Sequence record: LC680885.1
Source of the DNA: Staphylococcus phage S6
Direction: 5' to 3' (one strand)
Length of the DNA stretch: 64,000 nucleotides
Part shown: in pieces, positions 1 to 64,000 of the stretch
Position numbering within the stretch: the stretch's first letter is position 1
How the letters are laid out: every line of letters starts with the position of its first letter
Translations under genes and position numbers: made by a program
The notes under the pieces: generated by a model
Seen by the model: only the letters and a program-made list of their open reading frames with translations
Databases searched by the model: none
What the model was told of the DNA's origin: nothing

Positions 1-177
1 TTTTATAAGTATAATTATATAATTATTTCAATCATTGGTATGTTTATTTTTGAATTGAATAGAGAACATATTAAGTTAATATAGATTTTTAAATTAAAAA
101 TATTATAGAAAATATACAGAGATATATAACAACCTTTTATTAAATATACAAAGAGAGCGAGGATTAAATGAGATATA

Positions 178-2721
178 ATGGCTATAGAATTTAATGATTT
201 TAATAGATTCAGTAAAGATGATTTAAGAAAATACAATCCTCTCTATTTTTATAAAGCATTTACTGAAGAAGATATAGAAAATTTAGATGATGTTATTAAA
301 TATTGTCAAGGTCTAATTATTAAAGATCAGTCAATGGCAGATAAATTAGAATCAAATGACTCAATGATGGAATCTGATTTATATATAAGAGCTAAAGATG
401 ATACGCTTGATGATTACTATTCAGTTTTCGATAGAGATAGTATATTAAGAACGTATAAAGAAAAAAATCCATACTATGGTAAATTAAGAAATTTATATGA
501 TATTGATCCATATGATTCAAGAACGACTAGCGATTTTCAAATAATAAAAGCACTTAATAAAACTTTAGATAATAAAGAAGAATCTATATTATTGGAAAGT
601 TATACAGAATCAGTTGAATATTTTAAAAAAGTAACTCATACTAGAGCGTTTAATAATCAAATATATTACAGAGAAATGTTTTATATGTATCTAATTAATG
701 CAACTCTACATAGATATATTAATAAAACTATGTATAGAATATTCGATGTTGATAGATATACAAGGAGAGATCTTAAAAATGCATTTATATCTAATGGTTT
801 GGATTACTTTGATGAGTTCCCACTTGAATATCAAAGAAGAACTTACAAAAGATTAAATGATTTAATTAGAAATAAAGGCACTAATGAAATATTTCCTATA
901 ATTGAAGAAATATTCTCTATTAATTCTATTGATATTAATAAATATTATCTAGCTAAGCATCCGAATGATTTGAAATTTTATAAAACTAATGTAAATGATA
1001 ATTTCAATCCTTATAAAAATAACCAATATAGCTACAATGAAATTGTCGATCTTGATCCATATTGGAGAAATACTAAAGAAGAAGTTATGGATAAAGCATT
1101 TAACGTTATACAAACTAAATATTTGTCTACTGATGCTGTTATAGATATAATTAATAACAGTAAATCTTTATCATTCTTATACAGTTTAATTAACTTAATG
1201 AAAGAAGATAAAAATATTATCGAAGATGACAGTTTCAATATGACTAATACAAGAATTAGTTCTAGAAAATTTAATGTCTTTGACGGAATTGTTACACTTA
1301 ATACACTTGTCATAAATTATATTAAATGGAATGATAACATTAAGAATGATAAAAATATGAATATATATGCGTATAATTTTAATTCAGATATAAAAGATAC
1401 TGTAGATGATATTCGTAATTATATTTATTCTAGACAATTTGATAAATCAGACTATACTGATTTTGCTAGAGAGTTAAATTTCCTTAATATTAAGAAATTT
1501 AAAAATAGAAATACATTAAGCTATGAAGATATCATAAATGAATATGAATCATCTGACTTAGCTCAAAGACAATTTAAATTCATCTCTGAAATGTTAACTG
1601 GTGAAAATGGATCAACTCAATTAGAATATTATATTGAAAATGATTTAATTATTGATGGTATGCGTTATTTATGGACTCAGATATCAAAACCAGAAAGAAA
1701 CTTCTTATTCAAAAATATTTCTTATTATGAAAACTTTATGAAGATATATAAGAAATTCTTAAATGTAATGGTAAGAGATGGAAGAATTGATAGAGAAGAT
1801 GTATATAAAATAATGATTGAAGACGAATCAATTGATAAAGAATTAAAAGATTTTGTTAAAATTATGAATGTTAGATTTTTAAATGAATCTTACGATAGAT
1901 ATAAAGACAATAAGAATGCTGAAAATATTGAAAATATAGTTACTGCAGTCAGAAAATCTATAGACTATTCAATTAAGAATAATCAATATACTTCTAAAAA
2001 ACAAATATCTAGATATCCTGCATTAAAATCATATATTTCAGATATATTAGTTTATGATGATTCTGATAAAGATTTAATAAATATTTATGATATTATTAAT
2101 ATGTATAAGCATAATGAAAAATTCCGTAAAGAACTAGAAGAATTAATATACAATGCGAATGATCCTCATTTAAGAGAAAAATTTATTACATTGCATAAAC
2201 AACTATTTATCAATAATTCTAGTAATGATGTATTTAATGGATTTAAGACCTATTCAGATTATCTTAAATTTAAGGAACCTGATTTGTATTATTATACTAT
2301 TGTAGAATCAGAAATATATGATGAAGATACATTTGATAGAGAAACTATCTTTAGAGAAAGAATTTTTGAATTAGTTAGTAGTATTGATAATCATTTAAAT
2401 TTAAAAGAACAGTATTTCACTAATAGTAATTTTGTAGGTATAGTTAATTTTATCAGAGATTATATTACTATTTTAATTACATTATTTAAATCTTATTCAA
2501 CTGATTTAATTTATACTAGTCTATTATTTAAATTAGATGATAAATTTGAAAATAGTATACATTTAATAGACGAAGTCAATGTTAAATATAGTGGAACTTC
2601 TAAAAAAGTAGATAAAATCAATACACTCGACAATAAAAATATCATTGATAAAATTAATAGAAAAGAAAGTATTGAGACTAAAGATGAATTAAAAATCTCA
2701 ATAATTAAGAAGGGAGATTAA
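178..2721 (+). CDS. hypothetical large protein (847 aa), possibly virion or head-associated (portal not excluded)
   Basis: Long uninterrupted ORF with an upstream GAGCGAGG RBS-like purine run. It lies at the start of a morphogenesis region. I recognise no diagnostic motif. Confidence 0.5.
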   Translation: MAIEFNDFNRFSKDDLRKYNPLYFYKAFTEEDIENLDDVIKYCQGLIIKDQSMADKLESNDSMMESDLYIRAKDDTLDDYYSVFDRDSILRTYKEKNPYYGKLRNLYDIDPYDSRTTSDFQIIKALNKTLDNKEESILLESYTESVEYFKKVTHTRAFNNQIYYREMFYMYLINATLHRYINKTMYRIFDVDRYTRRDLKNAFISNGLDYFDEFPLEYQRRTYKRLNDLIRNKGTNEIFPIIEEIFSINSIDINKYYLAKHPNDLKFYKTNVNDNFNPYKNNQYSYNEIVDLDPYWRNTKEEVMDKAFNVIQTKYLSTDAVIDIINNSKSLSFLYSLINLMKEDKNIIEDDSFNMTNTRISSRKFNVFDGIVTLNTLVINYIKWNDNIKNDKNMNIYAYNFNSDIKDTVDDIRNYIYSRQFDKSDYTDFARELNFLNIKKFKNRNTLSYEDIINEYESSDLAQRQFKFISEMLTGENGSTQLEYYIENDLIIDGMRYLWTQISKPERNFLFKNISYYENFMKIYKKFLNVMVRDGRIDREDVYKIMIEDESIDKELKDFVKIMNVRFLNESYDRYKDNKNAENIENIVTAVRKSIDYSIKNNQYTSKKQISRYPALKSYISDILVYDDSDKDLINIYDIINMYKHNEKFRKELEELIYNANDPHLREKFITLHKQLFINNSSNDVFNGFKTYSDYLKFKEPDLYYYTIVESEIYDEDTFDRETIFRERIFELVSSIDNHLNLKEQYFTNSNFVGIVNFIRDYITILITLFKSYSTDLIYTSLLFKLDDKFENSIHLIDEVNVKYSGTSKKVDKINTLDNKNIIDKINRKESIETKDELKISIIKKGD

Positions 2722-2726
2722 AAAGC

Positions 2727-3563
2727 TTGTTTAATTTTGATAGATTTTCAAGAAGACTTGTTGAAAGTAACGCTATGGAACAAGAAAAAATAGATGAGAT
2801 AAGCTCAAGAGTGGAAACAAGAGACTCTAACGCTATTAATATCAAATCAGATTTTAAAGAAGATATAGGAAATTATATTAAAGGTATTGTTAAATTTTCT
2901 AATCCTAGAACAGGTGAACTAATACATCAAGAAGAAAATTTAGTTTTAATGAGAACTCGTGTTTGGTTATTAGAAAAATTATTTGGTAAAGGTATACCTT
3001 CAAACTATAATGCAGATAGTACTCCTGATCGTACAATTTGTTTATTCTCGATTGGGTCAGGTGGAGCAGATGTTAACAATGCAGCTTTTTCTCCTTATAC
3101 AGTTAAGTATTCGGATCAAAAATTAAATAGACCAATTCCATTTGTAGTAGAAAATCCAGATAAAGAAAACTCTGATTTAACTGCAAATAATCCTAGTATG
3201 ATTGAAGAATTATCTGATGAACAGAGAAGAAAATATTATCTTCCTGAAGATAAACAAGATGGAACCACTAGTTTCTATGGTAAACGTTTTACTAATGCAA
3301 CTAAAGAAAATCCTCTTGGAGATTCAAAAGGATGGATTATTGATAATGAAGATGGTTCAGTAGCATTTTCATTAAAAATGTCAGTAGAACCAGATGAAGC
3401 TAGAGGTTCTATCGTAAATGAATTAGGTTTATGGTTAGCTAAATATAATGAAACTGAAAATAAATTTGATGGTACTGAATTAGCTACAAGACTTACATTT
3501 GATAGTCGTTCTTTAAAGAACTTATCAGATGGATTAGATATAGAATATATTATTTATATTTAA
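2727..3563 (+). CDS. hypothetical protein (278 aa)
   Basis: ORF with a TTG start 6 nt after the previous stop and an AAGGGAG RBS. A hairpin terminator follows it. Confidence 0.5.
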   Translation: MFNFDRFSRRLVESNAMEQEKIDEISSRVETRDSNAINIKSDFKEDIGNYIKGIVKFSNPRTGELIHQEENLVLMRTRVWLLEKLFGKGIPSNYNADSTPDRTICLFSIGSGGADVNNAAFSPYTVKYSDQKLNRPIPFVVENPDKENSDLTANNPSMIEELSDEQRRKYYLPEDKQDGTTSFYGKRFTNATKENPLGDSKGWIIDNEDGSVAFSLKMSVEPDEARGSIVNELGLWLAKYNETENKFDGTELATRLTFDSRSLKNLSDGLDIEYIIYI

Positions 3564-3570
3564 TAAAATA

Positions 3571-3612
3571 ACCACAACGATAAATTAATATCGTTGTGGT
3601 ATATTTATTTTT
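3571..3612. terminator. bidirectional intrinsic terminator hairpin
   Basis: Inverted repeat ACCACAACGATA...TATCGTTGTGGT with T-rich tracts on both sides. It sits between convergent ORFs. Confidence 0.6.
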
Positions 3613-3823
3613 TATCTTGTTCTTTTATCTCTTCTAATAGGATTTCATTAAAAGTAGATAACTTATCTATTACTTTTCTTTGATTTCTATTTTCTTTTTC
3701 TATCATATTAATTCTTATAGATATATCTTCCAAATTCTTAAGGATTAATTTAGTTCTTACAATTAATGGTAGACTTATTAATAAGAAATATATTAAGAGG
3801 CAAAGGATAACAAGCTGTATCAA
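3605..3823 (-). CDS. small type-II-like membrane protein (72 aa), holin/spanin-like candidate
   Basis: N-terminal hydrophobic helix LVILCLLIYFLLISLPLIV followed by a charged coiled-coil tail. It is adjacent to the PG-binding and amidase-like ORFs. Confidence 0.4.
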   Translation of the reverse strand: MIQLVILCLLIYFLLISLPLIVRTKLILKNLEDISIRINMIEKENRNQRKVIDKLSTFNEILLEEIKEQDKK

Positions 3824-3892
3824 TAGCGGTTTCCTCCAGTACTTACATTATAGAAAAAATTTTATAGAAAAGGGAGCGTTGATGAAAATACT

Positions 3893-4561
3893 ATGAATTA
3901 TAAAGAATCGTTTAAAGAATTTGACTTCAGCAGAGACTTTGAAGCTGTAGTCATAGATAACTCAGATTTTGATACAAAATATGAAGTTAAGCTATTTGTT
4001 TTTGAACTAATAATGACCACCTTGCAAGATTCCCCAAGAAATATCAAAAGAAATCTATATGCATCAAATATTATTAACATAGAAGATTTAGATATATCTG
4101 AGAATATTGATATTGGAAATTATTTAGTCTGTCAACCGTTGATGAATAATGATCTTGATAAACCTTTAAGAAAACCTGAATTATATGACAGAGTTTTACT
4201 TAAATTCCATAATGCAAATCCTAAATTCCCATATTATTACGATATGCATCTTCCAAGAAAATATAAACCTGAAGAACCTCATATTCCTAATAGAAGACAA
4301 ATCAAAGGGAACTATTATAGATTGCTTATGTATAGAGAAGAAAACATGACAGGAAATGACGTTAATGTAGTAGGAATAACATTAAACGGTCTAGGATATT
4401 CTGTCAATAAATATGATAGTAAAAACTATATATTCGATAGAACCATGTTAGAATCATTGTTACAATTCCAAAAAGATAATAACCTTAAACAAGATGGAGA
4501 CGTTGGACCAATTACATTTAACAAATTAATAGAAAAATACAATGCAATTAGTTATTGTTAG
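3893..4561 (+). CDS. protein with C-terminal PG_binding_1-like peptidoglycan-binding domain (222 aa)
   Basis: C-terminus ITLNGLGYSVN...LLQFQKDNNLKQDGDVGPITFNKL matches the LGY...FQ...GL..DG.VG..T signature. It has a GGGAG-type RBS (AAAAGGGAGCG). Confidence 0.6.
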   Translation: MNYKESFKEFDFSRDFEAVVIDNSDFDTKYEVKLFVFELIMTTLQDSPRNIKRNLYASNIINIEDLDISENIDIGNYLVCQPLMNNDLDKPLRKPELYDRVLLKFHNANPKFPYYYDMHLPRKYKPEEPHIPNRRQIKGNYYRLLMYREENMTGNDVNVVGITLNGLGYSVNKYDSKNYIFDRTMLESLLQFQKDNNLKQDGDVGPITFNKLIEKYNAISYC

Positions 4562-4578
4562 AAATGAGGAATTAAAAA

Positions 4579-5163
4579 ATGTATTATGAAATTAAACAAG
4601 ATAGACGAAGAAGAAGTAATACCTTTCAAACACATATAATAATTACTCATATGAATAATTTAATACTTAAAGAAAATAAATTTAGTGACAGAAATTTACT
4701 TAAAGGTTCTTATAAATATTCTTGGGGTAAAGTTCAGAATTATTTAATTAGACATGCTAATATTAGAGCATTACCTATGCATTATTATGTGGAATTAATA
4801 GATAAGGATTATGCTGTTATGGAAGGATTATCCGATTATAAACCTAGTTATTACCTTCAAGAATTAGCAGATAAAGGAATTATACCTCAGAAATATAAAA
4901 ATAGTATTTTAATAGCTGTGGCTGATGATTTTAATTTATATAATCCTGATGTGAGGATGTTTAAACATCTAGCAGATAAATTATTAGTGCCTTTATGTAA
5001 AAGACATCGATTAAGTTTTCATGAGATAAAATTATTAGATGAAATTTATAGAGATGACTATCTTGATCATCTTGATGAAAATCGTTTTGAAACTAAATCT
5101 ATGAATAGATTTGATAAACATAGATTAAAAAATCAATTTAATATTTATAATGTAATGAAATAA
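4579..5163 (+). CDS. hypothetical protein (194 aa) with weak Amidase_2/PGRP-like pattern
   Basis: Segments THIIITH, HYYVEL, NSILIAVAD and FHEIK line up loosely with T7-lysozyme-type amidase blocks, but the Zn-ligand Cys was not found. It lies directly downstream of the PG-binding ORF. Confidence 0.35.
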   Translation: MYYEIKQDRRRRSNTFQTHIIITHMNNLILKENKFSDRNLLKGSYKYSWGKVQNYLIRHANIRALPMHYYVELIDKDYAVMEGLSDYKPSYYLQELADKGIIPQKYKNSILIAVADDFNLYNPDVRMFKHLADKLLVPLCKRHRLSFHEIKLLDEIYRDDYLDHLDENRFETKSMNRFDKHRLKNQFNIYNVMK

Positions 5164-5195
5164 AATTTATTTATATTTTGTTACTAACAATATAA

Positions 5196-5240
5196 ATATA
5201 GAAATCTAAATTTCTATATTGTTTTACCTTTTGTTTTGTC
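5196..5240 (+). terminator. intrinsic terminator hairpin
   Basis: ATATAGAAAT-ctaa-ATTTCTATAT stem followed by a T-rich run (TGTTTTACCTTTTGTTTTG). Confidence 0.5.
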
Positions 5241-5501
5241 TTATGTTTGTGCTCTGATTTCAAAGTCATTTTGCTCTTAACTTCGTATAGTATAAAACTT
5301 TGCTATTTATAATTTTTTTAGCTAAGTTAATAAAGCTTATAAGCTTTATTGGACAAACTGCCATGTCAAATTTATAAATAACTTACAATATATTAGCGTA
5401 TTAAGTTTTTATAATAAAAAAATTATTGCTTTCGCTTAATGATTAAATTTCTATTTTAATCTTTATTTATGATTTACTCCTTATATAAATAAAAAATAAA
5501 T

Positions 5502-5540
5502 CCCCAATACCATAGAAAAATGGTATTGGGGTATTTTATT
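5502..5540. terminator. bidirectional terminator hairpin
   Basis: CCCCAATACCAT...ATGGTATTGGGG stem, with an A-run on the left and a T-run on the right. It sits at the 3' end of the minus-strand ORF 5539-6252. Confidence 0.6.
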
Positions 5541-6252
5541 AACCGAAATATAATTTCTTTCTGTTACTATTAAATATAGAATAATTTTCCATCTTTTCTA
5601 CTAACTCTCTACGTTTATCTCTTGCTTCACGTAAATCATCCATATTAAGATTTAATTCTCCAAAAGTAGTTTGTAAGCTCTGGAATCTACTTCTCATAGC
5701 ATATAATGATATTTGAACATCATAAGAAGCTAATTCTAAGAAATAGTCATGCATATTATTTGGTACAGAACCAAAATGTTTATCATGATAAGTATTCAGA
5801 ACGATTAGTAAATTAACAGAACCAATTACAGCAGAACTTAATATTTCTATTTTATTAGGATGGTGATATCTAAAAGTAGATGGTGATAAATTAATTGCCA
5901 TTAAGTCAGACATCATTTGACTATCTATAGGATTTCCCATAGCGAATCCTGCATAAGGACTCATATTACCTGCATAACCTGTTAAATTAGTAATAGGATT
6001 ATTAGCACCAATTACTCTATTAATATTAACTATAGGATTCTCAGAATCTATATAGAACATATTTGTAGTTCCTTCTACTTTATCTTCCGGTTTTATAATT
6101 ACTCTTTCTTGTTTAGGATGAAATTTACTAAATGTAGGAATAGTGAATCTTTCTACTGTTTTAATAATTTCATCAGGTTTTAATTCTAAATCAGTGAACA
6201 TGAAACCTACGTCACGTTCAATATAGTTAAGTATTTCTGTATTGGTTAACAT
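5539..6252 (-). CDS. hypothetical protein (237 aa), head-morphogenesis neighbourhood
   Basis: ORF immediately downstream of the protease exon 2 on the same strand. Confidence 0.5.
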   Translation of the reverse strand: MLTNTEILNYIERDVGFMFTDLELKPDEIIKTVERFTIPTFSKFHPKQERVIIKPEDKVEGTTNMFYIDSENPIVNINRVIGANNPITNLTGYAGNMSPYAGFAMGNPIDSQMMSDLMAINLSPSTFRYHHPNKIEILSSAVIGSVNLLIVLNTYHDKHFGSVPNNMHDYFLELASYDVQISLYAMRSRFQSLQTTFGELNLNMDDLREARDKRRELVEKMENYSIFNSNRKKLYFG

Positions 6253-6276
6253 AACCTTTAATCACATCCATACATA

Positions 6277-6912
6277 TTATTTAAAGTTTCTATAGAAATC
6301 ATCAAGTCCATTAAGAACAGATTCTTCTAAGAAAACTTTGATAGTTTTATTACTTTCTCTAATTGAAGCTAATTGAGAACCTTTATCATAACTGATATTA
6401 GATTCATCAACTCCAGCAAATCCCATATCTTCTGCAATGTATTTCACATTATCTGAATTTTCTTTAATATAAGTTAAAACTTCTCTAGGAGAGAATTCAG
6501 TAATTTTACCATTAGCAAACATATCAATTGATTCATTTACCATTTGTAAATCATTAGGATTATAGTTATTATGACCTTCTGAAATAATATTTTGAATATA
6601 AGAATCTTGATGAGATGGAATTACTACCCAATCATAACAAATTAATCTTAAAGGCTTAGTAACTTCAACTTCACCAGAAGGTGTTCTATTAATTTTACTG
6701 AAACCACGCATTGAGAAAGATACGTCAGATTTTTGTCCAATTAATCCTTTCATATCTTTACCAGCTGCAGTTTGAGCTGTTTCTACTTCTCCCATTAATT
6801 TATTACCATTCCACCAAGTTCTAGTAACAATATGAGAAATATTGCGTTGATCAATATACATTTGACGTTTAGGTTCATCACTTAAGGGATGTCCTGATTC
6901 CATTATCTTCAT
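6277..6912 (-). CDS. prohead protease, exon 2 (true exon probably begins near 6900 at GAA-TCA-GGA-CAT-CCC = ESGHP)
   Basis: No Shine-Dalgarno sequence precedes the ORF ATG and in-frame stops lie just upstream. ESGHP...SHIV..WWNGN..MG...SMRG resembles the His and Ser regions of T4 gp21-type prohead proteases (recollection, not a search). Confidence 0.6.
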   Translation of the reverse strand: MKIMESGHPLSDEPKRQMYIDQRNISHIVTRTWWNGNKLMGEVETAQTAAGKDMKGLIGQKSDVSFSMRGFSKINRTPSGEVEVTKPLRLICYDWVVIPSHQDSYIQNIISEGHNNYNPNDLQMVNESIDMFANGKITEFSPREVLTYIKENSDNVKYIAEDMGFAGVDESNISYDKGSQLASIRESNKTIKVFLEESVLNGLDDFYRNFK

Positions 6913-8071
6913 ATAAGTTCGTTAGACTTATACCGTCTTAAAAAGACTGCTCTATAATTTCTATAGAAGATGAGACCATATCAAAATCCTTTATAAGAAC
7001 AAAGGACCTCTCAAATTTCGATTTCACTTGAAATCTACTCCCTATAGGGATGGTCGTTGAACTATCCAATTAAAGTTAAATCTTTCTTTCTACAATTACA
7101 AATTTTTGTATTATGGAAGTCACACATATTGTATCTTTCATATTTTATGTCATTGAAGTTTCTTGTAGGTTTATAACAAATACAAAATTTGTATTGATTT
7201 TCTTTAGGTATTAAATAGAAATAGGGTCTAAGTAAATCTAAAAAATCTAGTATATCGTCAAATTTTTTCATACCAATATCTTTTATTTTTCCTTTTTCTC
7301 TCATGACTTTAAAATTTAAATTAAATTTTTCATTAACTTCTTTAACGAATTTTTCAATATCTTCATCTCTATATGAAGCTAAAGTTATTTTTAATCTTCT
7401 ACTTAAAGTTGGTTTTCTATTATTTGGTCTCTTTTGATAACCCACTGAAAGTGAGCCATCATCGATATACCAGTATAATAGAACTAAAGGATCAATAAAA
7501 TTTATTTCTGGTAATTTTCTAGAATTATCTTCATATCTTGATATTTCAATCATATTACGAATTAATTCTTTCTCTTTTGAGCTTATACTAAATCTTAAAG
7601 TATTAAAATGACCTTTTCTTATCTTATTAGTTTTGTAATGCTCACTAATAATATTGTATTTTCTATTTATATATTCTACTTCTTTTATGGACTCTTGAGT
7701 AAATCCTAGAGATGGATTAATATTATTTCCTCTCGGAGTTTCTATATGTCCATCACCAAGTAGACTTCCTAAAATAATAGAATTAACTTTTTCTTTTTCC
7801 ATATTAATCATTCCCTTAATTTTATAATTATTTGTTAAGGGTGTCCTAATTAATAGGTAAAAGAGGATAGCTGCTGATTATCCATTATTAACAGTACTTA
7901 GGACCTTATATTATTAAATGTATAAAAATAATAAAAGGCTTTTATTTCACCATATACCATCTTAACTATTGTTTCTACTTTTCAGTAACCATTAAGGTTA
8001 GTTAAGCTTTAGGAGTTCCCAGCAATTAAAGAGATTTCGACACTATATTACTATAGTGAAGGGCAAATTCT
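6901..8071 (-). mobile_element. group-I-type self-splicing intron (about 1.17 kb) carrying a homing endonuclease gene
   Basis: Two same-strand ORFs share one protease alignment across the gap. The downstream ORF lacks an RBS and the upstream ORF is truncated by a stop. A free-standing LAGLIDADG ORF sits between non-coding flanks of about 260 and 160 nt. The intron ends in G before GAA, and a U precedes the proposed 5' splice site. Confidence 0.55.
7062..7811 (-). CDS. LAGLIDADG homing endonuclease (249 aa)
   Basis: Two LAGLIDADG motifs are present: ILGSLLGDGHI and LLYWYIDDGSLSV. It is free-standing with its own start codon. Confidence 0.85.
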   Translation of the reverse strand: MINMEKEKVNSIILGSLLGDGHIETPRGNNINPSLGFTQESIKEVEYINRKYNIISEHYKTNKIRKGHFNTLRFSISSKEKELIRNMIEISRYEDNSRKLPEINFIDPLVLLYWYIDDGSLSVGYQKRPNNRKPTLSRRLKITLASYRDEDIEKFVKEVNEKFNLNFKVMREKGKIKDIGMKKFDDILDFLDLLRPYFYLIPKENQYKFCICYKPTRNFNDIKYERYNMCDFHNTKICNCRKKDLTLIG

Positions 8072-8290
8072 ACCATAAAAAGTTCTTCTTGCTAATTTTT
8101 CTTGTATTACTGGACTATCTAAACCACTTTGAATAACATCTTTACGATAAACACGACCATTACGGTTTTGTCTATCCGCTTCTTGTAACTCAGCAATGAA
8201 TCTAACCGATTTATTATTATCTTGAACCACTTCTGGTTGAGAAGTTGTATTAGATTCATTAATAAGATAAGCTTTTATATCTTTAGACAT
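8051..8290 (-). CDS. prohead protease, exon 1 (true exon probably ends near 8072 after ...RRTFYG)
   Basis: AAAGGAAG RBS. NGRVYRKDVI...GLD...RRTFYG resembles the gp21-type N-terminal region. The ORF runs into a stop 6 codons into the intron. Confidence 0.6.
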   Translation of the reverse strand: MSKDIKAYLINESNTTSQPEVVQDNNKSVRFIAELQEADRQNRNGRVYRKDVIQSGLDSPVIQEKLARRTFYGRICPSL

Positions 8291-8390
8291 TTATTTAACT
8301 TCCTTTCACATATTAAATTTAGAATATTTAAATGTTTGATAAGCAATTTTAACAATAGAATATTAACCTTAATGAAAATATGAATAGGAT

Positions 8391-9422
8391 GTGAAATACT
8401 TGAAGAATTTCAATGAAGTAGAAAGTGAATTAAAATATTTCATAGAACAAACAGATAACGATTCTTTTCCTGTTGATTTATATGATAAATTAATTGATAT
8501 TGAAAAGTATGCAGATGTAGATTCTTTTACAAGTGATCAAGTTAGGAAATCGGTTAAATATCTTGTTGCTTTAAAAGATTCACTAGAAAGATTTGAAATT
8601 GAAAATGAACAGTCTGAAATGGCAGTTAATATGGTTCTTCATAAAATAGAATTTTTAAAAGATAAGTATAATACTCTTTATATTAATAAACGTGTTCCAA
8701 ATAATGGTTACATAGATAATTTATATAAAGAAGATTTCAGTTCTAATATTAATACAGAATTTAATTTTAAACAATTAACTGTAGCATTAGCTGAAAGCCC
8801 TGCTGATTCTAAACTAGAAAGAAAAGCTGTTATTAATTTCTTAATGGAAGGTAATATGAATTATCTTAATGAAGCTTATGACAATGAAGCTTATGACGAT
8901 GATGATGAAGATTATCTTGATGGTCTTGATAGTAGTTTTGAAACTTCTAAAGAACCTAAAGTTGCTGAAAAGAATTTAAATAGATTAATTGGTTCTGTTA
9001 AAAAAGCAACCGCTTCTTCTAAAAATATGAATGATAAACAATTAGCTAAAGCTAATCGCATTAGATTTGTAAGAGCTTTATTAACTGGAATTTTATTCTG
9101 TATCGGTTTAAAAATTAGTTCAGCAGCTATTGGTAAAGCTAAAACAGCTTTAATAGGGTTATTGACTGTAATTGTTTATAATGCAAGTAAAGGTAATGAA
9201 CTTAATAGACTTATCATTGTATTAGAAGAAAGAATCCAAACTTTAGAGAATAGAATTGATTCGACTGATGATGGAGAAAAGAGAAAAGAATTAAGAATAT
9301 TAAAATCAGATTTAGAAGGTCAACTTAAGAAAGCTAATTTCCAAAAGAAATCTATTGAGAAAACTAAAAATGCGATTTCTCGTGGAGATGTAAACGATAG
9401 TGGGTCAGCGTATGACTATTAA
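8391..9422 (+). CDS. coiled-coil/acidic protein with hydrophobic segment (343 aa), scaffold- or core-like
   Basis: GTG start. Acidic stretch DNEAYDDDDEDYLDGLD. It is followed by, and overlaps, the acidic ORF upstream of the putative MCP. Confidence 0.45.
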   Translation: MKYLKNFNEVESELKYFIEQTDNDSFPVDLYDKLIDIEKYADVDSFTSDQVRKSVKYLVALKDSLERFEIENEQSEMAVNMVLHKIEFLKDKYNTLYINKRVPNNGYIDNLYKEDFSSNINTEFNFKQLTVALAESPADSKLERKAVINFLMEGNMNYLNEAYDNEAYDDDDEDYLDGLDSSFETSKEPKVAEKNLNRLIGSVKKATASSKNMNDKQLAKANRIRFVRALLTGILFCIGLKISSAAIGKAKTALIGLLTVIVYNASKGNELNRLIIVLEERIQTLENRIDSTDDGEKRKELRILKSDLEGQLKKANFQKKSIEKTKNAISRGDVNDSGSAYDY

Positions 9423-10086
9423 TAATAGAGATCTTTTATCTGAATCAATTAAAAAATTATTAAATGGTAATAATATTCTTAATGAAGCTGAAGATGATGA
9501 AACTAATAATGATTCTTCAGATACTAATACAGATGATACAAGTTCGGAAGATACTACTAATGATAATGAAGAATCTTCAGAAGAAAATTCAGAAACAGAA
9601 GAAGATAATCAAGATGATAGTAATGAAGATGATTCTAGTACAGATGACTCTGAAAGTGATTCAGAATTAGATGATGGTTCAGAAGAGAATTCAGATGAAG
9701 ACAATCCTTTAGACGATCAATCTGAAGAAGAAAATAATGAACCTAAAGAAACTAATTCTGATAAATATTTAAAATTACAAATATTTAATAAATTAAATGA
9801 TTTAATAGATGTTTCATTAAAATTTAAAGATATTGTAAATGAAAAGAATATGGAATCTTTTGATAAAAATGAAAAAGAAAAAATGAGTGAAATTACAGTA
9901 CAGACTTCAAATAATTTAGACAGTTTAATTGATAGTATTAATTTATTTAACAATAAATTTATAAATAATATTGATGCTGATAAATGTGAGAAACTTTATA
10001 AGAAGTTTGAAAATACTTATAATGAAATCTTCAATATTTATTTAAAAGAATACAATAAATTGAATAAAGACAAAAAAAGCAAATAG
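9400..10086 (+). CDS. extremely acidic S/D/E-rich protein (228 aa), scaffold-like (DNA-mimic not excluded)
   Basis: About 100 aa made almost entirely of D/E/S/T/N residues, then a coiled-coil tail. It lies immediately upstream of the putative MCP, as T4 gp22 does. Confidence 0.5.
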   Translation: MGQRMTINNRDLLSESIKKLLNGNNILNEAEDDETNNDSSDTNTDDTSSEDTTNDNEESSEENSETEEDNQDDSNEDDSSTDDSESDSELDDGSEENSDEDNPLDDQSEEENNEPKETNSDKYLKLQIFNKLNDLIDVSLKFKDIVNEKNMESFDKNEKEKMSEITVQTSNNLDSLIDSINLFNNKFINNIDADKCEKLYKKFENTYNEIFNIYLKEYNKLNKDKKSK

Positions 10087-10215
10087 TTTTATATTTCAAA
10101 TTTTATTCCGTTTTATTAATATTTATAAAATTAATAACATTAACATATGAAAAGAAATATTTCATTACAAATAATGATTATTTTTTATAAACAAATTTAT
10201 ATAATAAAATTAATA

Positions 10216-10224
10216 AATATAAAC
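10216..10224 (+). promoter_or_regulatory. candidate late-promoter-like TATAAAC box upstream of MCP
   Basis: AATATAAAC about 40 nt upstream of the MCP start. Similar TATA(T)AAA(C/T) boxes precede the sheath and tube genes. Confidence 0.25.
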
Positions 10225-10264
10225 TACACGCTAATATATTTAAGAAAAGGAGCAGAAAAAATTT

Positions 10265-11869
10265 ATGTTAAACCCAAACAGAATTAAAGATGAATTTTCG
10301 GTTCGTTTAGAAGATATCGAAAACTCTATTAATGAATCATATAACCTTAGTACTATCGGCGGAGATTTCGCTGCTATTGCTACTGACGATGCAGTATTTG
10401 AAAGCTATAAAGATCAATTATTAGAAGGTTTTGACGCTGCTGAAGGAGAAGCTTTAGCTGGAATGTTAGATAATACTCGTGAAGAAATCTTAATGGAATC
10501 TTCAATGGGACCTATCCAACCTTACGCTTCACTTTCTATGCCTATTTTAGTTAAACTTTGGGCTCGTTTAGCTTTAACTGAAGCTTTACCAACTCAAGTT
10601 GCTAACAAACCAAACTTTACAGTTCCAATCTTAACTCCATATGTTGTGGATGCAGATGGTAACAAACATGCTTTACCAGAATCAATTAACAATACACCTG
10701 AAACTTTAGTTGGATTAGTTCAAATTAAAGAAGATATCGCAGTTGAAGGTGGAAAAGTTACTGATTACGATTTATTTACTGGATTAAAAGAAGGTAAAGA
10801 AGTTCGTAAAGGTATTGACCGTTTAGATCGTAAATTCAAAATCGTTGAAGCTAAATGGAGTGATTCATTCGATGAACGTACTTCAGCTGCAGGATTCGTT
10901 GAATTAGGTTCTAATGTAGTTAAATTACAAGACAATGATACATTAGTAGGACAAATTAAATACCCTACAAATGGTGATGGTGAAGTTGAAACTGATACTA
11001 TCTTAGGTAAAGTAGATGTTTCTTCAGGTGAACTTACTTTGACTTCTGCTTCAGGTAAATTAACTGATGTTAAAGTTAAAGGTTATGTAGCTTCTGAACA
11101 ACATACTTCAGCTACAAACGTTGAACTTGGTTTAACTCGTAAAGACGTTGTTATTGATACAGCTCAACACATCGAAGCTACAGTACCTCTTGAAGTAATT
11201 CAAGATATGAAAGCTACTTACGATATCGATGGAGTTGCTCGTTTATCTGAAACTATGTCTCAATTATCTAGTCAAAAAGTTGACTTAGACATTATTGAAT
11301 TCTTAGATCACGAATATAAAGAAACTGATGCTAAATATCACTTCAGCTTCGATGTATTCCCACATAGTGATTACAGTGCTCACCCTAAAGATTGGTTAGA
11401 AGGTCTACGTGAAGTAATTGACCACACTACTCAATCAATGAAAAACGATTACAAACTATATGACGTTCAATTCGTTATCGTTGGTAACCCATTAGATGTT
11501 CGTTTAATCCCTAACGTTTCTTGGACTTTCAATGGTGGAGACCGTAACGCTGATGCTTATTCTAACGGAATCAAAATTAACTATTCATTAGGTGCTGCTT
11601 CAGGTACTGCTAACTACCGTATTATCGGTTCTGACTTAGTTCGTCAAGGTGAATTGACTATTATTGCAATTCCTCAACAAGACAACTATAAAACATTCAT
11701 GTTCTACCCTTACACATTCAACGTTGTAAATGGTGGAGGTTACCTAAATACTCGTAACCCTAATGTTCCTAACATGATGATGACTCGTAGATATACAGTT
11801 GAATCATTTGTTCCGATCATTGGACGTATTACAATCAAAAACAACAACGGTTCAGTATACGCTCGATAA
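10265..11869 (+). CDS. putative major capsid protein (534 aa)
   Basis: Marked shift to GC-richer, translationally preferred codons (cgt, gct, ggt, tac) relative to its neighbours. It follows the scaffold-like ORFs and ends at a very strong terminator. Its size is typical of T4-type MCPs. I cannot verify homology. Confidence 0.55.
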   Translation: MLNPNRIKDEFSVRLEDIENSINESYNLSTIGGDFAAIATDDAVFESYKDQLLEGFDAAEGEALAGMLDNTREEILMESSMGPIQPYASLSMPILVKLWARLALTEALPTQVANKPNFTVPILTPYVVDADGNKHALPESINNTPETLVGLVQIKEDIAVEGGKVTDYDLFTGLKEGKEVRKGIDRLDRKFKIVEAKWSDSFDERTSAAGFVELGSNVVKLQDNDTLVGQIKYPTNGDGEVETDTILGKVDVSSGELTLTSASGKLTDVKVKGYVASEQHTSATNVELGLTRKDVVIDTAQHIEATVPLEVIQDMKATYDIDGVARLSETMSQLSSQKVDLDIIEFLDHEYKETDAKYHFSFDVFPHSDYSAHPKDWLEGLREVIDHTTQSMKNDYKLYDVQFVIVGNPLDVRLIPNVSWTFNGGDRNADAYSNGIKINYSLGAASGTANYRIIGSDLVRQGELTIIAIPQQDNYKTFMFYPYTFNVVNGGGYLNTRNPNVPNMMMTRRYTVESFVPIIGRITIKNNNGSVYAR

Positions 11870-11899
11870 GAGTAGTACTTTATCATTGTTATTTATATT

Positions 11900-11940
11900 A
11901 CCCATACATCTCTCTGAGGTGTATGGGTTTATTTTATATC
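11900..11940 (+). terminator. strong intrinsic terminator after MCP
   Basis: ACCCATACATCTC...GAGGTGTATGGGT stem followed by TTTATTTTAT. Confidence 0.65.
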
Positions 11941-11962
11941 AAAAAGGAGAATATAATTCATT

Positions 11963-13117
11963 ATGAATTTACAAGAAGAACAACAATTAAATAAAATTAA
12001 TAAAATAATGAATATCAATGAAGATGCTTTTAATTTTAGTAAAAATACTTCATTATTGAGAGAAATAGATGAAGAATTTAAAACATTATTAGATAGTTAT
12101 AATTATGATAAATCTGATTTTGATTTAATTGATAAACATGAAATAAATAAAATATCTACTAATATTTCTAAAATCACTAAGAAGCTATTTAATACTAATA
12201 TGAAATTAAAATTTGTTGAAGCTGATCCTAAAGGAAAAGATAAATTTAGAGTTGAATCAATTGCAAGTACAATTATAAAACCAGAACAAATTAGAAATAC
12301 ATTAGATGGAATTTCTAAAATAGTTATAGAAGAAAAGAATGGAATATATTATTCTAAACCTAGAGAAATTGAAGTTTTTATGGAGTTATCATCTTTAAGA
12401 TACTTTTTAGAAATGAAAAAGAATTCTAAGAAGGTAGTTTTTTCTAATTTTAATGAAAGAGTTTGTACTTCAGTACTACTACATGAAATAGGTCATAATC
12501 TATTTTTACCTATTGAAATTAAAGTAATAACTCAAGGCAAAGAACCTGCTTTTGAGCTTAAATATAAAGACAATAAACCGGTACAATTTCAATATACTAA
12601 AGATATAGAAGCGGACACTGATAGAAATTTAAAATTAGCTGGTCCTATGATAATTTCTATGACACTAATGGTTGCTATTTTAACTTCATTAACAGGTGTA
12701 GCTGCTATAACTGGAATTACTTCTATTTTTTCTTTCTTTAAATTAGGATCAATGGATAATAAAAGAGTAGAAAAAATGAATTATAATCTATCTGAAAGAT
12801 CTGCTAATCAATTACCTGCTTTATATGGATATGCAAAAGAGAATATAATGCTTTACGATATGGTTTATGCTGCAACTAATAGTAAAATGGAAAAAACTAA
12901 AAATAATATTTTCAGTAAAATATTTAGAGGATTAATGTATCCTGGTAGATTATTTATTAGAAATTATAAAGACTATTCATCAGATTCCATTGATAATACT
13001 ATTAAGACTCTTAAATTTGAAATAAGTAACCCTAATAATAGTAAAGAAGTTAAAGAAAGTTTAAAACAACAACTTTCTGATATTCAAACTTTGATGAAGA
13101 AATCAGATAGAATGTAG
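11963..13117 (+). CDS. membrane-anchored HExxH zinc-metallopeptidase-like protein (384 aa)
   Basis: VLLHEIGHNLF contains an HEIGH motif. There is one long hydrophobic stretch, GPMIISMTLMVAILTSLTGVAAITGITSIFSFF. AGGAG RBS. Confidence 0.5.
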   Translation: MNLQEEQQLNKINKIMNINEDAFNFSKNTSLLREIDEEFKTLLDSYNYDKSDFDLIDKHEINKISTNISKITKKLFNTNMKLKFVEADPKGKDKFRVESIASTIIKPEQIRNTLDGISKIVIEEKNGIYYSKPREIEVFMELSSLRYFLEMKKNSKKVVFSNFNERVCTSVLLHEIGHNLFLPIEIKVITQGKEPAFELKYKDNKPVQFQYTKDIEADTDRNLKLAGPMIISMTLMVAILTSLTGVAAITGITSIFSFFKLGSMDNKRVEKMNYNLSERSANQLPALYGYAKENIMLYDMVYAATNSKMEKTKNNIFSKIFRGLMYPGRLFIRNYKDYSSDSIDNTIKTLKFEISNPNNSKEVKESLKQQLSDIQTLMKKSDRM

Positions 13118-13142
13118 ATAAGAAAAGTGAGTTGAAATAAAT

Positions 13143-15176
13143 ATGACTACTAAACCAAAATTAAAGAAAAAAGTGTATTATGATTATAAAACTAATAATG
13201 TTAGTTTTTTAAGAGTAGCTAGAGATCTTAAGAAGAACAACGTTAGAAATTATGGTATTCCATTAACTTTATATGATAAAAATCTTGTGGGAGTAGATCC
13301 TTGGGATCCTGAACTTTCTGATGAAATGAAAACTCGTGTGTTAAGAGAAGCTAAAATTAATATATGGTTTTATCTAAGGGAAGTTATAAGAGTTCCTGTT
13401 CCTGGTGGTAAGGTTATGTATGAACTTCATAGAGGTAATATGGCTATGACTTTTTGTATGCTACATAACCTCGATACAGCTATAATGCTTCCACGTCAGC
13501 ACTATAAAACATATTCAGCTGTATGTTATTATTCATGGATAATGTTATTAGTAGGTAGTAACTATACAATGCTATTTACACATAAATCATATTCAGATAC
13601 AACGGAAAACTTAAAACGTCTTAAAAACTTATTTAAAGAGAAGTGTTTACCTGAATATGTATTAGCTAACTTTGGTGATAAAAATGATAGAGATAAGATT
13701 AATGAGTTTCAATTAGCTAGTAATAATAATACCATTAAAACAGTTTCACCACCAACCAATGCTGAATCTGCAAACAAGGCAGGAAGAGGTAGTACCGTTC
13801 CAATGGTTTGGCTAGATGAGTGGGCTTTCATTCCACATAATCAAACAATGTTTGAAGCAATGAGACCGGCAGTCTCTACAGCATCAGCTATAGCTAAAAA
13901 GAACGGTACACCTTATGGTCTTCTTATCACCACAACACCGAGTACTTTAGATGTACCTCAAGGACAGTTTTTCTTTGAACAAATGAATGATGCGGCTCAA
14001 TGGACAGAAAAAATATATGATTATTACATTAATTCTGAAGAAGAAGGTAACGAAAAATTAGAAGAATATATGGAAAGTAATTCAGGTAATTCATTCATCT
14101 ATATAGAATATTCATATAAAGAATTAGGTAAAGATGACACTTGGTTAGAAAAGCAAAAACGTCAAATTGGTTCTTTAGAAGCAGTTAAACGTGAAATACT
14201 CCTTGAATGGGCATTTAGTAACGATGATTCATTATTTGATGAAGAACAAATGTCAGAATTATCATTATATGCAAATAAAGAGATATATAATACTATTGAT
14301 TTTAAAATAAATGGTAAAACTTATTATGTTCATATGGTTAAAAAGATGGAAAATATGCATGAAAAGAACTGGCTTGTTGGTATTGACATATCTGGCGGTC
14401 TTGGTCGAGATAATACTGCATTTACTGTAGTTGATCCGGGTACATTAGAACCAGTAATGGTCTTCCAAAATAATATAATTAATGGTCCTACTTTCAGAAA
14501 ATTAATTAAAGAACTTATTACACTTTATATACCTAATGCAGTATTAATACCTGAACGTAACTATGCTGGTACAGTAATGATAGAAGATATGATTCAAACT
14601 GATAATATTGGAGATAATATTTTTTATTCATTAAAGAATAGAACAGCAGAAAAACAAGTTGAAGTTAATAAACAAGTATTTAATGAAATGCCTAGACATA
14701 GTACTAATAAAGTTACTAAACAAGTAAGAAGATATGGTATCGATACAACTAAAAAATCTCGTGACTTAATGCTTAATGAAATTTTATCAATGATAGTTGA
14801 AGAAAAGCCTTATCTGGTTAATAATAAACCATTATTCCAACAAATAAAATCTCTTCAAATGAAAAAAGGTAGAATTGATCATCCTGATGGCGGTCATGAT
14901 GACTTACTTATGAGTTATTTATTCTGCTTATACGCATACTATTATGAAAAAGATATTAAGAAATTTGTTAAAGTTAAATACGGTTCAATAGTATCTCCAA
15001 CTGGAGAAAATGCGGAAGAGATTGAAAAAGAAAGACAAGCTAGAAGAAAAGATATTGCATCCATAAAACGTATTGGTGGAATTATTGATGGTAATTCTCC
15101 TAGCAATCCTCTATTACAGAATAATAATTCCGCTCCAAATCAAAAATCAAAAAGAATAATGAATTTATTGGATTGA
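13143..15176 (+). CDS. terL: terminase large subunit
   Basis: ATPase Walker-B-like VWLDEWAF and a C-terminal nuclease region VGIDISGG...D. Size is 677 aa. It sits in the head module. Confidence 0.85.
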   Translation: MTTKPKLKKKVYYDYKTNNVSFLRVARDLKKNNVRNYGIPLTLYDKNLVGVDPWDPELSDEMKTRVLREAKINIWFYLREVIRVPVPGGKVMYELHRGNMAMTFCMLHNLDTAIMLPRQHYKTYSAVCYYSWIMLLVGSNYTMLFTHKSYSDTTENLKRLKNLFKEKCLPEYVLANFGDKNDRDKINEFQLASNNNTIKTVSPPTNAESANKAGRGSTVPMVWLDEWAFIPHNQTMFEAMRPAVSTASAIAKKNGTPYGLLITTTPSTLDVPQGQFFFEQMNDAAQWTEKIYDYYINSEEEGNEKLEEYMESNSGNSFIYIEYSYKELGKDDTWLEKQKRQIGSLEAVKREILLEWAFSNDDSLFDEEQMSELSLYANKEIYNTIDFKINGKTYYVHMVKKMENMHEKNWLVGIDISGGLGRDNTAFTVVDPGTLEPVMVFQNNIINGPTFRKLIKELITLYIPNAVLIPERNYAGTVMIEDMIQTDNIGDNIFYSLKNRTAEKQVEVNKQVFNEMPRHSTNKVTKQVRRYGIDTTKKSRDLMLNEILSMIVEEKPYLVNNKPLFQQIKSLQMKKGRIDHPDGGHDDLLMSYLFCLYAYYYEKDIKKFVKVKYGSIVSPTGENAEEIEKERQARRKDIASIKRIGGIIDGNSPSNPLLQNNNSAPNQKSKRIMNLLD

Positions 15177-15184
15177 TTACAATA

Positions 15185-15225
15185 AAGGTAATGGCATAAT
15201 AATTTGTCATTACCTTTTTATTATC
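15185..15225 (+). terminator. intrinsic terminator
   Basis: AAAGGTAATG...CATTACCTTT stem followed by TTTATTATC. Confidence 0.55.
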
Positions 15226-15354
15226 ACAAATTTTTATTATTCCATCTTAACTAATTTGTATAATAGAATTTCAAGAATAATTTTAAATTAGAATTTTTTC
15301 TAAATTTAATAGAATAATATAATATATAATAATAAAACGGATGGTGAAAATAAA

Positions 15355-16146
15355 TTGGCAAAAACATATTTAATTGACGATAAAGATGATTTAGAAATGG
15401 TAAAAGAAGAATATGATGAAGTCATTATGAATATATCTGAAGACATTATGATTGATAATATTAAAGAACAAATTGAAGATTCAAATTCAAGACAGTTCTA
15501 TATTAATCAATATCATAAAGATTTCTTTGAATACTTTGAAATTAGATTTAAATTTATTTTAGAAAGATATAAAGAAGATAATGATATCTTAATTAAAACT
15601 AAACAAGTTTATCATGATATTCTTAATGAAATTCAAGAATCTATTGAAAATACTTATCAGTTTTCTTTAGAATTTCCAGAAGATATTTTAATTGAAGATA
15701 AAGCTCAATACATTAAATCATTGTATAATTTCTTTGTATTAAATAAAAAAGAAACTTTAAATAATTTATTTATTAACTATATTGAGAAGAATATAATGCA
15801 ATTAGCTAAAACTTATAAAGATAGTATGGATGAAGATGTTATTAACTCTCTTTCATATAATAACTTAAAGAAAACTATTGATAATGATTATACACCTTTA
15901 GTATATTCTATTCCTGAAATTATTGATGGTATTCATATTTCTGATAATGAAGATGTAATAGAGACTATTATCTATGATGAAGAATCTGAATTAAATAACT
16001 ATCAAATTGATAAAATGTTAGTAGAACAATCTGTAACAGATGTTAGATTTGATAATCATTTAATTAATGTATTTAGAGATTCTTTTATAGAGAATAATGT
16101 ATTACATCGAGAAGTTCAATACTATTTTATAGATAAGTATAAATAA
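15355..16146 (+). CDS. hypothetical acidic protein (263 aa)
   Basis: ORF with an AACGGATGG RBS-like sequence. It is D/E-rich. Confidence 0.5.
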   Translation: MAKTYLIDDKDDLEMVKEEYDEVIMNISEDIMIDNIKEQIEDSNSRQFYINQYHKDFFEYFEIRFKFILERYKEDNDILIKTKQVYHDILNEIQESIENTYQFSLEFPEDILIEDKAQYIKSLYNFFVLNKKETLNNLFINYIEKNIMQLAKTYKDSMDEDVINSLSYNNLKKTIDNDYTPLVYSIPEIIDGIHISDNEDVIETIIYDEESELNNYQIDKMLVEQSVTDVRFDNHLINVFRDSFIENNVLHREVQYYFIDKYK

Positions 16147-16170
16147 TAACATATAAGGAGAAAAGCTAAA

Positions 16171-16917
16171 ATGACTGAAGATAAGAGCAAAGAATTAGAT
16201 TTAGAAAAATTAGAACAAGATATAGAACAAGCTAATGATGAATTCGAAAAAGAAAATGAAAAGATTGAGAAAGAGTTAGAAGAAACAAAAGAGGGAATTA
16301 ATAAAGAAATAGCTTCTTATTATGGTAAAGATAGTATTAGTCTTAATGACACTATTTCAGTAGATGCTAAGGTTAATAGATACCAAGAAAAATTAGACTT
16401 TATTAATGGAGATTTAAGTTTTGATAGTGAAGATGATATTCCTGAAAGACTTAAACCTTTTAAAAATATGGAAATAAAAGATACTAAACAAATTGAAAAT
16501 ATTATTCAACAAATTAAAGACAGTAAAGAAGCTAAACATCTTGTAGAAAATATTACTATTAGTAAATTACCAGTTAATGATAATAAACTTAAAAAAGTAA
16601 ATGAAAAATTAAATATGAAAATTTACAGATATAATAAGTTACATGGTAATGAAAATAATGAATATAATTACATTGATTTAGAAGATATTCATAATACTCT
16701 AAAAAATGCTTTAGACAACGATAGTTTCAAAGAATCAAATACATTATACAAATTTATGTGTGCATTAGGTTCATACATGTCGCAAAATTATGAAAAATAT
16801 CCTTACTATATAAAATCTCTTTCTGAAAACGTTGACTACATTGGAAAATTCGGTAATAAATTGGATCAGAACGAAGACTTTATCAAAGTAATAAATAGTA
16901 TTCTTAAGAAATACTAA
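16171..16917 (+). CDS. hypothetical acidic coiled-coil protein (248 aa)
   Basis: AAGGAGAAAAG RBS. The N-terminus is E/K-rich and coiled-coil-like. Confidence 0.5.
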   Translation: MTEDKSKELDLEKLEQDIEQANDEFEKENEKIEKELEETKEGINKEIASYYGKDSISLNDTISVDAKVNRYQEKLDFINGDLSFDSEDDIPERLKPFKNMEIKDTKQIENIIQQIKDSKEAKHLVENITISKLPVNDNKLKKVNEKLNMKIYRYNKLHGNENNEYNYIDLEDIHNTLKNALDNDSFKESNTLYKFMCALGSYMSQNYEKYPYYIKSLSENVDYIGKFGNKLDQNEDFIKVINSILKKY

Positions 16918-16959
16918 AATATATTATTAAAAATTATAAGAAAGAGGTTTGATTAAAAG

Positions 16960-17199
16960 ATGGAACAAATTAAATTTTATACTAAGAATAACTGTGCTAA
17001 ATGTGGTTTCAGTAAAATGTTTTTAAATAATAAAGGCGTTGCTTATACTGAAATCAATATTGATGAAGATGAAAGTGCTAAAGAAGAACTTTTATCTAAA
17101 GGATACCAATCATTACCTGTAATTGATTTTGGAACAGATGTAATCGTTGGTAATGATCCTGCTAAATTAAATCAAATTTTATCTACAGTTACCGCTTAA
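16960..17199 (+). CDS. nrdH: NrdH-like glutaredoxin-like redoxin
   Basis: 79 aa with a CAKC active-site motif and a SLPVI segment. It lies within the nrd cluster. Confidence 0.65.
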   Translation: MEQIKFYTKNNCAKCGFSKMFLNNKGVAYTEINIDEDESAKEELLSKGYQSLPVIDFGTDVIVGNDPAKLNQILSTVTA

Positions 17200-17223
17200 T
17201 TAAATATAAAGGAGTCTATAATT

Positions 17224-17424
17224 ATGCAAACTATTTTTAATAGTCCAGAAGAAGTAGATTTTAAAAAATTAGCTGAATTAGCTAGAAATAATGATAATGT
17301 ATTAAATACAAAAGCTGTTCATGAAGGAGAGTACAATTACAATTTCAGTATTGAAGGTTGGAATTACTCATTCAGTTCAGATGGAACTTATTGGAAATGG
17401 AATTATCAACAAGTTAATCAATAA
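17224..17424 (+). CDS. small hypothetical protein (66 aa)
   Basis: AAGGAG RBS. A hairpin terminator follows. Confidence 0.4.
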   Translation: MQTIFNSPEEVDFKKLAELARNNDNVLNTKAVHEGEYNYNFSIEGWNYSFSSDGTYWKWNYQQVNQ

Positions 17425-17442
17425 TAATGATTAATAAAAAAC

Positions 17443-17482
17443 GATCTATCACAGAGATAATCTGTGATGGATCTATTTTTAA
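17443..17482 (+). terminator. intrinsic terminator (imperfect stem)
   Basis: ATCTATCACAGA...TCTGTGATGGAT stem followed by CTATTTTTAA. Confidence 0.45.
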
Positions 17483-17511
17483 CGAAAAATTTTATATTTG
17501 GAGAGATTTAA

Positions 17512-17916
17512 ATGAAATTACTTTATTTCTCATTAACAGGAAATAGTAAAAAATTTGCTGAGAAATTAGATAGCTCTATAGTAGGAGAACCTATTGAACT
17601 TAATAGAGATAATTGTGATGATATTAAAATGGATGAAGAGTATGTATTAGTATGTGGATCTTACAATACTCCTCACGCTATTTACAATCATGTAGAAAAA
17701 TTCTTTAATAATGGTAATAATTTAGAATTATGTAAAGGTATAATTGGCTCAGGAAATAGAAACCTAAATTATCAATTCTTAACTACACCTAAAAGATTAT
17801 GTAGTGATTTTAATTTAGAATTGATTGCAGGAGTAGAATTGTTTGGAATTAAAAATGAACATTTAGAAGTAAATAAAAAATTAGAAGAGTTATCTAACTC
17901 TAGTATTATAAATTAA
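17512..17916 (+). CDS. nrdI: NrdI flavodoxin-like RNR accessory protein
   Basis: N-terminal LLYFSLTGNSKKFAEKL and a GSGNRN motif. 134 aa. It is immediately upstream of nrdE. Confidence 0.8.
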   Translation: MKLLYFSLTGNSKKFAEKLDSSIVGEPIELNRDNCDDIKMDEEYVLVCGSYNTPHAIYNHVEKFFNNGNNLELCKGIIGSGNRNLNYQFLTTPKRLCSDFNLELIAGVELFGIKNEHLEVNKKLEELSNSSIIN

Positions 17917-17942
17917 TATATTGTAAGGAGACTTTTAATAAA

Positions 17943-20144
17943 ATGCCAAAAGAAATAGACTTAACTTCAGAAAAATTTAAAGATTATTCATATAACGAAT
18001 TAAACTCAAGAGGTTCACAATTAAAAGATGGTAATTTAGATTTAGAATTTGAATTAGCATCTGTTAAAAAATATTTCTTAGATTCAGTTAATAAGAATGT
18101 AAGATACTTTAAAACATATAAAGAAAAAATTAATTATTTAGTTGATAATGATTATATTGATGGAGACATGATCAGTAATTATGATTTTGAATTTATTAAA
18201 GGATTAATGAAAGAATTAATGGCTTATAAACATAGATTCACTCGTCTATTAGGAGCTAAGAAATTCTATGAACAGTATGCAATGAAAGATGATGCAGGAG
18301 AAATTTTATTAGAACTATATGAAGATAGAATTTTATTTGTAGCTTTATATTTAGCTGATGGTGATGAAGAATTAGCTAGAAATATTGCTAATGAAATTAT
18401 TACAGGTACTTTCCAACCTGCTACACCAACATTCCTTAATGCAGGTAGAGTACGTTCTGGGGAATTAGTAAGTTGTTTCTTATTAACTATGGAAGATTCT
18501 TTATCATCTATTTATAGAAATATTTCTAACGTGGCACAATTAAGTAAACGTGGTGGAGGAATTGGAGTATCTTTAAGTAATTTACGTGCTGACAATGATC
18601 CAATTAAAGGTGTTGAAGGAGCAGCTTCAGGAGTAGTTCCAGTTATGAAAGTATTTGAAGACACATTATCGTATGTAAATCAATTAGGGCAACGTAATGG
18701 TGCGGGTGCACTTTACTTAAATATTTTCCATAAAGATGTAGTAAAATTCTTAGATACTAAGAAAGAAAATGCTGATGAGAAAGTAAGATTAAAAACTATT
18801 TCATTAGGTTTAACAGTTCCAGATAAATATTATCAATTAGTTAAAGAAAATAAATCATTATATACATTTAGTCCATATGATATTAAAAAATATTACGATT
18901 TAGATTTCGATAGTATTGACTTTAATACTTACTATGATATCTTTGTAGATGATAAACGTATTAGCAAAGAGAAAATGTATGCTCGTGATTTAGAAACTAC
19001 TATTAGTAAATTACAACAAGAGTCTGGTTATCCTTATATCATTAATATTGACACTGCTAATAGAGCTAATCCAATTAGTCATGGTACAATTAAAATGAGT
19101 AACTTATGTAGTGAAATTTTACAAGTACAATACCCTTCATTAGTTGACGATAATCAACAATATGTTAAAACAGGAACAGACGTTTCATGTAACTTAGCTT
19201 CAACTATTGTACCTGGTTTAATGAAATCAGAAGACTTTGGTAAATCAGTTGGAACTATGTTAAGAAGTTTAAATTCAGTAGCAGAAAAATCTAATATTGA
19301 AGCTGTACCTACAGTTAAGAAAGCTAATGATCTATTCCATACAGTTGGTTTAGGTGCAATGGGATTACACACTTATTTAGCCGAAAATCATATTCAATAT
19401 GGATCAGAAGAATCTAAAGACTTTACTAATATTTATTTCATGTTATTAAACTATTGGACATTAGTTGAATCAAATAAAATTGCTAAAGAAAAAGATGAAT
19501 CATTCTACTTATTTGATAAAACTGAATATGCTGATGGTTCTTACTTTGATAAACGTTATATTGGTAAAAATATTCAACCACGTACTGAAAAAGTTAAAGA
19601 ACTATTTGAAGATATCTTTATTCCATCTGATAGTGATTGGGAACAATTAAGAAATAATATCGTTATGGATGGTTTATACAATCAAAATAGATTAGCTGTA
19701 GCACCTAATGGTTCTATTGGTTATGTTAGAGAAGTATCACCTTCAATTCACCCTATTGTTGAATTAATTGAAGAACGTGTAGAAGGTAAAACAGGTACTA
19801 CTTTCTATCCAGCACCAGGTATTACACCAGATAACTTTGATTACTTTAAGAAAAATGCTTATCAATTAGATATGAGAGATATGATTGATTTATATTCAGA
19901 AGCTCAATATCATGTAGATCAAGGTATTTCTATGAATATTTATTTAATGAATGAACTTGATCCAGATCTTTATGAATGGAAAAAAGATTCTTTAGATAAA
20001 GAAACTACTACTCGTGATATTAGTAGATTACGTAACTATGCTTACAGTAAAGGTATTAAATCTATGTATTATACTCGTATTTATTCACCAGACCATGATG
20101 AAAATTCTCAAGGTATTGTTGAATGTGAATCTTGCTCTATTTAA
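17943..20144 (+). CDS. nrdE: class Ib ribonucleotide reductase alpha subunit
   Basis: No ATP cone. FQPATPTFLNAGR..GELVSCFLL, SKRGGGIG, NLCSEI, and C-terminal YY and CESC motifs. It aligns block-by-block with enterobacterial NrdE. Confidence 0.95.
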   Translation: MPKEIDLTSEKFKDYSYNELNSRGSQLKDGNLDLEFELASVKKYFLDSVNKNVRYFKTYKEKINYLVDNDYIDGDMISNYDFEFIKGLMKELMAYKHRFTRLLGAKKFYEQYAMKDDAGEILLELYEDRILFVALYLADGDEELARNIANEIITGTFQPATPTFLNAGRVRSGELVSCFLLTMEDSLSSIYRNISNVAQLSKRGGGIGVSLSNLRADNDPIKGVEGAASGVVPVMKVFEDTLSYVNQLGQRNGAGALYLNIFHKDVVKFLDTKKENADEKVRLKTISLGLTVPDKYYQLVKENKSLYTFSPYDIKKYYDLDFDSIDFNTYYDIFVDDKRISKEKMYARDLETTISKLQQESGYPYIINIDTANRANPISHGTIKMSNLCSEILQVQYPSLVDDNQQYVKTGTDVSCNLASTIVPGLMKSEDFGKSVGTMLRSLNSVAEKSNIEAVPTVKKANDLFHTVGLGAMGLHTYLAENHIQYGSEESKDFTNIYFMLLNYWTLVESNKIAKEKDESFYLFDKTEYADGSYFDKRYIGKNIQPRTEKVKELFEDIFIPSDSDWEQLRNNIVMDGLYNQNRLAVAPNGSIGYVREVSPSIHPIVELIEERVEGKTGTTFYPAPGITPDNFDYFKKNAYQLDMRDMIDLYSEAQYHVDQGISMNIYLMNELDPDLYEWKKDSLDKETTTRDISRLRNYAYSKGIKSMYYTRIYSPDHDENSQGIVECESCSI

Positions 20145-20159
20145 TTGGAGGTATTTAAT

Positions 20160-20378
20160 ATGACATTAAAAGAAAAATTTGAAAGTAAATATAGAAATTT
20201 AAATAAAGAACCAGAAATTTTAATTGTAGTAATTAAACTACCAAGCGGAGCTAAGGAAGTAATTTCCAATAGCTCTGACTTGGATAATAAAGTTCATTAT
20301 TACTTAGAAAATTATGATGATCAATTTAGACATGTTAGAGATAGCAATGTACAGATAATTGATTTCGTATTAGTTTAA
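20160..20378 (+). CDS. small hypothetical protein between nrdE and nrdF (about 72 aa from ATG 20160)
   Basis: GGAGG RBS 8 nt upstream of the ATG at 20160. The listed ORF opens at 20145, directly after the nrdE stop. Confidence 0.4.
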   Translation: MTLKEKFESKYRNLNKEPEILIVVIKLPSGAKEVISNSSDLDNKVHYYLENYDDQFRHVRDSNVQIIDFVLV

Positions 20379-20403
20379 AAATAAAGAAAAAGGATGAAGT
20401 TAA

Positions 20404-21474
20404 ATGGATAGAGGAGATTTCTTAACAAGTTATACAAAAGATAAAGGTTATTATACACCTGTAAATTGGAATAGAGTAGATGATTATGTAGATATTATGA
20501 CATATGACACTTTAGTATCTCAATTTTGGACATCAACACGTATTCCAGTATCTAATGATATTAAAGCTTGGTCTAATACTGATGATTTAACTAAAGGAGT
20601 AGTTAATAAAGTATTTGCTGAATTAACTATTTTAGATACACTTCAATCTCGTGAAGGTTCTGATGCTTTAATGCATAGTGCATTAACTACATTAGAAGAA
20701 GATGTATTAAGAAATATCGGTTTTATGGAATCAATTCATGCTCGTAGTTATAGTACTATTTTTACTACATTATGTACTTCAAAAGAAGTAGATGAAAACT
20801 TTGAATGGGCAGAAAATAATAAATATGTACAAAAGAAAATTAAATTAATAAATGAAGCTTATCAATCTGGAGATATTCTTAAAATTCAAGCAGCTTCAGT
20901 ATTCTTAGAATCATTCTTATTCTATTCAGGTTTCTATACTCCTTTAAGATTAAAAGATAGTCTTAAATCAGTTCTTGAAATCATAAAATTAATCTTAAGA
21001 GATGAGTCTGTTCATGGTTCATATATTGGATATAAATTCAGTAAGAGATTTGAAAAATTAAGTGAAGAAGAAAAAAATGAAACTAAAATGTGGGTAAATA
21101 ACTTACTATTTGAACTTTATCAAGTTGAATGTGAATTCATTGAAGAAGTTTATACTGAAATTGGTTGGGCAGAAGATGTTAAATTATTCGCTCAATATAA
21201 TGCTAATAAAGCTCTATTAAATCTTAAATTAGATCCTATTTTCGAAACTACTGAAGAAGATGTAAACCCTATCGTAATGGCAGGATTAAAAACTTCTACA
21301 GGAAATCATGACTTTTTCTCTCAAGAAGGTAATGGTTATTTATTAGGTAAAGCTGAAAATACTAAAGAAGAAGATTATGATTCAATCGATATTAATGAAC
21401 TTAATAAGAATATCATTGATTCGTATAAAGATAAAGCAGATGATAGATTTAGTCATAGTTACTATATAGATTAA
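20404..21474 (+). CDS. nrdF: class Ib ribonucleotide reductase beta subunit
   Basis: 356 aa. ESIHARSYS (E-x-x-H) metal-site motif and a second E..H region (DESVHGSY). Position in the cluster supports the call. Confidence 0.9.
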   Translation: MDRGDFLTSYTKDKGYYTPVNWNRVDDYVDIMTYDTLVSQFWTSTRIPVSNDIKAWSNTDDLTKGVVNKVFAELTILDTLQSREGSDALMHSALTTLEEDVLRNIGFMESIHARSYSTIFTTLCTSKEVDENFEWAENNKYVQKKIKLINEAYQSGDILKIQAASVFLESFLFYSGFYTPLRLKDSLKSVLEIIKLILRDESVHGSYIGYKFSKRFEKLSEEEKNETKMWVNNLLFELYQVECEFIEEVYTEIGWAEDVKLFAQYNANKALLNLKLDPIFETTEEDVNPIVMAGLKTSTGNHDFFSQEGNGYLLGKAENTKEEDYDSIDINELNKNIIDSYKDKADDRFSHSYYID

Positions 21475-21562
21475 TAAAAATTTTATTAAATGATTAACAA
21501 ATATAGTATAATAAAAATAAAAAAGGTAATTTGTTTTTATTATGATTAATTTGCATACATTT

Positions 21563-21600
21563 CCCCTAACATTCTTAATTGATTGTTAGGGGATTTTTTA
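21563..21600 (+). terminator. intrinsic terminator after nrdF
   Basis: CCCCTAACA...TGTTAGGGG stem followed by ATTTTTT. Confidence 0.6.
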
Positions 21601-21664
21601 CGCCAAATTTTGATCTGTAACAAAGATATATTAATTCAATTAATGGGAAAGGAGATAAAATGGA

Positions 21665-22411
21665 TTGAAACTTAAAGAACTTAAAAGAGATGGAAATTCT
21701 ATTATATTCACTGGTGAAATATTAGACATTTACATTCCAAGAGAACAATTCAAAAAAGGTTTATCAGAACATCGTGGTGAGTATATTAACACGTATGGAA
21801 TGTTTCAATTTGAAATAAAAACTGAGAAGCAAGCTGAAGAAGGTAAACAAGGTGTTTTAAGAAAAATGAAATATCCTAACCCTATCGATTTTAACTATGT
21901 AGAGAATTTTAAGTTTGATGGAAAACTGTCAGATAACATGGATTCAATACAGTATGAAGTCTTTAGACTAAGAACCGGATGTCAATTTGTAGCTAATGTT
22001 AATATAGAACAATCAGCTGAAACTGTTAAGAATTTCTTATTCTTATTCCATGCAGGTAAATTACCTACTTTTATAGATTATAATGATATTATTAAACTTC
22101 ATTATGATGTATTGGATAGTAATAAAGTAAACCTTAAATCTAATTCATTAACTTATGAATTGATTATTGCTGAATTATGTAGATATAAAGAAAATGTAGA
22201 AACGCCTTATAGAATAGCTTTAAATAAAAAACAAAATGTTGGTCCTTTAGATTATATTAATTACAATCTTAAAAAATTACCTAACCTTAATTCTACATTT
22301 GCTTCATTCACATTTGAAGGTATGGATGATACTATTGTGACATCTATAGGTAGAACTGCTAAAGGTGGAACAGAAAAACGTTCACCATTAGAAGACGTAA
22401 TGAAATATTAA
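21665..22411 (+). CDS. hypothetical protein (248 aa), possibly tail-associated
   Basis: ORF with a GGAAAGGAG RBS. It lies upstream of the sheath gene. Confidence 0.45.
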   Translation: MKLKELKRDGNSIIFTGEILDIYIPREQFKKGLSEHRGEYINTYGMFQFEIKTEKQAEEGKQGVLRKMKYPNPIDFNYVENFKFDGKLSDNMDSIQYEVFRLRTGCQFVANVNIEQSAETVKNFLFLFHAGKLPTFIDYNDIIKLHYDVLDSNKVNLKSNSLTYELIIAELCRYKENVETPYRIALNKKQNVGPLDYINYNLKKLPNLNSTFASFTFEGMDDTIVTSIGRTAKGGTEKRSPLEDVMKY

Positions 22412-22434
22412 TATGAAAGGATGAATCTAATAAA

Positions 22435-22629
22435 ATGTTCTGGAAAGTATCAAAGAATCTCTTAAAGTTATCTAGAAGTATTTTAACATTCATTGAACTT
22501 AATTCAAATAAAAAGAAATATCCACCTTATTTAGCTTTTTTAGTATTCCAGAATAGTATAACAATAGATCAAGTTCCTAATGAATTTAAAGAAGAAGTTC
22601 AATATTTATTGGATGAAAGTTTTAAATAA
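22435..22629 (+). CDS. small hypothetical protein (64 aa)
   Basis: Short ORF preceded by a GAAAGGATGAATC purine-rich stretch. Support is weak. Confidence 0.3.
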   Translation: MFWKVSKNLLKLSRSILTFIELNSNKKKYPPYLAFLVFQNSITIDQVPNEFKEEVQYLLDESFK

Positions 22630-22693
22630 ATTATGATTGGTATCGTTGTATATACTTTTCTAAATTAAACATACTATTATAAAATTTAATTAT

Positions 22694-22703
22694 AATATAA
22701 AAT
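22694..22703 (+). promoter_or_regulatory. candidate late-promoter-like TATAAAAT box upstream of the sheath gene
   Basis: TAATATAAAAT about 55 nt upstream of the ATG. Compare the boxes before the MCP and tube genes. Confidence 0.25.
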
Positions 22704-22757
22704 CTATTGAAATTAATCACATAGATGTAAATATTCGAAAGGAAGGTTACAAAACAT

Positions 22758-25700
22758 ATGGCAGACTTTATGTATCTCCATCCTTCTGTACAAACACAAA
22801 TCAACTCTTATCAAAATAATTACCCTACAGCTGAAGGTCCTGTAACATTATTTGCTGCAGACACTTTTGAAAAAGGTAAAGATGGAGTTATTGATTTTGT
22901 AGGTACTGAAGAAGAATTTATTTTTAAATATGGTGAACCAAACTATACGAAATACGGTCAAGCTGCTTATAACCTCGTGAACTGGTTACGTTCTGGTGGT
23001 CAAGCTTATGTATTACGTGTATTACCTAAAAATGCAACTTACTCTCATGCTATATTAAACGTACAAAGTAGAGTACAAAAAGATGGTAAAAAAGTTTTAA
23101 CGGATGCAAATGAATTAGTTAAAATTGATGATGTTAAAATTCGTCCAACAATTGCATTTGTTAAGAAAAATAATAGAAATATTGAAGAATTAGTTAACGA
23201 AATCACTTTAGATCGTGGTAATGAACAAACAGTAGACGGTTATAATAATAACTTCTTACTTTTAGCTTATCCAAATGGTCGTGGTGAATCTTATAATGAT
23301 TTAGGTATTCGTTTAACTTTAAATACTTCATATGACACTAGTGGTCGTACTGAACGTGTTTATAACTTAGAAGTACTTGAATTTGATGAATTTAGTAATG
23401 TTAATGTAATTGATGGTCCATTCTTAGTTACATTTGACCCAGATTCAATTTCAGATACTGGTGAATCAATGTTCATCGAAGAGGTTGTTAATCGTTATTC
23501 TAAATACGTTAACATCAAATTTAATCTAGAAAACTTCCAAAATCTAGCTAAAGAAATTAATCCTAATGTACATCCTGCAAGCATTGATGTTATTTCTGGT
23601 AAATCTAAAGTTAGTATTGATGGAACTCCTGAGACTTTTTACTCAGAAAAAACTAAACAATCTGAAGACATCCATATCACTTTACACCGTTACAATAATA
23701 AAGGTGTGCCAGTAACTATTAGTGGTAACCCTGTATTGAATAAACCTGATTTTAACGATCCAGTTGAAAATGCATTAATTTCATTAGACAATGGTATGCG
23801 TGAAAAAACTTTCGTTACAGATTCAGATCGTCTTTCTTACATGAGAGATCAATACAAAACTTTACGTTCTGATAGCTTTACTGAATTTAAATCATTATTA
23901 AATAAAATTATTGTACCGGCTAATGGTTTATTTGAAGATGATGCGGGTAGTTTACCTAAGACGATTAAAGACAATTTAGTTTCTGCAAAATTAACTCAAG
24001 AAGATGTAACTGCAGATATCAATGATGAAGAAGCAGTTGAAGAAGAATTAGCTGGAAAATTCAAACCTTCTGAAATTAATTTCGGTGGTAAACCTGCTGG
24101 AGCAGCTGAACGTTTAGTTCAAGATTATAACACTTATTTTGAAGATTCAAATGAAGAAAATCTTTCTGCAGTACTTTCAGGTACAGAAGAAATTGGTTCT
24201 TTATTATTAAACGAATTCTTAGATAACGGTAATAAACTTAACGCTGCTTACGAATTAGTTTATAAATCTAATTCAGGTATTTCTTCAAATCCTAAATATC
24301 AAGCTGATGTTAAAGAATTACGTGATGTATTGGCTCAAAAAGACCAAATCCGTATCTTTGGTATTCAACATAAATCTAATATCTTAGATATTACAAATGA
24401 TATTGCTGAATTACGTATTGGTATGAAATCAGTTACTAACTTAGAAGGTATGTCTAAAGTATTAAATGATACTGAAACAGAATTACGCTATGTAATTGAC
24501 AACTTAATGCCTGCTGTTCGTGAAGGACTTCCTAAAGAAGCAGTTGACTTTATTAACACTGTTCCTGATGGTGATGATGAAGATACAGAACGTGATTTAG
24601 TTTCTCCAGAAGCTATGTTAAACTCATTAGCTGACAAACAAATGTTAGTTGACGATATTAACTTAGGATTAATGGAAGACAATGCCGCTAACCGTGAAGA
24701 AGTATTCGTAGCTTGTAATGAAATCGCTAACCAATTAGTTGATTTAATTAACAGAGCTGTTTCAGTAGCTTCTGTATATAAAGTTGCTCGTGCGGTACGT
24801 ATTGCAGCTAATACAATCTATTATGATATTTCTATCTTCCGTAAAAATATTGATGAAATGATTCAAACTCGTTCTAACTATACAGAAAGAGATATTACAT
24901 TGAATGCTCATCAAAATATTGAATTAGCTGTTGCTAACTTGAATAAAGCTAACTCTAAATACTTCAATACAAATCTTATTGATGTATCTAGTCCAGTTAA
25001 ATTCTTATTCGGTTCTGACGGTGACTTCTCATATGCTGAAGATATTTCATATAAAGAACGTAAAAACTCTGTTAATCGTGAATTAATTAAAGCTTATAAA
25101 GGTTTAATTGATGAAGAAATTACTAACACTAAAGCTTATCCGTTTGATGTTGTTCTTGATGCTCGTTATTCTAACGAAGTTAAGTTCGCTATCTCTGAGT
25201 TAGCTAAAAATGTTCGTAAAGACTTTGTATTCTTAGCTGATACTGTTACTGATCGTTACCCAGTTAGTCCTGAAGATGCAATTAGATGGAGAAAAGAAGA
25301 ATTTGCTGTTTCTTCTGAGTATACAGCTATTTACTCTCAAGATTTAACTTACTATGATGAGTACACTGGTAGAGACATTCGTTTCACACCAACTTATCGT
25401 TTAGCTTCAATGATTCCTTATCAAGCTGTTAACTCTGGTTTACACTTCCCAATTGCAGGACCTAGACGTGGACTAGTTGAAGGACATAAAGCTTTATCTT
25501 GGGCTCCTAATGAACCTTATAAAGAAAAACTTTATACTTCTAAAATTAACTACATTGAAAAAGATATTGATAGAACTAAATTTGGTGCACAAATGACTTC
25601 TATTAAATCTGATGGTCCATTATCTAACTTGAACAACATCTTTACATTAAATCAAATTAAACGTGATGCAGAAACTCTTGTTTCTGATTACCAATTTGAA

Positions 25701-25910
25701 TTAAATGATGATGAAACTCGTTCAATTATGGGTACAGAGTTGAATGCTTATCTTACTCGTTATGTATCTAACCGTAGCTGTGAAACTATTCAAGCTGAAG
25801 TTAGTGCAGATGAATATGATAAATCTCAACGTATTGTACGTGTTAAAATTTCTGTTAAATTCAACAATGTTATTGAACGTATCTTCATTGACATTAATGT
25901 TGAAAAATAA
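22758..25910 (+). CDS. tail sheath protein (1050 aa)
   Basis: AAAGGAAGG RBS. It is large, with preferred codon usage. A C-terminal IAGPRRGLV block resembles the conserved sheath C-domain (AG..RG). A tube-sized ORF and terminator follow. Confidence 0.65.
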   Translation: MADFMYLHPSVQTQINSYQNNYPTAEGPVTLFAADTFEKGKDGVIDFVGTEEEFIFKYGEPNYTKYGQAAYNLVNWLRSGGQAYVLRVLPKNATYSHAILNVQSRVQKDGKKVLTDANELVKIDDVKIRPTIAFVKKNNRNIEELVNEITLDRGNEQTVDGYNNNFLLLAYPNGRGESYNDLGIRLTLNTSYDTSGRTERVYNLEVLEFDEFSNVNVIDGPFLVTFDPDSISDTGESMFIEEVVNRYSKYVNIKFNLENFQNLAKEINPNVHPASIDVISGKSKVSIDGTPETFYSEKTKQSEDIHITLHRYNNKGVPVTISGNPVLNKPDFNDPVENALISLDNGMREKTFVTDSDRLSYMRDQYKTLRSDSFTEFKSLLNKIIVPANGLFEDDAGSLPKTIKDNLVSAKLTQEDVTADINDEEAVEEELAGKFKPSEINFGGKPAGAAERLVQDYNTYFEDSNEENLSAVLSGTEEIGSLLLNEFLDNGNKLNAAYELVYKSNSGISSNPKYQADVKELRDVLAQKDQIRIFGIQHKSNILDITNDIAELRIGMKSVTNLEGMSKVLNDTETELRYVIDNLMPAVREGLPKEAVDFINTVPDGDDEDTERDLVSPEAMLNSLADKQMLVDDINLGLMEDNAANREEVFVACNEIANQLVDLINRAVSVASVYKVARAVRIAANTIYYDISIFRKNIDEMIQTRSNYTERDITLNAHQNIELAVANLNKANSKYFNTNLIDVSSPVKFLFGSDGDFSYAEDISYKERKNSVNRELIKAYKGLIDEEITNTKAYPFDVVLDARYSNEVKFAISELAKNVRKDFVFLADTVTDRYPVSPEDAIRWRKEEFAVSSEYTAIYSQDLTYYDEYTGRDIRFTPTYRLASMIPYQAVNSGLHFPIAGPRRGLVEGHKALSWAPNEPYKEKLYTSKINYIEKDIDRTKFGAQMTSIKSDGPLSNLNNIFTLNQIKRDAETLVSDYQFELNDDETRSIMGTELNAYLTRYVSNRSCETIQAEVSADEYDKSQRIVRVKISVKFNNVIERIFIDINVEK

Positions 25911-25919
25911 TTAAACTTA

Positions 25920-25960
25920 TAGGATACGGCTTAATATACAGTCGTATCCTATTTTATTAT
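25920..25960 (+). terminator. intrinsic terminator after the sheath gene
   Basis: GGATACGGC...GTCGTATCC stem followed by TATTTTATT. Confidence 0.5.
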
Positions 25961-26001
25961 ATAAATAAAGATCTTATATTAAATTATACGTATGAAGATG
26001 G

Positions 26002-26010
26002 TATATAAAC
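26002..26010 (+). promoter_or_regulatory. candidate late-promoter-like TATATAAAC box upstream of the tube gene
   Basis: GTATATAAAC about 54 nt upstream of the ATG. Confidence 0.25.
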
Positions 26011-26063
26011 TTCTATAATATACATTTATGTAAATAAGATTAATGAAAAGGAGAAAATAATAT

Positions 26064-26870
26064 ATGATTTTACCAAGTAAAAATCAGCGTGTGTTTGATA
26101 ATAACATCGCTAAGAACAAGTGGTTCTATAATGGGCATATGAATCTTCAAACTCTTGAGTTTGATCCATTCGTAACTGGTTATTCATTCATAGTATGGAC
26201 TAAGATTCCTTCTTGGGTTGAAAAACAATTCCCTGGTTTTAAAGCTATGACTCAAAAGAACTTTAAATCATTCCAAGGTTTAGAAAACATTGAAATGACT
26301 ACAAACGATTATATGCATACGTTTAACGGTAATAACTATCGTACAGCTGCTAGTATTACAAAAGGAAACACTGGTTTCCAAATGACTCACCAAGAATTCT
26401 CTGGTAGTCCAATTAAAAATATGTATCAATACTGGGTATCTGGTATCCGTGATCCTCGTACTGGTATTGCAACTTATCCTAAAATTCATAATTTAGAATA
26501 TGCTGCTAAAAACCATACAGGTGAATTATTATATATTCAAACTCGTCCGGATGCTAATAATACATCTAAAAATAATATTGAATTCGCTGCTTATTACACT
26601 GCAGTAATGCCTACTCGTATTTCTCTTGATCACCATAACTACACTATGGAAACTCATGAAGAAGCACAAATTGAGCAAGACTTTGCAGGTAATATGGAAA
26701 TTTCAGCACGTGTAAATGACTTTGCTAAGTCTAAACTTAATGAAATTTACAGCTTCACTGAACAAGGTATGTTTGATCCATCTGCACCTAAAACTGCTGG
26801 AGATAACTTATCTGATTTCGACTATAATAAAGGTGGAATCACTGGTTCAGGTAACGGAGATCTTAAATAA
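26064..26870 (+). CDS. putative tail tube protein (268 aa)
   Basis: It follows the sheath directly, has an AAAGGAG RBS, and ends at a strong bidirectional terminator. Confidence 0.5.
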   Translation: MILPSKNQRVFDNNIAKNKWFYNGHMNLQTLEFDPFVTGYSFIVWTKIPSWVEKQFPGFKAMTQKNFKSFQGLENIEMTTNDYMHTFNGNNYRTAASITKGNTGFQMTHQEFSGSPIKNMYQYWVSGIRDPRTGIATYPKIHNLEYAAKNHTGELLYIQTRPDANNTSKNNIEFAAYYTAVMPTRISLDHHNYTMETHEEAQIEQDFAGNMEISARVNDFAKSKLNEIYSFTEQGMFDPSAPKTAGDNLSDFDYNKGGITGSGNGDLK

Positions 26871-26889
26871 TAGATTTTCTCAAATAAAA

Positions 26890-26930
26890 TCCCCTAATAC
26901 TAAATTAATAGTATTAGGGGAATATTTTTG
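26890..26930. terminator. bidirectional terminator between tube gene and convergent minus-strand tail gene
   Basis: CCCCTAATACTA...TAGTATTAGGGG stem with T/A runs on both sides. Confidence 0.65.
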
Positions 26931-26932
26931 AA

Positions 26933-29098
26933 TTATTTATTAATTCTACTGTATATATGACAAAATGTTATGTCGTCTAAATTTACTGTTTCATTTAATA
27001 ATCTGTCTTTCCAGTTTTCTCCAAGATCATATATCATTTCTGATAATACTTTCTCTGTATAATTTTGTAGAGGGACTAGTTTAGCATCATATTTACTGAA
27101 TTTTCGTATATAGTTTTCATAACTTAAATCGTCAGATACATATTTAATGGATTCAAATATATAAGGTTTAAATATCATATATCTATCAAAATCCATATCA
27201 TCATGAATCATTAATAATTTAGGTAAATAATAAGATTCAATAGGAACTTTAATTTCTAATCCTTGAATATTATTTTTATAATGAACTTCATATTTTAATT
27301 TTCTATCTTTCCAATCAAAATTATTAAGAGCATAATGTATAGGTTCTTCTTTAAGGTAATAATCAATTCCATCATTACTATATGATTGAACACTATCAAA
27401 CGATCTAGGATCGTTATCTGAATCAATATTATTTAACTCATTATCTTCATTAGTCATTACATAATCTTCATATATAAAATAATAATTTTTAATATTAGGA
27501 TACACTAAAGCTTTTTTATTGACATTTGAATGTTTTTTGACTGTATTTGAATTTATAATAAGAGAATCAAATAAGAAATTATTTTTGTCAGGTGTAGTTA
27601 TTTGTATATCATTTTCTTTTCTAAGATAAATTTCATTGATATATTCATCTATATTCATTTCTGGAAATCTCTTATATAAACCTAATGTACATAAATTGTT
27701 ATGATCTTCATGAACTTTAGCAATATAATTTTTACCATTAATATTTACTACCGCTTCTTCTTGTTTAGAATTCTTTATTTGATCATTATTAAATTTTCTT
27801 CTAAATAATATTTTGAAATCATACATTCCAGATTCAGATAAATTTAAAGTATTCTTAACAGTTCCTGTAGTTAAAGAAAATTTATCAGATAAACTACTAA
27901 CTTCTTCTATATTTGTAGTTTTATTATCTATTTTAAAAGTTTCTAAAGTTTTACCGGTTCCTTGATTATAAGAATCATTATCTATATAGAAATCTTTAAT
28001 AGGTACTATAGTTCTAGTTCCTACTTTAAAGTGATTTTCTTGTTTTGAATAGAAAGGATTTTTAGCTTCAGGAACTTCAACTTCTTCTAATAATATAACG
28101 TTTATATCATTTTCTTTAGTAGAGAAGTTTTTATCATATTCAAATTTAAATGTATGAGTTCCTTCTTCTAAATATAAAGGCGGTTCTTCAAAATATTCAT
28201 CTTTAGCATCATCATATTTTTCTAATATAGATCTAAACCATAATAAACTTTTATTCGTAGGAGTTCTAAAATAACTTCCCACATTATCTATAAATACTTT
28301 ATTCACTGTACCATTATTATAATGATTTCCAGCTTTAAATCTTACTTCATAATGGGATGATTTAGGAATATTAATTTTCATTTCTAATATTCCATCTTCT
28401 ATAGTCACATATCCTTTTCCTAAGAACCTATCATAACCTGAATCTCTCTTATAAGCTCCATCAAATTCACTTTCTCTAGTTCTATAAACATCACCTAGAT
28501 ATGCATCATAGAATATTCTTCCATCTTCTACTAATCCATTATATATAATGCCATCTATTAATTCAGATTCTTTTAATATTTTTTGATTAAACGCATAGTC
28601 TTTAGGATAATTATTATTATCTTTATAGACTGGTGGATAAGGTTCAATTTTCACCTCACTTTCTACCAGATTGTTAAAATTTAAATCTTCATACTCAATA
28701 TTACCTATATAATTGGTATCATATATTCTTTCCATTTTACCTAAGTAATTATAATATATTGTAAATAAATCATATTTTAATTCACCAATTAATTCATAAG
28801 GTCTTTCTTCATAAACTAAAACATCTTTAGTTAATTCATTTTGATTTAATATAGGATTTTCAATTCCATATTCTTTTTTAATATATGAAGCTGATTCAAA
28901 TAAATTAACCTCACCATCTTCTTTAAAAGATAATTTTTTGTATTCATCAGAATCAAATTCTATTTTTAATAATAATTTTTCTTTCTTTTTAGTTTTAGTT
29001 GTAATCAATGGTCTATTTTCATTATCTTTAATTTTAGTAATAACGATTTCACCATTATTATTTTTATCAATTAACTCTTCTATTCTATAAAGCTTCAT
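26933..29098 (-). CDS. hypothetical tail/baseplate-region protein (721 aa)
   Basis: Long ORF at the distal end of the minus-strand tail operon. Confidence 0.45.
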   Translation of the reverse strand: MKLYRIEELIDKNNNGEIVITKIKDNENRPLITTKTKKKEKLLLKIEFDSDEYKKLSFKEDGEVNLFESASYIKKEYGIENPILNQNELTKDVLVYEERPYELIGELKYDLFTIYYNYLGKMERIYDTNYIGNIEYEDLNFNNLVESEVKIEPYPPVYKDNNNYPKDYAFNQKILKESELIDGIIYNGLVEDGRIFYDAYLGDVYRTRESEFDGAYKRDSGYDRFLGKGYVTIEDGILEMKINIPKSSHYEVRFKAGNHYNNGTVNKVFIDNVGSYFRTPTNKSLLWFRSILEKYDDAKDEYFEEPPLYLEEGTHTFKFEYDKNFSTKENDINVILLEEVEVPEAKNPFYSKQENHFKVGTRTIVPIKDFYIDNDSYNQGTGKTLETFKIDNKTTNIEEVSSLSDKFSLTTGTVKNTLNLSESGMYDFKILFRRKFNNDQIKNSKQEEAVVNINGKNYIAKVHEDHNNLCTLGLYKRFPEMNIDEYINEIYLRKENDIQITTPDKNNFLFDSLIINSNTVKKHSNVNKKALVYPNIKNYYFIYEDYVMTNEDNELNNIDSDNDPRSFDSVQSYSNDGIDYYLKEEPIHYALNNFDWKDRKLKYEVHYKNNIQGLEIKVPIESYYLPKLLMIHDDMDFDRYMIFKPYIFESIKYVSDDLSYENYIRKFSKYDAKLVPLQNYTEKVLSEMIYDLGENWKDRLLNETVNLDDITFCHIYSRINK

Positions 29099-29128
29099 TG
29101 TAATAACTCAACTCTCTTCTATAATATT

Positions 29129-30589
29129 TTATGATAATGCACTTCCAATAGCACTGTTAGGATGAGGGTTTGCTTGAGATTTATAACCGTAAATAGTATC
29201 ATCTATTTGTTGTTTAAATACTCTTCCTTTTAAAACTTGCATACTTCTTGAATACTGATTTTGCATATTAATTTGAGCTTTATCTATAATTGATAGTTGA
29301 TCTCTTCTAATACCTGCTAAACAATCAATATAAGAAATTAAACCTGTATTAAATTTCATACGTTGGAATGATTTTGATGCCATTAAGTTAGGGTACATAT
29401 CTCTTACATTTAGTGAAACTGTTATTTCTCTAGGGAAACCATCTGCTGTCCATGTACCTTCTTCTCCACGAACTATATTCATTGATGTTATAATACCTGT
29501 ATGACATTCAAATCTACCAGGACAGTTTGCTCTAACAATGAATGGTTGTTTATATGAGAAAATAGAATCTTGTAAAGGTAAAGCTAATACCAATAATGAC
29601 ATGAACGGTAAATATACATTTTCAAAAATAGATTGAGGATCTCCATACGCACTATAGAATTTAAATTCTAAGTTATAAGTACGGTCAAAAGTTGAGTTCA
29701 TCCATACATCAGGATAATACATTGATGCTCCATCTAAATTTTCCATAAAGTTACCAACTATACCACCTAATACTGGCATATTTGCAACCATATCATTAAT
29801 GCTATCTTTAATAGATCTTGTAATTTTACCTAAAATAGAAGCTCCTCCAATACGAGCCATTTCTTTTTCTTCACGTATTTCTTGGTTTTTATTATTAATC
29901 TGAGAAGCTATATCAGATTGATTATACTCATGCATTGCTGATTCAGATACACTAGTAGCTTTATCCGCATAATAAGCTAAACCATAGTTTTTGTCATCTA
30001 AAGATCCACCTAAATCAAATGATCCTTTTAATCCCATAGATGCATGTAATTGACTTCCCATGGTTTGTACGTATTTATAATATTCACTCATTTTAGGTTC
30101 AAAACTAACCATACGTCCATCTTTAGTATTACCTATACCAACTAATCCAGCTGTAGTATTTGCCAATCTATCTAAACCTTCTCCAAAACTCCATAATTTA
30201 CCTTCACCCGGTTTACCAAATAGTTTACCGTTCAATTTAGGCATACCTGGCATTATAAATACTAAAGGTAAGTCTAATTCAAATGTTCTTTTATATATTC
30301 TTCTATTAGGGTCATCTAAACTAGAGTAGTACATAGGCATTCCAAATACATCTAGTTCACCTTTAACATTTCTCAATTTAGTTTTATCGGAAGCACCATA
30401 TTCAGAAATATTACGAGTATTACCTGTAGCATCTTTAAATACACCTAAATCATTCTGACTTGGATCATATTCTTGGAAATCATAATCACCTTTAGTTTCA
30501 TCAGGTTTAGGTATTAAAGCAATATCGTCATCACTAATATCTAAAGGTTTCGTACTACCTTTTTCATTTTTATCTTTTTCTTCTGCCAA
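29129..30589 (-). CDS. hypothetical tail-region protein (486 aa)
   Basis: TTG start with an AAGGAAG RBS. It lies downstream of the tape-measure-like genes. Confidence 0.45.
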   Translation of the reverse strand: MAEEKDKNEKGSTKPLDISDDDIALIPKPDETKGDYDFQEYDPSQNDLGVFKDATGNTRNISEYGASDKTKLRNVKGELDVFGMPMYYSSLDDPNRRIYKRTFELDLPLVFIMPGMPKLNGKLFGKPGEGKLWSFGEGLDRLANTTAGLVGIGNTKDGRMVSFEPKMSEYYKYVQTMGSQLHASMGLKGSFDLGGSLDDKNYGLAYYADKATSVSESAMHEYNQSDIASQINNKNQEIREEKEMARIGGASILGKITRSIKDSINDMVANMPVLGGIVGNFMENLDGASMYYPDVWMNSTFDRTYNLEFKFYSAYGDPQSIFENVYLPFMSLLVLALPLQDSIFSYKQPFIVRANCPGRFECHTGIITSMNIVRGEEGTWTADGFPREITVSLNVRDMYPNLMASKSFQRMKFNTGLISYIDCLAGIRRDQLSIIDKAQINMQNQYSRSMQVLKGRVFKQQIDDTIYGYKSQANPHPNSAIGSALS

Positions 30590-30629
30590 TATTATTCACT
30601 TCCTTTAATTTCATTTATTTTGAAATAAT

Positions 30630-30669
30630 ATATGCGGATATGACATATAATAAACTGTCATATCCGCAT
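30630..30669 (-). terminator. 15-bp perfect hairpin (terminator or attenuator) between the giant tail gene and the downstream gene
   Basis: TATGCGGATATGACA-tataataaac-TGTCATATCCGCATA. Only a weak U-run follows on the minus strand. Confidence 0.4.
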
Positions 30670-30720
30670 AATCTTTACTATATAAAAGAGTTGTTCTTCT
30701 ATTTATTCAAATCATTAACT

Positions 30721-33700
30721 TTATTTACCTGAAAATACTGGTATAGCAGATCTCACGTCAATATTGAATTGATCTCCATAAGCTCTATTAATAGCTTCTT
30801 GAAGATCAGAATCTCCTTGTGAAGGTCCATTATTATTACCTGGATTGATAATAATAGTACTTCCGTTTCCATTATTACCACCTGTACCAGGATTATATGG
30901 ATCATTAGGATTAACAATGACATTACCATTATTATTATTACCATTAGCTCCATTGTTTCCATTTTGTCCATTATTTCCAGTATTGCCGTTGCTACCATTA
31001 TTTCCATTTGCACCGTTAATAATATCTGGGTTATTTTGTAAATTATCTTTAATGATTTTATCAATTTCTTTATTAATTTCTTTGATAATTACATTACCTT
31101 TAGAATCAACTAAGTCACCTTTATTATTGATAGTTGTGTTATTAAAGATATTATCACCTTTATTAATAGTAGTGTTATTACCTTTAAATGACATTTTTCT
31201 AAGCTGATCTAACATCTTAGCTGTATTCTTATCAATATTACTTGTATGCTTATTAATTTCATCTAAATCCATACGTTTTTGCTTATCAACTTTCATAGGT
31301 CCATTTTTGTAAGACACTGTAGAGTTATTATAATTATTAGTAATATTATAAATATTTCTTACAGTATTATTATCACCTTGAATTGTTTGATGAGTAGTAG
31401 AATTGTTGGTTGTAGTTCCCGGTGAAGTATAGTTATTATTAACTATGGTAGAATTAGTATTCCCCCCATTATTAATTACAGTACTTCCGCCAGAAGAACT
31501 TCCTGATCCTTGTTGTTGAGATTGACCTGGCATTGATGAAGATGATCCATCTTGACCAGTTGTACCAGATTCACCATCTTCTCCATCAGATCCTGATGAA
31601 CCTGATGAGCCAGAGTCTCCTGATTCACCATCTTCTCCATCAGATCCTGATGAACCTGATTCAGATTTCTTCTTACCAGCTTCAGATTTAAGCTTTTCTT
31701 GTTGTTCTTGATCTATTTTTTTGGCTTCTTCGTAATCAATACCATATATTTGAGCGTAACGTTTCATTAAACGATCATTTAATGCTTCTTGTTCTTCTTC
31801 ATCCATACGGTTATCGTCACGTCCAGTAATGGATCCGTACCAAGTACCATTTTTGAAACTATATTCTGAAGCTCCTGGTGAACCTCCTGATTCTGAACCT
31901 TCATCACTTGAGCTTCCGCTATCAGAGCCTCCTTCACCATATCTCATATATCCATCAATTCCCCATTTAGGGTTTTTATATTTATTAGCGCTGTTAATAA
32001 CAACACCATCAACGCCATTAGCTTCTACTTGTTTACCTCCACCAATGTACATTGTAACGTGTTCTATATTATCACATAAAATAATGTCACCTGGTTTAAG
32101 GTCTTTGGGACTTTTAGCTTTAATTTTCTCAAAAGGCGTATCTCCATTCCAGAATGAATGAGTAGTGGCGTTTTTATCCATATCTAAACCAGCTTTTACA
32201 TAAGCTCTAGCTATCAAACTAGAACAGTCAAAAGAATTAGCTCCTTGTCTGTTAGGTTGTGAATATTTTGCACCAACCTGTTTCTTAGCCCATGCAACAG
32301 CTTTATCAATTTTGGCTTTTTGACTTCCGCCACCACCACCGCCTCTTTGTATAGGTGGATTGCCTTTAATTATTCCTGTTCTACGTGAGCTTTTGTTTTT
32401 TCCTGATGTAGATGAAACCATGTTAGAAAATTTACTAATATCATTTGTATCAGCTATAACTGAACCGGCTCCACCTCCACCAGCTCCTCCACCTTTTTTC
32501 TTAGTAGATTTTTTACCAGAACCACTGAATTGTTTGATAAAAGCATTACCAGAAGAAATACGTGACCCTAAAGCAGGAACGCCAGCTCTTTCATATTTAC
32601 TTACCCAAGAAGCAGCTGCTTGTTCTACTGTTTTAGTAGTTTTAAGGTGAGATAAGGCAGCACTTTCTGATCCACTTAATTCTTTCCATAAATAATCTAA
32701 TTGTAAGTCTAAATCAGACCATTTTTTACCTTTTTCTTTAGCATATTTCATTAAACCTTGTCTACGAGTATTATCCCATTGAGCAATACCAATACCATAA
32801 CCAGAAATAGCACTATTAGCTTTTGCTTCATCAAATTTGGCATCTCCTTGAACACGATCAGCTTTCATTCCAGATTCATGTGCAAAGTTACCTAAAACAC
32901 CAGCAGTTTGTTCATCAGAAAGTCCTTTATCTTTAAGGAAATTCCAAATTTTCTCTGCACCTTCACCTTCAATTCCGGCTGCATCACTTCCTGAAGATGA
33001 TGCTGAACTTGATGAAGATGATCCAGAGCCAGCCATAAAACCAGCCATGATATCATTCATCATTCCTCCGAGCTTGTCAAACCAGTCTCCAATAGTGTTA
33101 ACTACTTCTCCACCTGGTTCATTTATATCTAATTTAGATTTTTTCTTTTTCTTCTTACTTAGTAGAGAATAAAAAGGAGACATACGCATCATAGTTTCTG
33201 CTAATTTCTTAGGAGCCTTTTTAAGTTTACTCATAAGATTTTTAGGCATTAATTTATTCATTTGATGACCAATTCTACCCATTACTGATAATGGTGAATT
33301 TTTCATAGCTCCGTCTACATCTTTTTTAATGTCGTCTCTAGTTTTTCCTGCTGATTCTTCTACTTGTTTCTTAGCATCTTTGTTAGCTTTATCTGACATT
33401 CCATTCATTTCAGCTATTTCTTTTTTAGCTCTATCAGATGCTTCACTTTCAATTCCTTCTTGATATGAGCTTAATTCTTCTTTACTAGCTTCAGTCATTT
33501 CTTTACTCATATTTCCCATTTCTTCTTCATGACTAGAGAATTTGTCTTTTAACCATCCCCAACCAGATTTAATTAATCCAGTTCCTCCTTGAAGAAGCAT
33601 AGAAGTCATACCAGTTAAATTACTTAAGCCTTTACCGGCTAATGCTAAAGGAGCCATCATTAACATAGAAGCACCACCGACAACTTTTTTAATCAACCCA

Positions 33701-36603
33701 CCAAAGCCACTTGATTTTTCTTCCATAGCCATATCAGTTTGATCTCCAAAGCTTTTAGCCATACCTGTAGTTTTCTGAACCATGTTCATACCTAAACCAA
33801 ATGCTGGTTTTACAATTGATTTATATAATCCCATTCCAGCTAATCCTAATAAAGGAGTAGAAGCTAATAAAGGATTATCTTTAATAAAACCGCCTATAAT
33901 TGAAGATTTATCTACAGAACCACCCATTTTAGTATCAACTGAAGGATCAACTGCAAAATTTTCTCCACCAGGTTGAGTTGAATCTAATTTCTCTTGTTCT
34001 TTTTTAGTTTTAGAAGGATGATCATTGAATCCAATAATGCTACCTAATGTTTTAATTGGATGTTTTAATGATTCTATAGGATGAGTTATTGTTCTAATAA
34101 TATCTGGTCCAGCTAATGCCAATGATGCAATTTGTCCAATACCAGGTATAGCATTTACTCCAACACGAGCACCTACTTTAGCTCCTGCTTTAAGTAATCC
34201 TTTACCTACAGCTTTTTTAGCACCTTTTCCAGCAGCCATTTTAGCAGCTCTAGCTTTAAGTTTTCCTTTAAGTCTACTACCTGCACCAGCCATTAAAGCA
34301 CCACTAGCAGCAAATTTGCCAGTTAAAGAACCACCCATGCTAGTTACTTTACCACCTAATTTAGTATTAGATAATTTACCTATTTTTTCTTTAACAAGAT
34401 CTTTACCTTTGTTTTTATATTTATCAAATTTTTCTTTGAGATGTTTATTACCCTCAATAAAATCTTGAGCTTCTCCTACTTTATCTGCAAAATCTTTATC
34501 ATCTGAATTGTCAGAAGATTTAGCTTGTCCATTTTCTAAAGTTTGTTCATTAGGAATAATAGTAGATCTATTATCTTCATCTTTAATATTATCATTTCTT
34601 GTATTATCAGATTTTCTACTTTGATTTGTATTAGAAGATGCTGTAGAAGTATTTTTATTTAAAGTTTGCTCTCTAGGATCTATTTCTCTAGAAACATTAT
34701 CATTAGGTTGATTTACATCACTAATTATACCACTTGAATTACTGTCACTAGAATTACTGTTATATCTTTTCTCAGGTATTTTGCTATTTATTCTAGATAC
34801 AATTTGTTTAATTTCACTTATATCTTTATTAACGATATTGAAGTTAATATTATCGTATACTGCATCTTTATTAGTGCTAAGAATACCACTTCCATTTTCA
34901 TTATTTAATTTAGAAGTAATATTTTTAGAAGTACCTTTTCTTTTATTTTCATCATTAAGAGCATTTATAGAACTACTAGATAGTTTCTTCTTAATATCTT
35001 TAGATTCTTTATTTAATTGCATTCTAGTTTTAGTTAAACTAGTTTTAGCTTCTTTATCATTAAATAATTTATCTAGGAGAATATTAAATGGATCATTCGG
35101 GTCATTTGATTTAACCTGATCAAGTTCATTGCTTTTATTAATATTTTTAGAAATAATTTCTTTAATCTTAGATGTAGCTTTATTTTTGTTATCTTCATTA
35201 CTGAAAAGATCAATTCCCATTTCAGAAGCTATATTTTCAAATTCTTTAGTAAAACTAGATTCTTTGATAGTTTTATTAACTTTTTCTTCTATATCATCTT
35301 TAATAGATTTAGAAGTTTTAAATGAACCTGAATCATAGTCATAATGAATTTCTTGACCATCTTCTGAAGTTAAACCAACTATTTTGGATAAATAACCAGG
35401 TATAACTGTATTAAGTGTATTATGAGTTTCCACATCAAAAGCAACTTTTTGATGTCTATCTTTTCTGTTAGCAGTTGATATACCACCAGTTACACTATCA
35501 AATATTTTGTCAATTAATTTACTTTTACCTGATTTGACATCCTCAAGAAGATCATCTCTTCTTTTGTCTCTTTTTCGTTGTTTAGTACCATCTTTATCAT
35601 CTTTACCAAAAGGATTAATTTTTTTATTGGCAAATTTACCGACTGCTTTTTCTATAAAAGTATTTTCATTATTAAGGAAATCAAAAGCTTTACCTTTAGC
35701 TACATCGACTAAACCTAAACTTTTGATACCTTGTTTTTTAGAACCAATAACTTCTTTAAGTAATTCAGTTCCTTGTTTTTTAATAAAGTCTTTAGCTTTA
35801 TCTTTGAATCCTTCTTCTTGAGATCCTTCTAATATACTTGATAAAGTTATATTAGATAAGAATAGATCTTCTAATGAATTACTATTTTTAATTTCAGATA
35901 TATTTTTAATTTTAGTATTCTGTCTAATAGCATTACTAGTTTGAATTAAACCATTTAAATTCTGGAACATACTTTCTCTAATACTATCATTAGCTTCTCT
36001 CATTAAGTTAAGATTATCAATCATAGAAGTAAAACCAGTAGTATTTATTTGAGAAAGATTAGATACAGAAGAAGTTAATAGAGCTGTAGATTTAGCAGAA
36101 GAACCGCCATCATTAATAACTGTTGTGGAAGATACTATTCTAGATTTATTATCATCTTCTTCGTCAAAGTCATCAAATTCAAAATCACCATCTAAAGAAT
36201 CATCTGTGTCAGAATCCATATCTGAAAAACTATCGTCAAAACTAAAATCTTCAAAATCACCACCGACATCCATGCCCATGTTATTGAAGTTTTTTAATGA
36301 TTCTTTATCTTGGATTGTTTCTCCAGTTTTAAATGTATTCTTAGTAGATTCTAAAGCTTCTTTAGATAAATCTTTAGTAGATTCACTTATCTTTTGTAAT
36401 TGTTTTTTCTTTTTATTCTTTAATTCTTTGACAGCCTTTAATGGATTATTCTGATCCATCATACGCTTCATGTCATTAGATTTCATTTTATTTAAATTTT
36501 TATTAAATTCAATATCTATATATTTTCTAGAAGATTTAGAGGAGGAGTTATTTCTAAACTCCTTCTCTATCTTGCTAGTGTTAAATTTCTTATCTCTAGC
36601 CAA
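30721..36603 (-). CDS. giant tape-measure-like virion protein B (1960 aa) with lysozyme-like and NlpC/P60 peptidoglycan hydrolase domains
   Basis: Gly/Ala/Lys-rich tape-measure-like core. AGVLGNFAHESG...GIGIAQWDNTRR is a phage-tail-lysozyme-like block. ANSFDCSSLIARAY...GDIILCDNIEHVTMY is an NlpC/P60 Cys/His pair. The C-terminal tail is G/S/N-rich. Confidence 0.7.
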   Translation of the reverse strand: MARDKKFNTSKIEKEFRNNSSSKSSRKYIDIEFNKNLNKMKSNDMKRMMDQNNPLKAVKELKNKKKKQLQKISESTKDLSKEALESTKNTFKTGETIQDKESLKNFNNMGMDVGGDFEDFSFDDSFSDMDSDTDDSLDGDFEFDDFDEEDDNKSRIVSSTTVINDGGSSAKSTALLTSSVSNLSQINTTGFTSMIDNLNLMREANDSIRESMFQNLNGLIQTSNAIRQNTKIKNISEIKNSNSLEDLFLSNITLSSILEGSQEEGFKDKAKDFIKKQGTELLKEVIGSKKQGIKSLGLVDVAKGKAFDFLNNENTFIEKAVGKFANKKINPFGKDDKDGTKQRKRDKRRDDLLEDVKSGKSKLIDKIFDSVTGGISTANRKDRHQKVAFDVETHNTLNTVIPGYLSKIVGLTSEDGQEIHYDYDSGSFKTSKSIKDDIEEKVNKTIKESSFTKEFENIASEMGIDLFSNEDNKNKATSKIKEIISKNINKSNELDQVKSNDPNDPFNILLDKLFNDKEAKTSLTKTRMQLNKESKDIKKKLSSSSINALNDENKRKGTSKNITSKLNNENGSGILSTNKDAVYDNINFNIVNKDISEIKQIVSRINSKIPEKRYNSNSSDSNSSGIISDVNQPNDNVSREIDPREQTLNKNTSTASSNTNQSRKSDNTRNDNIKDEDNRSTIIPNEQTLENGQAKSSDNSDDKDFADKVGEAQDFIEGNKHLKEKFDKYKNKGKDLVKEKIGKLSNTKLGGKVTSMGGSLTGKFAASGALMAGAGSRLKGKLKARAAKMAAGKGAKKAVGKGLLKAGAKVGARVGVNAIPGIGQIASLALAGPDIIRTITHPIESLKHPIKTLGSIIGFNDHPSKTKKEQEKLDSTQPGGENFAVDPSVDTKMGGSVDKSSIIGGFIKDNPLLASTPLLGLAGMGLYKSIVKPAFGLGMNMVQKTTGMAKSFGDQTDMAMEEKSSGFGGLIKKVVGGASMLMMAPLALAGKGLSNLTGMTSMLLQGGTGLIKSGWGWLKDKFSSHEEEMGNMSKEMTEASKEELSSYQEGIESEASDRAKKEIAEMNGMSDKANKDAKKQVEESAGKTRDDIKKDVDGAMKNSPLSVMGRIGHQMNKLMPKNLMSKLKKAPKKLAETMMRMSPFYSLLSKKKKKKSKLDINEPGGEVVNTIGDWFDKLGGMMNDIMAGFMAGSGSSSSSSASSSGSDAAGIEGEGAEKIWNFLKDKGLSDEQTAGVLGNFAHESGMKADRVQGDAKFDEAKANSAISGYGIGIAQWDNTRRQGLMKYAKEKGKKWSDLDLQLDYLWKELSGSESAALSHLKTTKTVEQAAASWVSKYERAGVPALGSRISSGNAFIKQFSGSGKKSTKKKGGGAGGGGAGSVIADTNDISKFSNMVSSTSGKNKSSRRTGIIKGNPPIQRGGGGGGSQKAKIDKAVAWAKKQVGAKYSQPNRQGANSFDCSSLIARAYVKAGLDMDKNATTHSFWNGDTPFEKIKAKSPKDLKPGDIILCDNIEHVTMYIGGGKQVEANGVDGVVINSANKYKNPKWGIDGYMRYGEGGSDSGSSSDEGSESGGSPGASEYSFKNGTWYGSITGRDDNRMDEEEQEALNDRLMKRYAQIYGIDYEEAKKIDQEQQEKLKSEAGKKKSESGSSGSDGEDGESGDSGSSGSSGSDGEDGESGTTGQDGSSSSMPGQSQQQGSGSSSGGSTVINNGGNTNSTIVNNNYTSPGTTTNNSTTHQTIQGDNNTVRNIYNITNNYNNSTVSYKNGPMKVDKQKRMDLDEINKHTSNIDKNTAKMLDQLRKMSFKGNNTTINKGDNIFNNTTINNKGDLVDSKGNVIIKEINKEIDKIIKDNLQNNPDIINGANGNNGSNGNTGNNGQNGNNGANGNNNNGNVIVNPNDPYNPGTGGNNGNGSTIIINPGNNNGPSQGDSDLQEAINRAYGDQFNIDVRSAIPVFSGK

Positions 36604-36626
36604 TTATTAGTTCCACCTCCTGCTAT

Positions 36627-39600
36627 CTATTTCAATTCTTCTAATAAACGGTCTAATTCTTTAGTAGAAGCTAATGTATTTCTATCTATATTAGCTAACA
36701 TTCTTACTAAATCATCTGAATACCATAATTTTTCATAATCATAGGTATAACCAGAGTTACCATTTTCAATTTTAGAATTTTTATGATTGTTTACAATTTT
36801 ATTATAATGGTTAGTTACTCGGTTTTTACCTTTTATAAATTCTTTATTCACATTTTCATTATTAATGACATTACTTTGTCCATTTTGATAGTTGTTATTA
36901 ACTGTTTTAGTATTTTTACTACCTTGATTATTGACATTGTTATTACCTCTATTAATATTAGAAAAACCACTATTAGCTAATGTTGGTAATTGGAATACCG
37001 GAGGATTTCCGATATTCTTATTATTAGTTATTTGAGATCTTGATTCTTGTGGTTTAGATGGCGATGCTGAAGAATCAGAACTATCTGAAGATTCTTCATC
37101 TCCAGAATCTTCACTTCCAGATCCTGATGAACCTGATCCGGATTCAGATTTCTTCTTACCGGCTTCAGATTTTTTCTTTTCTTGTTGTTCTTGATCGATC
37201 TTTTTAGCTTCTTCATAGTCAATACCGTATATCTGAGCATAACGTTTCATTAATCTATCATTTAATTCTTCTTGCTCGTCTTCATCCATACGGTTATCAT
37301 CACGACCAGTTATTGAACCATACCAAGTACCATTTTTGAAACTATATTCTGAAGCTCCTGGACCTGATTCACTATTTCCTTCTTTATCATCTTCATCACT
37401 TTTAGAAGCAGAAGAACTAGATCCTCCTCCGCCAATAGTCTCTTTAATTGTACTTGCTAAAGCTTTCTTACCTTTACTATTCGGATGAACACCTAAACCA
37501 TCATTTTCAATCATATCAGAACTGGCTTTACTATTCCAGTCTATTACTTTTGAATCTGAACTTTCAATAGCTTTATTAGTTGCTTCAATAATATCAGAAA
37601 TATCAGATCCTTTTCTCTTTTCAGGATCTACATACGTATTAACAAAGTATACATCTGCTTTGTCATACATATCTTCTATTTCTTTAACATTACCTGTAGT
37701 TAATCCTCCATTAGTACCTAATTGCACTATAATTGCATTTTTATCTTTATTGTATTTCTTTTTGTTGGATTCTAATACATTTTTACCATTAGGCGAAGGA
37801 CCTCCACTTGAATAAGTTCTTGAAGGAACTGCATTAATTTGAATTTTACTAACTGATTTTCTTATTTCAGAAGCAGCTCCTGCACCTATGGAGTCACCTA
37901 CCATAAATACTTTATTGTAGGATTTACCTCCACCGCCTCCACCAGTTACCGTTTTAGCTATTTTTCTAATGGCTTCAGGAGTATTACTGAATGGAAATCT
38001 ATCTTTAATAAAATTATCAACTCGTTTTTTAATCTTCTTAATATTGTATATATCTGAATTGTAAATCTTAGTTTTTTCTTTTTCTGCCTTTTCTTCAGTT
38101 TTCTTCTGATTATTTTCTAATTTATTTAAAAGAGCTCTATCATTTCTTACTTCTTTAGCTCTTTGTCTTTTAGCTTCTTTGACTTCTTGTGATTTATAAC
38201 CACCGTCTACCATTTTTACAGTAGGATCAAATGCAGCTCCACCTTTTTTACCTTTTTTAGATTTTCCAGCTTTACTACCTTTGTCTTCATCACTACCGCC
38301 TTTAGAACCTTTTAAAGGAGCTTTAATCCAAGGTGATGGATCTACAGAGTTTTTCTCCATAGCCCAACCGCCTGGTTTACCTTTATTTATTTGGAAGTGA
38401 AGGTGACCTGAACCAGCAGTATTAGCACCAGTGTTACCTGAGATTGCTATAACTTGTCCAATTTTAACTTTATCGCCCTTTTTAACTAATTGTTTAGTTA
38501 AATGCATATACGTACTATAGATGTTACCAGGTGATTTAACTTGAACAATATTACCTCCACCCGGATCGGTGTTTGATCTAATAACTGTACCTTCTACCAT
38601 ACATTTAACTTTTTGACCTGGAAGCATACCTATATCAATACCATAGTGCTTTCCTCCGTTAAATGATAAACCAGAATAGTTACCATATGGTTGCCAAATC
38701 GCAGCACTTGGTATTTTTTTCATCCAAGCACCAACTGTGCCATCTGGTATTTGATTAATAGAACCAGGTACAATTTTCTTAGTATTCATATCTACTTCGC
38801 CAGCTTCACCTGAAACTTCAGGTTCACCGTCTCCACCAGAATCGCCACCACTGGAATTTTTCATTTTAGACATTGCAACAACCATTTCTTCCATTTTAAC
38901 TAAGAAACGACTGAACCAATCTCCGATTTCTCCTTTACCATATTTAGAGAAATCAATTCCGCCTTTAGCTATTTGATACAAACTACCTAGAGGTGTACTC
39001 ATGAACATATCTTTTTGAATATCTTCTTCAGCTTTTGGTCCTGATTTCATTTTATTATCAGTAATTGTTTTAAACATATCTCCACCAACTTTAGCTAGTG
39101 GGAACATAGGAGATGCTCTAAACATTAGTTTAGAAGTACTTAATATTAATCTACCTAAACCTGTTTGATCTTCAGTATGTTTTTCTTCTTTACTTTTAGC
39201 TTCATCTTCTATTTTATCACCAGGATGTTCACCAATTCCGAAGAAACTACCTAATGTTTTAATTGGATGTTTTAATGATTCTATAGGATGTTTAATAGTT
39301 TTAATGATATCAGGAGCCCACATTGCTGCACCAATTACTGGTCCAACAAATGGTATGAATGGTAAGGCTGTTTTCAAACCTGCTTTTAATGCAAATTTTC
39401 CTCCAGCTTTCATTGCACCTTTACCAAATAATTTATTTTTAGCTTTACCTATAGCACCAAAAGCTTTTCCTCCAAGTTTCTTAGCTCCACCGAATAAACC
39501 TTTACCGATAGATTTAGCTCTGTTAAAACCTTTAGAAGCAAATTTACTTATTCCTTTAGTTGCAGCTGAAGCATTCTTTTTATTAAATATTTTAGATATA

Positions 39601-42600
39601 CCACTTTTAGCTACTTTTCCTATAGTTTTACCGGCACTTAATCCTTTTTTAACTAATCCTGCACCTTTACCTATAACCATTTTACCTAAAGATTTAACAG
39701 AAGGTAATTTATCTTTAGCAAATTTTCCAATACCTTTAAATACATTACCTATTTTTTTAGGAGCACCTTTAATACCTCTAAATAATTTTCCTAATCCAAA
39801 TTTTCCAGCTATATTTTTAATTCCGCCACCTATTTTACCTAACATGCCAGGCATACTAGTAAAGAATTTACCTATTCCGCTTGGTAATAATTTAGATAAT
39901 AATTTAGGTCCAAATTTAGCAGCTAAGAATCCTCCAGCACCCAACATTGCAGCGTTACCTAAGAATCCTCCAGCAGATGCTAAGAATCCTTTCTTACCAG
40001 GTTCTAGATCTTTTTTACCATTTTTACCTTTCATTAATGAACCTAATACAGCTGCAGAAGTTCCAGCAAATAAAACTGGCCCCATTTTACTAAAATCAAG
40101 CATACCATTCATCATTTTTTTAGCACCAATGGATTTTTCAGCTTCTCCACCTTTTCCAAAGTTTATATTGCCTCTAATGGATTCAGCAATTTCTTTTTTA
40201 TTGGAACCTGTTATTTTAGACATAACATCTTCCCCAGATTTTCCTGCATCGGCAGTTGAAAGGCCTTGTTTCATTCTTTCTAAAGCTCCAGCATCTTGAG
40301 AATCTTCCATATCTTTTTTAATAGTTGGATCATTGCCAAAAGCAGTTTTAACTAAATCGATTATTGTACTCTTAGCTTTCTTTTCTTTTTCCTCTCTAGT
40401 TAAATCATCTATCGTTTTGCTTGGTTCTTTAGTGTAAGCATCTTTATTAGCTTCATTATTATTAATTGATAATTTATTTAAACCAGGAATATTCTTCATT
40501 AAATCCATTAATGGATTATTATCTATAATACTAGATTGATTTATATTCTGATAAGGATATTCATCATCTTGATCTGGTTGAGTATTTTCTTGAGTTGAAT
40601 TAACTCTACTAGATGCAGAAGAAACCATATCTTTAATAGCACTTGTAGGATTTTCTTTGTATTCTTTAGCTTTACTAACAGCATTAGAAAGACTATTTAA
40701 TTTATCCATTACAGAAGCATGAGCTTCATTATTTCCGTTATTTCCACTTAGAATAGGGAAACTTTTACCTTTATCTATGATACTATTGATCGTATTAACT
40801 TTATTATTAATAAATTCTTTATTATTATTAATATTATCATTACTGAAATTATTATCTAATTTTCTTTCTATTTCTAAGAAAATATTTTTAATTTCTTCTA
40901 AATCACTATTTTCCCAGTTAATATTACCAAAATCTTTAATCTGATTAATATTATCATTATTATTAGATCTAGAATAAGTCGAATTAGATTTATTTAAACC
41001 TTCTATTTCAGTAAATGCCATTATTCTTGAATTATCTTTTTTATCAAGTGTTTTTGAAATAGATTTCTTAATATTGAATAAATCAGTATTAAATTTAGCT
41101 GAATTCTTTTCAAACACTTCAGATAATGACTCAGTATTAACATTTATATTTTTCTGATTAACTATTTCTTTAAGTTTAGAAGTTTTTTGGATAGGTTTGT
41201 CTATTTTAGTTAATTCAGCTAAAACTTCTTTAGTTCTTTCTTCATCATTATCTAATTTAGATAATAATTCTTTACCTAAATAAGTATCTTTAAAATTAAA
41301 TAACGAATCTGATTTAATCTTATCCAAATCTTTTTTCTTAGCCGAACCTCGATTTTCCCAAACACCTTTTCGGTAATTATAGATACTACCTAATTCAGCA
41401 TTATCTGCTAATCCGCCTGAACGACCTTCTTTTTTGGCTATCAAATTACCTTGAAGTCTAGATAAGAAGTCTGGTATAACTTTATTAATAGACGTATGAG
41501 ATTCCATATCAAATTGAACAGGAGTATCTTTTTTACGTTTATTTTTTAGAGAAATTCCACCCTTACCATCACCTAATACTTCTTCTTTAAATTGATCTAA
41601 TCTACCTGAAAGAGCATTTCCTAAATTAGATATATACTTATTATCATTACCAGTTAATCTTTCTAAACCTTTAGTAAGTTTACTATCTTCATCAAGATTT
41701 CTATTAATAAGCATAGAACCTATATTTTGTGGATCAAATCTTTTATTCAATCTATTAAATATATTTTTATTATCGCCTTCAGGATCATAACCACCAATAT
41801 CACCGTAAAGAAGCTTATTAAATGCAATTTTAGCTCCTTGAGTTGCAGCAAATTCAATAGGATTTTTAGCTACACCCATTAACATTGATTTAAGTTGGTC
41901 TCCTGACATCATACCCATTAATAAATTTTCAGGATTAGTTTTCTCATCCAAATATTTTAATAAACTAATATTACCATTCAATATAGAATGTAATTTACTT
42001 TGTTTATTTCTTTTGGTATTTTCTTCCATTATTGTATTTTGATATATACCATCCTGTATTGTACTTAAATTTGATAAAGCTGAATCTACGAGACTGTTAG
42101 TTGCTTGCATTGATAAAGAATAATTATTCAGTGCAATATTTGTTCCAACAAATCCTCTTTGATTTATCTCAGCTAAATTATTCATTGCTACTAGAGGTGA
42201 ATTTGTTATTTTAGATTTCTTTTTATCTGATAAACTAACAATTTCAGATTTAGTCCCATCAGGATTATCAATATATTCTGTTACTGATTCATATTCAGGT
42301 TTTTCATTAGATAATTTTTCATTACTACTTGAAAAAAGATCATTTTCATTAGATTTATTTTTTAGTGTTTTTAATAAATCATTAGTAGAACCTTTAACTT
42401 CAGAAAATTTCTTTAATCTTCTTTCATCATTGTTGAATAATTTTAAACCTGAATCTCCCACTATAGCATCTAATGATGGATTAGATTTTATAAACGCATT
42501 AAAAAGAATACGACCAGTATTTTTAGAAGCATTTTTAATGACAGTTGATTTATTATTATTTTCTAATTGTCTAATATTCTTTTTATTTCTATTATTTTTA

Positions 42601-42605
42601 GCCAA
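36627..42605 (-). CDS. giant tape-measure-like virion protein A (1992 aa) with M23 peptidase and SGNH/GDSL hydrolase domains
   Basis: YGIDIG...H(x)D M23 motifs plus GSGHLHFQ. FMVGDSIGAG (GDS block) and DGLGVHPN (DxxH) indicate an SGNH hydrolase. Gly/Lys-rich tape-measure-like core. It is a paralog of protein B. Confidence 0.7.
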   Translation of the reverse strand: MAKNNRNKKNIRQLENNNKSTVIKNASKNTGRILFNAFIKSNPSLDAIVGDSGLKLFNNDERRLKKFSEVKGSTNDLLKTLKNKSNENDLFSSSNEKLSNEKPEYESVTEYIDNPDGTKSEIVSLSDKKKSKITNSPLVAMNNLAEINQRGFVGTNIALNNYSLSMQATNSLVDSALSNLSTIQDGIYQNTIMEENTKRNKQSKLHSILNGNISLLKYLDEKTNPENLLMGMMSGDQLKSMLMGVAKNPIEFAATQGAKIAFNKLLYGDIGGYDPEGDNKNIFNRLNKRFDPQNIGSMLINRNLDEDSKLTKGLERLTGNDNKYISNLGNALSGRLDQFKEEVLGDGKGGISLKNKRKKDTPVQFDMESHTSINKVIPDFLSRLQGNLIAKKEGRSGGLADNAELGSIYNYRKGVWENRGSAKKKDLDKIKSDSLFNFKDTYLGKELLSKLDNDEERTKEVLAELTKIDKPIQKTSKLKEIVNQKNINVNTESLSEVFEKNSAKFNTDLFNIKKSISKTLDKKDNSRIMAFTEIEGLNKSNSTYSRSNNNDNINQIKDFGNINWENSDLEEIKNIFLEIERKLDNNFSNDNINNNKEFINNKVNTINSIIDKGKSFPILSGNNGNNEAHASVMDKLNSLSNAVSKAKEYKENPTSAIKDMVSSASSRVNSTQENTQPDQDDEYPYQNINQSSIIDNNPLMDLMKNIPGLNKLSINNNEANKDAYTKEPSKTIDDLTREEKEKKAKSTIIDLVKTAFGNDPTIKKDMEDSQDAGALERMKQGLSTADAGKSGEDVMSKITGSNKKEIAESIRGNINFGKGGEAEKSIGAKKMMNGMLDFSKMGPVLFAGTSAAVLGSLMKGKNGKKDLEPGKKGFLASAGGFLGNAAMLGAGGFLAAKFGPKLLSKLLPSGIGKFFTSMPGMLGKIGGGIKNIAGKFGLGKLFRGIKGAPKKIGNVFKGIGKFAKDKLPSVKSLGKMVIGKGAGLVKKGLSAGKTIGKVAKSGISKIFNKKNASAATKGISKFASKGFNRAKSIGKGLFGGAKKLGGKAFGAIGKAKNKLFGKGAMKAGGKFALKAGLKTALPFIPFVGPVIGAAMWAPDIIKTIKHPIESLKHPIKTLGSFFGIGEHPGDKIEDEAKSKEEKHTEDQTGLGRLILSTSKLMFRASPMFPLAKVGGDMFKTITDNKMKSGPKAEEDIQKDMFMSTPLGSLYQIAKGGIDFSKYGKGEIGDWFSRFLVKMEEMVVAMSKMKNSSGGDSGGDGEPEVSGEAGEVDMNTKKIVPGSINQIPDGTVGAWMKKIPSAAIWQPYGNYSGLSFNGGKHYGIDIGMLPGQKVKCMVEGTVIRSNTDPGGGNIVQVKSPGNIYSTYMHLTKQLVKKGDKVKIGQVIAISGNTGANTAGSGHLHFQINKGKPGGWAMEKNSVDPSPWIKAPLKGSKGGSDEDKGSKAGKSKKGKKGGAAFDPTVKMVDGGYKSQEVKEAKRQRAKEVRNDRALLNKLENNQKKTEEKAEKEKTKIYNSDIYNIKKIKKRVDNFIKDRFPFSNTPEAIRKIAKTVTGGGGGGKSYNKVFMVGDSIGAGAASEIRKSVSKIQINAVPSRTYSSGGPSPNGKNVLESNKKKYNKDKNAIIVQLGTNGGLTTGNVKEIEDMYDKADVYFVNTYVDPEKRKGSDISDIIEATNKAIESSDSKVIDWNSKASSDMIENDGLGVHPNSKGKKALASTIKETIGGGGSSSSASKSDEDDKEGNSESGPGASEYSFKNGTWYGSITGRDDNRMDEDEQEELNDRLMKRYAQIYGIDYEEAKKIDQEQQEKKKSEAGKKKSESGSGSSGSGSEDSGDEESSDSSDSSASPSKPQESRSQITNNKNIGNPPVFQLPTLANSGFSNINRGNNNVNNQGSKNTKTVNNNYQNGQSNVINNENVNKEFIKGKNRVTNHYNKIVNNHKNSKIENGNSGYTYDYEKLWYSDDLVRMLANIDRNTLASTKELDRLLEELK

Positions 42606-42683
42606 ACTTCAAATTCACCCCTAACATGATTTTCTTAATACATATATGTTTCTATCAGATTCATATAGATTAAATTAAAGGAT

Positions 42684-42746
42684 AAAAAAAATAAAATATT
42701 CACCCTAACACAAATAATCCAATTAAGGACTAAATGTGTTAGGGTG
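42684..42746 (-). terminator. intrinsic terminator on minus strand
   Basis: CACCCTAACACA...TGTGTTAGGGTG stem with a U-run on the minus strand (plus-strand A8 at 42685-42692). Confidence 0.55.
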
Positions 42747-42754
42747 AATTAATA

Positions 42755-43423
42755 TTATTTATTCTTGACTACATCTTGTATTTTATTCAATACACTATCT
42801 AAATTTTTAGTATAAACTAAATTAGTAAATAATACATCTAATAAAAATACTATCGTTTTATGAGTGATATAAAATAAATTATTAACTATTTTATCTTGTT
42901 CTTCTTCGCTAATTTCTTCTTTATCTTGATGATATTTTCTATTAGGTAATGAACGTCTACTTAATCCCATATATTCAACTAAATATTCATTTAATTTCGT
43001 TTTAATATCATCAAGTCTATCATAATCACTAATACTCTTATCGTTAGCTAAAAGAAGAGTTTTGTTATAATCGATATTACTTGTTTGAAGAAATTTATTG
43101 TCCATATATTTACTTAATAATGTTGAATTGATAGATATTAAGTAAAGAATAATATCTAATAATTCTTTTGATGCATTATTAATATATTCAAACTTCTGAG
43201 ACTGATTGTATTCAGGATTATTAGTAATTTGATTTATTTCATAATTAAATTCATGAATTTCTTCAACTATTTGAGGTATGAATCTATCTACCATTTGATG
43301 TAATTCCTCATTACCAAAATCGTAACGAGAAATTACATTTACATGATTTATATACATAGCACTTATATCTAATTCAATAGATTCTCTTTTCTTATAAAAA
43401 TGTTTCATTGACAATTCCTCCAT
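42755..43423 (-). CDS. hypothetical protein (222 aa) upstream of tape-measure-like gene (chaperone-like position)
   Basis: ORF with an unusually close RBS (AAACATGGAGGAATTGTCAATG, GGAGG 1 nt before the ATG). It sits 7 nt downstream of the previous ORF's stop. Confidence 0.45.
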   Translation of the reverse strand: MEELSMKHFYKKRESIELDISAMYINHVNVISRYDFGNEELHQMVDRFIPQIVEEIHEFNYEINQITNNPEYNQSQKFEYINNASKELLDIILYLISINSTLLSKYMDNKFLQTSNIDYNKTLLLANDKSISDYDRLDDIKTKLNEYLVEYMGLSRRSLPNRKYHQDKEEISEEEQDKIVNNLFYITHKTIVFLLDVLFTNLVYTKNLDSVLNKIQDVVKNK

Positions 43424-43437
43424 GTTTTTAATTGGTC

Positions 43438-44355
43438 TTATCTAAAACGTTTTTTGTATTCTTCTTCATATTTAGCATTGACATCTGAAACTTTAATATC
43501 TTTACCATCATCTGTTTTAAAGTTATCTTTATCAATTTCTTCACCTTTAATTACTTCTTTATCTTCATTTTCTACTTTAGCTACCATAGCAATATGAGGT
43601 GGTACAAATGATGCTTGTTTAACTGTTTCCATTTTAGCATTATGAATACGACCTTTAATTAATTTACGAGAGAAATGTACATTTTTCATAGTTAATGTTT
43701 TACCTTTAACTAATGCATTTTCTCTAAGTGCATCAATTTCATTAATAATATCACTTAATTCTTTTTTAGAATATCTATTATCTTCTAGATTTGTTACTAA
43801 GTCATTAATAAGTTCTTCTTTAGTATAAGATTTCTCACTGAATTTTTTAACATTTTTCTTTCTACTAGTCATTTTCTTTTTACCAACCTTCTGATTTGAT
43901 TTAGTTTTTGTACTTTGTTTCTTTTCTTTTAATACTGGATTCTTAACTTCTTCTTTAGTCTCTTCTTGCTTAGTTTCTACTTTATCCTCTTCTTGTTTAG
44001 TTTCTTTTTGCTTAATTTCTTTTGCTTTCTCTGGATTTAAACCTGAAGCTGTTACAGTTACTTTATCATAAGAACTTTCTGTTGGAATATCCTTAAGATT
44101 AATTTCAACATCTTTAAGTTCATCTGAATTGATGAAAATTTCTTTTTTATCATAATTAATCTTAATAACATCATCATCTTCAGGAATTAAAACTAAATTC
44201 TTTCTGTCATATTTCTCTGGAATAGTTTCGATATCAAATGTAATTGTATCTCCTTCATATCCTTGTTCTTCTGATAATTTAATCTTAGCTGACTCTAATA
44301 CAGTTAAATCCTCTTTTTCTTTTGTAACTTTCTTTCTTGTAATTGCCATATCCAA
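43438..44355 (-). CDS. hypothetical K/E-rich protein (305 aa)
   Basis: First ORF of the minus-strand tail operon. AAGGAGAG RBS. Confidence 0.45.
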   Translation of the reverse strand: MDMAITRKKVTKEKEDLTVLESAKIKLSEEQGYEGDTITFDIETIPEKYDRKNLVLIPEDDDVIKINYDKKEIFINSDELKDVEINLKDIPTESSYDKVTVTASGLNPEKAKEIKQKETKQEEDKVETKQEETKEEVKNPVLKEKKQSTKTKSNQKVGKKKMTSRKKNVKKFSEKSYTKEELINDLVTNLEDNRYSKKELSDIINEIDALRENALVKGKTLTMKNVHFSRKLIKGRIHNAKMETVKQASFVPPHIAMVAKVENEDKEVIKGEEIDKDNFKTDDGKDIKVSDVNAKYEEEYKKRFR

Positions 44356-44683
44356 ATCTCTCCTTATATAAAATAATTTGAAGCTAATATTCTTACTAAC
44401 TTCATTAAAATAATATATATTTATATTATTAATTGAAGTTTATAAATTTTTATTATTAGAGTTTTTCTATGATCCAGAGTATTAATATATTTTATTAATT
44501 AAAAATATATTTATTAATAATATTTATATTAATATTAATTATTAAATTTATAATTACTTACTAATATAAGTAATATATTAATACAAAATTTTAAAAATTT
44601 ATAAATAAAAATTTTATAAAATCTGAATAACCAATTTATATTAATTAAAAAATCAATGACGTTTAAAAATATAATAAATTTGA
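44356..44683. promoter_or_regulatory. about 330 bp extremely AT-rich divergent intergenic region (divergent promoters; candidate replication or regulatory region)
   Basis: It lies between the 5' ends of the minus-strand tail operon and the plus-strand helicase gene. Iterated ATTAAT/TTAATA repeats and an imperfect palindrome TTACTAATATAAGTAA. Confidence 0.4.
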
Positions 44684-45910
44684 TTGAGGTGTATTAAGAT
44701 AATGGGTTTAAATAAAAAACAAGAAGAAGGATTAAGATTAGCTAAAGAATGGTATAATAATGATAGTCATAGACCTTTTGTATTATCAGGTATTGCTGGA
44801 AGTGGGAAGTCATTTACAATGACTAAAATAATTGATTCTTTAGGCTTACATGAAGCTAATGTTTCTTTTATAGCATATACAGGAATGGCTGCAGGTGTAT
44901 TAGTCAAAAGAGGTTTGAATGCTACTACAATCCATAGAACTATTTATAATCATTTTATGGATGAAAAAACTGGTAAAGTGAATTTTAGATTAAAAGATGA
45001 ATTACCGAGAGATATTAAATTAATAATTATAGACGAAGTTTCAATGGTTCCTATGAAGATGATAGAAGAAATTCAAAGTTTTGGAATACCTATACTATGT
45101 TTAGGAGATCCAGCACAGCTTAAAAGTTTATCAGGAAGAAATGAATTACTAGATAAACCTGATATATTCTTAGATGAACCAGTAAGACAATCATTAGATA
45201 ATCCTATACTTGTTGCAGCTAATTTAGTTCGTAATGGTAAAGATTTAGAATATGGTTCATATGGAGATAATGTACATGTAATTACTTCAGATGAATTGAC
45301 TTTAGATATGTATCAGAATGCAGATCAAGTTCTAATGAGCTATAATAGAACAGTGGATCAATTTAATAGATTCTATAGAAGTCAAATATTAAATATTGAT
45401 GTTGAAAATAATCCATTTCCTAAAGAAGATGAAAAAATTATTTGTCTAAAGAATAATTGGTCTAAAGTAGTTAATGAAGGTAATATAACTCAGTACTTAA
45501 CTAATGGTTTGATTGGTAATATAACTAGATCTGGTAAAAAGAAACCTATGACTAAATCAACTCAGTTGGATTTTAAACCTAAAGGTTTTGAATTAGAAAG
45601 GTTTAGTAGAATATATTACGATGATTTAATTTTTGAAGGTACTATTGGAGATCAACAAGAACTATTTGATTTAAGATTCAAAGATAATGAAATTAATAAA
45701 ATATTTAAGAAACGATATGTAACTGAAATGTCTGATTTTGGTATGAAAGTAAATCCATTTAATTTTGCATACGGAATTACTATTCATAAATCTCAAGGTT
45801 CTGAATTTGATAATGTAATAGTATTTAGTGAAAATATGAGTAAAGATAGATTCAAGTCATTATATACAGCTATTACTCGTGCTAAAAAGAATTTGATTGT
45901 AGTTCAATAA
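44684..45910 (+). CDS. dda: Dda/RecD-like SF1 DNA helicase
   Basis: Walker A GIAGSGKS, Walker B IIIDEVSM, and C-terminal GITIHKSQGSEFDNVIVF. Confidence 0.85.
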   Translation: MRCIKIMGLNKKQEEGLRLAKEWYNNDSHRPFVLSGIAGSGKSFTMTKIIDSLGLHEANVSFIAYTGMAAGVLVKRGLNATTIHRTIYNHFMDEKTGKVNFRLKDELPRDIKLIIIDEVSMVPMKMIEEIQSFGIPILCLGDPAQLKSLSGRNELLDKPDIFLDEPVRQSLDNPILVAANLVRNGKDLEYGSYGDNVHVITSDELTLDMYQNADQVLMSYNRTVDQFNRFYRSQILNIDVENNPFPKEDEKIICLKNNWSKVVNEGNITQYLTNGLIGNITRSGKKKPMTKSTQLDFKPKGFELERFSRIYYDDLIFEGTIGDQQELFDLRFKDNEINKIFKKRYVTEMSDFGMKVNPFNFAYGITIHKSQGSEFDNVIVFSENMSKDRFKSLYTAITRAKKNLIVVQ

Positions 45911-45930
45911 TATGTATAAGGATGATATAA

Positions 45931-46182
45931 GTGGATAATAATAATGTAAGTAGTAAAATCAATAAAAATCAATTACAAACAGCAATGAATAATATGTCTA
46001 AAAATATAAATGGTATAAGTAGAAAGATAACAGGACAAGATAAAATTGATGAAATTAATAAACTTAAAAGAGAAAATGAAGAATTACATCGTTTTCTCTT
46101 TAAGATCTATCAAGATGATGAATTTGATAGGAAAGAATTGAAGAAAATTATATTTAAAGATGTAAATAAAAAATTTAAATAA
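45931..46182 (+). CDS. small coiled-coil protein (83 aa), C-terminus ...KDVNKKFK
   Basis: First member of a tandem small-ORF array. Its C-terminus is related to the K[ED]N[FL]K family. Confidence 0.4.
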   Translation: MDNNNVSSKINKNQLQTAMNNMSKNINGISRKITGQDKIDEINKLKRENEELHRFLFKIYQDDEFDRKELKKIIFKDVNKKFK

Positions 46183-46184
46183 GG

Positions 46185-46391
46185 GTGATTAATTTGAATT
46201 CAGATATCCGAATAGATAGAAGTGGCCTTTATATACAATCTAATGAGAAGCAGATGAAAGGACAAATTAAAATTATAGAAGAAAACAAAAAATTAAAAGA
46301 TTTTATTATTGATATTAAAAATAATGGTGGCTATGATGAAAAGGAATTAAATAAAATAGTAAATGAAATTGTTAAGGAGAATTTAAAATAA
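46185..46391 (+). CDS. small protein (68 aa) ending IVKENLK
   Basis: AAGGGTGATTAA RBS-like sequence. Conserved C-terminal tag. Confidence 0.45.
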   Translation: MINLNSDIRIDRSGLYIQSNEKQMKGQIKIIEENKKLKDFIIDIKNNGGYDEKELNKIVNEIVKENLK

Positions 46392-46846
46392 TGTCAAATG
46401 AAAAAGTTATTGCTAAAGAATTAACGTTAGACCAGAAAATTAAAATGTTAGAACCAAAGATAGATGAAGAGACTTATTTAAGACCATTAAGTCAAGTGGA
46501 TGAGTCTTTTTATAATGAAGTTATTAAAGATGAATTAATTGAGAAAATTAATAATGAAGACCATAAATTTGAAAATAATTTCGATTATCATATATTTAAA
46601 AATGGACCAATACAATTACTAGGTTTCATTTATAAATTTGAATTTAATGAAAATGCAGTAAATGTTAAAAAAGAAAAACCTAATGAAGGTAATATCTATT
46701 TTGGAAGCTTTATATTAAATAATAAAAATAAAAAAGATGATTCAATATATTTACTTAGAGTTGATAGCAGCTTAGTTGATTTTAGTCTATTAGAAAATAA
46801 AAAATATAAAGAATTTGGTAGAAACTTATTTAAATTAATTAAATAG
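46391..46846 (+). CDS. hypothetical protein (151 aa)
   Basis: ATG overlaps the previous stop (TAATG). AAGGAG RBS. Confidence 0.45.
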   Translation: MSNEKVIAKELTLDQKIKMLEPKIDEETYLRPLSQVDESFYNEVIKDELIEKINNEDHKFENNFDYHIFKNGPIQLLGFIYKFEFNENAVNVKKEKPNEGNIYFGSFILNNKNKKDDSIYLLRVDSSLVDFSLLENKKYKEFGRNLFKLIK

Positions 46847-46857
46847 GAGTGATATAA

Positions 46858-47136
46858 ATGGATAAAGAAATCGAAGATTTAGCAGGAAAAATAAATAATC
46901 TAGAAATTGACCTTAAAGGGATGAATTACAGATTATCTAATGATAAACAAGTTATTGATTTTGAAATAAATAAAATTAATGAATATATTAAATTTTTACA
47001 TGAAGAAAATCAAAGCATCAAAAAAGAAAATATGTTGTTAAAAGAAGCAATAGTGTCTATTTCTAAACATACAGAATTTAAGAATGATTATATAAATAAA
47101 CTGTCTAAAGAAATTGTTAAAGAAAATTTTAAATAA
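46858..47136 (+). CDS. small coiled-coil protein (92 aa) ending IVKENFK
   Basis: AGGAGTGATATAA RBS. Conserved C-terminal tag. Confidence 0.45.
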   Translation: MDKEIEDLAGKINNLEIDLKGMNYRLSNDKQVIDFEINKINEYIKFLHEENQSIKKENMLLKEAIVSISKHTEFKNDYINKLSKEIVKENFK

Positions 47137-47156
47137 TAAAGAGATGTGATTTTATT

Positions 47157-47432
47157 TTGAATAATGAAAAAAGTTTAATTAAGCGTATGGAAGATTTAGA
47201 AGAACGTACTAGAATGAATGAAATTAAATTAAATACTATGAAAGATAATTATCATTATATAAATGACATTATAGGCACATTAATTAATAGAATAGAAAAT
47301 TCTAATCAAACTAATGAAAAGAAATTAGATGAAATAAGATTAGAGTTAGTCCGTCTTTCTAACGAATTAAATTCACATTCTGAAGTAACTAAAAAGTATC
47401 TAAAGAATTTTATCAAAGATAATCTTAAATAA
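47157..47432 (+). CDS. small coiled-coil protein (91 aa) ending FIKDNLK
   Basis: Conserved C-terminal tag. TTG start per the ORF track. Confidence 0.4.
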   Translation: MNNEKSLIKRMEDLEERTRMNEIKLNTMKDNYHYINDIIGTLINRIENSNQTNEKKLDEIRLELVRLSNELNSHSEVTKKYLKNFIKDNLK

Positions 47433-47436
47433 AGGA

Positions 47437-47724
47437 ATGAAGTGTATGAAGACTATTAAAAGAATAATTGGTTCAGAAGAATTTATCAATACGGTAAAGA
47501 AAACTATAGCTAGAACTAAGAAAGCAGAAGAAAAATTTTATGATTTAAATAATAGAGTTGATAAAGCTTTATCTTTAGCTAGTAGAGTTGTTGAAGATAA
47601 TAAAGAAAAAGAAAGACAAATTAAAGAGCTAAAAGAAGCTTTATCTAAAGAAAAAATTAATAACAGAAGCATAAAATCCCGATATAATAGATTATTATAT
47701 AAAAATGGAAATGGAGGGAAATAA
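47437..47724 (+). CDS. small coiled-coil protein (95 aa)
   Basis: AAAGGAATGAAG RBS-like sequence. Part of the array. Confidence 0.4.
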   Translation: MKCMKTIKRIIGSEEFINTVKKTIARTKKAEEKFYDLNNRVDKALSLASRVVEDNKEKERQIKELKEALSKEKINNRSIKSRYNRLLYKNGNGGK

Positions 47725-47729
47725 TAATT

Positions 47730-47957
47730 ATGAACTCAAATATTAATTTTAATGATAATGGATCATCTATGGATGAACTATATTCAAGAATGCAACTTAG
47801 AGCCGCTAAACAAGTAGAAAAAGATATATTGGGAGATAATGAAAAAGATTCCCTAGAAAAAGAAGTAAAAGAACTTAGAGAACTTGTTCTTGAAGTAGCT
47901 AAAAAGTATGATGTTAAAGAAATAAAAGAATATCTAGTTAGAAAAAATATGAAATAG
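47730..47957 (+). CDS. small coiled-coil protein (75 aa) ending LVRKNMK
   Basis: Tandem array member. Its C-terminus is a degenerate form of the tag. Confidence 0.4.
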   Translation: MNSNINFNDNGSSMDELYSRMQLRAAKQVEKDILGDNEKDSLEKEVKELRELVLEVAKKYDVKEIKEYLVRKNMK

Positions 47958-47982
47958 TGTTTAAGAAAAGAGTTGAATAAAA

Positions 47983-48174
47983 TTGGTTGAAAATGATTTA
48001 GATATCTTTAAAGCAATTGAAAAAGCAACTAATAATATCTTAGATAAAAATGAAAAACTAAAAAGTGAGAATTTAGAACTTAAAGAATTGATATTAGATA
48101 TTTCTAAAGAATATAATATAAAAGATAAAAGAATAACTGAAATAAAAGTTGATCTAGCAAAAAATAAGAGGTAA
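47983..48174 (+). CDS. small coiled-coil protein (63 aa)
   Basis: Last array member. Its stop codon lies inside the terminator stem. Confidence 0.35.
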   Translation: MVENDLDIFKAIEKATNNILDKNEKLKSENLELKELILDISKEYNIKDKRITEIKVDLAKNKR

Positions 48175-48197
48175 TGACAAATTAATGTCATTACCTC
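48168..48197. terminator. bidirectional terminator hairpin
   Basis: GAGGTAATGACA...TGTCATTACCTC. It lies between the convergent small-ORF array and the minus-strand 742-aa ORF. Confidence 0.55.
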
Positions 48198-48210
48198 AAT
48201 TATACTGCTT

Positions 48211-50439
48211 TTAGTCATCATATTTATCTTTATATTCATAATAACTATCAAATTGAACTTCTAAACCTGAGAAAGCTGAAATGAATCCCATTCTACCTTC
48301 CATATTGATATTTTCAATATCTTTAAAATCAACATCTGGTTTACGATAATTGAAATTCTTATTTTTGTCTATAAATATTCTAATTCTATTTTCATTTTTA
48401 ATAATCTTGATATACTTGTTATTAATGTCTAATGGAACATGATTAGTTAAAAATAATTGTTTTTCTGATTCATCTTGGAATATTTCTTTAGGTTTTCCAA
48501 ATACTTTATCAATTTCATAGAAACCAGTTTTCATTATACGGTCAGGATCTTTCATTACATCTCCATCATTTAGATCAAAGTAAGGAACATCCCAATTTTC
48601 TTGTTGAGAAGCTATCCAAAGCATGTAACCTGAATTGAGTTGAGTGTTATAATCAAATACGATTCCTGCTCCACCAGTTTTATTTTTATTAATTACTTTA
48701 AATGTCATAATATAATTTTTAGGGAATTTAAAGTTTTGACTATACACATAATTTAATGCATCATCATCGAATTTAGTTGTTCCATCTATGAAGCTGATAT
48801 ATCCATAATTACCTAATGACTGTTTAGATAAAGTTTTATTATAAAATCCTGTATAAGTTTGAGTTTCTACAGGGAATGTACCATATGATCTTAATGCAAC
48901 TATCATAGGATTAAAGTATATTCCTGATCTACTCTCATCATAGAAATAATCAGAACCATCTGGATTTTTAAGTGAATAATTATACTCCAACTCAACATTA
49001 TACCAATCTTCTTTAGTTACGATAAATGTATTATCGAATTCTTCATGACTAATTCCAGCTATTTCAAATTCATCTAAACTAACTTGAATTATTTCATTTG
49101 GATCAACGTCATCAACAAAATTTGTTAATTTGACTTCTATTTCCATTCTCTTAATATTTTTCATATTGTACATCATATGTTTAAGATATGATTTTTGACC
49201 TTGAGTATTATAATTTTTATTATTTGAAGGGAATATATTTTCTACTTTTTTAACTTTACCTGTATTTGATGTTAATGTGATATCATAAACTAACTTAGCT
49301 GTAGGATGATTATTATCTTTAAAGTTAGTTGAATATCCCATATTAAAAGCAAAGAAATCATAATTTAATAAACGTTTAATATTCATTCTAGGATTTTCAT
49401 TTTCATCATCTAAAGTTATTTTAACAAATGATGCAGAATTTTCATCTTCTTTATCAGATTTACTTAAAATATCTCCTTTAACTTCATATAAACCGGTTTC
49501 TTGATTAAAACTTACTGAAGATAATCTTGTTGATTCAAGATTAGAATGACTTACATCTTCATCATTAGCTTTTCTTAAATCAAATATAGCTGTAGGTGCT
49601 TTAAATTGATAGTTCTCTGTAGCATTAATTATATTAAAACCTTTTCGATCTGTTATTTTTAATTTAGATGTACCATTTTGTAAAGGTGCAAATAAATATT
49701 TCTCTCCTGGTTTAAAATACATTTTACCTTGAAATTTACGTGAAAAACCTTTTTTGTAAAATAGATGTGGTAGAGTTTTTAAACCATCGTTATTAAGTGT
49801 AAATGGTTCTACTAAATCTTTATTATCTGTATCAGGTCTATAGAATTTATGCTCATGAACTTCATGTCTTTCTCTTAGATATCTATCAGAAGTGATATTT
49901 TCTAATTTATCTTCAAAATCAGTTTCAGGTACAAACGGTATAATTCTAGGATCGTTATAACCCGGAGTAACTCTACCGGATTTTTCTTCAGTACTTTTCA
50001 TCATGTGTTTAAAAATAGGCTTGGGATTATTTTCAGTGCCTAATATTTCATTTTCTTCATTAATAATCTTATTTAAATCATTAATGACAGTCTCTGGGAA
50101 AATTTTTACAGTATCTGTATTAAATTGATCTACTGTTTGCATATCATTAACAAAAAGTAAAAGATACCAAAGATCAGTAGTTCCATATAGTTCATTAGAT
50201 AGATATTCAGGCCGATAGTGATATGATTTTGATAAGTCATAATCTATTAAATCTCTTTTAAGTACATTTTCATATTTTTTTAGTAATGGTAAACTAAAGA
50301 CAGCTTGTTTTTCAAATAAATACCATTCTGATATATTATTAAGTAATATTTTATTCGTCTTGGAGTATTCTATTTCATCAGACATTTCAGGTACATCATT
50401 TCTACCCATATTGTTATTTCCTACGTCACGAATAAGCAA
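48211..50439 (-). CDS. hypothetical large protein (742 aa), candidate structural or receptor-binding protein
   Basis: Isolated minus-strand ORF inside a plus-strand block. Its beta-rich, N/G/Y-rich composition resembles fibre or baseplate proteins. No catalytic motif seen. Confidence 0.45.
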   Translation of the reverse strand: MLIRDVGNNNMGRNDVPEMSDEIEYSKTNKILLNNISEWYLFEKQAVFSLPLLKKYENVLKRDLIDYDLSKSYHYRPEYLSNELYGTTDLWYLLLFVNDMQTVDQFNTDTVKIFPETVINDLNKIINEENEILGTENNPKPIFKHMMKSTEEKSGRVTPGYNDPRIIPFVPETDFEDKLENITSDRYLRERHEVHEHKFYRPDTDNKDLVEPFTLNNDGLKTLPHLFYKKGFSRKFQGKMYFKPGEKYLFAPLQNGTSKLKITDRKGFNIINATENYQFKAPTAIFDLRKANDEDVSHSNLESTRLSSVSFNQETGLYEVKGDILSKSDKEDENSASFVKITLDDENENPRMNIKRLLNYDFFAFNMGYSTNFKDNNHPTAKLVYDITLTSNTGKVKKVENIFPSNNKNYNTQGQKSYLKHMMYNMKNIKRMEIEVKLTNFVDDVDPNEIIQVSLDEFEIAGISHEEFDNTFIVTKEDWYNVELEYNYSLKNPDGSDYFYDESRSGIYFNPMIVALRSYGTFPVETQTYTGFYNKTLSKQSLGNYGYISFIDGTTKFDDDALNYVYSQNFKFPKNYIMTFKVINKNKTGGAGIVFDYNTQLNSGYMLWIASQQENWDVPYFDLNDGDVMKDPDRIMKTGFYEIDKVFGKPKEIFQDESEKQLFLTNHVPLDINNKYIKIIKNENRIRIFIDKNKNFNYRKPDVDFKDIENINMEGRMGFISAFSGLEVQFDSYYEYKDKYDD

Positions 50440-50617
50440 AATTATTTCACTTCCATTCTTATTTTGTTATAATAAATGCATGTTAAAGTTCGAATGAGCA
50501 TATTAATAAAAAACTAAAAATTTCAACTAATATTTTAAATATATATTATTTTAATGAGATTGAGATGGAATTAATCTTAATACTCAAAAATAAAAATTTT
50601 TAATTACAAGGAGAGAT

Positions 50618-52168
50618 TTGGATATGGCAAAAGTAAAATACTCACAAACAAAATTATTGGTAAGAGGAGCATTTAGATCAGATGAAATTATCAACGTAGT
50701 TGGTGATGGCGGAATTGGTAAAACACAAATGATGAGAGATATTGCAGAAGAAGATAATATGAACTTCATTACTATCGCTGCAAATAACCTTAAAGAAGGG
50801 GAATTATCTTTACCAATGTTATCACAAAAAGATAATGAAGTTATCTATGCTCCAATGGATAAAATTAAGTTAGCTAATAGTCTTTTTGAGAGATATAAAG
50901 AGTATCAAAGAGAAGGTGGAAAACAATATTCACGTAAAGACCTTTCTTTAAAATCTGTTGATGAATTAAAAGAAATTTATGTGAAATTGACTGGTAAAGA
51001 TGTTGTTGATTATTATGAGGATACTCATGAAAACTATGTTAATAAAGTATTTAACAAAGCTAGAGTTAAAAATGTTAAATATAGTAAAAATGATTTAATG
51101 AAAAAATCATTTAATGAATTAAATGAAATCTTTGTAGAATTAACTGGTAAAGAATTAAGAGATAAAATTGGTAAAGGTTTCTATATCAAAGAAATTTTAG
51201 AAGCAGTTCCAAGACCTTATACTCTATTATTTATTGACGAAATTGGACGTACAGACCAACAAGTACAATCAGAGTTAATGAACTTCTTATTAGAACGTCA
51301 AGTAAATGGTTATCATTTACCACCTAACGTTAAGATTGCATTAGCACAAAACCCATCTTCAGACATGCCAGGATTTGAAGACTCAGAATACGCAGCAACT
51401 TCTATGGATAACGCAGTAAGTTCTCGTATTACATTTGTACACATGGTTCCTGATATTGAAAGTTGGGTAGACTTTGCTACTAAATATAAAGATGGTTCAG
51501 AAAAGCAAAATATTCATCCATCTATTGTTGAGTTCGTAACTGAAAAAGAAAGTACTGAATATTTATTCAGACCTCATAAAGAAGCTGGTAAAGACTTCAA
51601 TGATACTAACCCACGTTCTTGGGAAATGATTTCTAATATGTTATATGTATTAGAAGAAGATGATTTATTTAAATTCTCTAATAGTGAAGAAGAGAAACGT
51701 AAGAAGAAAGATACTTTACAATTCTTCACTGAAGGTAAAATTAATAGTGATTTAGCAAACTTATTTGTTAAATTCTATATTGAAAAACAAGCTAAATTAC
51801 CTCGTCCAAGTGATATTTTATTTGAATATGATAAAGGTAAAATGGTTCCTCGTAAAGAATTAGCTAAACAACACATTGAAGCTATTGAAAGTCAATCAAC
51901 TATTAGACAATTAACATTGAAAACTTCAATGATTAACTATCTTAAAAATAATCCTGATTTAGCTGAAGAACAAGTTATTCAAATTGCTGTAGAAGCTTTA
52001 TTATTAGGTAAAGTTGAAACTAATGCTACACCAATTAGATTAATTTCTAGACTTTCAGAATCTACTGAAGAGTCAGACCAAGAATTATATGAGAAATTCA
52101 CTGATAATGAATTATACAGTGATAAAGCATTTGCATTATACGAACAAATGGTAGGAAGCTTAGGATAA
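50618..52168 (+). CDS. MoxR-like AAA+ ATPase (516 aa)
   Basis: Walker A VVGDGGIGKT and Walker B LLFIDEIGR. A long insertion between them contains an internal tandem repeat of about 35 aa. GGAGAG RBS. Confidence 0.75.
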   Translation: MDMAKVKYSQTKLLVRGAFRSDEIINVVGDGGIGKTQMMRDIAEEDNMNFITIAANNLKEGELSLPMLSQKDNEVIYAPMDKIKLANSLFERYKEYQREGGKQYSRKDLSLKSVDELKEIYVKLTGKDVVDYYEDTHENYVNKVFNKARVKNVKYSKNDLMKKSFNELNEIFVELTGKELRDKIGKGFYIKEILEAVPRPYTLLFIDEIGRTDQQVQSELMNFLLERQVNGYHLPPNVKIALAQNPSSDMPGFEDSEYAATSMDNAVSSRITFVHMVPDIESWVDFATKYKDGSEKQNIHPSIVEFVTEKESTEYLFRPHKEAGKDFNDTNPRSWEMISNMLYVLEEDDLFKFSNSEEEKRKKKDTLQFFTEGKINSDLANLFVKFYIEKQAKLPRPSDILFEYDKGKMVPRKELAKQHIEAIESQSTIRQLTLKTSMINYLKNNPDLAEEQVIQIAVEALLLGKVETNATPIRLISRLSESTEESDQELYEKFTDNELYSDKAFALYEQMVGSLG

Positions 52169-52175
52169 CAATTAT

Positions 52176-52220
52176 AGATAATGGAGATTATTAGTCTCCA
52201 TTATCTTCATTTATTTTTTT
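52176..52220 (+). terminator. intrinsic terminator
   Basis: AGATAATGGAGA...TCTCCATTATCT stem followed by TCATTTATTTTTTT. Confidence 0.55.
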
Positions 52221-52232
52221 ATAATTAGGAGA

Positions 52233-54170
52233 GTGAATTTGATAATGAATGATAATAGAACAATTAAAGTAATTAGAAAAGAAATATTAGACGAAGTACA
52301 AGAATCGATTGTAAATGATAGACAGTTAGATAAAAAGAAATTAACGAAGCTTGGAGAAGAATTAATTGAAAATAGTATTTTTGTGTTGTATACTTCTGAT
52401 GTTGATATTTATGGAGTAATGTTAATGACTGTAGAAAAGATCATTGACATTGAAATTCCAGAACCAACTTTCTCAGTATTTGATGAAGAAAAAGGTTATA
52501 AGATTGGTATTAATCCAGTGTTATTAGCCACTATGGTTGATAAAGATGAAGAAATAGTTTCTATGTTCCTACATGAAGTTATCCATGTAGCTCATGGACA
52601 TTTAATTGAATTTAGAATGTTAAGAAATAAAGAAGATTCTCAATTAAAAATGTTAAGTCACTTAGGAATGGATTTATCAGTATTTGAAATTGAAGAAGAC
52701 TTCCAATTAGGTAAACGTGAAGCTAATACAAGTAAAAAAGTTTTACCTGAAATTGCACCTAATGTAGATAAGATTGAAAAGTATATTCAAGATAAATTTA
52801 ATAAAACAAATTTTAAATTAAATCATAATGATGCTTCTCACTATTATATTAAACAATTAGTAGATATCTACAAAGAAAATAATGAAGAAGATATGTTTGA
52901 TTCTATGGGTGAATCTATGCAAAATATGATTCAAGAATCTTCAGAAAAACAGAATGAACGTGATGAAGATTCATTGAATGAAGAAAATGAAATGTTGAAA
53001 GACATGTTAGAAGATTTAAAAGACATTGAAGATAAAAATGATTTATCTAGTAAATTAGAAGATAATAAACTAGAAGAAAACAAAGTTAATGATTTTGAAA
53101 ATAAAGCTCAAGATTATATGAATAAATTAGATGAAATGAATCAAAATGATGAAGAGAATAGTAATGATACTCAAAATCAGAAAAATATAGAAGAGAAAAT
53201 GAATGATTTACTAGATTCAATGAGAAATAATACTTCAGATAATAAATTTAATAGTAAAGATAATAATGATTTATCTGATAAAATACAAGAAATGAAATCA
53301 GATATATTAAATCAAATGATTCAGAATAATATGCAACAGGGTTCTCAAGGTATGCAAGGTGAAGATGGTGGAATGCAAGACGGACAAAATGTTTCTGATA
53401 TGGGAAGTAACATGACTATGTCATCTTCTTTAGATGGAAATTCTAAATATGCAGATAAATTTGATTCCAATCCTCTTGAAGGAGATGCTACAGAGGAAAG
53501 AATGAAAGACCAATTGTATGATTTATTAGAAAGTGCTAGTAGTAATAGTCGTGGTGATACACCTAATCATATTAAAGAACAAATTGAAATTCTAAAACGT
53601 AAACCTAAGATTAAATGGCAAGATTATCTTAAAGCTAAAGTAGGTAAAAAACGTTCTTCTAGTACGAAAACTATTTTAAGAAGAAATAGAAGACAACCTT
53701 ATCGTAGTGATGTACGTGGAACTTTACCTGGTAGAAAATTAGGTAAAGTATTTGCGGCTATTGACACTTCAGGTTCAATGGGTAGAAATGAAATTGAAGA
53801 AATTATTGCTGAATTGTATTATATTAGTAGTGATATGAAAATTGATTTAGTTTTATTATTCTTTTCAACTGGTGTTGAAGAAGTAGTTGAAGTAAACAGA
53901 CCAAATCAATTTAATGATTATGTAATGGGTCGTGGCGGAACTTACTTCAGTTCTGTATTTGATTTCTTAAATGAAACTGATAACAAACGTAAATATTCAG
54001 TATCAAAAGATGATACTCTATTATTCTTCTCAGATGGTTTTGGAGAACCTGAGGTGGAATACGGTGTATTAACTGATGTTGTTTGGGTTATTACTGAAGA
54101 TGAAAATAATCTTTCAGTTAGAGATCCAAAAGGTAAAGTACTAAAATTAGAAATAGATAATAAAAGATAA
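52233..54170 (+). CDS. DUF2201-like protein with N-terminal HExxH putative metallopeptidase domain and C-terminal VWA domain (645 aa)
   Basis: FLHEVIHVAHGH (HExxH). Acidic and Q/M-rich low-complexity linker. C-terminal MIDAS-like FAAIDTSGSMG. Partner of the upstream MoxR ATPase. Confidence 0.7.
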   Translation: MNLIMNDNRTIKVIRKEILDEVQESIVNDRQLDKKKLTKLGEELIENSIFVLYTSDVDIYGVMLMTVEKIIDIEIPEPTFSVFDEEKGYKIGINPVLLATMVDKDEEIVSMFLHEVIHVAHGHLIEFRMLRNKEDSQLKMLSHLGMDLSVFEIEEDFQLGKREANTSKKVLPEIAPNVDKIEKYIQDKFNKTNFKLNHNDASHYYIKQLVDIYKENNEEDMFDSMGESMQNMIQESSEKQNERDEDSLNEENEMLKDMLEDLKDIEDKNDLSSKLEDNKLEENKVNDFENKAQDYMNKLDEMNQNDEENSNDTQNQKNIEEKMNDLLDSMRNNTSDNKFNSKDNNDLSDKIQEMKSDILNQMIQNNMQQGSQGMQGEDGGMQDGQNVSDMGSNMTMSSSLDGNSKYADKFDSNPLEGDATEERMKDQLYDLLESASSNSRGDTPNHIKEQIEILKRKPKIKWQDYLKAKVGKKRSSSTKTILRRNRRQPYRSDVRGTLPGRKLGKVFAAIDTSGSMGRNEIEEIIAELYYISSDMKIDLVLLFFSTGVEEVVEVNRPNQFNDYVMGRGGTYFSSVFDFLNETDNKRKYSVSKDDTLLFFSDGFGEPEVEYGVLTDVVWVITEDENNLSVRDPKGKVLKLEIDNKR

Positions 54171-54179
54171 TTCAAATTA

Positions 54180-54230
54180 CGTCAATGGATATTAATTTAT
54201 CCATTGACGTTTATATTTAAAATTTTTTAC
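54180..54230 (+). terminator. intrinsic terminator
   Basis: ACGTCAATGGATA...TATCCATTGACGT stem followed by TTTATATTTAAAATTTTTTA. Confidence 0.55.
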
Positions 54231-54247
54231 TTAAAGGAGATTAAACA

Positions 54248-56311
54248 ATGTTAAAAAAGACTACAGAAAATGAATTAGAAAAGTTATTCAATGTCACTAT
54301 TTATAATGAAGAATTTTCTAATTTAAAACCTATGTATAATAGAAAAGATACTGAAACTAGAACTAAATTAAATGACAATCAAAATTCTAGAGTGTATGAG
54401 AATTTAATAAATTTCATTAATTATTCTAAAGCAGGAATGACACACATGTTTTTAACTCGTTCTAATAAATATAGAGATAAATATATTGATTTTCTAAGAA
54501 ATAGACTTGGTAAGGAAGATTTATTAGATGAGGTTGAATTTGAATATACAGATAGATATTTCAGATCTTTCATATATAATATAGATATAATTAGAAGAAG
54601 TGAATATCAAACACATCAATCTATAGAAAATGACTCTAAATTAGAAGATTCATTCTTATTAAGAAATGGAAATACAAATATAGATAGCTTTAAAACGGAT
54701 AATGGTTTATCTATAGAATTTTTAGATAAAGATGTAAAGAAAGATTTTTTAGATAAGAACAAACAAATTAGTTTAGAATCTTTGCTAGCTATCGATACGA
54801 TGGTGTCTAATTCATTAAGAAAGAAATGGTTAAAATCAATTGAAAAAGAAGAATTACCTGATATGAATATTATATTTAAAGAAGTTCCAGAAGTAGTAAT
54901 TATACTAGCAAACAGTATATATGAAAGATCAAATTTCAAATTATCATATGTAGATAGAAGTGTTATTAATATACACGCAGACGTTTCAGATGTTTTTGAA
55001 TCAATACTAACTTTAACTTCTAATTTTAATTATAAATTAATATTAGATTTAATAGATGAAGATTACTTAAGTAAAAATTTAAATCATTTCAAAGCTTCTG
55101 AATTTTCTTTATCTGACAATAATGACATTGATAATATATTTAGTATAATCGGAATTATTAAAAAACAAACGGACGTTATTAATAAATTTATAGAAAAAAG
55201 CAAATCAGATAATCTAGAAGACAATATTAATTTAATAATTAAAGAAAATGAAATAGATGATGACTTTGGAGAAATATTAAAAGTTTATATTGATAGTGTA
55301 TTATCTAAATTTAGAGAATATATTGAAGATGATACCAATATATTAAAAGATTCATCTAAGGTTTTAATAGGTGAAAATCTATTTGATTTCTTTATGAAAT
55401 TAGATGATCTCGAAATTTTAATGATTAGAAATATATACAGAGTTTTAGATAGTAATGTATATAATCCTGTAATCAGAGATGTTAAAGAATCACAAGAAAA
55501 AGTTATGAATGGAATAGTAGATTATTTTAAAAATAATACTAAAAAATTATCTTTAGATTTATCTAATATCGATATAAGTAGATTGAAAGATAGTTCTTTC
55601 ACATTATTAAACGATTTCATAACAAATGGAGAAGTAAGTAATCTTCGTATGAAACCTAATGAAGCTAATATAGAGTATTTCTATAAATTAAGTGTGGATA
55701 AAGAATTAAACCGTGACATATTAAATAGTAATATACAATATATGAAACAGGAATTATTAAAAGGTTTTAATGATGATTCTAAAATGACTTCGAATGCTAT
55801 TATTGAATTTGATAATTTTAATATTAATTTTGCTGTAATAGAAAATAATTCATATAATAATGAAATAGAAATAATGATGCAAGGAGTTACTTTTAAGAAA
55901 AAATTAACTGATGAGGATATTGCTACTATCTTTTTATATTCACATAAAGAAGTTAGTATATATCAAGACAAAAAATTAGTTATCATGGATAGAAATTATT
56001 TCTCTAGAAGAGGTATAAATAAATTTATAAATAATATGAATAATGTCTTCACTGATTTAGATGGAGAAAGTTTATCTAAATATATGTCTTTAATTTATAA
56101 TTTATTATCTTTATCAGATAATTCTTTTGAGGAAGATAAAGCAATTTATAATACTCTATATTACAATAAATTTGAATATATTAATAAAGAAAATGAGTTA
56201 AAAGTTGATAGTTATATTAATATGATTAATAATAAAGATGTAACAGATGATTTTAAAAAGAAATTTAAAAAGGTAAGATCTAAGTATTTAGTTTCTAGAA
56301 TATTTATTTAA
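54248..56311 (+). CDS. hypothetical protein (687 aa)
   Basis: AAAGGAG RBS. No recognisable motif. Confidence 0.5.
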   Translation: MLKKTTENELEKLFNVTIYNEEFSNLKPMYNRKDTETRTKLNDNQNSRVYENLINFINYSKAGMTHMFLTRSNKYRDKYIDFLRNRLGKEDLLDEVEFEYTDRYFRSFIYNIDIIRRSEYQTHQSIENDSKLEDSFLLRNGNTNIDSFKTDNGLSIEFLDKDVKKDFLDKNKQISLESLLAIDTMVSNSLRKKWLKSIEKEELPDMNIIFKEVPEVVIILANSIYERSNFKLSYVDRSVINIHADVSDVFESILTLTSNFNYKLILDLIDEDYLSKNLNHFKASEFSLSDNNDIDNIFSIIGIIKKQTDVINKFIEKSKSDNLEDNINLIIKENEIDDDFGEILKVYIDSVLSKFREYIEDDTNILKDSSKVLIGENLFDFFMKLDDLEILMIRNIYRVLDSNVYNPVIRDVKESQEKVMNGIVDYFKNNTKKLSLDLSNIDISRLKDSSFTLLNDFITNGEVSNLRMKPNEANIEYFYKLSVDKELNRDILNSNIQYMKQELLKGFNDDSKMTSNAIIEFDNFNINFAVIENNSYNNEIEIMMQGVTFKKKLTDEDIATIFLYSHKEVSIYQDKKLVIMDRNYFSRRGINKFINNMNNVFTDLDGESLSKYMSLIYNLLSLSDNSFEEDKAIYNTLYYNKFEYINKENELKVDSYINMINNKDVTDDFKKKFKKVRSKYLVSRIFI

Positions 56312-56324
56312 ATATATATTATAT

Positions 56325-56370
56325 AATTGAGTTGGTAATTGAACTTATCAACTCAATTTAATTTTTAATT
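56325..56370 (+). terminator. intrinsic terminator
   Basis: AATTGAGTTG...CAACTCAATT stem followed by TAATTTTTAAT. Confidence 0.5.
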
Positions 56371-56383
56371 AATAGGAGATGAA

Positions 56384-57571
56384 ATGGATATGAGTAAAGC
56401 AATAAAAGATTTATTTATCAATTACAATATATCTTATATTGAAGTTAATGAAGATCATGAACTTAATGAAATTGATAAAGAAGAATTATTAAAAATATTA
56501 GATTTTGATATTAAATTTGAAAAGGAAGAAATTTTAATAAGTGATAATATTAAAATAAATAATTTTAACGGTAATAAGTTAATAAATTTTGTATTTAATT
56601 ATTACTATACAGATAATGAATCACTAAAAGTATTTTTAAAAGACGTTATCAAAGATATTATTATGTATGGATATAAAGAAGATAGAAAAATAAGTCTAAA
56701 TATAAATCAATTACCTTTAGTATTTTATATAAATAAATTTTGTAAAGATAATGACATTAAAAATATTAAATTCTTTTATACTTTTAAAAATTCTTATGGG
56801 AATTTTTCATTTGGTTTATTAAAAGAAGAACATCTAGATGAATTTATTGATGATATAGAAGAAATAAGCAATAATAAGTTCTTCAATTTAAATAGTGGAT
56901 TATTAGATAATGACTTAATAATTAATGGAAATGAAAAGAAATTTATGAAGCTAATATCAAGTTTAATAGATTTAGATATGTCACATAAGGGTAATATATT
57001 TAAATTAAAAATGATAAATTATTTTTATAAATTATTTAATAGTTATATTAATAGTAAAGAAGATTTAGAATATGCAGATGAATTAATGAAGTTTAAAATA
57101 GATAGTCTTAAATATGGTGAATTTAATAAATATTATCTATATGAAAGATTTATAATCGGTATAGATAATTTATATGAACAAGAATTCTTAGGATATAATA
57201 CAAGAATGAATTATAATTATTTTATTGATAAAATACAAAAAATTGAAGATGAAGATGAAGTTAAATATATTTCAAAAATTGTTTTCTTTACATTAATAGA
57301 TGATATTTATAATGAAGCATCATTCTTTTTATCTTTTAGAACAGTCAATAAATATACTGATATTGCAGTTAAAGAAATATTGAAATTGATTGAAGACAAT
57401 CTTACAGAAAATCAGAAGAAACAATTTGTCAGAGAATATATGAGTATGAAAGATAGTTCATTTTATGCTTCAAATGAAAAATATAATCAAACATCTACAC
57501 TTGTTAAAATGTCTAAAGGGAAATTGAAAAAATTAATTATGAATGAAACAGTTAAAAAGACATTTATTTAA
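56384..57571 (+). CDS. hypothetical protein (395 aa)
   Basis: AGGAGATGAAATGG RBS. Confidence 0.5.
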   Translation: MDMSKAIKDLFINYNISYIEVNEDHELNEIDKEELLKILDFDIKFEKEEILISDNIKINNFNGNKLINFVFNYYYTDNESLKVFLKDVIKDIIMYGYKEDRKISLNINQLPLVFYINKFCKDNDIKNIKFFYTFKNSYGNFSFGLLKEEHLDEFIDDIEEISNNKFFNLNSGLLDNDLIINGNEKKFMKLISSLIDLDMSHKGNIFKLKMINYFYKLFNSYINSKEDLEYADELMKFKIDSLKYGEFNKYYLYERFIIGIDNLYEQEFLGYNTRMNYNYFIDKIQKIEDEDEVKYISKIVFFTLIDDIYNEASFFLSFRTVNKYTDIAVKEILKLIEDNLTENQKKQFVREYMSMKDSSFYASNEKYNQTSTLVKMSKGKLKKLIMNETVKKTFI

Positions 57572-57585
57572 AGGAGAATCAGCTT

Positions 57586-58299
57586 ATGTTAGTTAAAAAA
57601 GAAAAATTAAAGAATAGAAATGATATCAGAATAGATCATATTATAAGTATTAATTTAGATGATCCTTCTGCACTTAATATGGTTTCATTCCAATTATTAA
57701 TAGAAAGTAATATTCTGAGTTGTTATATTAATAACAACTTAGATACTACTTTATTTACTAAAAAAGAATTAGATAAATATAATAAATTCATAGATTTTGC
57801 TATTGATAATTTTGAATCAAATGGTTTATTTATAAATAAAAAACCAGATGAATTTCTAACTGGTTTAATAAGAAAAGCTTCTATTTCTAGATTATTTAAA
57901 ATGATCGATCCAATTGATAAAACTATCAGCAATGAAAATTTATTTATTACCAGATTAAAAAATATTAGACATAATATAAATGAAACTGATAGTAAAGATT
58001 TAGCTTACTTCTTATATACTAACTTTAGAGAAGATGTTCCGTTAGATAGATTAAAAGGTTTAATGTCTAACCCACATTTAACATCATTATTTGAGTATTT
58101 AATGAATGGTAATTTAATAATGGAGATTGATGAGCAATTGTTAAATAAATGGATTATGTTTATTGATTATGAAATAGATGGCCTTAAAGGATCCATTTAT
58201 CATAGATTAAGACATAGTTTAGTTAATGTAATCAATAAGTATAATAATATACAAGAAGCTAAAGGTTATTTAGGGTATGAAAGATTAGAATTAGAATAA
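57586..58299 (+). CDS. hypothetical protein (237 aa)
   Basis: AAGGAGAATCAGCTTATG RBS. Confidence 0.5.
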   Translation: MLVKKEKLKNRNDIRIDHIISINLDDPSALNMVSFQLLIESNILSCYINNNLDTTLFTKKELDKYNKFIDFAIDNFESNGLFINKKPDEFLTGLIRKASISRLFKMIDPIDKTISNENLFITRLKNIRHNINETDSKDLAYFLYTNFREDVPLDRLKGLMSNPHLTSLFEYLMNGNLIMEIDEQLLNKWIMFIDYEIDGLKGSIYHRLRHSLVNVINKYNNIQEAKGYLGYERLELE

Positions 58300-58332
58300 A
58301 CTTAAAAAGTTTAGTGAGAAGGGAAATTTTGA

Positions 58333-58992
58333 ATGAAAAAATTTAGAGATGAATTAATAAATCACTATACAAATTTATTGAGATTCAACGATGATTCTTT
58401 TTATTATAGATTAAAAATTAATTATTTGAATTTCGATTTCTCTAAAGATGTAAATTTAAGAAAAAATAATGTGTTTAAATTAAATTATAAAATCAGCTTT
58501 TTCCTATATTTTAAAATTTTAATAAAAGATTTTATTTCAAATAATTTAGATGAAAATGGTGTATCATTATTATTTTCAGATAGTGTTAATAATAATAATT
58601 TTATTTCTACATTATTTGTTAAGAATAATTCTGATATTGAATTGAAACTAGATTTGGGTGTGTATTATGAACTAGATGAAACTAAAATAGTTCTAATAGA
58701 TTTAAATGAAGAGTTTAATATAGAATATTCAGATGATAGTATTATAATTCATACAGATGAAGATAATTTTGAAAATGTAGTTTATTCTATTCTAAACAAA
58801 ATCAAATTCATCTTAGAAGGAAATATATATGCATTTAGCATATCTTTATTTGGCAATGGAAAAATAGGAGATAGTAATATATTTTATTTAGAAGAGATTG
58901 AAAATATATTTAACTCTAGAAAAAATAGTATAATTGAAGAACTTTCTGAAAGTGAAGTTAAAAAATATAAAATCAAAGAAGGGTTTAAATAG
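58333..58992 (+). CDS. hypothetical protein (219 aa), divergent member of the tandem paralog trio, ends KIKEGFK
   Basis: GAGAAGGGAAAT RBS. Its C-terminal tag is degenerate. Confidence 0.5.
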   Translation: MKKFRDELINHYTNLLRFNDDSFYYRLKINYLNFDFSKDVNLRKNNVFKLNYKISFFLYFKILIKDFISNNLDENGVSLLFSDSVNNNNFISTLFVKNNSDIELKLDLGVYYELDETKIVLIDLNEEFNIEYSDDSIIIHTDEDNFENVVYSILNKIKFILEGNIYAFSISLFGNGKIGDSNIFYLEEIENIFNSRKNSIIEELSESEVKKYKIKEGFK

Positions 58993-58994
58993 TA

Positions 58995-59606
58995 ATGGGT
59001 GATATTAAATTTAATGAAGAATATATGTCAGTTAAAATTTATAAGTTAATTAATTTGTTTGAGTTTCAACAAACAACTCGTAAAAGAGCATTTTCAAACC
59101 ATAATTCTGAAAGTGATGAAAATGAGCTTAATATGTATATAGGTAAAAATGACAATAAAAATATGATTGACATTTTTACTAGTTCTTTCTTTTTATACAA
59201 TCAATTTAAAGATGTTTGCAGTTTAGTATTTAACAATGGTAATACTATTATTGCAGAAATTGAGATATTAAATAAAAATAAATTGTCAATTGAAATTAAT
59301 TCAGAAATCTTAATTGATGATAGTGAAATTAAAAATTTCATTATCAAAAATGATTTTAGTGTAGGAGATGGATTCTTAGGCTTAATTATTGAAAATGATA
59401 AAGAAAAAATTCTTAAATTATTTTTAGAATCATTGTCTGATAGTTATTTTTGGATAAACAAGAAAAGAAGTTTAAATATATCTGATTCTAAAAAAATTAA
59501 ATTTAAAAAATATTTAGAAGATTTATATAAAATGAAAGATTTTTATAGTAAAGAAATCACTGAAAAAGAATATAAAGAAAATATAGTAAAAGATAATTTC
59601 AAATAA
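58995..59606 (+). CDS. hypothetical protein (203 aa), paralog, ends EKEYKENIVKDNFK
   Basis: Its C-terminal 30 aa closely match the next ORF. A TAATATAATCCCAATAC element follows it. Confidence 0.5.
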   Translation: MGDIKFNEEYMSVKIYKLINLFEFQQTTRKRAFSNHNSESDENELNMYIGKNDNKNMIDIFTSSFFLYNQFKDVCSLVFNNGNTIIAEIEILNKNKLSIEINSEILIDDSEIKNFIIKNDFSVGDGFLGLIIENDKEKILKLFLESLSDSYFWINKKRSLNISDSKKIKFKKYLEDLYKMKDFYSKEITEKEYKENIVKDNFK

Positions 59607-59697
59607 TATAATCCCAATACTTATTAATGTAATTAACAAATTTAAAAGATTAAAAATTATTTAGTTTACGAAAGATTAGAACTGGAGTGATATTTTA

Positions 59698-60339
59698 ATG
59701 GAAGAGATTTATCTTGATAAAAGATTTGATAGTGAATATTTTAAAATAAAAACTAGAGATATGATAAACTCTGTAAGATTTACTAAAGAACCAAACTTTG
59801 ATTTAATTATAAATAACCGTAAAGAAGAAAAAATTTTATATACTAAAAATGACAGTATTAGAAATTTATTTATTGAATCTTTTATCTTGTATTTAAATAA
59901 TATTACAGACGTTTATACATTTAGTATATCAATCAGTAATATTAAGTTAATTTTTAGTTTAAGATACAATCATACGAATAAAGATACCAAATTTTTAATT
60001 TATATAATAGAAAATGATAAATTTAATTATGAAAAAGATGTATCTGAATTAGAAAAAATATTAAATGACATATCTTCTTTAGTAAATAAAGAATACTATA
60101 TATCTAAAGGTAGTTTTATAATAGACTATTTAGATATAGAAAAAATTGATAAGATATTATATTACATTAATAAATTAGATGATCTTCGTATAATGTTAGA
60201 TGATTCAGAAAAAGAAGGAAAATCGTATTTAAGTTACAACTCTTTTCTTAAAGAACTTTATTTAAAAAGAAACCTATATTCTAAAAGTATTACTAAAAAG
60301 GAATATACTGATAATTTAGTTAAAGAAAATTTTAAATAA
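59698..60339 (+). CDS. hypothetical protein (213 aa), paralog, ends KKEYTDNLVKENFK
   Basis: Paralog of 58995-59606. The same downstream TAATATAATCCCAATAC element is here extended into a full hairpin. Confidence 0.5.
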   Translation: MEEIYLDKRFDSEYFKIKTRDMINSVRFTKEPNFDLIINNRKEEKILYTKNDSIRNLFIESFILYLNNITDVYTFSISISNIKLIFSLRYNHTNKDTKFLIYIIENDKFNYEKDVSELEKILNDISSLVNKEYYISKGSFIIDYLDIEKIDKILYYINKLDDLRIMLDDSEKEGKSYLSYNSFLKELYLKRNLYSKSITKKEYTDNLVKENFK

Positions 60340-60345
60340 TATAAT

Positions 60346-60400
60346 CCCAATACCTATTACATCAATAGGTATTGGGAAAAATTTAAATTATTTTTTATTT
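60346..60400. terminator. bidirectional terminator hairpin
   Basis: CCCAATACCTAT-tacatca-ATAGGTATTGGG with flanking A/T runs. It lies between convergent ORFs. Confidence 0.55.
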
Positions 60401-60691
60401 CATGCTGTCTAATTCAGCTAATTTTAATTTAGCTTTAGTTGCATATTTTTGACGAATTATGTCACGCCATTTTTTACGAGCACGAGCAGCTTTTTGATAT
60501 TTAAAATAGATTGGATCTTGAGCTTCTTTAGCTGCAACTAATGCTAATTGGTTTAATCTACGTTTACGTTTAGTACGTTCATCTAAACGCATGATATTTT
60601 GTTCACGTAAAAGAGCTTCATCAGTTGCTTGCATAATTTGCTCTTCTAGTGGAGTAATGTTATTTTTCATAATGGAAGATCTTCCTTTCAA
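60395..60691 (-). CDS. small highly basic protein (98 aa), possible nucleic-acid-binding protein
   Basis: K/R-rich (RKRRLNQ...KAARARKKWRDIIRQKYATKAK). It is a lone minus-strand gene with a GGAAGATCTTCC-type RBS. Confidence 0.45.
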   Translation of the reverse strand: MKGRSSIMKNNITPLEEQIMQATDEALLREQNIMRLDERTKRKRRLNQLALVAAKEAQDPIYFKYQKAARARKKWRDIIRQKYATKAKLKLAELDSMK

Positions 60692-60817
60692 TTATTTTTA
60701 TTATTCATTATAATGATTATAAGAAATATGTTTTATTTAAGAAATATGAAAAAATTATTGAACCATAATAACTTATCTTATATAAGTATGAATCTATAAG
60801 GAGATGAGAATTTATTT

Positions 60818-62752
60818 ATGTCTAATCAAGATAATAAATATGAACGTAAAAGAGCTATAACAGGATATTTAGAAAATTTAATCAAATTAATTAAAATAAG
60901 AAAACCTGATATTGATAATGAAAAGTTAATTAATACTTGTAGAGAGTATATTAAAAAACATGTAGATCCAGCTTTAATAGAAATATCTGGACAAAAAATG
61001 AATGTGGATACAACTTTAAGACAAATTATAGATAATAATTTAATTGTAACTGGTTCTGGTTCTATTTATCAGCCTCAATCACAAAGAAAAAATTTAAATG
61101 CAGACATGTTAAAAGACTTTATAGATTCTCGTAAAGTAGCTAAACATAATATGTTTATATATAAAGGTAAAGATGATGTTTTACATGATAAATATATGAA
61201 CGAACAAAAAACAATTAAGATCTTGGCTAACAGTTATTACGGTGCTATGATTCAAAAGAATAGTACATTCTATGATGCTAATTCAGGTCCAGCAACTACA
61301 TATAGTGGTGTTGATATTGTAACTACTTCAGCAATAGCTTTAGAAAGATTTATAGGTGGAAAAATATTCTTTATGAAAATTGATGAAATATATCATTATA
61401 TATTAAGAATAATCAATGAAGAATATAAAGATCATGATATTAAAATAAAAACAATTCCAACTGATATGGAAATTTTAGAAGGTTTAGTTTCTAATGTTGA
61501 AGAATCTTTTAGCGAAGAAGAATATCTTAAATTAGAAGAAGTATTTAGTAAATTAAGTCAAGAAGATAAAAATAAGGTATATTTCAAAAATAACTTATTT
61601 GGTTTAATTGATCATACTGATATATTTGAGAATAAAATTAGTAAAATGACTGGTAGAGAAGATTTCTTAGATCCGAACGAACCACCTGAAGATATGATTC
61701 CATTATTAGATGAATTATTTGAAATATTAAAAGATTGGGTTATATACAACTATCAAGATTATAATAGAATGTATAGAATGAATTACAAGAAACGTAGAAG
61801 TGTTCTCACAATTGACACAGATTCAAATTTCGTTCACTTAGATCCATTATACGAAAAAATGAAATCATTAAAACCTGAAGATTTTCCTTTAGCAGAAAAT
61901 GGTTTAGAAGATAAATTAGAAGAACGTGTAGGTAATATATCTATTATTAACTATCAAATAACTAAATTATTAGAATTATCTTACTATGGATTCTGTAAAG
62001 ATGTAGGATTAGAAGAAGAACATTTAGGTTTAATATCAATGAAAAATGAATTTTTACTTGATAAACAATTAACAACAGATAAAAAGAAAACTTATGCATC
62101 ATCAGTAATTCAACAAGAAGGTAATTTAATTCAACCTCCAGATTTAGATGTTAAAGGTATGGCTATTAGAAAAGTTAACACTAATAAACGTATTAGAGAA
62201 TTATTTACTGAAATATTACAAAAAGATATTTTAGAAAATAAAACTGGTGTAGATCGTATTAAGATAATACGTAAATTTAAAGATATTGAAGAAATGATTA
62301 AGAAATCATTAGATAATGGAGAAATTGAATTCTTAAAACCGTTTAAAGCTAATAATGCTGAAGTGTATAAAGATCCTTATTCTCAAATGGCTTATAGAGC
62401 TGCTTTAGCATGGAATATAATGTTCCCAGAAAAGGAAATAGCACTACCTGCTAAGATATTAGCAGTTAAATTAAATATTAGTACATTTGGAGATATTAAG
62501 AATAAGATAACTGATGAAAATACTTTAAATAGATTTAGAGAAGTATTTAAGAATGAAAGTTTAGTTAAAAATGGTTTAAATGTAATTGCAGTTGAAGGTA
62601 ATACAATTCCTGAAGAGTTTAGACCTTTTATTGACTATGATAGTATGATTGAAGATCATATTAAACCAGGTAAAGATATTATTGAATCTATAGGAGTTAG
62701 AGTATTGGAATCTTCAAATAGCTCATTTGTATCTAATATGATTAAATTCTAA
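60818..62752 (+). CDS. family B DNA polymerase, C-terminal (palm/fingers/thumb) fragment encoded as a separate gene
   Basis: Motif B KILANSYYGAM, motif C LTIDTDSNFVHL, and KKKTYA (KKRY-like). There is no exonuclease domain and no motif A. It has its own AAGGAGATGAG RBS and ATG. The upstream gene is on the opposite strand. Confidence 0.8.
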   Translation: MSNQDNKYERKRAITGYLENLIKLIKIRKPDIDNEKLINTCREYIKKHVDPALIEISGQKMNVDTTLRQIIDNNLIVTGSGSIYQPQSQRKNLNADMLKDFIDSRKVAKHNMFIYKGKDDVLHDKYMNEQKTIKILANSYYGAMIQKNSTFYDANSGPATTYSGVDIVTTSAIALERFIGGKIFFMKIDEIYHYILRIINEEYKDHDIKIKTIPTDMEILEGLVSNVEESFSEEEYLKLEEVFSKLSQEDKNKVYFKNNLFGLIDHTDIFENKISKMTGREDFLDPNEPPEDMIPLLDELFEILKDWVIYNYQDYNRMYRMNYKKRRSVLTIDTDSNFVHLDPLYEKMKSLKPEDFPLAENGLEDKLEERVGNISIINYQITKLLELSYYGFCKDVGLEEEHLGLISMKNEFLLDKQLTTDKKKTYASSVIQQEGNLIQPPDLDVKGMAIRKVNTNKRIRELFTEILQKDILENKTGVDRIKIIRKFKDIEEMIKKSLDNGEIEFLKPFKANNAEVYKDPYSQMAYRAALAWNIMFPEKEIALPAKILAVKLNISTFGDIKNKITDENTLNRFREVFKNESLVKNGLNVIAVEGNTIPEEFRPFIDYDSMIEDHIKPGKDIIESIGVRVLESSNSSFVSNMIKF

Positions 62753-62756
62753 ATAA

Positions 62757-63353
62757 TTGAATGAGGTATTTATTATGGAAAAATACTATAAATTTAATTT
62801 ATTTGAGTGCATACTAAAAAATATTGGTATGCACTCAGATAAATATGAAAATTTGATAAGTAATATAAATAAAAATTTTACATCTTTATATTTTTATGAC
62901 TATGAGATTAATAATAGTGATATAGATAAATTGATATATGATAACATTCAAAAACAATTAATTGATGATAGTTATTTTTTATTTGAAATCAATAATAAAG
63001 AAGAAAGACTATTAGTTGATTTTGAAAATAACCTTTTATATGATAAATATAATGAGAAAATAGGAATGGTTTCTTTAAATAGGATTACTTCTTCTAGAGT
63101 AAATTTATTTTCAGATTTTGAGAATAAATATAGAGATTTAATATTTATGGAAAAAGAAGATATAAAATATGAAAATTTAATTGATATGGGATTTAATATT
63201 GTTACTACTTTTGAAATTTCTACCGTATGTAAAAATAAAATAAATAATTTTAGTTACTTTGGTTTTGATATTAAAGATAATAAAAATAATCTATTAATTG
63301 AATGTGATGAAAAAGAATTCAAAATTAATAAAGTTAAGAATAATTTTATATAA
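62757..63353 (+). CDS. hypothetical protein (198 aa)
   Basis: ORF 4 nt after the polymerase stop. GAATGAGG RBS-like sequence. Confidence 0.45.
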   Translation: MNEVFIMEKYYKFNLFECILKNIGMHSDKYENLISNINKNFTSLYFYDYEINNSDIDKLIYDNIQKQLIDDSYFLFEINNKEERLLVDFENNLLYDKYNEKIGMVSLNRITSSRVNLFSDFENKYRDLIFMEKEDIKYENLIDMGFNIVTTFEISTVCKNKINNFSYFGFDIKDNKNNLLIECDEKEFKINKVKNNFI

Positions 63354-63402
63354 TTAGAAAAGTTAAAAGATAAATTTATTAATGATTATGAATAAGGAGA
63401 CT

Positions 63403-64000
63403 TTGAATTTTATGTATAAAGAAGATGAAATGAATACAGGTCATATAGTTGCTGATTGTGATGAAGTTTTAGTAAATATTTCCCCTAAGATAGTTCAATT
63501 AATGCATGAAGATTTTGATTATTACAGTCAATTCTTTAGACTATCTCCAGAGTATAATTACGGTACTCATTACAATACAGTTCTTAATCGTCCTGAATAT
63601 TATATTGACCAATGGTTAGTAAGAAAAGATGTTTATGAAAGATTTTCTGAAGATGAAGTTAATGAAGCTAGAAATAGGTTACAAAATGAAATTATATTTA
63701 AAAAAGATTTATACGATACATTAGAACCAACAAATTTAGCTAAAAGTTTATCATATACAATCAATACACCTTTAATGAATAGATTATCAATTGTAACTAA
63801 AACTTCTGATAATAACTTAAAATCTAAAGAGAAATTTTTGAAAACTTTATTTAGAGGAAGTATGGAAAAGGTTGATATTTATTATCTTGAATCAGATGAA
63901 AAGAAATCAGATGTAATTAATACATTAGGTTATGTTACTAGAATATATGAGGATGAAGTTAGTAATATTAAAGACATTATTATGAATTGTGATAATGTTA
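63403..64000 (+). CDS. partial ORF (runs off the window end), possible HAD-superfamily 5'(3')-deoxyribonucleotidase-like protein
   Basis: AAGGAGAC RBS. N-terminal HIVADCDEVLVN carries a DxDxV motif typical of HAD nucleotidases. Read from the sequence, not listed in the ORF track. Confidence 0.3.
   Translation, partial: MNFMYKEDEMNTGHIVADCDEVLVNISPKIVQLMHEDFDYYSQFFRLSPEYNYGTHYNTVLNRPEYYIDQWLVRKDVYERFSEDEVNEARNRLQNEIIFKKDLYDTLEPTNLAKSLSYTINTPLMNRLSIVTKTSDNNLKSKEKFLKTLFRGSMEKVDIYYLESDEKKSDVINTLGYVTRIYEDEVSNIKDIIMNCDNV

Follow-up and report, generated by a model that had tools for sequence, protein, structure and literature searches.

On the minus strand of Staphylococcus phage S6 (record LC680885.1), two open reading frames, 8290..8051 and 6912..6277, are separated by about 1.17 kb that contain an endonuclease gene. 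The question raised by this locus is whether the two frames are the exons of a single protease gene and, if so, what kind of element lies between them. The window, that is, the whole stretch of 64,000 nt that was analyzed, stems from an AR9/PBS1-like (uracil-DNA) jumbo phage of Staphylococcus with a backbone about 99% identical to those of phages DC4 and PALS_2. Comparison with related sequences makes it very probable that a prohead protease gene (Peptidase S77, T4 gp21 type) is split here by a mobile group I intron with a LAGLIDADG endonuclease. The same intron and endonuclease are already annotated, as a joined CDS, in Staphylococcus phage MarsHill, and prohead-protease introns are listed for this group of phages by Korn et al. 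(bioRxiv 10.1101/2020.12.14.422802). Beyond the MarsHill annotation, our analysis adds a cluster of three intron sites, a patch of synonymous variation, an endonuclease lineage found only in one gene, and a Shine-Dalgarno hairpin with a promoter motif.

The protease gene and its exon junction

The upstream frame has a good ribosome binding site and, past ...RRTFYG, reads six codons (RICPSL) before a TAG. The downstream frame lacks a Shine-Dalgarno sequence and has in-frame TAA codons directly upstream; its ATG at 6912 is four codons 5' of ESGHP and falls within helix P9.2 of the structure described below. Nucleotide mapping against the intron-less PALS_2 allele sets the boundaries of the intervening segment (Table 1), and the insertion lies between codons 73 and 74, directly 5' of the GE(S)GHP motif with the predicted catalytic histidine. 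Joining GGU to GAA yields a protein of 280 residues, and since this product is 100% identical over its whole length to that of the uninterrupted PALS_2 gene, the exon arrangement is not due to chance. Identity to the other uninterrupted homologues is 99.6% (DC4) and 97.5% (SA1). The first-pass annotation of this DNA, made from its letters alone, had described the two frames, their spacing and their signals in these terms, had proposed the GGU-to-GAA junction, and had noted a U before the 5' splice site and a G before the 3' splice site. All of this held, with U8072 and G6901 as the two bases and an intron of exactly 1,171 nt.

The family assignment, which had been made from the G-E-x-x-H-P and S-x-R-G blocks, was confirmed by profile searches. 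Pfam Peptidase_S77 (PF03420) matches residues 37–178 and thus spans the junction at 73/74 (E 3.4e-9, 36.9 bits vs a cutoff of 27), and the PHROG head maturation protease families phrog_207 (E 4e-24) and phrog_3014 (E 4e-23) are also matched. A pairwise alignment with T4 gp21 (PDB 5jbl) is weak (E 0.018) and places GESGHP opposite GELNAP of the crystallised chain and SMRG opposite ASRG; the exon 2 His falls opposite the catalytic-His position of gp21, which is His in the wild-type protein. The exons are of the DC4/PALS_2 type, with 8–9 differences from these two phages vs 28 from MarsHill, and the intron is absent from the sequenced members of the DC4/PALS_2 type.

Table 1. Features of the interrupted protease locus, in window positions (a slash within a sequence marks the intron site)
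Feature	Position	Strand	Basis or remark
Candidate AR9-type late promoter 5' of the protease gene, AACA-N6-TA motif AACATTTAAATA	8325..8336	-	consensus match; predicted start 8325
Protease RBS AAAGGAAG	8306..8299	-	precedes ORF 8290..8051
Exon 1, prohead (head maturation) protease, codons 1-73, ends ...RRTFYG (GGU)	8072..8290	-	protein 100% identical to PALS_2 residues 1-73
Group I intron, 1,171 nt, IA-like (P7.1/P7.2 present), ORF in P6 loop	6901..8071	-	alignment to intron-less PALS_2 allele and U(-1)/omega-G rule
Exon 2, protease codons 74-280 and stop codon, begins ESGHP	6277..6900	-	PALS_2 comparison
5' ribozyme half	7865..8071	-	helix table; covariation in P2 and P6
P1	8074-8070 with 8066-8062	-	GGU/AG with UUGCC, including U8072•G8064
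P10 guide AUUU	8068-8065	-	pairs with GAAU 6900-6897 of 3' exon
P2	8058-8052 with 8047-8041	-	
P3	5' strand 8034-8029; 3' strand 7012-7007	-	
P4	5' strand (P element) 8024-8019; 3' strand (Q element) 7877-7872	-	
P5	8014-8012 with 7883-7881	-	with ~130-nt extension
P6	5' strand 7871-7865; 3' strand 7067-7061	-	
Hairpin CCCUUAA(15 nt)UUAAGGG	7813..7841	-	RNAfold of 60 nt 5' of start codon
LAGLIDADG homing endonuclease gene, 246 aa	7062..7802	-	Pfam PF03161 and I-SceI match
3' ribozyme half	6901..7067	-	70% identical to AR9 protease intron; compensatory changes in P7, P7.2, P8, P9, P9.1, P9.2
P7	5' strand (R element) 7055-7050; 3' strand (S element) 6979-6974	-	
P7.1	7049-7040	-	
P7.2	7035-7020	-	
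P8	7006-6987	-	
P9	6967-6951	-	
P9.1	6947-6935	-	
P9.2	6933-6911	-	
omega-G	6901	-	last intron base
Homing-site synonymous-variation patch, 5' side	8075..8072 (CDS nt 216-219)	-	DC4-PALS_2 comparison
Homing-site synonymous-variation patch, 3' side	6892..6900 (CDS nt 220-228)	-	DC4-PALS_2 comparison
Intron-less site, PALS_2/SA1: TTTTATGGT/GAGAGTGG; also given as TTTTATGGT/GAGAGTGGCCATCC			
Intron-less site, DC4: TTTTACGGG/GAATCAGGACATCC			

The predicted group I ribozyme

The intron reading had been made to depend on a foldable group I core. A complete core was drawn and is supported by comparison with related introns: helices P1–P9.2 and P10 are all drawable in the window intron and in three homologues, with the core elements P (UUAAUUGCUGGG), Q (AAUCAGCAGC), R (GUUCAACGACCA), and S (GAUAUGGUC). 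The splice sites show the group I pattern of a 5' exon-terminal U8072•G8064 pair, omega-G6901, and P10, a pattern common to the AR9 and LPJP1 introns; the exon portion of P1 comprises 3 bp only. With blastn, the 5' half finds similar sequence in the rpoB intron of LPJP1 and in features annotated as Intron_gpI. A P9.0 pairing of AUCUUC (6971-6966) with GAAGAU (6910-6905) was considered and is not claimed, since MarsHill shows a mismatch there and AR9 lacks the pairing. When the window was searched for P, Q, R, and S core motifs outside this intron, no further intron of its type turned up.

In an alignment of five introns, two of them nearly identical, 96% of the cells in the proposed helices pair, and both sides have changed in 26 of the 56 pairs. 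Not one shuffle out of 500 matched these pair counts, and slid controls reached at most 5. P3, P8, and P10 were checked sequence by sequence, as MAFFT had set relatives one column out of register. RNAalifold recovers P1, P2, P4, P5, P6, P7, P7.2, P9, P9.1, and P9.2. One compensatory change in P7 is unique to the window intron, which has a C-G pair vs U-A in its relatives.

The Rfam comparison that the first-pass annotation had proposed was less straightforward. The family Intron_gpI (RF00028) has a gathering threshold of 50 bits; no Rfam match was obtained at the gathering threshold over the whole window, and no Intron_gpI match at E ≤ 10 over 6700-8300. The 5' ribozyme half alone gave nothing relevant, while the 3' half alone gave a truncated Intron_gpI match below the gathering score (17.4 bits, E 0.017). 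The complete MarsHill and Madawaska loci likewise gave no match, matches being obtained only for short stretches, and the ORF-less AR9 homologue scores 66 bits. The failure of Rfam to recognize the whole intron is probably due to the insertion of about 800 nt in P6.

From this anatomy a pathway can be proposed. The pre-mRNA would fold into the ribozyme, with P1 formed by the exon end GGU and the internal guide GCC and a U•G wobble marking the 5' splice site. Attack by an external guanosine after U8072 would follow, P10 would position the 3' exon, and ligation after omega-G6901 would restore ...FYG-ESGHP.... The loop of P6 would encode a monomeric two-motif endonuclease, which in a mixed infection may cleave an intron-less allele near the insertion site, and repair from the intron-bearing genome would then copy the intron in.

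The LAGLIDADG endonuclease and its putative control

The longest endonuclease ORF, 7811..7062, has 249 codons, with 260 nt (8071..7812) of non-coding sequence on its 5' side and 161 nt (7061..6901) on its 3' side. The first-pass annotation had taken all of it as a double-motif LAGLIDADG gene. The double motif stands: Pfam LAGLIDADG_2 (PF03161) is matched with E 2.1e-19 (70.5 bits vs a cutoff of 25), and among PDB entries yeast I-SceI is matched with E 2.4e-6 over the second domain. The start at 7811 probably does not. The second ATG, at 7802, is the likeliest start codon, with 10 nt between it and the AAGGG Shine-Dalgarno sequence, and the MarsHill gene is annotated from this ATG. The reading frame ends in UAG (7064-7062), a stop codon within the 3' strand of P6.

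The two LAGLIDADG motifs are ILGSLLGDG and LLYWYIDDG, and the catalytic Asp of each (GDG, DDG) is invariant in 12 of 12 family members. The family is small, with only 11 clusters among 5.8 billion proteins, and every member with an examined genomic context is in an intron of a prohead protease gene. Comparison with the MarsHill protein (QQM14598; 93% identity, 16 amino-acid changes) counts 34 synonymous and 16 non-synonymous codon changes, which suggests purifying selection. I-SceI, like the window enzyme, is a monomeric two-motif LAGLIDADG_2 protein, but it belongs to an organellar rRNA intron (yeast mitochondrial LSU rRNA) and lacks the C-terminal Cys cluster (C-x-C ... C ... C-x-C) conserved in the phage family. 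LAGLIDADG enzymes are unusual in phage introns (PMC3984707), in agreement with the remark of the first-pass annotation, and the present intron is a fairly rare case.

Immediately 5' of the endonuclease gene is a hairpin whose 3' arm includes the Shine-Dalgarno sequence and whose loop carries AACA-N6-TA (7836..7825), from which late transcription is predicted to begin at 7825. Both hairpin and AACA-N6-TR are kept in seven of eight endonuclease-bearing relatives, with the motif exact and at the same position, and the endonucleases concerned are 51–93% identical. The motif is short; in the window it is rarer than expected (74 occurrences vs 119 ± 10).

In phage T4, the td intron is a group I intron of type IA, and the ORF for its endonuclease, I-TevI, is looped out of P6. 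Expression of I-TevI is uncoupled from that of the host gene by an RBS-sequestering hairpin and a late promoter. I-TevI itself is of the GIY-YIG type and cleaves at a distance from its insertion site, and td is an early gene of nucleotide metabolism. The window lineage resembles this system in the looping of its ORF from P6 and, by analogy, in the anatomy of hairpin and promoter. The promoter type differs: the window motif is of the uracil-dependent AR9 type, for which the late consensus is A(-11)ACA-6N-U-A/G(+1) (PMC7598289). More speculatively, by the logic of I-TevI control, the hairpin would probably sequester the Shine-Dalgarno sequence and keep endonuclease translation low in the pre-mRNA, and a late promoter in the hairpin loop would give a translatable transcript in which the 5' arm is missing. 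Since a late promoter is also likely for the protease gene, a timing function of the hairpin suggests itself less readily than in T4.

Alternative readings, mobility, and related introns

Could the locus work without splicing? A free-standing homing endonuclease gene may have split the protease gene, with the halves translated apart and assembled as proteins, a genes-in-pieces arrangement known from nrdA of Aeromonas phage Aeh1. The ATG of the downstream frame and the silence of Rfam on the whole region would fit, but that ATG has no Shine-Dalgarno sequence and sits inside P9.2, the split would cut the catalytic-His motif, a complete group I core with covariation lies on both sides of the ORF, and the ORF-less AR9 version of the intron is recognized by RF00028; we regard this reading as highly improbable. 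It is also very unlikely that the ribozyme has decayed and no longer splices, leaving the protease as a pseudogene, or that the interruption is an assembly artefact. All helices are intact in spite of the short exon part of P1, and MarsHill, a plaque-forming isolate, has the same intron, with about 97% identity in the ribozyme halves against 92% in the less conserved ORF. A protease of the T4 gp21 type is required for head maturation, as established for gp21 itself, and would be needed in such phages. An intein or a group II intron has next to no probability and is already refuted by the sequence itself, even though LAGLIDADG inteins occur in such phages (e.g., MarsHill gyrase A) and AR9 and LPJP1 are reported to carry group II introns. 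An intein is inserted in frame without stop codons and is bounded by Cys/Ser/Thr and His-Asn, whereas here the ORF uses a frame other than that of the exons, with a start and a stop of its own; it is bounded by stop codons on both sides and follows a stop six codons past exon 1. A reverse transcriptase is lacking, Rfam gave no group II RNA match, and group I elements are present.

The group I intron being preferred, its LAGLIDADG protein might still act mainly as a maturase that helps the RNA to fold, or be an inactive nuclease, and the intron might be inherited vertically rather than by homing. LAGLIDADG maturases are known, one of them bacterial (PMC3984707), and the ribozyme is very AT-rich (core 28–33% GC). 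Against this stand the invariant catalytic Asp residues, the patchy distribution of the intron among 99%-identical phages, and the synonymous variation clustered at the insertion site, which together point to mobility at the DNA level; we consider the maturase alternative unlikely. Maturase and endonuclease roles are compatible with each other.

The distribution is indeed patchy: of ten related Staphylococcus jumbo phages, three are intron-less, two carry the window-type intron, and the other five carry a mini-intron of a different kind, 4 nt away. Between the intron-less genes of DC4 and PALS_2 (843 nt), 7 of 17 differences fall in the 13 nt of CDS positions 216–228, and all seven are synonymous. 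A short co-conversion tract from a MarsHill-like donor was considered at this site; this was weakened by the finding that intron-less DC4 has the same 3' flank, and the patch is now described only as a hotspot of synonymous variation at the homing site. Pairs of phages about 99% identical with and without the intron (the window phage vs DC4 and PALS_2) would provide a clean system in which to measure homing and target-site escape in uracil-DNA jumbo phages.

For annotation, gene callers would report two protease fragments and a stray endonuclease where the real product would be a single protease of 280 residues, and genomes of the DC4 and PALS_2 types are worth checking for the intron. The locus opens no new class of element; it is a further example of selfish introns in the most conserved codons of an essential phage gene.

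The closest relative is the intron of MarsHill gene 065 with the gp064 LAGLIDADG homing endonuclease (GenBank MW248466), in the same gene, at the same site (FYG/ESGHP), and with the same architecture; nucleotide identity over the intron is 94%. The MarsHill junction was predicted by alignment only, and RNA structure or regulatory analysis was not found in the accessible part of the published text. The introns of AR9 g114 (prohead protease) and its BpSp homologue share the gene and the ribozyme lineage (P7.1/P7.2, P9.1/P9.2) with the window intron, and in AR9, too, a GCC guide pairs with a GGU Gly codon. Unlike the window intron, however, that of AR9 is 9 nt further downstream (GEAG/HP) and has no endonuclease ORF, and that of BpSp carries, in the opposite orientation, an ORF that is unrelated. 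In metagenomic relatives (L016/L017 and L020), a LAGLIDADG gene is retained at the +9 site.

One ribozyme and endonuclease lineage occupies two sites 9 nt apart, FYG/ExGHP and GEAG/HP. The lineage may have switched sites, a natural intron relocation that could have occurred by, e.g., reverse splicing or endonuclease retargeting, and it may use an I-TevI-like control circuit built from jumbo-phage parts; we put both forward tentatively, with somewhat more doubt than confidence. Both the +0 and the +9 site follow a GGU glycine codon, and the same GCC guide reads each. With the mini-introns included, the sites at 0, +4, and +9 all fall inside 9 nt at the catalytic-His motif of the protease gene.

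The interrupted protease gene

The minus-strand locus very probably is what the first-pass annotation had taken it for, a prohead protease gene split by a group I intron that carries a LAGLIDADG homing endonuclease. The gene layout that it described, two same-strand ORFs with a middle ORF between non-coding flanks, was accurate and all of it was found in the sequence (see table). Reading past ...ARRTFYG, the 5′ ORF meets its stop after six codons. When GGU (8072) is joined to GAA (6900), one continuous protein of 280 residues is restored as proposed, and it is 100% identical to the product of the uninterrupted gene of PALS_2 (99.6% for DC4 and 97.5% for SA1). Nucleotide alignment to PALS_2 places the insert at exactly 8071..6901 (1,171 nt). 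A one-base shift of the junction preserves the protein in one case but violates the U/G rule for group I splice sites.

Features of the protease gene and of the mini-introns in relatives
Feature	Coordinates	Strand	Remarks
5′ ORF (protease exon 1 and read-through)	8290 to stop at 8051	minus	RBS AAAGGAAG at 8306..8299
3′ ORF	6912..6277	minus	no Shine-Dalgarno sequence; in-frame stops immediately upstream
Middle ORF, 249 codons	7811..7062	minus	non-coding flanks of 260 and 161 nt
Candidate AR9-type late-promoter motif of protease gene	8336..8325	minus	35 nt upstream of start codon
Mini group I intron, 154–164 nt, same protease gene	L003:2422-2576 (Madawaska); L004:2421-2584; L005:2421-2574; L006:2424-2577; L007:2418-2571		

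With the exons joined, the protein scores above cutoff for Pfam Peptidase_S77 over residues 37–178, which span the junction at 73/74, and matches PHROG head-maturation-protease families with an E value of 4e-24, in agreement with the proposed T4 gp21 type. Its GESGHP motif was aligned, with a weak pairwise match, to the region of gp21 (PDB 5jbl) that we take to be that of the catalytic histidine; by this alignment the insert therefore lies just upstream of the catalytic-histidine codon.

The region is, over its full length, 95.6% identical to another Staphylococcus jumbo phage, MarsHill. In the GenBank record of MarsHill (MW248466), the CDS "prohead core scaffold and protease" is in two pieces and encloses a LAGLIDADG homing endonuclease. 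The MarsHill paper lists prohead scaffold/protease gene introns for Staphylococcus jumbo phages and AR9, and assigns the Staphylococcus jumbo phages of this set to the AR9/PBS1-like jumbo phage group (bioRxiv 10.1101/2020.12.14.422802). Because of this record and paper, the element is already known as an annotation; that of S6 is its orthologue and of a well-known kind. The available text of the paper contains no description of the RNA structure, exact splice rules or regulation of the MarsHill intron (bioRxiv 10.1101/2020.12.14.422802). Only the insertion hotspot, the shift of site and the arrangement of hairpin and promoter go beyond the existing annotation.

The predicted group I ribozyme

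In Rfam, the 3′ half alone gave a truncated Intron_gpI match (17.4 bits, E 0.017), its alignment taking in the elements R and S and the helices P3′, P8 and P9; neither the whole region nor the 5′ half alone was matched. The miss on the whole region is most likely due to the insertion of about 800 nt in P6. Bacillus phage AR9 has a homologous intron without an ORF in this gene; it scores 66 bits (E 1e-16), and the 3′ half of the window intron is 70% identical to it.

By inspection the four classical elements were found, P UUAAUUGCUGGG, Q AAUCAGCAGC, R GUUCAACGACCA and S GAUAUGGUC, and all of the helices P1, P2, P3, P4, P5, P6, P7, P7.1, P7.2, P8, P9, P9.1, P9.2 and P10 could be drawn. The introns of AR9 and phage BpSp and an rpoB intron of phage LPJP1, though they differ in sequence, accommodate the same set of helices. 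From a MAFFT alignment of five introns, RNAalifold recovered ten of the drawn helices. In the ten in-register helices 96% of cells are paired and 26 of 56 pairs have changes on both sides; these values were attained in 0 of 500 shuffles, and slid controls gave at most 5. One compensatory change, in P7, is private to the window intron (GACCAU/AUGGUC vs GACUAU/AUAGUC in relatives). A group I core, as had been expected, is foldable, and the presence of P7.1 and P7.2 presumably points to subgroup IA. P6 (GCUAUCC/GGAUAGU) closes the ORF-bearing loop, the stop codon of the ORF lying inside its 3′ strand. The predicted U and G are in place: U8072, the last base of the 5′ exon, pairs with guide G8064, and the intron ends in G6901. 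In P10, the GAAU with which exon 2 begins pairs with AUUU (8068–8065), and analogous P10 pairings exist in AR9 and LPJP1.

The endonuclease and its putative expression signals

For the middle ORF, Pfam gave LAGLIDADG_2 (E 2e-19) and the PDB gave I-SceI (E 2e-6), and both motifs are present, each with its catalytic Asp, so the double-motif assignment stands. The remark that such an enzyme is uncommon here is also fair, since phage group I introns carry mostly GIY-YIG, HNH, PD-(D/E)xK or EDxHD enzymes (PMC3984707). Translation probably starts at ATG 7802, the start that the MarsHill annotators picked; AAGGG lies 10 nt from this codon and just 1 nt from the first ATG at 7811. Of the codon changes in the ORF relative to MarsHill, 34 are synonymous and 16 non-synonymous, and the ribozyme halves are more conserved than the ORF (about 97% vs 92% identity). 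The endonuclease family is small, with 11 clusters in 5.8 billion proteins, and all members inspected in their genomic context are located in a prohead protease gene intron. A Cys cluster (FCICY ... MCDFH ... ICNCR) in the C-terminal 40 or so residues (7062..7190, minus strand), conserved across the 12-member family and absent from I-SceI, could represent a tail that binds zinc.

Upstream of the start codon, CCCUUAA (7841–7835) pairs with UUAAGGG (7819–7813), and we infer that this hairpin sequesters the Shine-Dalgarno sequence. Its 15-nt loop contains AACAAATAATTA, a match to the consensus for late promoters of AR9, A(-11)ACA-6N-U-A/G(+1) (PMC7598289). A transcript from the predicted start at 7825 would be without the 5′ arm of the hairpin. 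Hairpin and exact motif recur at equal distance to the start codon in seven of eight endonuclease-bearing relatives, whose endonucleases are 51–93% identical. The window (both strands) contains 74 copies of AACA-N6-T-A/G vs 119 ± 10 in dinucleotide-preserving shuffles, a depletion that fits a functional signal. The design would resemble that by which phage T4 controls I-TevI.

Insertion sites and introns of relatives

The region flanks are about 99% identical to PALS_2 and DC4, both without the 1.17-kb insert. Among ten related, sequenced Staphylococcus jumbo phages, S6 counted, three have no intron (PALS_2, DC4, SA1), two have the window type (MarsHill, S6) and five (Madawaska, Machias, PB50, LY01, AH12) have a different group I intron of 154–164 nt that starts 4 nt downstream. 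Introns of the window's ribozyme lineage are found 9 nt downstream (GEAG|HP) in AR9, BpSp and metagenomic loci L016/L017 and L020, and those of the metagenomic loci also carry a LAGLIDADG gene of the window endonuclease's family. With sites at 0, 4 and 9 nt, there are therefore three insertion sites within 9 nt.

Between DC4 and PALS_2 the 843-nt gene has 17 differences, of which 7, all synonymous, fall in 13 nt around the insertion site. The site reads TAT GGT|GAG AGT GGC/T in intron-less PALS_2 and SA1, TAT GGT^GAA TCA GGA in S6 and TAC GGG|GAA TCA GGA in intron-less DC4. Such a cluster would be expected where an intron is gained and lost repeatedly, from co-conversion and from cleavage escape, and any of these may be the cause. 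At the DC4 site (L022:310-330, CDS nt 216–228) the 3′ flank, GAA TCA GGA, is identical to that of S6. Two synonymous changes that DC4 alone has, at −4 and −1 (TAC GGG), remove the U required at a group I 5′ splice site. The DC4 site could either be an allele that resists cleavage or have arisen when an intron was precisely lost. In another metagenomic locus (L019:3317-3400) an intron occupies the same site as in the window, and the FYG|EAGHP frame and P10 (GAAG/CUUU) are obtained only if the last intron base is A (...GUUAUA|GAAGCU), not G.

The mini-introns have P1 as GUGAGU/GCUCAC and lack P2. In four of the five phages the P8 hairpin is absent, and an 8-nt AACCUAGA at its position is complementary to intron nt 1–8, UUUAGGUU. 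A search of the 190-nt stretch by itself was needed for Rfam to match the mini-intron, and the score, 37.5 bits with P8 deleted, is below gathering. The U(-1)/omega-G rule places the junction at GAGU|CAGG and so yields ESGHP, where the Madawaska product as annotated appears to have EAGHP. A second intervening sequence of about 150–370 nt lies near protease codon 163 (...ICYD|WVVIPSH) in Madawaska (L003:2843-2993), with matching stretches in L004-L007 (the third tblastn piece). The P6 loop of the BpSp protease intron (L009:2345-2716) holds annotated ORF gp190, which is on the strand opposite the intron and is not LAGLIDADG. In the BpSp RNA polymerase beta gene region (L012:900-2300), the core motifs R (GTTCAACGAC) and S (GATATAGTC) are present in four sets within about 1.4 kb, which suggests that several group I introns of the same family follow one another.

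Follow-up and report, generated by a model that had tools for sequence, protein, structure and literature searches.

Tandem giant paralogs of a Staphylococcus aureus jumbo phage carry different sets of predicted cell wall enzymes

We found that two adjacent giant genes of a jumbo myophage of Staphylococcus aureus, here called A and B, are collinear paralogs by sequence comparison that carry different enzyme cassettes, with M23 peptidase and SGNH domains in A and lysozyme and NlpC/P60 domains in B (Table 1). It is probable that the two are co-transcribed giant tail "tape-measure/lysin" proteins, which would be built into the tail and open the S. aureus wall in a complementary manner. The window (the whole stretch of DNA analyzed, 64,000 nucleotides of LC680885.1 from Staphylococcus phage S6) is 98.8% identical to PALS_2 across positions 30721-42605. 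Publications on near-identical phages already cover the gene pair and three of its four domains, and the arrangement is not new: Korn et al. (2020) reported "two potential tape measure proteins," PF18013 and PF00877 being present in one of them, and the M23 domain was noted in the DC4 paper. In the papers on these near-identical phages, we found no mention of an OatA-like SGNH domain, explicit paralogy, single-copy outgroups, or gene conversion of a shared C-proximal module (C-module).

As the initial annotation had stated, A and B are neighboring minus-strand open reading frames 23 nt apart, and every motif that it quoted is present in them. Each gene has a TTG start with a Shine-Dalgarno sequence ahead of it, and the PALS_2 record starts gene B at a downstream ATG. 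Database entries label A "tape measure protein" and B "tail lysin." The pair corresponds to PALS2_173/172 in PALS_2, 00260/00259 in DC4, and 087/086 in both Madawaska and MarsHill; identity to these four phages is 94 to 98% for the gene A orthologs and 95.9 to 98.8% at the DNA level throughout the region.

Table 1. Features of the giant gene pair and its surroundings (nucleotide positions in the window; residue ranges refer to protein A or B)
Feature	Residues	Position	Strand	Basis or remark
486-aa virion structural protein gene		29129..30589	minus	directly downstream of B; PHROG 20401, 3e-89
Gene B, ancestral-like paralog	1960 aa	30721..36603	minus	ORF list, translation
Counterpart of A C-terminal block, plus extension	B 1710-1960	30724..31476	minus	hhalign
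C-module of B	B 1573-1652	31648..31887	minus	DNA repeat copy 31651-31878
NLPC_P60	B 1455-1541	31981..32241	minus	Pfam 43 bits, cutoff 23
Phage_lysozyme2 (PF18013)	B 1216-1359	32527..32958	minus	Pfam 122.8 bits, cutoff 28.2
Counterpart of HPIESLKHPIKTLGS block	B 789-864	34012..34239	minus	hhalign, DNA repeat
N-terminal region common with A	B 68-410	35374..36402	minus	BLASTP, hhalign
Gene A, derived paralog	1992 aa	36627..42605	minus	ORF list, translation
Asn-rich stretch and conserved C-terminal end (…NIDRNTLASTKELDRLLEELK)	A 1891-1992	36630..36935	minus	38% identity to B 1710-1795
C-module of A (GASEYSFKNGTWYGSITGRDDNRMDE...QEQQEK)	A 1746-1825	37131..37370	minus	DNA repeat copy 37134-37361
SGNH, OatA-C type	A 1555-1730	37416..37943	minus	PDB phmmer, AF2, Foldseek
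Peptidase_M23	A 1319-1409	38379..38651	minus	Pfam 76.9 bits, cutoff 28.7
Hydrophobic segment and HPIESLKHPIKTLGS block	A 1058-1129	39219..39434	minus	57% identity to B 789-864
Gly/Ala/Lys-rich core, hydrophobic glycine-rich segments	A ~800-1100	39306..40208	minus	composition, hydropathy scan
N-terminal region common with B	A 66-386	41448..42410	minus	hhalign confident blocks
Hairpin with T-run, probably a terminator		42685..42750	minus	between 222-aa gene and gene A; direct sequence reading
222-aa and 305-aa genes		42755..44355	minus	upstream of A; conserved neighbors of the giant gene

The comparison of A with B that the initial annotation had proposed, done with BLASTP and with hhalign on two profiles of seven orthologs each, showed collinear paralogy (hhalign probability 100%, E 4.9e-62, 1,517 aligned columns) and more shared blocks than had been listed. 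The motif HPIESLKHPIKTLG is common to both proteins. Toward the N terminus, FDMESHTSINKVIPDFLSRL in A pairs with FDVETHNTLNTVIPGYLSKI in B, and the family motif VQFDMESHTSINKVIPDFLSRLQG at A 363-386, which aligns with AR9, BpSp, and LPJP1, has its counterpart in VAFDVETHNTLNTVIPGYLSKIVG within the N-terminal region of B. A single transmembrane-like segment was seen in A by the Kyte-Doolittle scale (residues 1079-1097). The HPIESLKHPIKTLGS block is visible in the DNA as a 120-nt repeat with 76% identity; its KHPIKTLGS core peptide is invariant in both paralogs in 7/7 aligned genomes, and the full 15-mer is unchanged except in gene B of Madawaska and LY01 (one or two changes, within the first five residues). 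At the C terminus, residues 1891-1992 of A are 0.84 to 0.94 identical among orthologs and may end in a helix, predicted with low confidence. The extension found only in B is Asn/Gly rich with Gly-X-Y triplets, and its PHROG matches are collagen-like and tail fiber families; a Ser/Gly/Asp Gly-X-Y run at B 1649-1688 scored 20.7 bits against Pfam Collagen, below the threshold of 27.2.

The near-identical C-proximal module of ~75 aa that had been pointed out earlier was recovered with 68 of 71 residues identical between A and B (BLASTP E 1e-38; 96% amino acid identity), and in the DNA it forms a 228-nt direct repeat with 89% identity. The copies cluster by genome, not by gene, with bootstrap values of 68 to 82% for grouping by genome lineage and 0% for an A-versus-B split, while the A/B split was found in 100% of replicates for each of four control shared blocks. 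Gene conversion keeps this module near-identical between the copies, unlike the four other shared blocks. In a structure model, the module appears to consist of a beta-hairpin and two helices, with a pLDDT of ~80 for the helices only.

The M23 domain of A and the lysozyme and NlpC/P60 domains of B all score above their Pfam thresholds, and their catalytic motifs are preserved in 10/10 clade genomes. These motifs are HxxxD (HYGID) and HxH (HLHF) in the M23 domain, a catalytic-type Glu within GNFAHESG (conserved as ES) in the lysozyme domain, and the Cys of FDCSS and His of EHVTMY in the NlpC/P60 domain. The best PDB matches of the M23 domain are M23 peptidase 5kqb (1e-22), S. aureus LytM (4e-19), and lysostaphin (3e-17); the lysozyme domain matches phi29 gp13 (3csq), and the NlpC/P60 domain matches NlpC/P60 8er5, the diffocin hub-hydrolase 8v3w, and CwlO. 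The initial annotation had read the pair as a four-hydrolase set divided into two different cassettes; the four domains and their division hold up, but the SGNH domain is of the esterase/acetyltransferase type rather than bond cleaving. The thick or complex peptidoglycan that it had guessed as the target fits S. aureus, whose wall is thick, pentaglycine bridged, and O-acetylated.

The proposal of a duplicated gene agrees with the distribution of homologs, since the Staphylococcus clade has the pair and AR9 (gp203, 1925 aa), BpSp (gp263, 1797 aa), and LPJP1 have one homolog each in a conserved gene order, which makes the tandem duplication a feature of the staphylococcal lineage alone. PHROG 3201 matches AR9 and BpSp. 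AR9 gp203, PBS1 gp95, and BpSp gp263 (annotated "tail tape measure protein" or "lysis domain protein") resemble A and B in the matching position of the N-terminal motif, in size (1797 to 1925 aa), and in having a glycosidase close to the C terminus, but they are single copy, have a VgrG3-like PF21277 domain instead of PF18013, and are without M23, SGNH, and NlpC/P60 domains. The outgroup proteins carry the VgrG3-like glycosidase, and that of LPJP1 has NlpC/P60 too, matching the layout of B; in BLASTP against LPJP1, B (4e-13) is nearer than A (4e-6) to the single-copy proteins. Thus, B keeps the ancestral cassette of glycosidase plus NlpC/P60 endopeptidase, and A carries a different one. Searches with tblastn also found giant lysozyme domain tail proteins in phiR1-37 and in jumbo phages of Erwinia, Vibrio, and Pseudomonas, and the N-terminal profile matched phiR1-37 g083 (47.7 bits) and PhiPA3 gp213 (29.7 bits), the latter being the phiKZ gp181 ortholog by gene order. 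phiKZ gp181 is an experimentally shown virion structural peptidoglycan hydrolase (reviewed in PMC5380687). The apparent link to these phiKZ-type proteins, a short motif with modest scores, is thin; like A and B they are giant tail-associated proteins of jumbo myophages (2300 to 2550 aa) with a wall glycosidase domain, but phiKZ gp181 and phiR1-37 g083 are single-copy, single-enzyme proteins of phages with Gram-negative hosts.

The neighboring genes are conserved as well. The 486-aa gene downstream of B accompanies the giant gene in every relative; its homologs in BpSp (gp264, matched by sequence) and LPJP1 (genes 95/94) both follow the single giant gene, as does, by annotation, the intron-split gp204 of AR9. 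Its PHROG category is "head and packaging." LPJP1 and AR9 also retain homologs of the genes upstream of A: BLASTP matched the 222-aa and 305-aa proteins to LPJP1 genes 100 and 103 and AR9 gp201, and family searches with these two proteins gave no match. Genes for the tail sheath, tail tube, and baseplate wedge lie nearby in the window. The long hairpin ahead of gene A, which is absent from the output of a simple hairpin/terminator scan, is probably a terminator, and one is annotated at the equivalent place in Madawaska and MarsHill; A and B would then begin a transcription unit of their own.

Several observations bear on whether A and B would act in the virion as tape-measure or ejection proteins. 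Neither is listed in the clade's sole virion proteome, a shallow LC-MS analysis of DC4 (15 proteins), and gp263 goes unmentioned in the BpSp proteome paper. No tape-measure sequence family in Pfam or NCBIfam matched A or B, the PHROG "tape measure" matches rest solely on the enzyme domains, and the N-terminal profile matched nothing among solved structures. Tape measure length follows a rule of ~0.15 nm per residue, derived from lambda-type phages. Applied to A, this rule gives 299 nm, or ~250 nm when two globular domains are subtracted, and is not diagnostic here; measured tails are 233 nm in MarsHill and 201 ± 29 nm in PALS2. The M23 domain of A is 46 to 49% identical to those of S. aureus siphophage tape measure proteins, and the lysozyme domain of B is ~35% identical to the one in the tape measure proteins of K-like myophages. 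A muralytic tape measure is an established concept from T5 Pb2 (cited in PMC5380687 and in the BpSp proteome paper). However, A and B have no sequence relationship beyond the enzyme domains to T5 Pb2 or to the tape measures of S. aureus siphophages and Twort-like myophages, all of which have one tape measure gene. A PF18013-type lysozyme and an endopeptidase are combined in one wall-breaching protein in phi29 gp13, in type IV secretion hydrolases of Gram-positive conjugation, and in the integrative and conjugative element (ICE) hydrolase CwlT, but those proteins are small (300 to 800 aa) and secreted or located in the tail knob rather than 2000 aa and tail internal, and here the kit is divided between two paralogs.

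In the model that we favor, A and B would belong to a family, including AR9 gp203, phiR1-37 g083, and the phiKZ gp181 ortholog PhiPA3 gp213, in jumbo myophages akin to AR9, PBS1, phiR1-37, and phiKZ that have their own multisubunit RNA polymerases. Both proteins would be built into the tail (tube lumen or hub), probably via their shared end modules, and be expelled upon tail contraction, when their hydrophobic glycine-rich segments may help to form a path through the envelope. Their enzymes would open the wall locally at complementary points, with the M23 domain of A cutting the pentaglycine cross-bridge, the NlpC/P60 domain of B cutting the stem peptide, and the lysozyme domain of B cutting the glycan strand. 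The SGNH domain of the PALS_2-like subgroup, window included, could act as an esterase that strips from MurNAc the 6-O-acetyl groups that OatA places there and that block lysozymes.

A division of labor, with A alone as the length-determining tape measure, B as a hub or tip lysin (a cell-puncturing device as proposed for phiKZ gp181), and no mixed complex, is rather unlikely. The depositors' labels and the identical reasoning of Korn et al. point that way, as do the ancestral enzyme layout of B and its closeness to the outgroup proteins, its Gly-X-Y, tail fiber-like extension, and the long Gly/Lys-rich run at 800-1100 that only A has. Yet both copies retain one collinear series of N-terminal, hydrophobic, and C-terminal blocks and are of near-equal length in 10/10 genomes, one protein must do both jobs in the single-copy relatives, and, judging from the gene-converted C-module and the unchanging HPIESLKHPIKTLGS peptide, the two copies seem to contact a common partner. 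It is much less likely still that A and B are internal head or ejection proteins, like T7 gp16 or a phiKZ-type ejection bolus, that are packed in the capsid and ejected as a trans-envelope channel for DNA and virion RNA polymerase. This group does package a virion RNA polymerase that needs to enter the cell (DC4 proteome, AR9 annotation), podophage ejection proteins likewise pair hydrophobic glycine-rich segments with wall-degrading enzymes (PMC5380687), and PHROG assigns the 486-aa gene to a head category; against this, the genes adjoin those for the tail sheath and tube with a baseplate wedge gene ~6 kb upstream, literature cited in PMC5380687 locates the related phiKZ gp181 to the baseplate or tail, the annotations of relatives read tape measure or tail fiber protein, and no sign of head protease-type processing was found.

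We consider it extremely improbable that the duplication is recent and that one of the copies has become redundant and is decaying. Apart from the duplication itself, only the enzyme region of A, the least conserved part in ortholog comparisons (0.54 to 0.75 identity), fits such decay. Both genes are intact and full length in 10/10 clade genomes, a set spanning about 50 to 60% protein divergence, the catalytic motifs are preserved with the exception of SGNH, and beyond the shared blocks A and B have only ~25% identity, which makes the duplication an old one. Selection acts on both copies.

The SGNH domain of A is real and OatA-like as judged from its sequence and modeled fold, in line with the initial annotation, despite a Lipase_GDSL score of 17.5 bits against a Pfam threshold of 23.6. 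PDB phmmer matched it to the C-terminal SGNH domain of S. aureus OatA (6wn9/6vjp, E 5e-10), the AF2 model had a pLDDT of 93.2 and a pTM of 0.90, and the top five Foldseek matches of this model were all OatA C-terminal domains. Block I of the domain reads GDS, Block III GTN, and Block V GLGVHP. Both the Ser nucleophile and the His are retained in 5/10 genomes, window included, and both are replaced in LY01, SA1, Machias, PB50, and AH12, which keep the fold residues; the clade as a whole therefore cannot depend on esterase activity. These replacements, the position of the Asp (DGLGVH, without canonical DxxH spacing), and the low Pfam score argue that the domain is not a working esterase and instead serves in binding or structure or is a relic, which would reduce the functional set to three enzymes. 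We regard this as unlikely, if less so than the division of labor above: GDS, GxN, and VH, the residues invariant across a 31-sequence family alignment, are all present in the window phage and its four closest relatives, GLGVHP is the norm among the nearest SGNH relatives, OatA without its Asp keeps ~10% of its esterase activity (PMC5697884), and the model is confident and OatA-like.

OatA-C, which matches the domain best in both sequence and fold, is an acetyltransferase supplied by a membrane domain, but the phage protein has no such domain and, besides DGLGVH for DxxH, has a Pro in place of the transfer-promoting Val. This Block II residue is Ala or Ser in relatives and Val/Ile in OatA, where a change of Val to Gly/Ala lowers transfer 5- to 10-fold and slightly raises esterase activity (PMC5697884). 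A precedent for an SGNH domain in an S. aureus phage tail protein is Gp44 of phi11, a phage for whose adsorption muramic acid O-acetyl groups matter, but the Gp44 domain resembles a carbohydrate esterase (2WAO) and not OatA (PMC4876445). Among the 30 nearest SGNH relatives, the domain is fused to PF18013, the lysozyme family of B, in 24, with M23 also present in seven and CHAP in five, and Saccharibacteria have similar SGNH-lysozyme-CHAP/M23 proteins in their type IV secretion clusters.

The region from 30721 to 42605, which carries two adjacent giant genes designated here A (M23 and SGNH domains) and B (Phage_lysozyme2 and NlpC/P60 domains), is 98.8% identical to PALS_2 and 95.9 to 97.4% identical to DC4, Madawaska, and MarsHill, while LY01, SA1, PB50, AH12, and Machias match it at 77 to 88% identity over 14 to 85% of its length. 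The tail sheath protein encoded in the window shares 99.7% identity with its PALS_2 counterpart and has remoter relatives in Listeria phage LPJP1 (48%), in Bacillus phages BpSp, AR9, and PBS1, and in Yersinia phage phiR1-37. Both giant genes are encoded among tail morphogenesis genes, and the single LPJP1 homolog lies in the same neighborhood. Thus, the nucleotide identities, the sheath relatives, and the flanking tail genes assign the region to a known clade of AR9-related staphylococcal jumbo myophages. The G+C content of the window varies from 19 to 36% across 2-kb segments.

Both open reading frames are as the initial annotation described them, 23 nt apart, and each begins with a TTG codon behind a good ribosome-binding site. 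In PALS_2, B (PALS2_172, 3001-8748 of the PALS_2 locus L002) was called from a downstream ATG as a 1915-aa protein with the sole label "conserved domain protein, PknH_C"; the upstream TTG with its strong ribosome-binding site, which gives 1960 aa, is favored by Madawaska, MarsHill, and the window. A long hairpin with a T-run lies between A and its upstream gene, where a terminator is annotated in Madawaska and MarsHill. Since no terminator was seen between A and B, the two genes probably form one transcription unit. A scan for sigma-70 promoters returned fewer sites than shuffled sequence (71 versus 89.8), which is uninformative because the phage encodes its own RNA polymerases. A family search of the upstream 222-aa and 305-aa genes found no tail-chaperone signature. 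Within A, opposite its Gly/Ala/Lys-rich low-complexity core, there is also a 331-aa antisense frame starting with ATG, which is most likely a by-product of biased composition and no gene.

Every motif quoted in the initial annotation is present, and the proposed paralogy proved to be real and wider than was first seen. In BLASTP comparisons, a C-proximal segment of about 75 aa (the C-module) is identical at 68 of 71 positions (E = 1e-38), the HPIESLKHPIKTLG block matches with an E value of 2e-17, and the N-terminal regions share 25% identity over 480 aa (E = 2e-9). When profiles of seven orthologs of each protein were aligned, the match had a probability of 100% (E = 4.9e-62), and its confident blocks are collinear (see the table).

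Features of the A/B locus and its surroundings, in window coordinates and protein residues
Feature	Window position (nt)	Strand	Residues in A	Residues in B	Remark
Tail sheath	22758-25910				flanks A/B locus
Tail tube	26064-26870				flanks A/B locus
Gene B	30721-36603	minus			1960 aa
Short tandem DNA repeats, C-terminal part of B	30934-31008				
Short tandem DNA repeats, C-terminal part of B	31558-31667				
HPIESLKHPIKTLGS peptide in B	approx. 34030-34074				
Gene A	36627-42605	minus			1992 aa
Enzyme-bearing part of A	about 37350-38850		1250-1750		
HPIESLKHPIKTLGS peptide in A	approx. 39250-39294				
Antisense frame	39304-40299	plus			331 aa
Baseplate wedge	48211-50439				flanks A/B locus
Phage_lysozyme2 domain (PF18013)				1216-1359	
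Confident collinear block			66-386	68-410	profile alignment
Confident collinear block			1058-1129	789-864	profile alignment
Confident collinear block			1163-1238	914-1029	profile alignment
Confident collinear block			1746-1825	1573-1652	profile alignment
Confident collinear block			1891-1978	1710-1795	profile alignment

The HPIESLKHPIKTLGS peptide is nearly constant in both paralogs across seven aligned genomes, with a core, KHPIKTLGS, that is identical throughout; the only changes, one or two among the five leading residues of the peptide, are in gene B of Madawaska and LY01. Around the peptide, identity has fallen to 57%, and the peptide may serve in binding or be a site of processing. Among orthologs, A varies most in its enzyme-bearing part (0.54 to 0.75 identity, compared to more than 0.9 in the flanks), and indels in the linker ahead of the SGNH domain set the PALS_2 group apart from the other genomes. 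The tandem repeats in B have 9-nt and 27-nt periods and encode Gly-X-Y-like triplets (GNN/GSN and SGS/DGE among them), and PHROG matches to this region are to collagen-like minor tail and tail fiber families. A Collagen domain was considered here, but the Pfam match was below threshold and of low complexity, so we retain only the Gly-X-Y periodicity.

We found A and B at full length in all 10 clade genomes and a single giant gene in each outgroup, namely, AR9 gp203 (1925 aa, annotated as a tail tape measure protein), BpSp gp263 (1797 aa), and the LPJP1 homolog. The last of these (10912-15498 of the LPJP1 locus L012) is annotated as three CDS, the first of which has a stretch of ambiguous residues at its end, and this split is probably an assembly problem and not real. 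In BpSp and LPJP1, the giant gene is followed by a homolog of the 486-aa virion structural gene that lies downstream of B, and LPJP1 also retains homologs of the 721-aa, 222-aa, and 305-aa genes of the window. The AR9 counterpart of the 486-aa gene is the intron-split gp204, linked through the annotation of Machias, where the homolog (20766-23325 of the Machias locus L003) is given as two exons with a transposase gene in between; the depositors of that transposase gene point to a CasX match by HHpred. Because the outgroups are single copy and have conserved neighboring genes, we place a tandem duplication in the staphylococcal lineage. The outgroup proteins have a VgrG3-like glycosidase, accompanied in LPJP1 by an NlpC/P60 domain, and they are closer to B than to A. 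From these comparisons, B kept the glycosidase-plus-endopeptidase layout and A acquired the M23 and SGNH domains.

At the DNA level, the C-module is a 228-nt direct repeat with 89% identity. In a neighbor-joining tree of 14 copies (210 nt, 500 replicates), the copies cluster by genome lineage, with A grouping with B in Machias/PB50 (77% support), in SA1 (68%), and in the PALS_2 group plus LY01 (82%), and a split of A from B was recovered in 0 of 500 replicates. Third-codon positions gave the same pattern by lineage. In contrast, the four other blocks common to A and B separated A from B in 100% of replicates. This difference between the C-module and control-block trees indicates that the C-module has been homogenized between the paralogs within lineages while the rest diverged independently, and it argues for gene conversion with moderate support, as the tract is short. 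A representative search found no relatives of the C-module outside the clade, and only a weak resemblance was noted by eye at the C terminus of the LPJP1 protein. A model of A residues 1740 to 1992, covering the C-module and the C terminus, had a mean pLDDT of 44, rising to about 80 for the two C-module helices alone; it suggests a beta-hairpin and two helices, of which the helices have fair confidence.

The M23 peptidase that had been assigned to A is backed by Pfam (Peptidase_M23, 76.9 bits against a cutoff of 28.7), both zinc motifs, HxxxD (HYGID) and HxH (HLHF), are present, and the nearest solved structures are the M23 peptidase 5kqb, Staphylococcus aureus LytM, and lysostaphin. LytM and lysostaphin are Gly-Gly endopeptidases. 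A recent capture of this domain from a siphophage was also considered and is not supported, as siphophage tape-measure M23 domains (46 to 49% identity) look by eye no closer than the Machias-type ortholog. Both enzymes ascribed to B likewise stand, with scores of 122.8 bits against 28.2 for Phage_lysozyme2 and 43 bits against 23 for NlpC/P60 (PF00877). The lysozyme domain has a catalytic-type Glu-Ser motif (GNFAHESG) and matches phi29 gp13 in the PDB, and the NlpC/P60 domain has its catalytic Cys (FDCSS) and His (HVT) and matches NlpC/P60 structures, including a contractile-bacteriocin hub-hydrolase and CwlO. The catalytic motifs of all three domains are retained in all 10 genomes.

The remaining domain, called an SGNH/GDSL hydrolase in the initial annotation, missed the Pfam threshold (Lipase_GDSL, 17.5 bits against 23.6), but its sequence match in the PDB to S. 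aureus OatA, in the catalytic domain at the C terminus (E = 5e-10), and the fold of its predicted structure uphold the assignment. An AlphaFold model built from an alignment of 30 relatives (pLDDT 93.2, pTM 0.90) has the SGNH alpha/beta/alpha fold, and its five best Foldseek matches are all to OatA C-terminal domains, from S. aureus and Streptococcus pneumoniae (E = 4e-9, TM 0.69 to 0.81), followed by PatB, GDSL esterases, sialate O-acetylesterases, and the peptidoglycan O-acetylesterase Ape1. Block I (GDS), Block III (GTN), and Block V (VH) are present and align with OatA Ser453, its G(T/V)N motif, and His578, and the GDS, GxN, and His residues are invariant in a 31-sequence family alignment. 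The canonical DxxH spacing of the triad is absent; the domain has DGLGVH instead, with the OatA Asp opposite a gap, and DGLGVH is the norm among the nearest SGNH relatives. Ser and His are indispensable in OatA, and a D575A variant retains about 10% of esterase activity (PMC5697884). An invariant Val/Ile in Block II of OatA promotes acetyl transfer, and its replacement by Gly or Ala lowers transfer 5- to 10-fold and slightly raises hydrolysis (PMC5697884). This position is Pro in the SGNH domain of A and Ala or Ser in its relatives, and A lacks a membrane acyltransferase domain to supply acetyl groups. From these two features and the fusion partners of its relatives, we infer that the domain is an esterase acting on O-acetylated peptidoglycan. 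Retention of the Ser nucleophile and the His is limited to the window, PALS_2, DC4, Madawaska, and MarsHill; GDS has become GDD in LY01 and GDE in SA1, Machias, PB50, and AH12, and the His is gone in all five.

We found no tape-measure family for A or B in Pfam or NCBIfam. PHROG tape-measure matches cover the M23 and lysozyme domains only, the N- and C-terminal pieces searched alone returned nothing relevant, and a profile of the N-terminal region had only chance-level matches among solved structures. By a length rule of about 0.15 nm per residue for tape measure proteins, the 1992 aa of A would correspond to 299 nm, a value that drops to about 250 nm when the M23 and SGNH domains are left out. 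Tail lengths of 233 nm for MarsHill, 237 nm for S6, and 201 ± 29 nm for PALS2 are compatible with a ruler of about 2,000 aa without proving one. Gly/Ala/Lys-rich sequence occupies residues 800 to 1100 of A and 700 to 1030 of B, and a Kyte-Doolittle value above 1.5 is reached in one segment of A and none of B; Korn et al. reported helical content and transmembrane predictions for putative tape measure proteins. In the only virion proteome from the clade, that of DC4, which is shallow (15 proteins), neither an A nor a B counterpart was detected, and the BpSp, DC4, PALS2, and SA1 papers report no virion detection of A or B homologs. gp263 goes unmentioned in the BpSp proteome paper, and the SA1 transcriptome goes no further than assigning structural genes to the late class.

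A wider family is indicated by an N-terminal motif at residues of about 350 to 420 (V-x-F-D ... V-I-P-x-x-L-[SA]-[KR]-[IL] ... Y-x-Y-x-x-G), which A and B share with AR9, BpSp, and LPJP1 and whose columns are invariant in an 8-sequence alignment. By profile, the motif is also detected in phiR1-37 g083 (47.7 bits) and PhiPA3 gp213 (29.7 bits), and the AR9 and BpSp proteins match PHROG 3201, a "tail fiber protein" profile of 2408 positions. A tblastn search with the AR9 motif recovered a single giant gene per phage, namely, g083 in phiR1-37 (E = 1e-11), which carries the label "tape measure tail fibre protein," and counterparts in jumbo phages of Fusobacterium, Vibrio, Erwinia, and Pseudomonas; for most of these, the annotation is that of a lysozyme-domain or tail fiber protein. 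By its position between homologs of gp180 and gp182, PhiPA3 gp213 is the ortholog of phiKZ gp181, which a review counts among virion structural peptidoglycan hydrolases, as a putative trimeric needle (PMC5380687). The motif, profile, and tblastn matches thus place A and B in the giant tail-associated lysin family of jumbo phages, with a predicted link to the phiKZ branch that rests on a short motif. B fits the definition of these lysins (1800 to 2550 aa with a glycosidase in the C-terminal third), whereas A is alike in length and carries M23 and SGNH domains in place of the glycosidase.

The A/B feature is already known in substance, the gene pair having been deposited and discussed for phages that are 96 to 99% identical to the window. 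Korn et al. found PF18013 and PF00877 in one protein of the pair and therefore annotated it as a tail lysin, and in SA1 both giant genes are annotated as tail tape measure proteins. In the literature on these proteins, we found nothing on the SGNH/OatA-like domain, on gene conversion, or on the two genes as paralogs of a gene that is single copy in the outgroups. The initial annotation is therefore confirmed in its observation and supported in its interpretation as far as sequence reaches, and the additions to published work are modest, consisting of the OatA-like domain with its fusion-based link to the B lysozyme, the loss of active-site residues in half of the clade, the dating of the duplication, and the gene-converted module. 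An OatA-like SGNH domain in phages of this type is seemingly unreported; phi11 Gp44 is a precedent for SGNH in an S. aureus phage tail protein (PMC4876445). If it acts as a de-O-acetylase, the domain could sensitize S. aureus walls to muramidases, which would be relevant to enzybiotic design, and the missing active-site residues in half of the clade offer a natural contrast on its role. A duplicated tail protein with swapped enzyme cassettes and one gene-converted module also illustrates how a tail-internal protein may diversify with its docking surfaces retained.

An exhaustive search of 1.84 billion representative proteins returned 162 relatives of the SGNH domain of A. Apart from the Machias-type ortholog, the nearest of these (36 to 44% identity) are secreted multidomain proteins, and OatA-type proteins, in which the SGNH domain is C-terminal in proteins of about 600 aa, are more distant. 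Among the best 30 of the 162, Phage_lysozyme2 occurs in 24, M23 in 7, and CHAP in 5, and this recurrent fusion is our main argument that the SGNH domain of A and the lysozyme of B act on the same substrate. A tentative and rather doubtful extension is that the SGNH domain is a virion-delivered peptidoglycan 6-O-acetylesterase that unlocks the glycan for the B lysozyme within an obligate A/B complex. On this proposal, the domain would derive from the same branch as the host OatA catalytic domain and would strip the O-acetyl modification behind S. aureus lysozyme resistance, so that the lysozyme of B could cut the glycan, and the gene-converted C-module and the constant HPIESLKHPIKTLGS peptide would keep the two proteins of the mixed complex aligned. 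If true, it would amount to a phage countermeasure against wall O-acetylation divided between two duplicated tail proteins.

The nearest cellular relatives of the SGNH domain of A are proteins combining SGNH, Phage_lysozyme2, and CHAP or M23 domains, and they come almost exclusively from Candidatus Saccharibacteria/Patescibacteria (51 loci, L013-L063). At one of these, L018 (7989-9737), the SGNH-lysozyme gene adjoins type IV secretion genes (PrgI-like and VirB4-like), a position that points to a wall-breaching enzyme of the adjoining secretion system. Coupling of SGNH and lysozyme activities as proposed for A and B would, if true, explain such wall-breaching proteins in Saccharibacteria type IV secretion clusters. 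The two closest nonphage SGNH domains, at 44% and 39% identity, belong to the library proteins P0002 (1518 aa) and P0007 (1662 aa), in both of which the domain is N-terminal and accompanied by a multi-transmembrane region and a long coiled coil. Without its SGNH domain, P0002 matches large hypothetical proteins on Staphylococcus plasmids of 55 to 65 kb.

What the first reader, a model, noticed from the sequence alone, without database searches (positions are those of the whole stretch)
45931..48174. Array of small coiled-coil ORFs sharing a conserved C-terminal ...[IV]-[VI]-K-[ED]-N-[FL]-K tag
Three tandem ORFs downstream of the Dda-like helicase end in IVKENLK, IVKENFK and FIKDNLK respectively; the first ORF of the array ends in ...KDVNKKFK. 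All are short (63-95 aa), K/E-rich and predicted coiled coils, with few other shared features.

A conserved extreme C-terminus across otherwise divergent small proteins suggests a shared recognition signal. Candidates are a degron, a packaging or targeting peptide, or a docking peptide for a common partner.

This phage also encodes a gp21-type protease, which in T4 cleaves after L/I-x-E. The tag contains [IV]-x-K-E just before its last three residues, so protease processing of a targeting tag is one speculative reading.
Basis: seen in the sequence. Interest (0 to 1): 0.7.

Follow-up and report, generated by a model that had tools for sequence, protein, structure and literature searches.

The report
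Shared C-terminal tail on ~40 phage proteins
The "…IVKENFK" ending of these small ORFs is real, and the same 12–16-residue tail, with Phe always second from the end, closes about 40 fast-evolving proteins (14% of genes) of Staphylococcus jumbo phages, which points to an undescribed shared interaction module and not a protease-cut tag.

Summary
Confirmed and much larger than reported. The window is a Staphylococcus AR9-like jumbo phage, 98% identical to PALS_2.

- **The array.** o2, o4 and o5 end in IVKENLK, IVKENFK and FIKDNLK, and o7 ends in LVRKNMK. The ORFs are not "otherwise divergent". o1, o2, o4, o8 and, more weakly, o7 are tandem paralogs sharing a ~40-residue C-terminal helix–turn–helix. 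o5 shares only the tail. o3 and o6 are unrelated.
- **The tail genome-wide.** The motif [DT]-E-K-E-[YI]-K-x-x-[LK]-V-K-x-N-F-K-COOH ends about 40 of 287 PALS_2 proteins (64–687 aa). Shuffled C-termini give 0.4 on average. It ends at least 30 proteins in the divergent phage SA1 and none in Bacillus phage AR9. Phe/Leu/Met is always at position −2.
- **Evolution.** Carriers are clade-specific and fast-evolving: PALS_2–SA1 body identity is 44%, against 69% for the tail and 67% for other proteins.
- **Annotation.** Pfam, PHROGs, NCBIfam and PDB gave no match, and no paper read mentions the tail.
- **Structure.** AlphaFold places the tail as a confident terminal helix, not a floppy tag.
- **Protease reading.** Not supported: Glu is not conserved, the position is wrong, and most carriers lie in predicted early operons.
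- **Best reading (about 0.45).** A common protein-interaction module on a lineage-specific gene expansion. No partner has been identified.

The parts
44422..44429 (+). TATATTAT, the core of the predicted early (virion RNA polymerase) promoter. It lies 280 nt upstream of the helicase ATG, so its relevance to this operon is doubtful.
   Evidence: One search gives the position. One search gives the motif from Korn et al. One search shows it is absent upstream of the helicase in SA1, Machias and AH12.
44702..45910 (+). RecD/Dda-like helicase, the first gene of the co-directional operon (the mechanical ORF begins at 44684).
   Evidence: annotated as a RecD-like helicase in 9 phage records. The SA1 ortholog was classed as late by RNA-seq.
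45931..46182 (+). o1, 83 aa. A paralog of the small helical family with a degenerate tail, …IIFKDVNKKFK.
   Evidence: (g1-g2 probability 90%, E 1e-6).
46185..46391 (+). o2, 68 aa (probably 65 aa starting at TTG 46194). Small-family paralog ending …EIVKENLK. Absent from Machias, AH12 and PB50.
46391..46846 (+). o3, 151 aa. Unrelated to the family and without the tail. It is one of the most conserved genes of the array (mean column identity 0.91 across 7 phages).
   Evidence: Searches found no family match.
46858..47136 (+). o4, 92 aa. Small-family paralog ending …EIVKENFK. Modelled as helix 2-72, turn 73-76, helix 77-91. The N-terminal half is variable or replaced between phages; the C-terminal half is conserved.
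47157..47432 (+). o5, 91 aa. Ends …KNFIKDNLK. It shares only the tail with the other small ORFs.
   Evidence: (no profile link better than E 0.008).
47437..47724 (+). o6, 95 aa (92 aa if it starts at ATG 47446, as annotated in related phages). A helical protein with a basic C-terminus …YKNGNGGK. No tail and no detectable relation to the family.
47730..47957 (+). o7, 75 aa. Ends …YDVKEIKEYLVRKNMK, the best match in the array to the genome-wide tail consensus (PSSM 26.9 bits). Linked more weakly to the small family.
47983..48174 (+). o8, 63 aa. A small-family paralog that lacks the tail (ends …DLAKNKR). Absent from Machias, AH12, PB50 and LY01.
   Evidence: g4-g8 probability 84%, E 8e-6.
48168..48197 (.). 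A 12-bp hairpin (the scan called it on the - strand) between the convergent o8 and baseplate-wedge genes. It marks the end of the operon.
   Evidence: MarsHill annotates a terminator at the equivalent place.
54248..56311 (+). 687-aa clade-specific protein ending …SKYLVSRIFI, a weak tail (PSSM 16 bits).
56384..57571 (+). 395-aa protein ending …NETVKKTFI, a weak tail. The tail is 94% identical in SA1, while the body is 28% identical.
58333..58992 (+). 219-aa protein of the large tail-bearing class, ending …SESEVKKYKIKEGFK.
58995..59606 (+). 203-aa protein of the large class, ending …ITEKEYKENIVKDNFK. Its body is found only in PALS_2 and DC4; in other clade members only the tail matches.
59698..60339 (+). 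213-aa protein of the large class, ending …ITKKEYTDNLVKENFK.
62757..63353 (+). 198-aa protein of the large class, ending …DEKEFKINKVKNNFI.

Best explanation
**The locus.** A RecD-like helicase is followed by eight small co-directional ORFs, and the run ends at a hairpin. The phage is a Staphylococcus AR9-like, uracil-DNA-type jumbo phage.

**The small ORFs.** Four of them (o1, o2, o4, o8), and more weakly o7, are tandem duplicates of one small helical protein. Its conserved core is the C-terminal ~40 residues: helix (E-N-x-x-L-K-x-x-I-x-x-I), a short turn, then a terminal helix.

**The tag.** The "IVKENFK" ending is the end of a 12-16-residue motif, [DT]-E-K-E-[YI]-K-x-x-[LK]-V-K-x-[NG]-F-K-COOH. 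This motif is the hallmark of a much larger, clade-specific and fast-evolving set of about 40 proteins per genome. Most are 140-285-aa proteins in tandem clusters that appear to form one divergent structural superfamily. The small helical ORFs share only the last ~12 residues with them.

**Shown:**
- The motif forms an amphipathic terminal helix, followed by an N/G cap and an invariant Phe (or Leu/Met) at position -2.
- No copy carries a C-terminal extension.
- Selection acts on the protein sequence, not the DNA.
- The tail is conserved well beyond the bodies that carry it.

**Inferred.** The tail is a common protein-protein interaction surface. It could dock many variable "bodies" onto one conserved partner, from host or phage, or mediate assembly among the carriers. 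This would resemble the constant docking motifs found on variable adaptor or effector families. It is part of the fold, not a cleavable or floppy tag. The partner and the biological role (host takeover or anti-defence are likely) are unknown.
For: - **Enrichment.** 43 of 287 C-termini pass a threshold met by 0.1% of internal windows. Shuffle controls are strongly exceeded. Phe/Leu/Met is at -2 in 40 of 40 tails and Val/Ile at -6 in 39 of 40.
- **Protein-level selection.** Tail codons vary synonymously.
- **Tail versus body.** BLASTP with tails removed links almost none of the carriers. In 23 PALS_2-SA1 reciprocal-best pairs, the body is 44% identical and the tail 69%; the tail exceeds the body in 18 of 23 (Wilcoxon p = 0.003). 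Other proteins are 67% identical.
- **Body turnover.** The body of 58995-59606 exists only in PALS_2 and DC4; elsewhere only the tail matches.
- **Conserved across the clade, absent outside it.** SA1 has at least 30 carriers in the 149 kb examined and AR9 has none. Only 1 of 43 carriers has any AR9 hit, and that hit is spurious, against 87 of 244 other proteins.
- **Different architectures share only the tail.** hhalign of the small-family C-domain against the large-class C-termini aligns only the last 12 residues.
- **Paralogy inside the array.**
- **Structure.** In o4 the tail is helix 77-91 after a turn (pLDDT 93.5). In the large member P0002 it is helix 189-198 followed by a KNFI coil, within a C-terminal block of pLDDT 85-91.
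- **Large class as one superfamily.** Two paralog groups align over their full length. The N-terminal KYYK motif recurs. The best BFVD matches are unnamed viral proteins of paralog-like lengths at 14-20% identity, with E down to 6e-9.
Against: - No partner has been identified and there is no experimental evidence of binding.
- The confident AlphaFold placement, and the absence of a disordered linker before the tail, fit equally well with a purely structural terminal helix inherited by descent.
- The large carriers look like one superfamily, so shared ancestry alone explains part of the similarity.
- The small array ORFs match the consensus only moderately (PSSM 13-27 bits, against 26-37 bits for the core set). 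o1 and o8 have degenerate or missing tails yet are retained.
- Timing is heterogeneous or unknown. The array is not behind a canonical early-promoter motif, and the SA1 helicase is "late" by RNA-seq.
Confidence: 0.45

Rival explanations
1. The tail is a purely structural relic. It is simply the best-conserved secondary-structure element, a core-capping terminal helix, of one rapidly diverging paralog superfamily. It has no common partner. The small ORFs kept or acquired it by partial duplication of 3' gene ends.
For: - The tail has high pLDDT in monomer models and no linker precedes it.
- The large carriers share N-terminal KYYK-type strands and align or superpose with one another.
- Carriers lie in tandem clusters typical of duplication.
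Against: - The small helical ORFs and the 395-687-aa proteins have different architectures yet carry the same ending, and only the last 12 residues align.
- The end of the protein is fixed to within one residue in about 40 paralogs and their orthologs. A structural helix should tolerate short extensions.
- Tails are conserved well beyond bodies between orthologs.
Confidence: 0.33
2. The tail is a C-terminal degron or adaptor tail. It is recognised by a host or phage AAA+ protease/unfoldase, either to time the turnover of these proteins or to deliver bound host targets, in the manner of the C-terminal ClpX-binding peptide of SspB.
For: - The motif is strictly anchored to the C-terminus.
- Carriers are accessory, fast-evolving and mostly in predicted early operons.
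- The phage encodes a MoxR-like AAA ATPase next to the array.
- The analogy with SspB and ssrA rests on general knowledge, not on a test made here.
Against: - The tail is a structured helix, not an unstructured nonpolar tag, and ends in Lys.
- AR9 has the same AAA ATPase/vWA pair but no tails.
- No stability or binding data exist.
Confidence: 0.1
3. One reading: a capsid- or virion-targeting peptide processed by the gp21-type prohead protease at [IV]-x-K-E.
For: - The phage has a gp21-type protease. It is annotated in DC4 and AR9, and the window ORF 6277-6912(-) gives a weak, sub-threshold Peptidase_S77 hit of 20.5 bits against a cut-off of 27.
- The array sits between tail genes, and its first gene is "late" in SA1 RNA-seq.
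- Encapsulin cargo uses C-terminal targeting peptides (general knowledge).
Against: - Glu at -4 occurs in only 14 of 40 tails.
- Cleavage there would remove only three residues.
- The T4 capsid-targeting sequence is N-terminal.
- 29 of 40 carriers lie in predicted early operons.
- No carrier is among the 15 DC4 virion proteins, though that survey is shallow.
- AR9, with the same protease and virion architecture, lacks the tail.
Confidence: 0.05
4. The motif is a compositional or nucleotide-level artefact: K/E/N-rich tails arising by chance in a 25% G+C genome, or a conserved DNA/RNA signal (Shine-Dalgarno sequence or terminator) overlapping gene ends.
For: - The genome is AT-rich.
- In one case the K-E codons (aag gag) of the o2 tail form the Shine-Dalgarno sequence of o3.
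Against: - Shuffle controls are exceeded by 100-fold or more.
- AR9, at 28% G+C, has no such tails.
- Synonymous codon variation is seen throughout the tails, and downstream spacers differ.
Confidence: 0.02

Closest known systems
T4-type internal proteins (IPI-III, Alt and the hypervariable IP loci) sharing a capsid-targeting sequence
   Same: A set of otherwise unrelated, fast-evolving, tandemly arranged phage proteins that share only a short terminal peptide. Body turnover between close relatives also occurs (comparison from general knowledge; turnover here shown).
   Different: The T4 capsid-targeting sequence is N-terminal, is cleaved after L/I-x-E by gp21, and its carriers are late virion proteins. 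Here the motif is C-terminal and helical with no conserved Glu. Most carriers are in predicted early operons, and none was seen in the shallow virion proteome.
Constant C-terminal docking motifs on variable adaptor families (the SspB C-terminal ClpX-binding peptide; the poxvirus ankyrin-repeat proteins with the C-terminal PRANC/F-box-like helix)
   Same: A variable target-binding body combined with a short conserved C-terminal element that engages one conserved machine. The poxvirus case is also a lineage-specific viral expansion (general knowledge).
   Different: There is no sequence similarity and no identified receptor. Binding has not been tested.
Lineage-specific expansions in jumbo phages (for example about 35 copies of a zinc ribbon in Bacillus phage G; Iyer et al. 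2021, PMC7824862)
   Same: Dozens of paralogs of a small module within one jumbo-phage genome.
   Different: That expansion is a recognisable zinc-ribbon domain. Here the conserved element is a 12-16-residue C-terminal helix with no family assignment.
YabA and generic leucine-zipper/coiled-coil proteins
   Same: Small helical proteins. o1, o4 and o8 give weak YabA hits.
   Different: Scores are 14-18 bits, against cut-offs of 30 (Pfam) and 142 (NCBIfam). There is no C-terminal zinc-binding domain. The resemblance is compositional.

Membership tests
T4 capsid-targeting sequence / gp21-processed core proteins | The targeting peptide lies at the N-terminus of the precursor. | tested here: not met
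   The motif is at the extreme C-terminus in all ~40 carriers.
T4 capsid-targeting sequence / gp21-processed core proteins | A conserved cleavage site (L/I)-x-E at the junction. | tested here: not met
   Position -4 is E in 14 of 40, N in 10, K in 10, D in 4 and R in 2. The conserved E at -12 is preceded by K at -13 and E at -14, not by L/I at P3.
T4 capsid-targeting sequence / gp21-processed core proteins | Carriers are present in virions or proheads, in processed form. | tested here: inconclusive
   The DC4 virion LC-MS lists 15 proteins and none is a carrier, but coverage is shallow. No prohead data exist.
Canonical coiled coil | A long helix with heptad a/d hydrophobic periodicity. | tested here: inconclusive
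   AlphaFold gives o4 a helix spanning residues 2-72. A crude heptad contrast against shuffles reached the observed value in 1.5-44% of shuffles (o6 0.015, o5 0.08, o8 0.095, the rest 0.15-0.44), and o2 had no scorable window. Oligomeric state was not modelled.
YabA (PF06156 / NF009642) | Score above the curated cut-off. | tested here: not met
   14-18 bits against cut-offs of 30 and 142.
Any Pfam, PHROGs or NCBIfam family, or any PDB sequence | A significant profile match. | tested here: not met
Encapsulin-type C-terminal cargo-loading peptide | A C-terminal peptide on a flexible linker, with a Gly/Ser-Leu-type consensus, next to a shell gene. | tested here: not met
   The position is C-terminal, but the motif is a structured K/E-rich helix with no linker. 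Carriers are scattered in non-structural clusters.
ssrA-like C-terminal degron | An unstructured tail ending in nonpolar residues, recognised by ClpX, ClpA or FtsH. | not testable with these tools
   The sequence ends …N-F-K and is helical in the models, so the resemblance is weak. Turnover was not measurable here.
Staphylococcus jumbo-phage "C-terminal …VKxNFK" class (defined here) | PSSM over the last 16 residues above threshold, F/L/M at -2, V/I at -6. | tested here: met
   o2, o4, o5 and o7 pass, with 15.7, 16.4, 13.3 and 26.9 bits. o1, o3, o6 and o8 do not.

The most novel reading that the evidence does not exclude
Staphylococcus AR9-like jumbo phages use a clade-specific C-terminal "address" helix (…E-K-E-[YI]-K-x-x-L-V-K-x-N-F-K-COOH). 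Through it, about 40 diverse and rapidly turning-over proteins would be recruited to a single receptor: a host hub protein, a phage-built compartment or assembly, or the particle. This would be a phage-encoded targeting code comparable in logic to the T4 capsid-targeting sequence or to peroxisomal PTS1, but at the C-terminus and covering 14% of the proteome.
Probability: 0.25. Interest if true: 0.85.

Novelty: new variant of a known kind. Interest (0 to 1): 0.62.

Why it matters
About one gene in seven of these therapeutic-candidate S. aureus jumbo phages is annotated "hypothetical" and carries this undescribed motif.

- **One experimental handle.** If the tail is a common docking element, a single pull-down or a tail-swap experiment could assign a shared pathway to about 40 orphan proteins at once. 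It could also identify the host or phage hub they converge on.
- **A likely arms-race gene set.** Bodies evolve fast and turn over while the tail stays constant. This marks the set as probable host-takeover or anti-defence effectors.
- **Annotation.** The motif gives a simple signature for annotating this class in new Staphylococcus jumbo-phage genomes.

Tried and rejected
- **Family libraries.** Pfam, PHROGs and NCBIfam scans of the array ORFs and of 28 large carriers found nothing above cut-off.
- **Word-indexed homology searches** with the large-class and small-class alignments returned only Staphylococcus jumbo-phage proteins.
- **Exhaustive HMM search** of 1.84 billion representatives with a 36-column tail profile returned only the seed proteins. 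The profile is too short to have power outside the clade.
- **IMG/VR scan** for a strict tail-encoding DNA pattern found 0 matches.
- **"Early operon" idea for the array.** The TATATTAT motif is 280 nt upstream of the helicase and is not conserved in SA1, Machias or AH12, and SA1 RNA-seq calls the helicase late. I dropped that claim for the array itself.
- **AR9 genes downstream of its RecD helicase** (g018, g019) are unrelated.
- **The single AR9 tblastn hit of o4** is a gapped, marginal match and is spurious.
- **Isoelectric point** of carriers is not distinctive.
- **Nucleotide-level explanations** (Shine-Dalgarno sequence, terminator or recombination box) are rejected because of synonymous codon variation.
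Full report
**Identity of the window.** The region 44600-48300 is 98.4% identical to Staphylococcus phage PALS_2. It is 82-98% identical to eight other Staphylococcus jumbo phages: DC4, Madawaska, MarsHill, LY01, SA1, Machias, AH12 and PB50. These phages are relatives of Bacillus phages AR9 and PBS1, with two multisubunit RNA polymerases and presumed uracil-DNA. In all nine records the ORFs of the finding are annotated "hypothetical protein".

**Anatomy of the locus.**
- A RecD/Dda-like helicase (44702-45910, +) is followed by eight tightly spaced co-directional ORFs:
  - o1 45931-46182
  - o2 46185-46391
  - o3 46391-46846
  - o4 46858-47136
  - o5 47157-47432
  - o6 47437-47724
  - o7 47730-47957
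  - o8 47983-48174
- Gaps between the ORFs range from -1 to 25 nt.
- A 12-bp hairpin at 48168-48197 separates o8 from the convergent baseplate-wedge gene.
- Gene number varies between relatives. Machias, AH12 and PB50 lack o2 and o8. LY01 lacks o8.

**Check of the observation.**
o7 (…YLVRKNMK) also belongs.
- o3, o6 and o8 do not carry the tag.
With the last 40 residues of each protein shuffled 2000 times:

| Measure | Observed | Shuffled mean |
|---|---|---|
| Relaxed motif | 13 | 0.025 |
| Phe at -2 | 59 | 15.3 |

- The codons encoding the tails vary synonymously. The conservation therefore acts on the protein, not on a DNA or RNA signal.

**The array ORFs are paralogs, not unrelated proteins with a tag.** Profiles were built from the orthologs in seven phages and compared with hhalign.

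| Pair | Aligned columns | Probability | E-value |
|---|---|---|---|
| o1-o2 | 34 | 90% | 1e-6 |
| o2-o4 | 40 | 96% | 6e-9 |
| o4-o8 | 42 | 84% | 8e-6 |
| o7-o8 | 35 | 42% | 3e-4 |
| o2-o8 | 30 | 43% | 2.5e-4 |

- o5 shows no link beyond the tail. o3 and o6 show none at all.
- A 30-sequence alignment shows the common core [IL]-K-x-E-N-x-x-L-K-x-x-I-x-x-I, a 6-10-residue turn, then x-x-I-x-K-I-x-x-x-I-V-K-x-N-F-K.
- Among orthologs of o1, o2 and o4, the N-terminal halves are variable or even replaced (mean column identity 0.49-0.65). The C-terminal halves are conserved (0.80-0.87).
- AlphaFold2 models o4 as helix 2-72, turn 73-76 and helix 77-91, at mean pLDDT 93.5. In this family the "tag" is the second helix of a hairpin.

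**The tail is a genome-wide feature.**
- Scanning all PALS_2 C-termini revealed the same ending on many larger proteins in tandem clusters, for example …LEDEKEIKKYIVRENFK, …ITDEKVIKEYLVKNNFK and …ITEKEYKENIVKDNFK.
- An iterated PSSM over the last 16 residues converges on 43 of 287 proteins. Its threshold is passed by only 69 of 69,924 internal windows. About 38-40 members survive leave-one-out.
- The logo is [DT]-E-K-E-[YI]-K-[KN]-[Y]-[LK]-V-K-x-[N/T/G]-F-K. It has F/L/M at -2 in 40 of 40, V/I at -6 in 39 of 40, K at -13, -10 and -5, and E at -12.
- Carriers range from 64 to 687 aa, and all are on the + strand.
- In the window, besides the array, the carriers are 54248-56311, 56384-57571, 58333-58992, 58995-59606, 59698-60339 and 62757-63353. 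A doubtful one lies at 22435-22629.

**Carriers are clade-specific, fast-evolving and turn over.**
- With tails removed, BLASTP links almost none of them to one another.
- The body of 58995-59606 is found only in PALS_2 and DC4. In Madawaska and MarsHill only the tail matches, in a different protein.
- The 687-aa carrier is 33-36% identical between subclades whose array DNA is 82-84% identical.
- In SA1, the most divergent member available, the PALS_2-trained PSSM finds 30 carriers in the 149 kb examined.
- For 23 PALS_2-SA1 reciprocal-best pairs, body identity is 44% (median) and tail identity 69%. The tail exceeds the body in 18 of 23 (Wilcoxon p = 0.003). Non-carrier orthologs are 67% identical.
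- In AR9 (245 kb, 305 ORFs) no C-terminus passes the threshold and Phe is not enriched at -2.
- Only 1 of 43 carriers has any AR9 tblastn hit, and that hit is marginal, gapped and spurious. By contrast 87 of 244 other proteins have a hit.
- Searches outside the clade found nothing: the phages collection, 5.8 billion clustered proteins, 1.84 billion representatives with a tail profile, and IMG/VR with a strict DNA pattern. The last two have little power for so short a motif.

**What the carriers look like.**
- AlphaFold2 of the 202-aa member PALS2_206 (13-sequence alignment, pLDDT 74.9, pTM 0.73) gives an N-terminal β-hairpin, helices, an antiparallel sheet and a C-terminal block of pLDDT 85-91. 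In that block the tail is helix 189-198, followed by a non-helical K-N-F-I.
- Foldseek against BFVD finds only unnamed viral proteins of paralog-like lengths (206, 200, 215, 178, 265, 219 and 264 aa) at 14-20% identity.
- Two paralog groups align over their full length, and an N-terminal KYYK/KYFK strand recurs. Together these suggest, but do not prove, that the 140-285-aa carriers form one divergent superfamily.
- The small helical family shares only the last 12 residues with them (hhalign P = 7e-4).

**Timing and location.**
- Korn et al. identified TATATTAT as the core of the early promoter used by the virion RNA polymerase. In PALS_2, 63 of 160 occurrences fall in the 7% of the genome that is intergenic.
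- 29 of 40 carriers lie in + strand runs headed by this motif 15-150 nt upstream, against 130 of 247 other genes (Fisher p = 0.025).
- The array is an exception. The nearest motif is 280 nt upstream of the helicase and is absent in SA1, Machias and AH12.
- The only experimental datum, the SA1 RNA-seq, places the helicase (ORF159) in the late cluster. No per-gene table for ORF160-167 was available.
- AR9 annotates an early promoter upstream of the run of genes that contains its RecD helicase. The timing of the array is therefore unresolved.
- The DC4 virion LC-MS lists 15 proteins, none of them a carrier, but it is shallow.

**Interpretation.**
- The protease-processed targeting tag is not supported, for these reasons:
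  - Glu at -4 occurs in only 14 of 40 tails.
  - Cleavage there would remove three residues.
  - The T4 capsid-targeting sequence is N-terminal.
  - Most carriers are in predicted early operons.
  - AR9 has the same protease and no tails.
- Chance and DNA-level explanations are excluded.
- Two readings remain.
  - **Interaction module (favoured, about 0.45).** The tail is a constant interaction module on a lineage-specific expansion of variable proteins. The grounds are its conservation beyond the bodies, its presence on different architectures and the invariant distance of Phe from the free C-terminus.
  - **Structural relic (about 0.33).** The tail is merely the best-conserved structural helix of a paralog superfamily.
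- The confident, linker-less placement in the models fits either reading. No partner is known. A degron or adaptor role (about 0.1) is a special case that cannot be tested here.

**Novelty.** None of the papers on MarsHill/Madawaska/Machias, DC4, PALS2 or SA1, nor the jumbo-phage survey of Iyer et al., mentions the motif or the family. The nearest analogues in logic are the T4 internal proteins with their capsid-targeting sequence, constant docking tails on variable adaptor families, and lineage-specific expansions such as the zinc ribbons of phage G. The feature is not a member of any of them.

Noticed in passing
window 46391-46846 (+): o3, a 151-aa ORF embedded in the array, is among its most conserved genes (mean column identity 0.91 across seven phages). 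It has no match in any family library. Its ATG overlaps the o2 stop codon, and its Shine-Dalgarno sequence (aaggag) is formed by the K-E codons of the o2 tail.
   Followed up: partly
window 46858-47136 (+) and orthologs in L005 and L006: o4 has two alternative N-terminal modules among close relatives: a 92-aa form starting MDKEIEDLAGKINNLEIDLK… and an 82-aa form starting MDEEIKEQLKTIEFKSIAN…. Both are joined to the same conserved C-terminal hairpin, which suggests recombinational module exchange.
   Followed up: partly
window 54248-56311 (+): This 687-aa protein is annotated in PALS_2 as "DNA-directed RNA polymerase, omega subunit family protein". tblastn finds it only in the Staphylococcus jumbo-phage clade, at 33-36% identity between subclades, and it ends in a weak version of the tail. 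The omega annotation looks unfounded.
   Followed up: partly
window 60395-60691 (-): A small basic protein (98-aa mechanical ORF; 91 aa as annotated) on the opposite strand, inside a carrier cluster. By gene order and size it corresponds to UFVDC4_00019 (91 aa, pI 10.2), one of the 15 proteins detected in DC4 virions. Its SA1 counterpart is annotated as similar to PBS1 gene 41.
   Followed up: no
window 6277-6912 (-): The gp21-type prohead protease ORF is only 211 aa here, against 280 aa annotated in PALS_2 and DC4. It matches only the C-terminal half of Peptidase_S77 (20.5 bits, below the cut-off of 27). The AR9 homolog is a joined two-piece CDS, so an intron or frameshift may interrupt the gene here.
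   Followed up: no
PALS_2 75082-77924 (L008 26082-28924); SA1 60011-62574: A run of six ~150-aa tandem paralogs (PALS2_076-081) all carry the tail. It is the only carrier cluster whose bodies are still linked by BLASTP, so it looks like a recent duplication burst.
   Followed up: partly
whole PALS_2 genome (L007-L012): TATATTAT is strongly concentrated in intergenic DNA: 63 of 160 occurrences fall in 7% of the sequence. It typically lies 45-95 nt upstream of the first gene of + strand runs, which gives a usable operon map for this phage.
   Followed up: partly
window 50.6-54.2 kb (+); AR9 21938-24586 (L013): The MoxR-like AAA ATPase and the following ~645-aa protein (a vWA/zincin-like fusion in AR9) are conserved between the Staphylococcus phages and AR9, and in AR9 they sit behind an annotated early promoter. 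The ATPase was also detected in DC4 virions.
   Followed up: no
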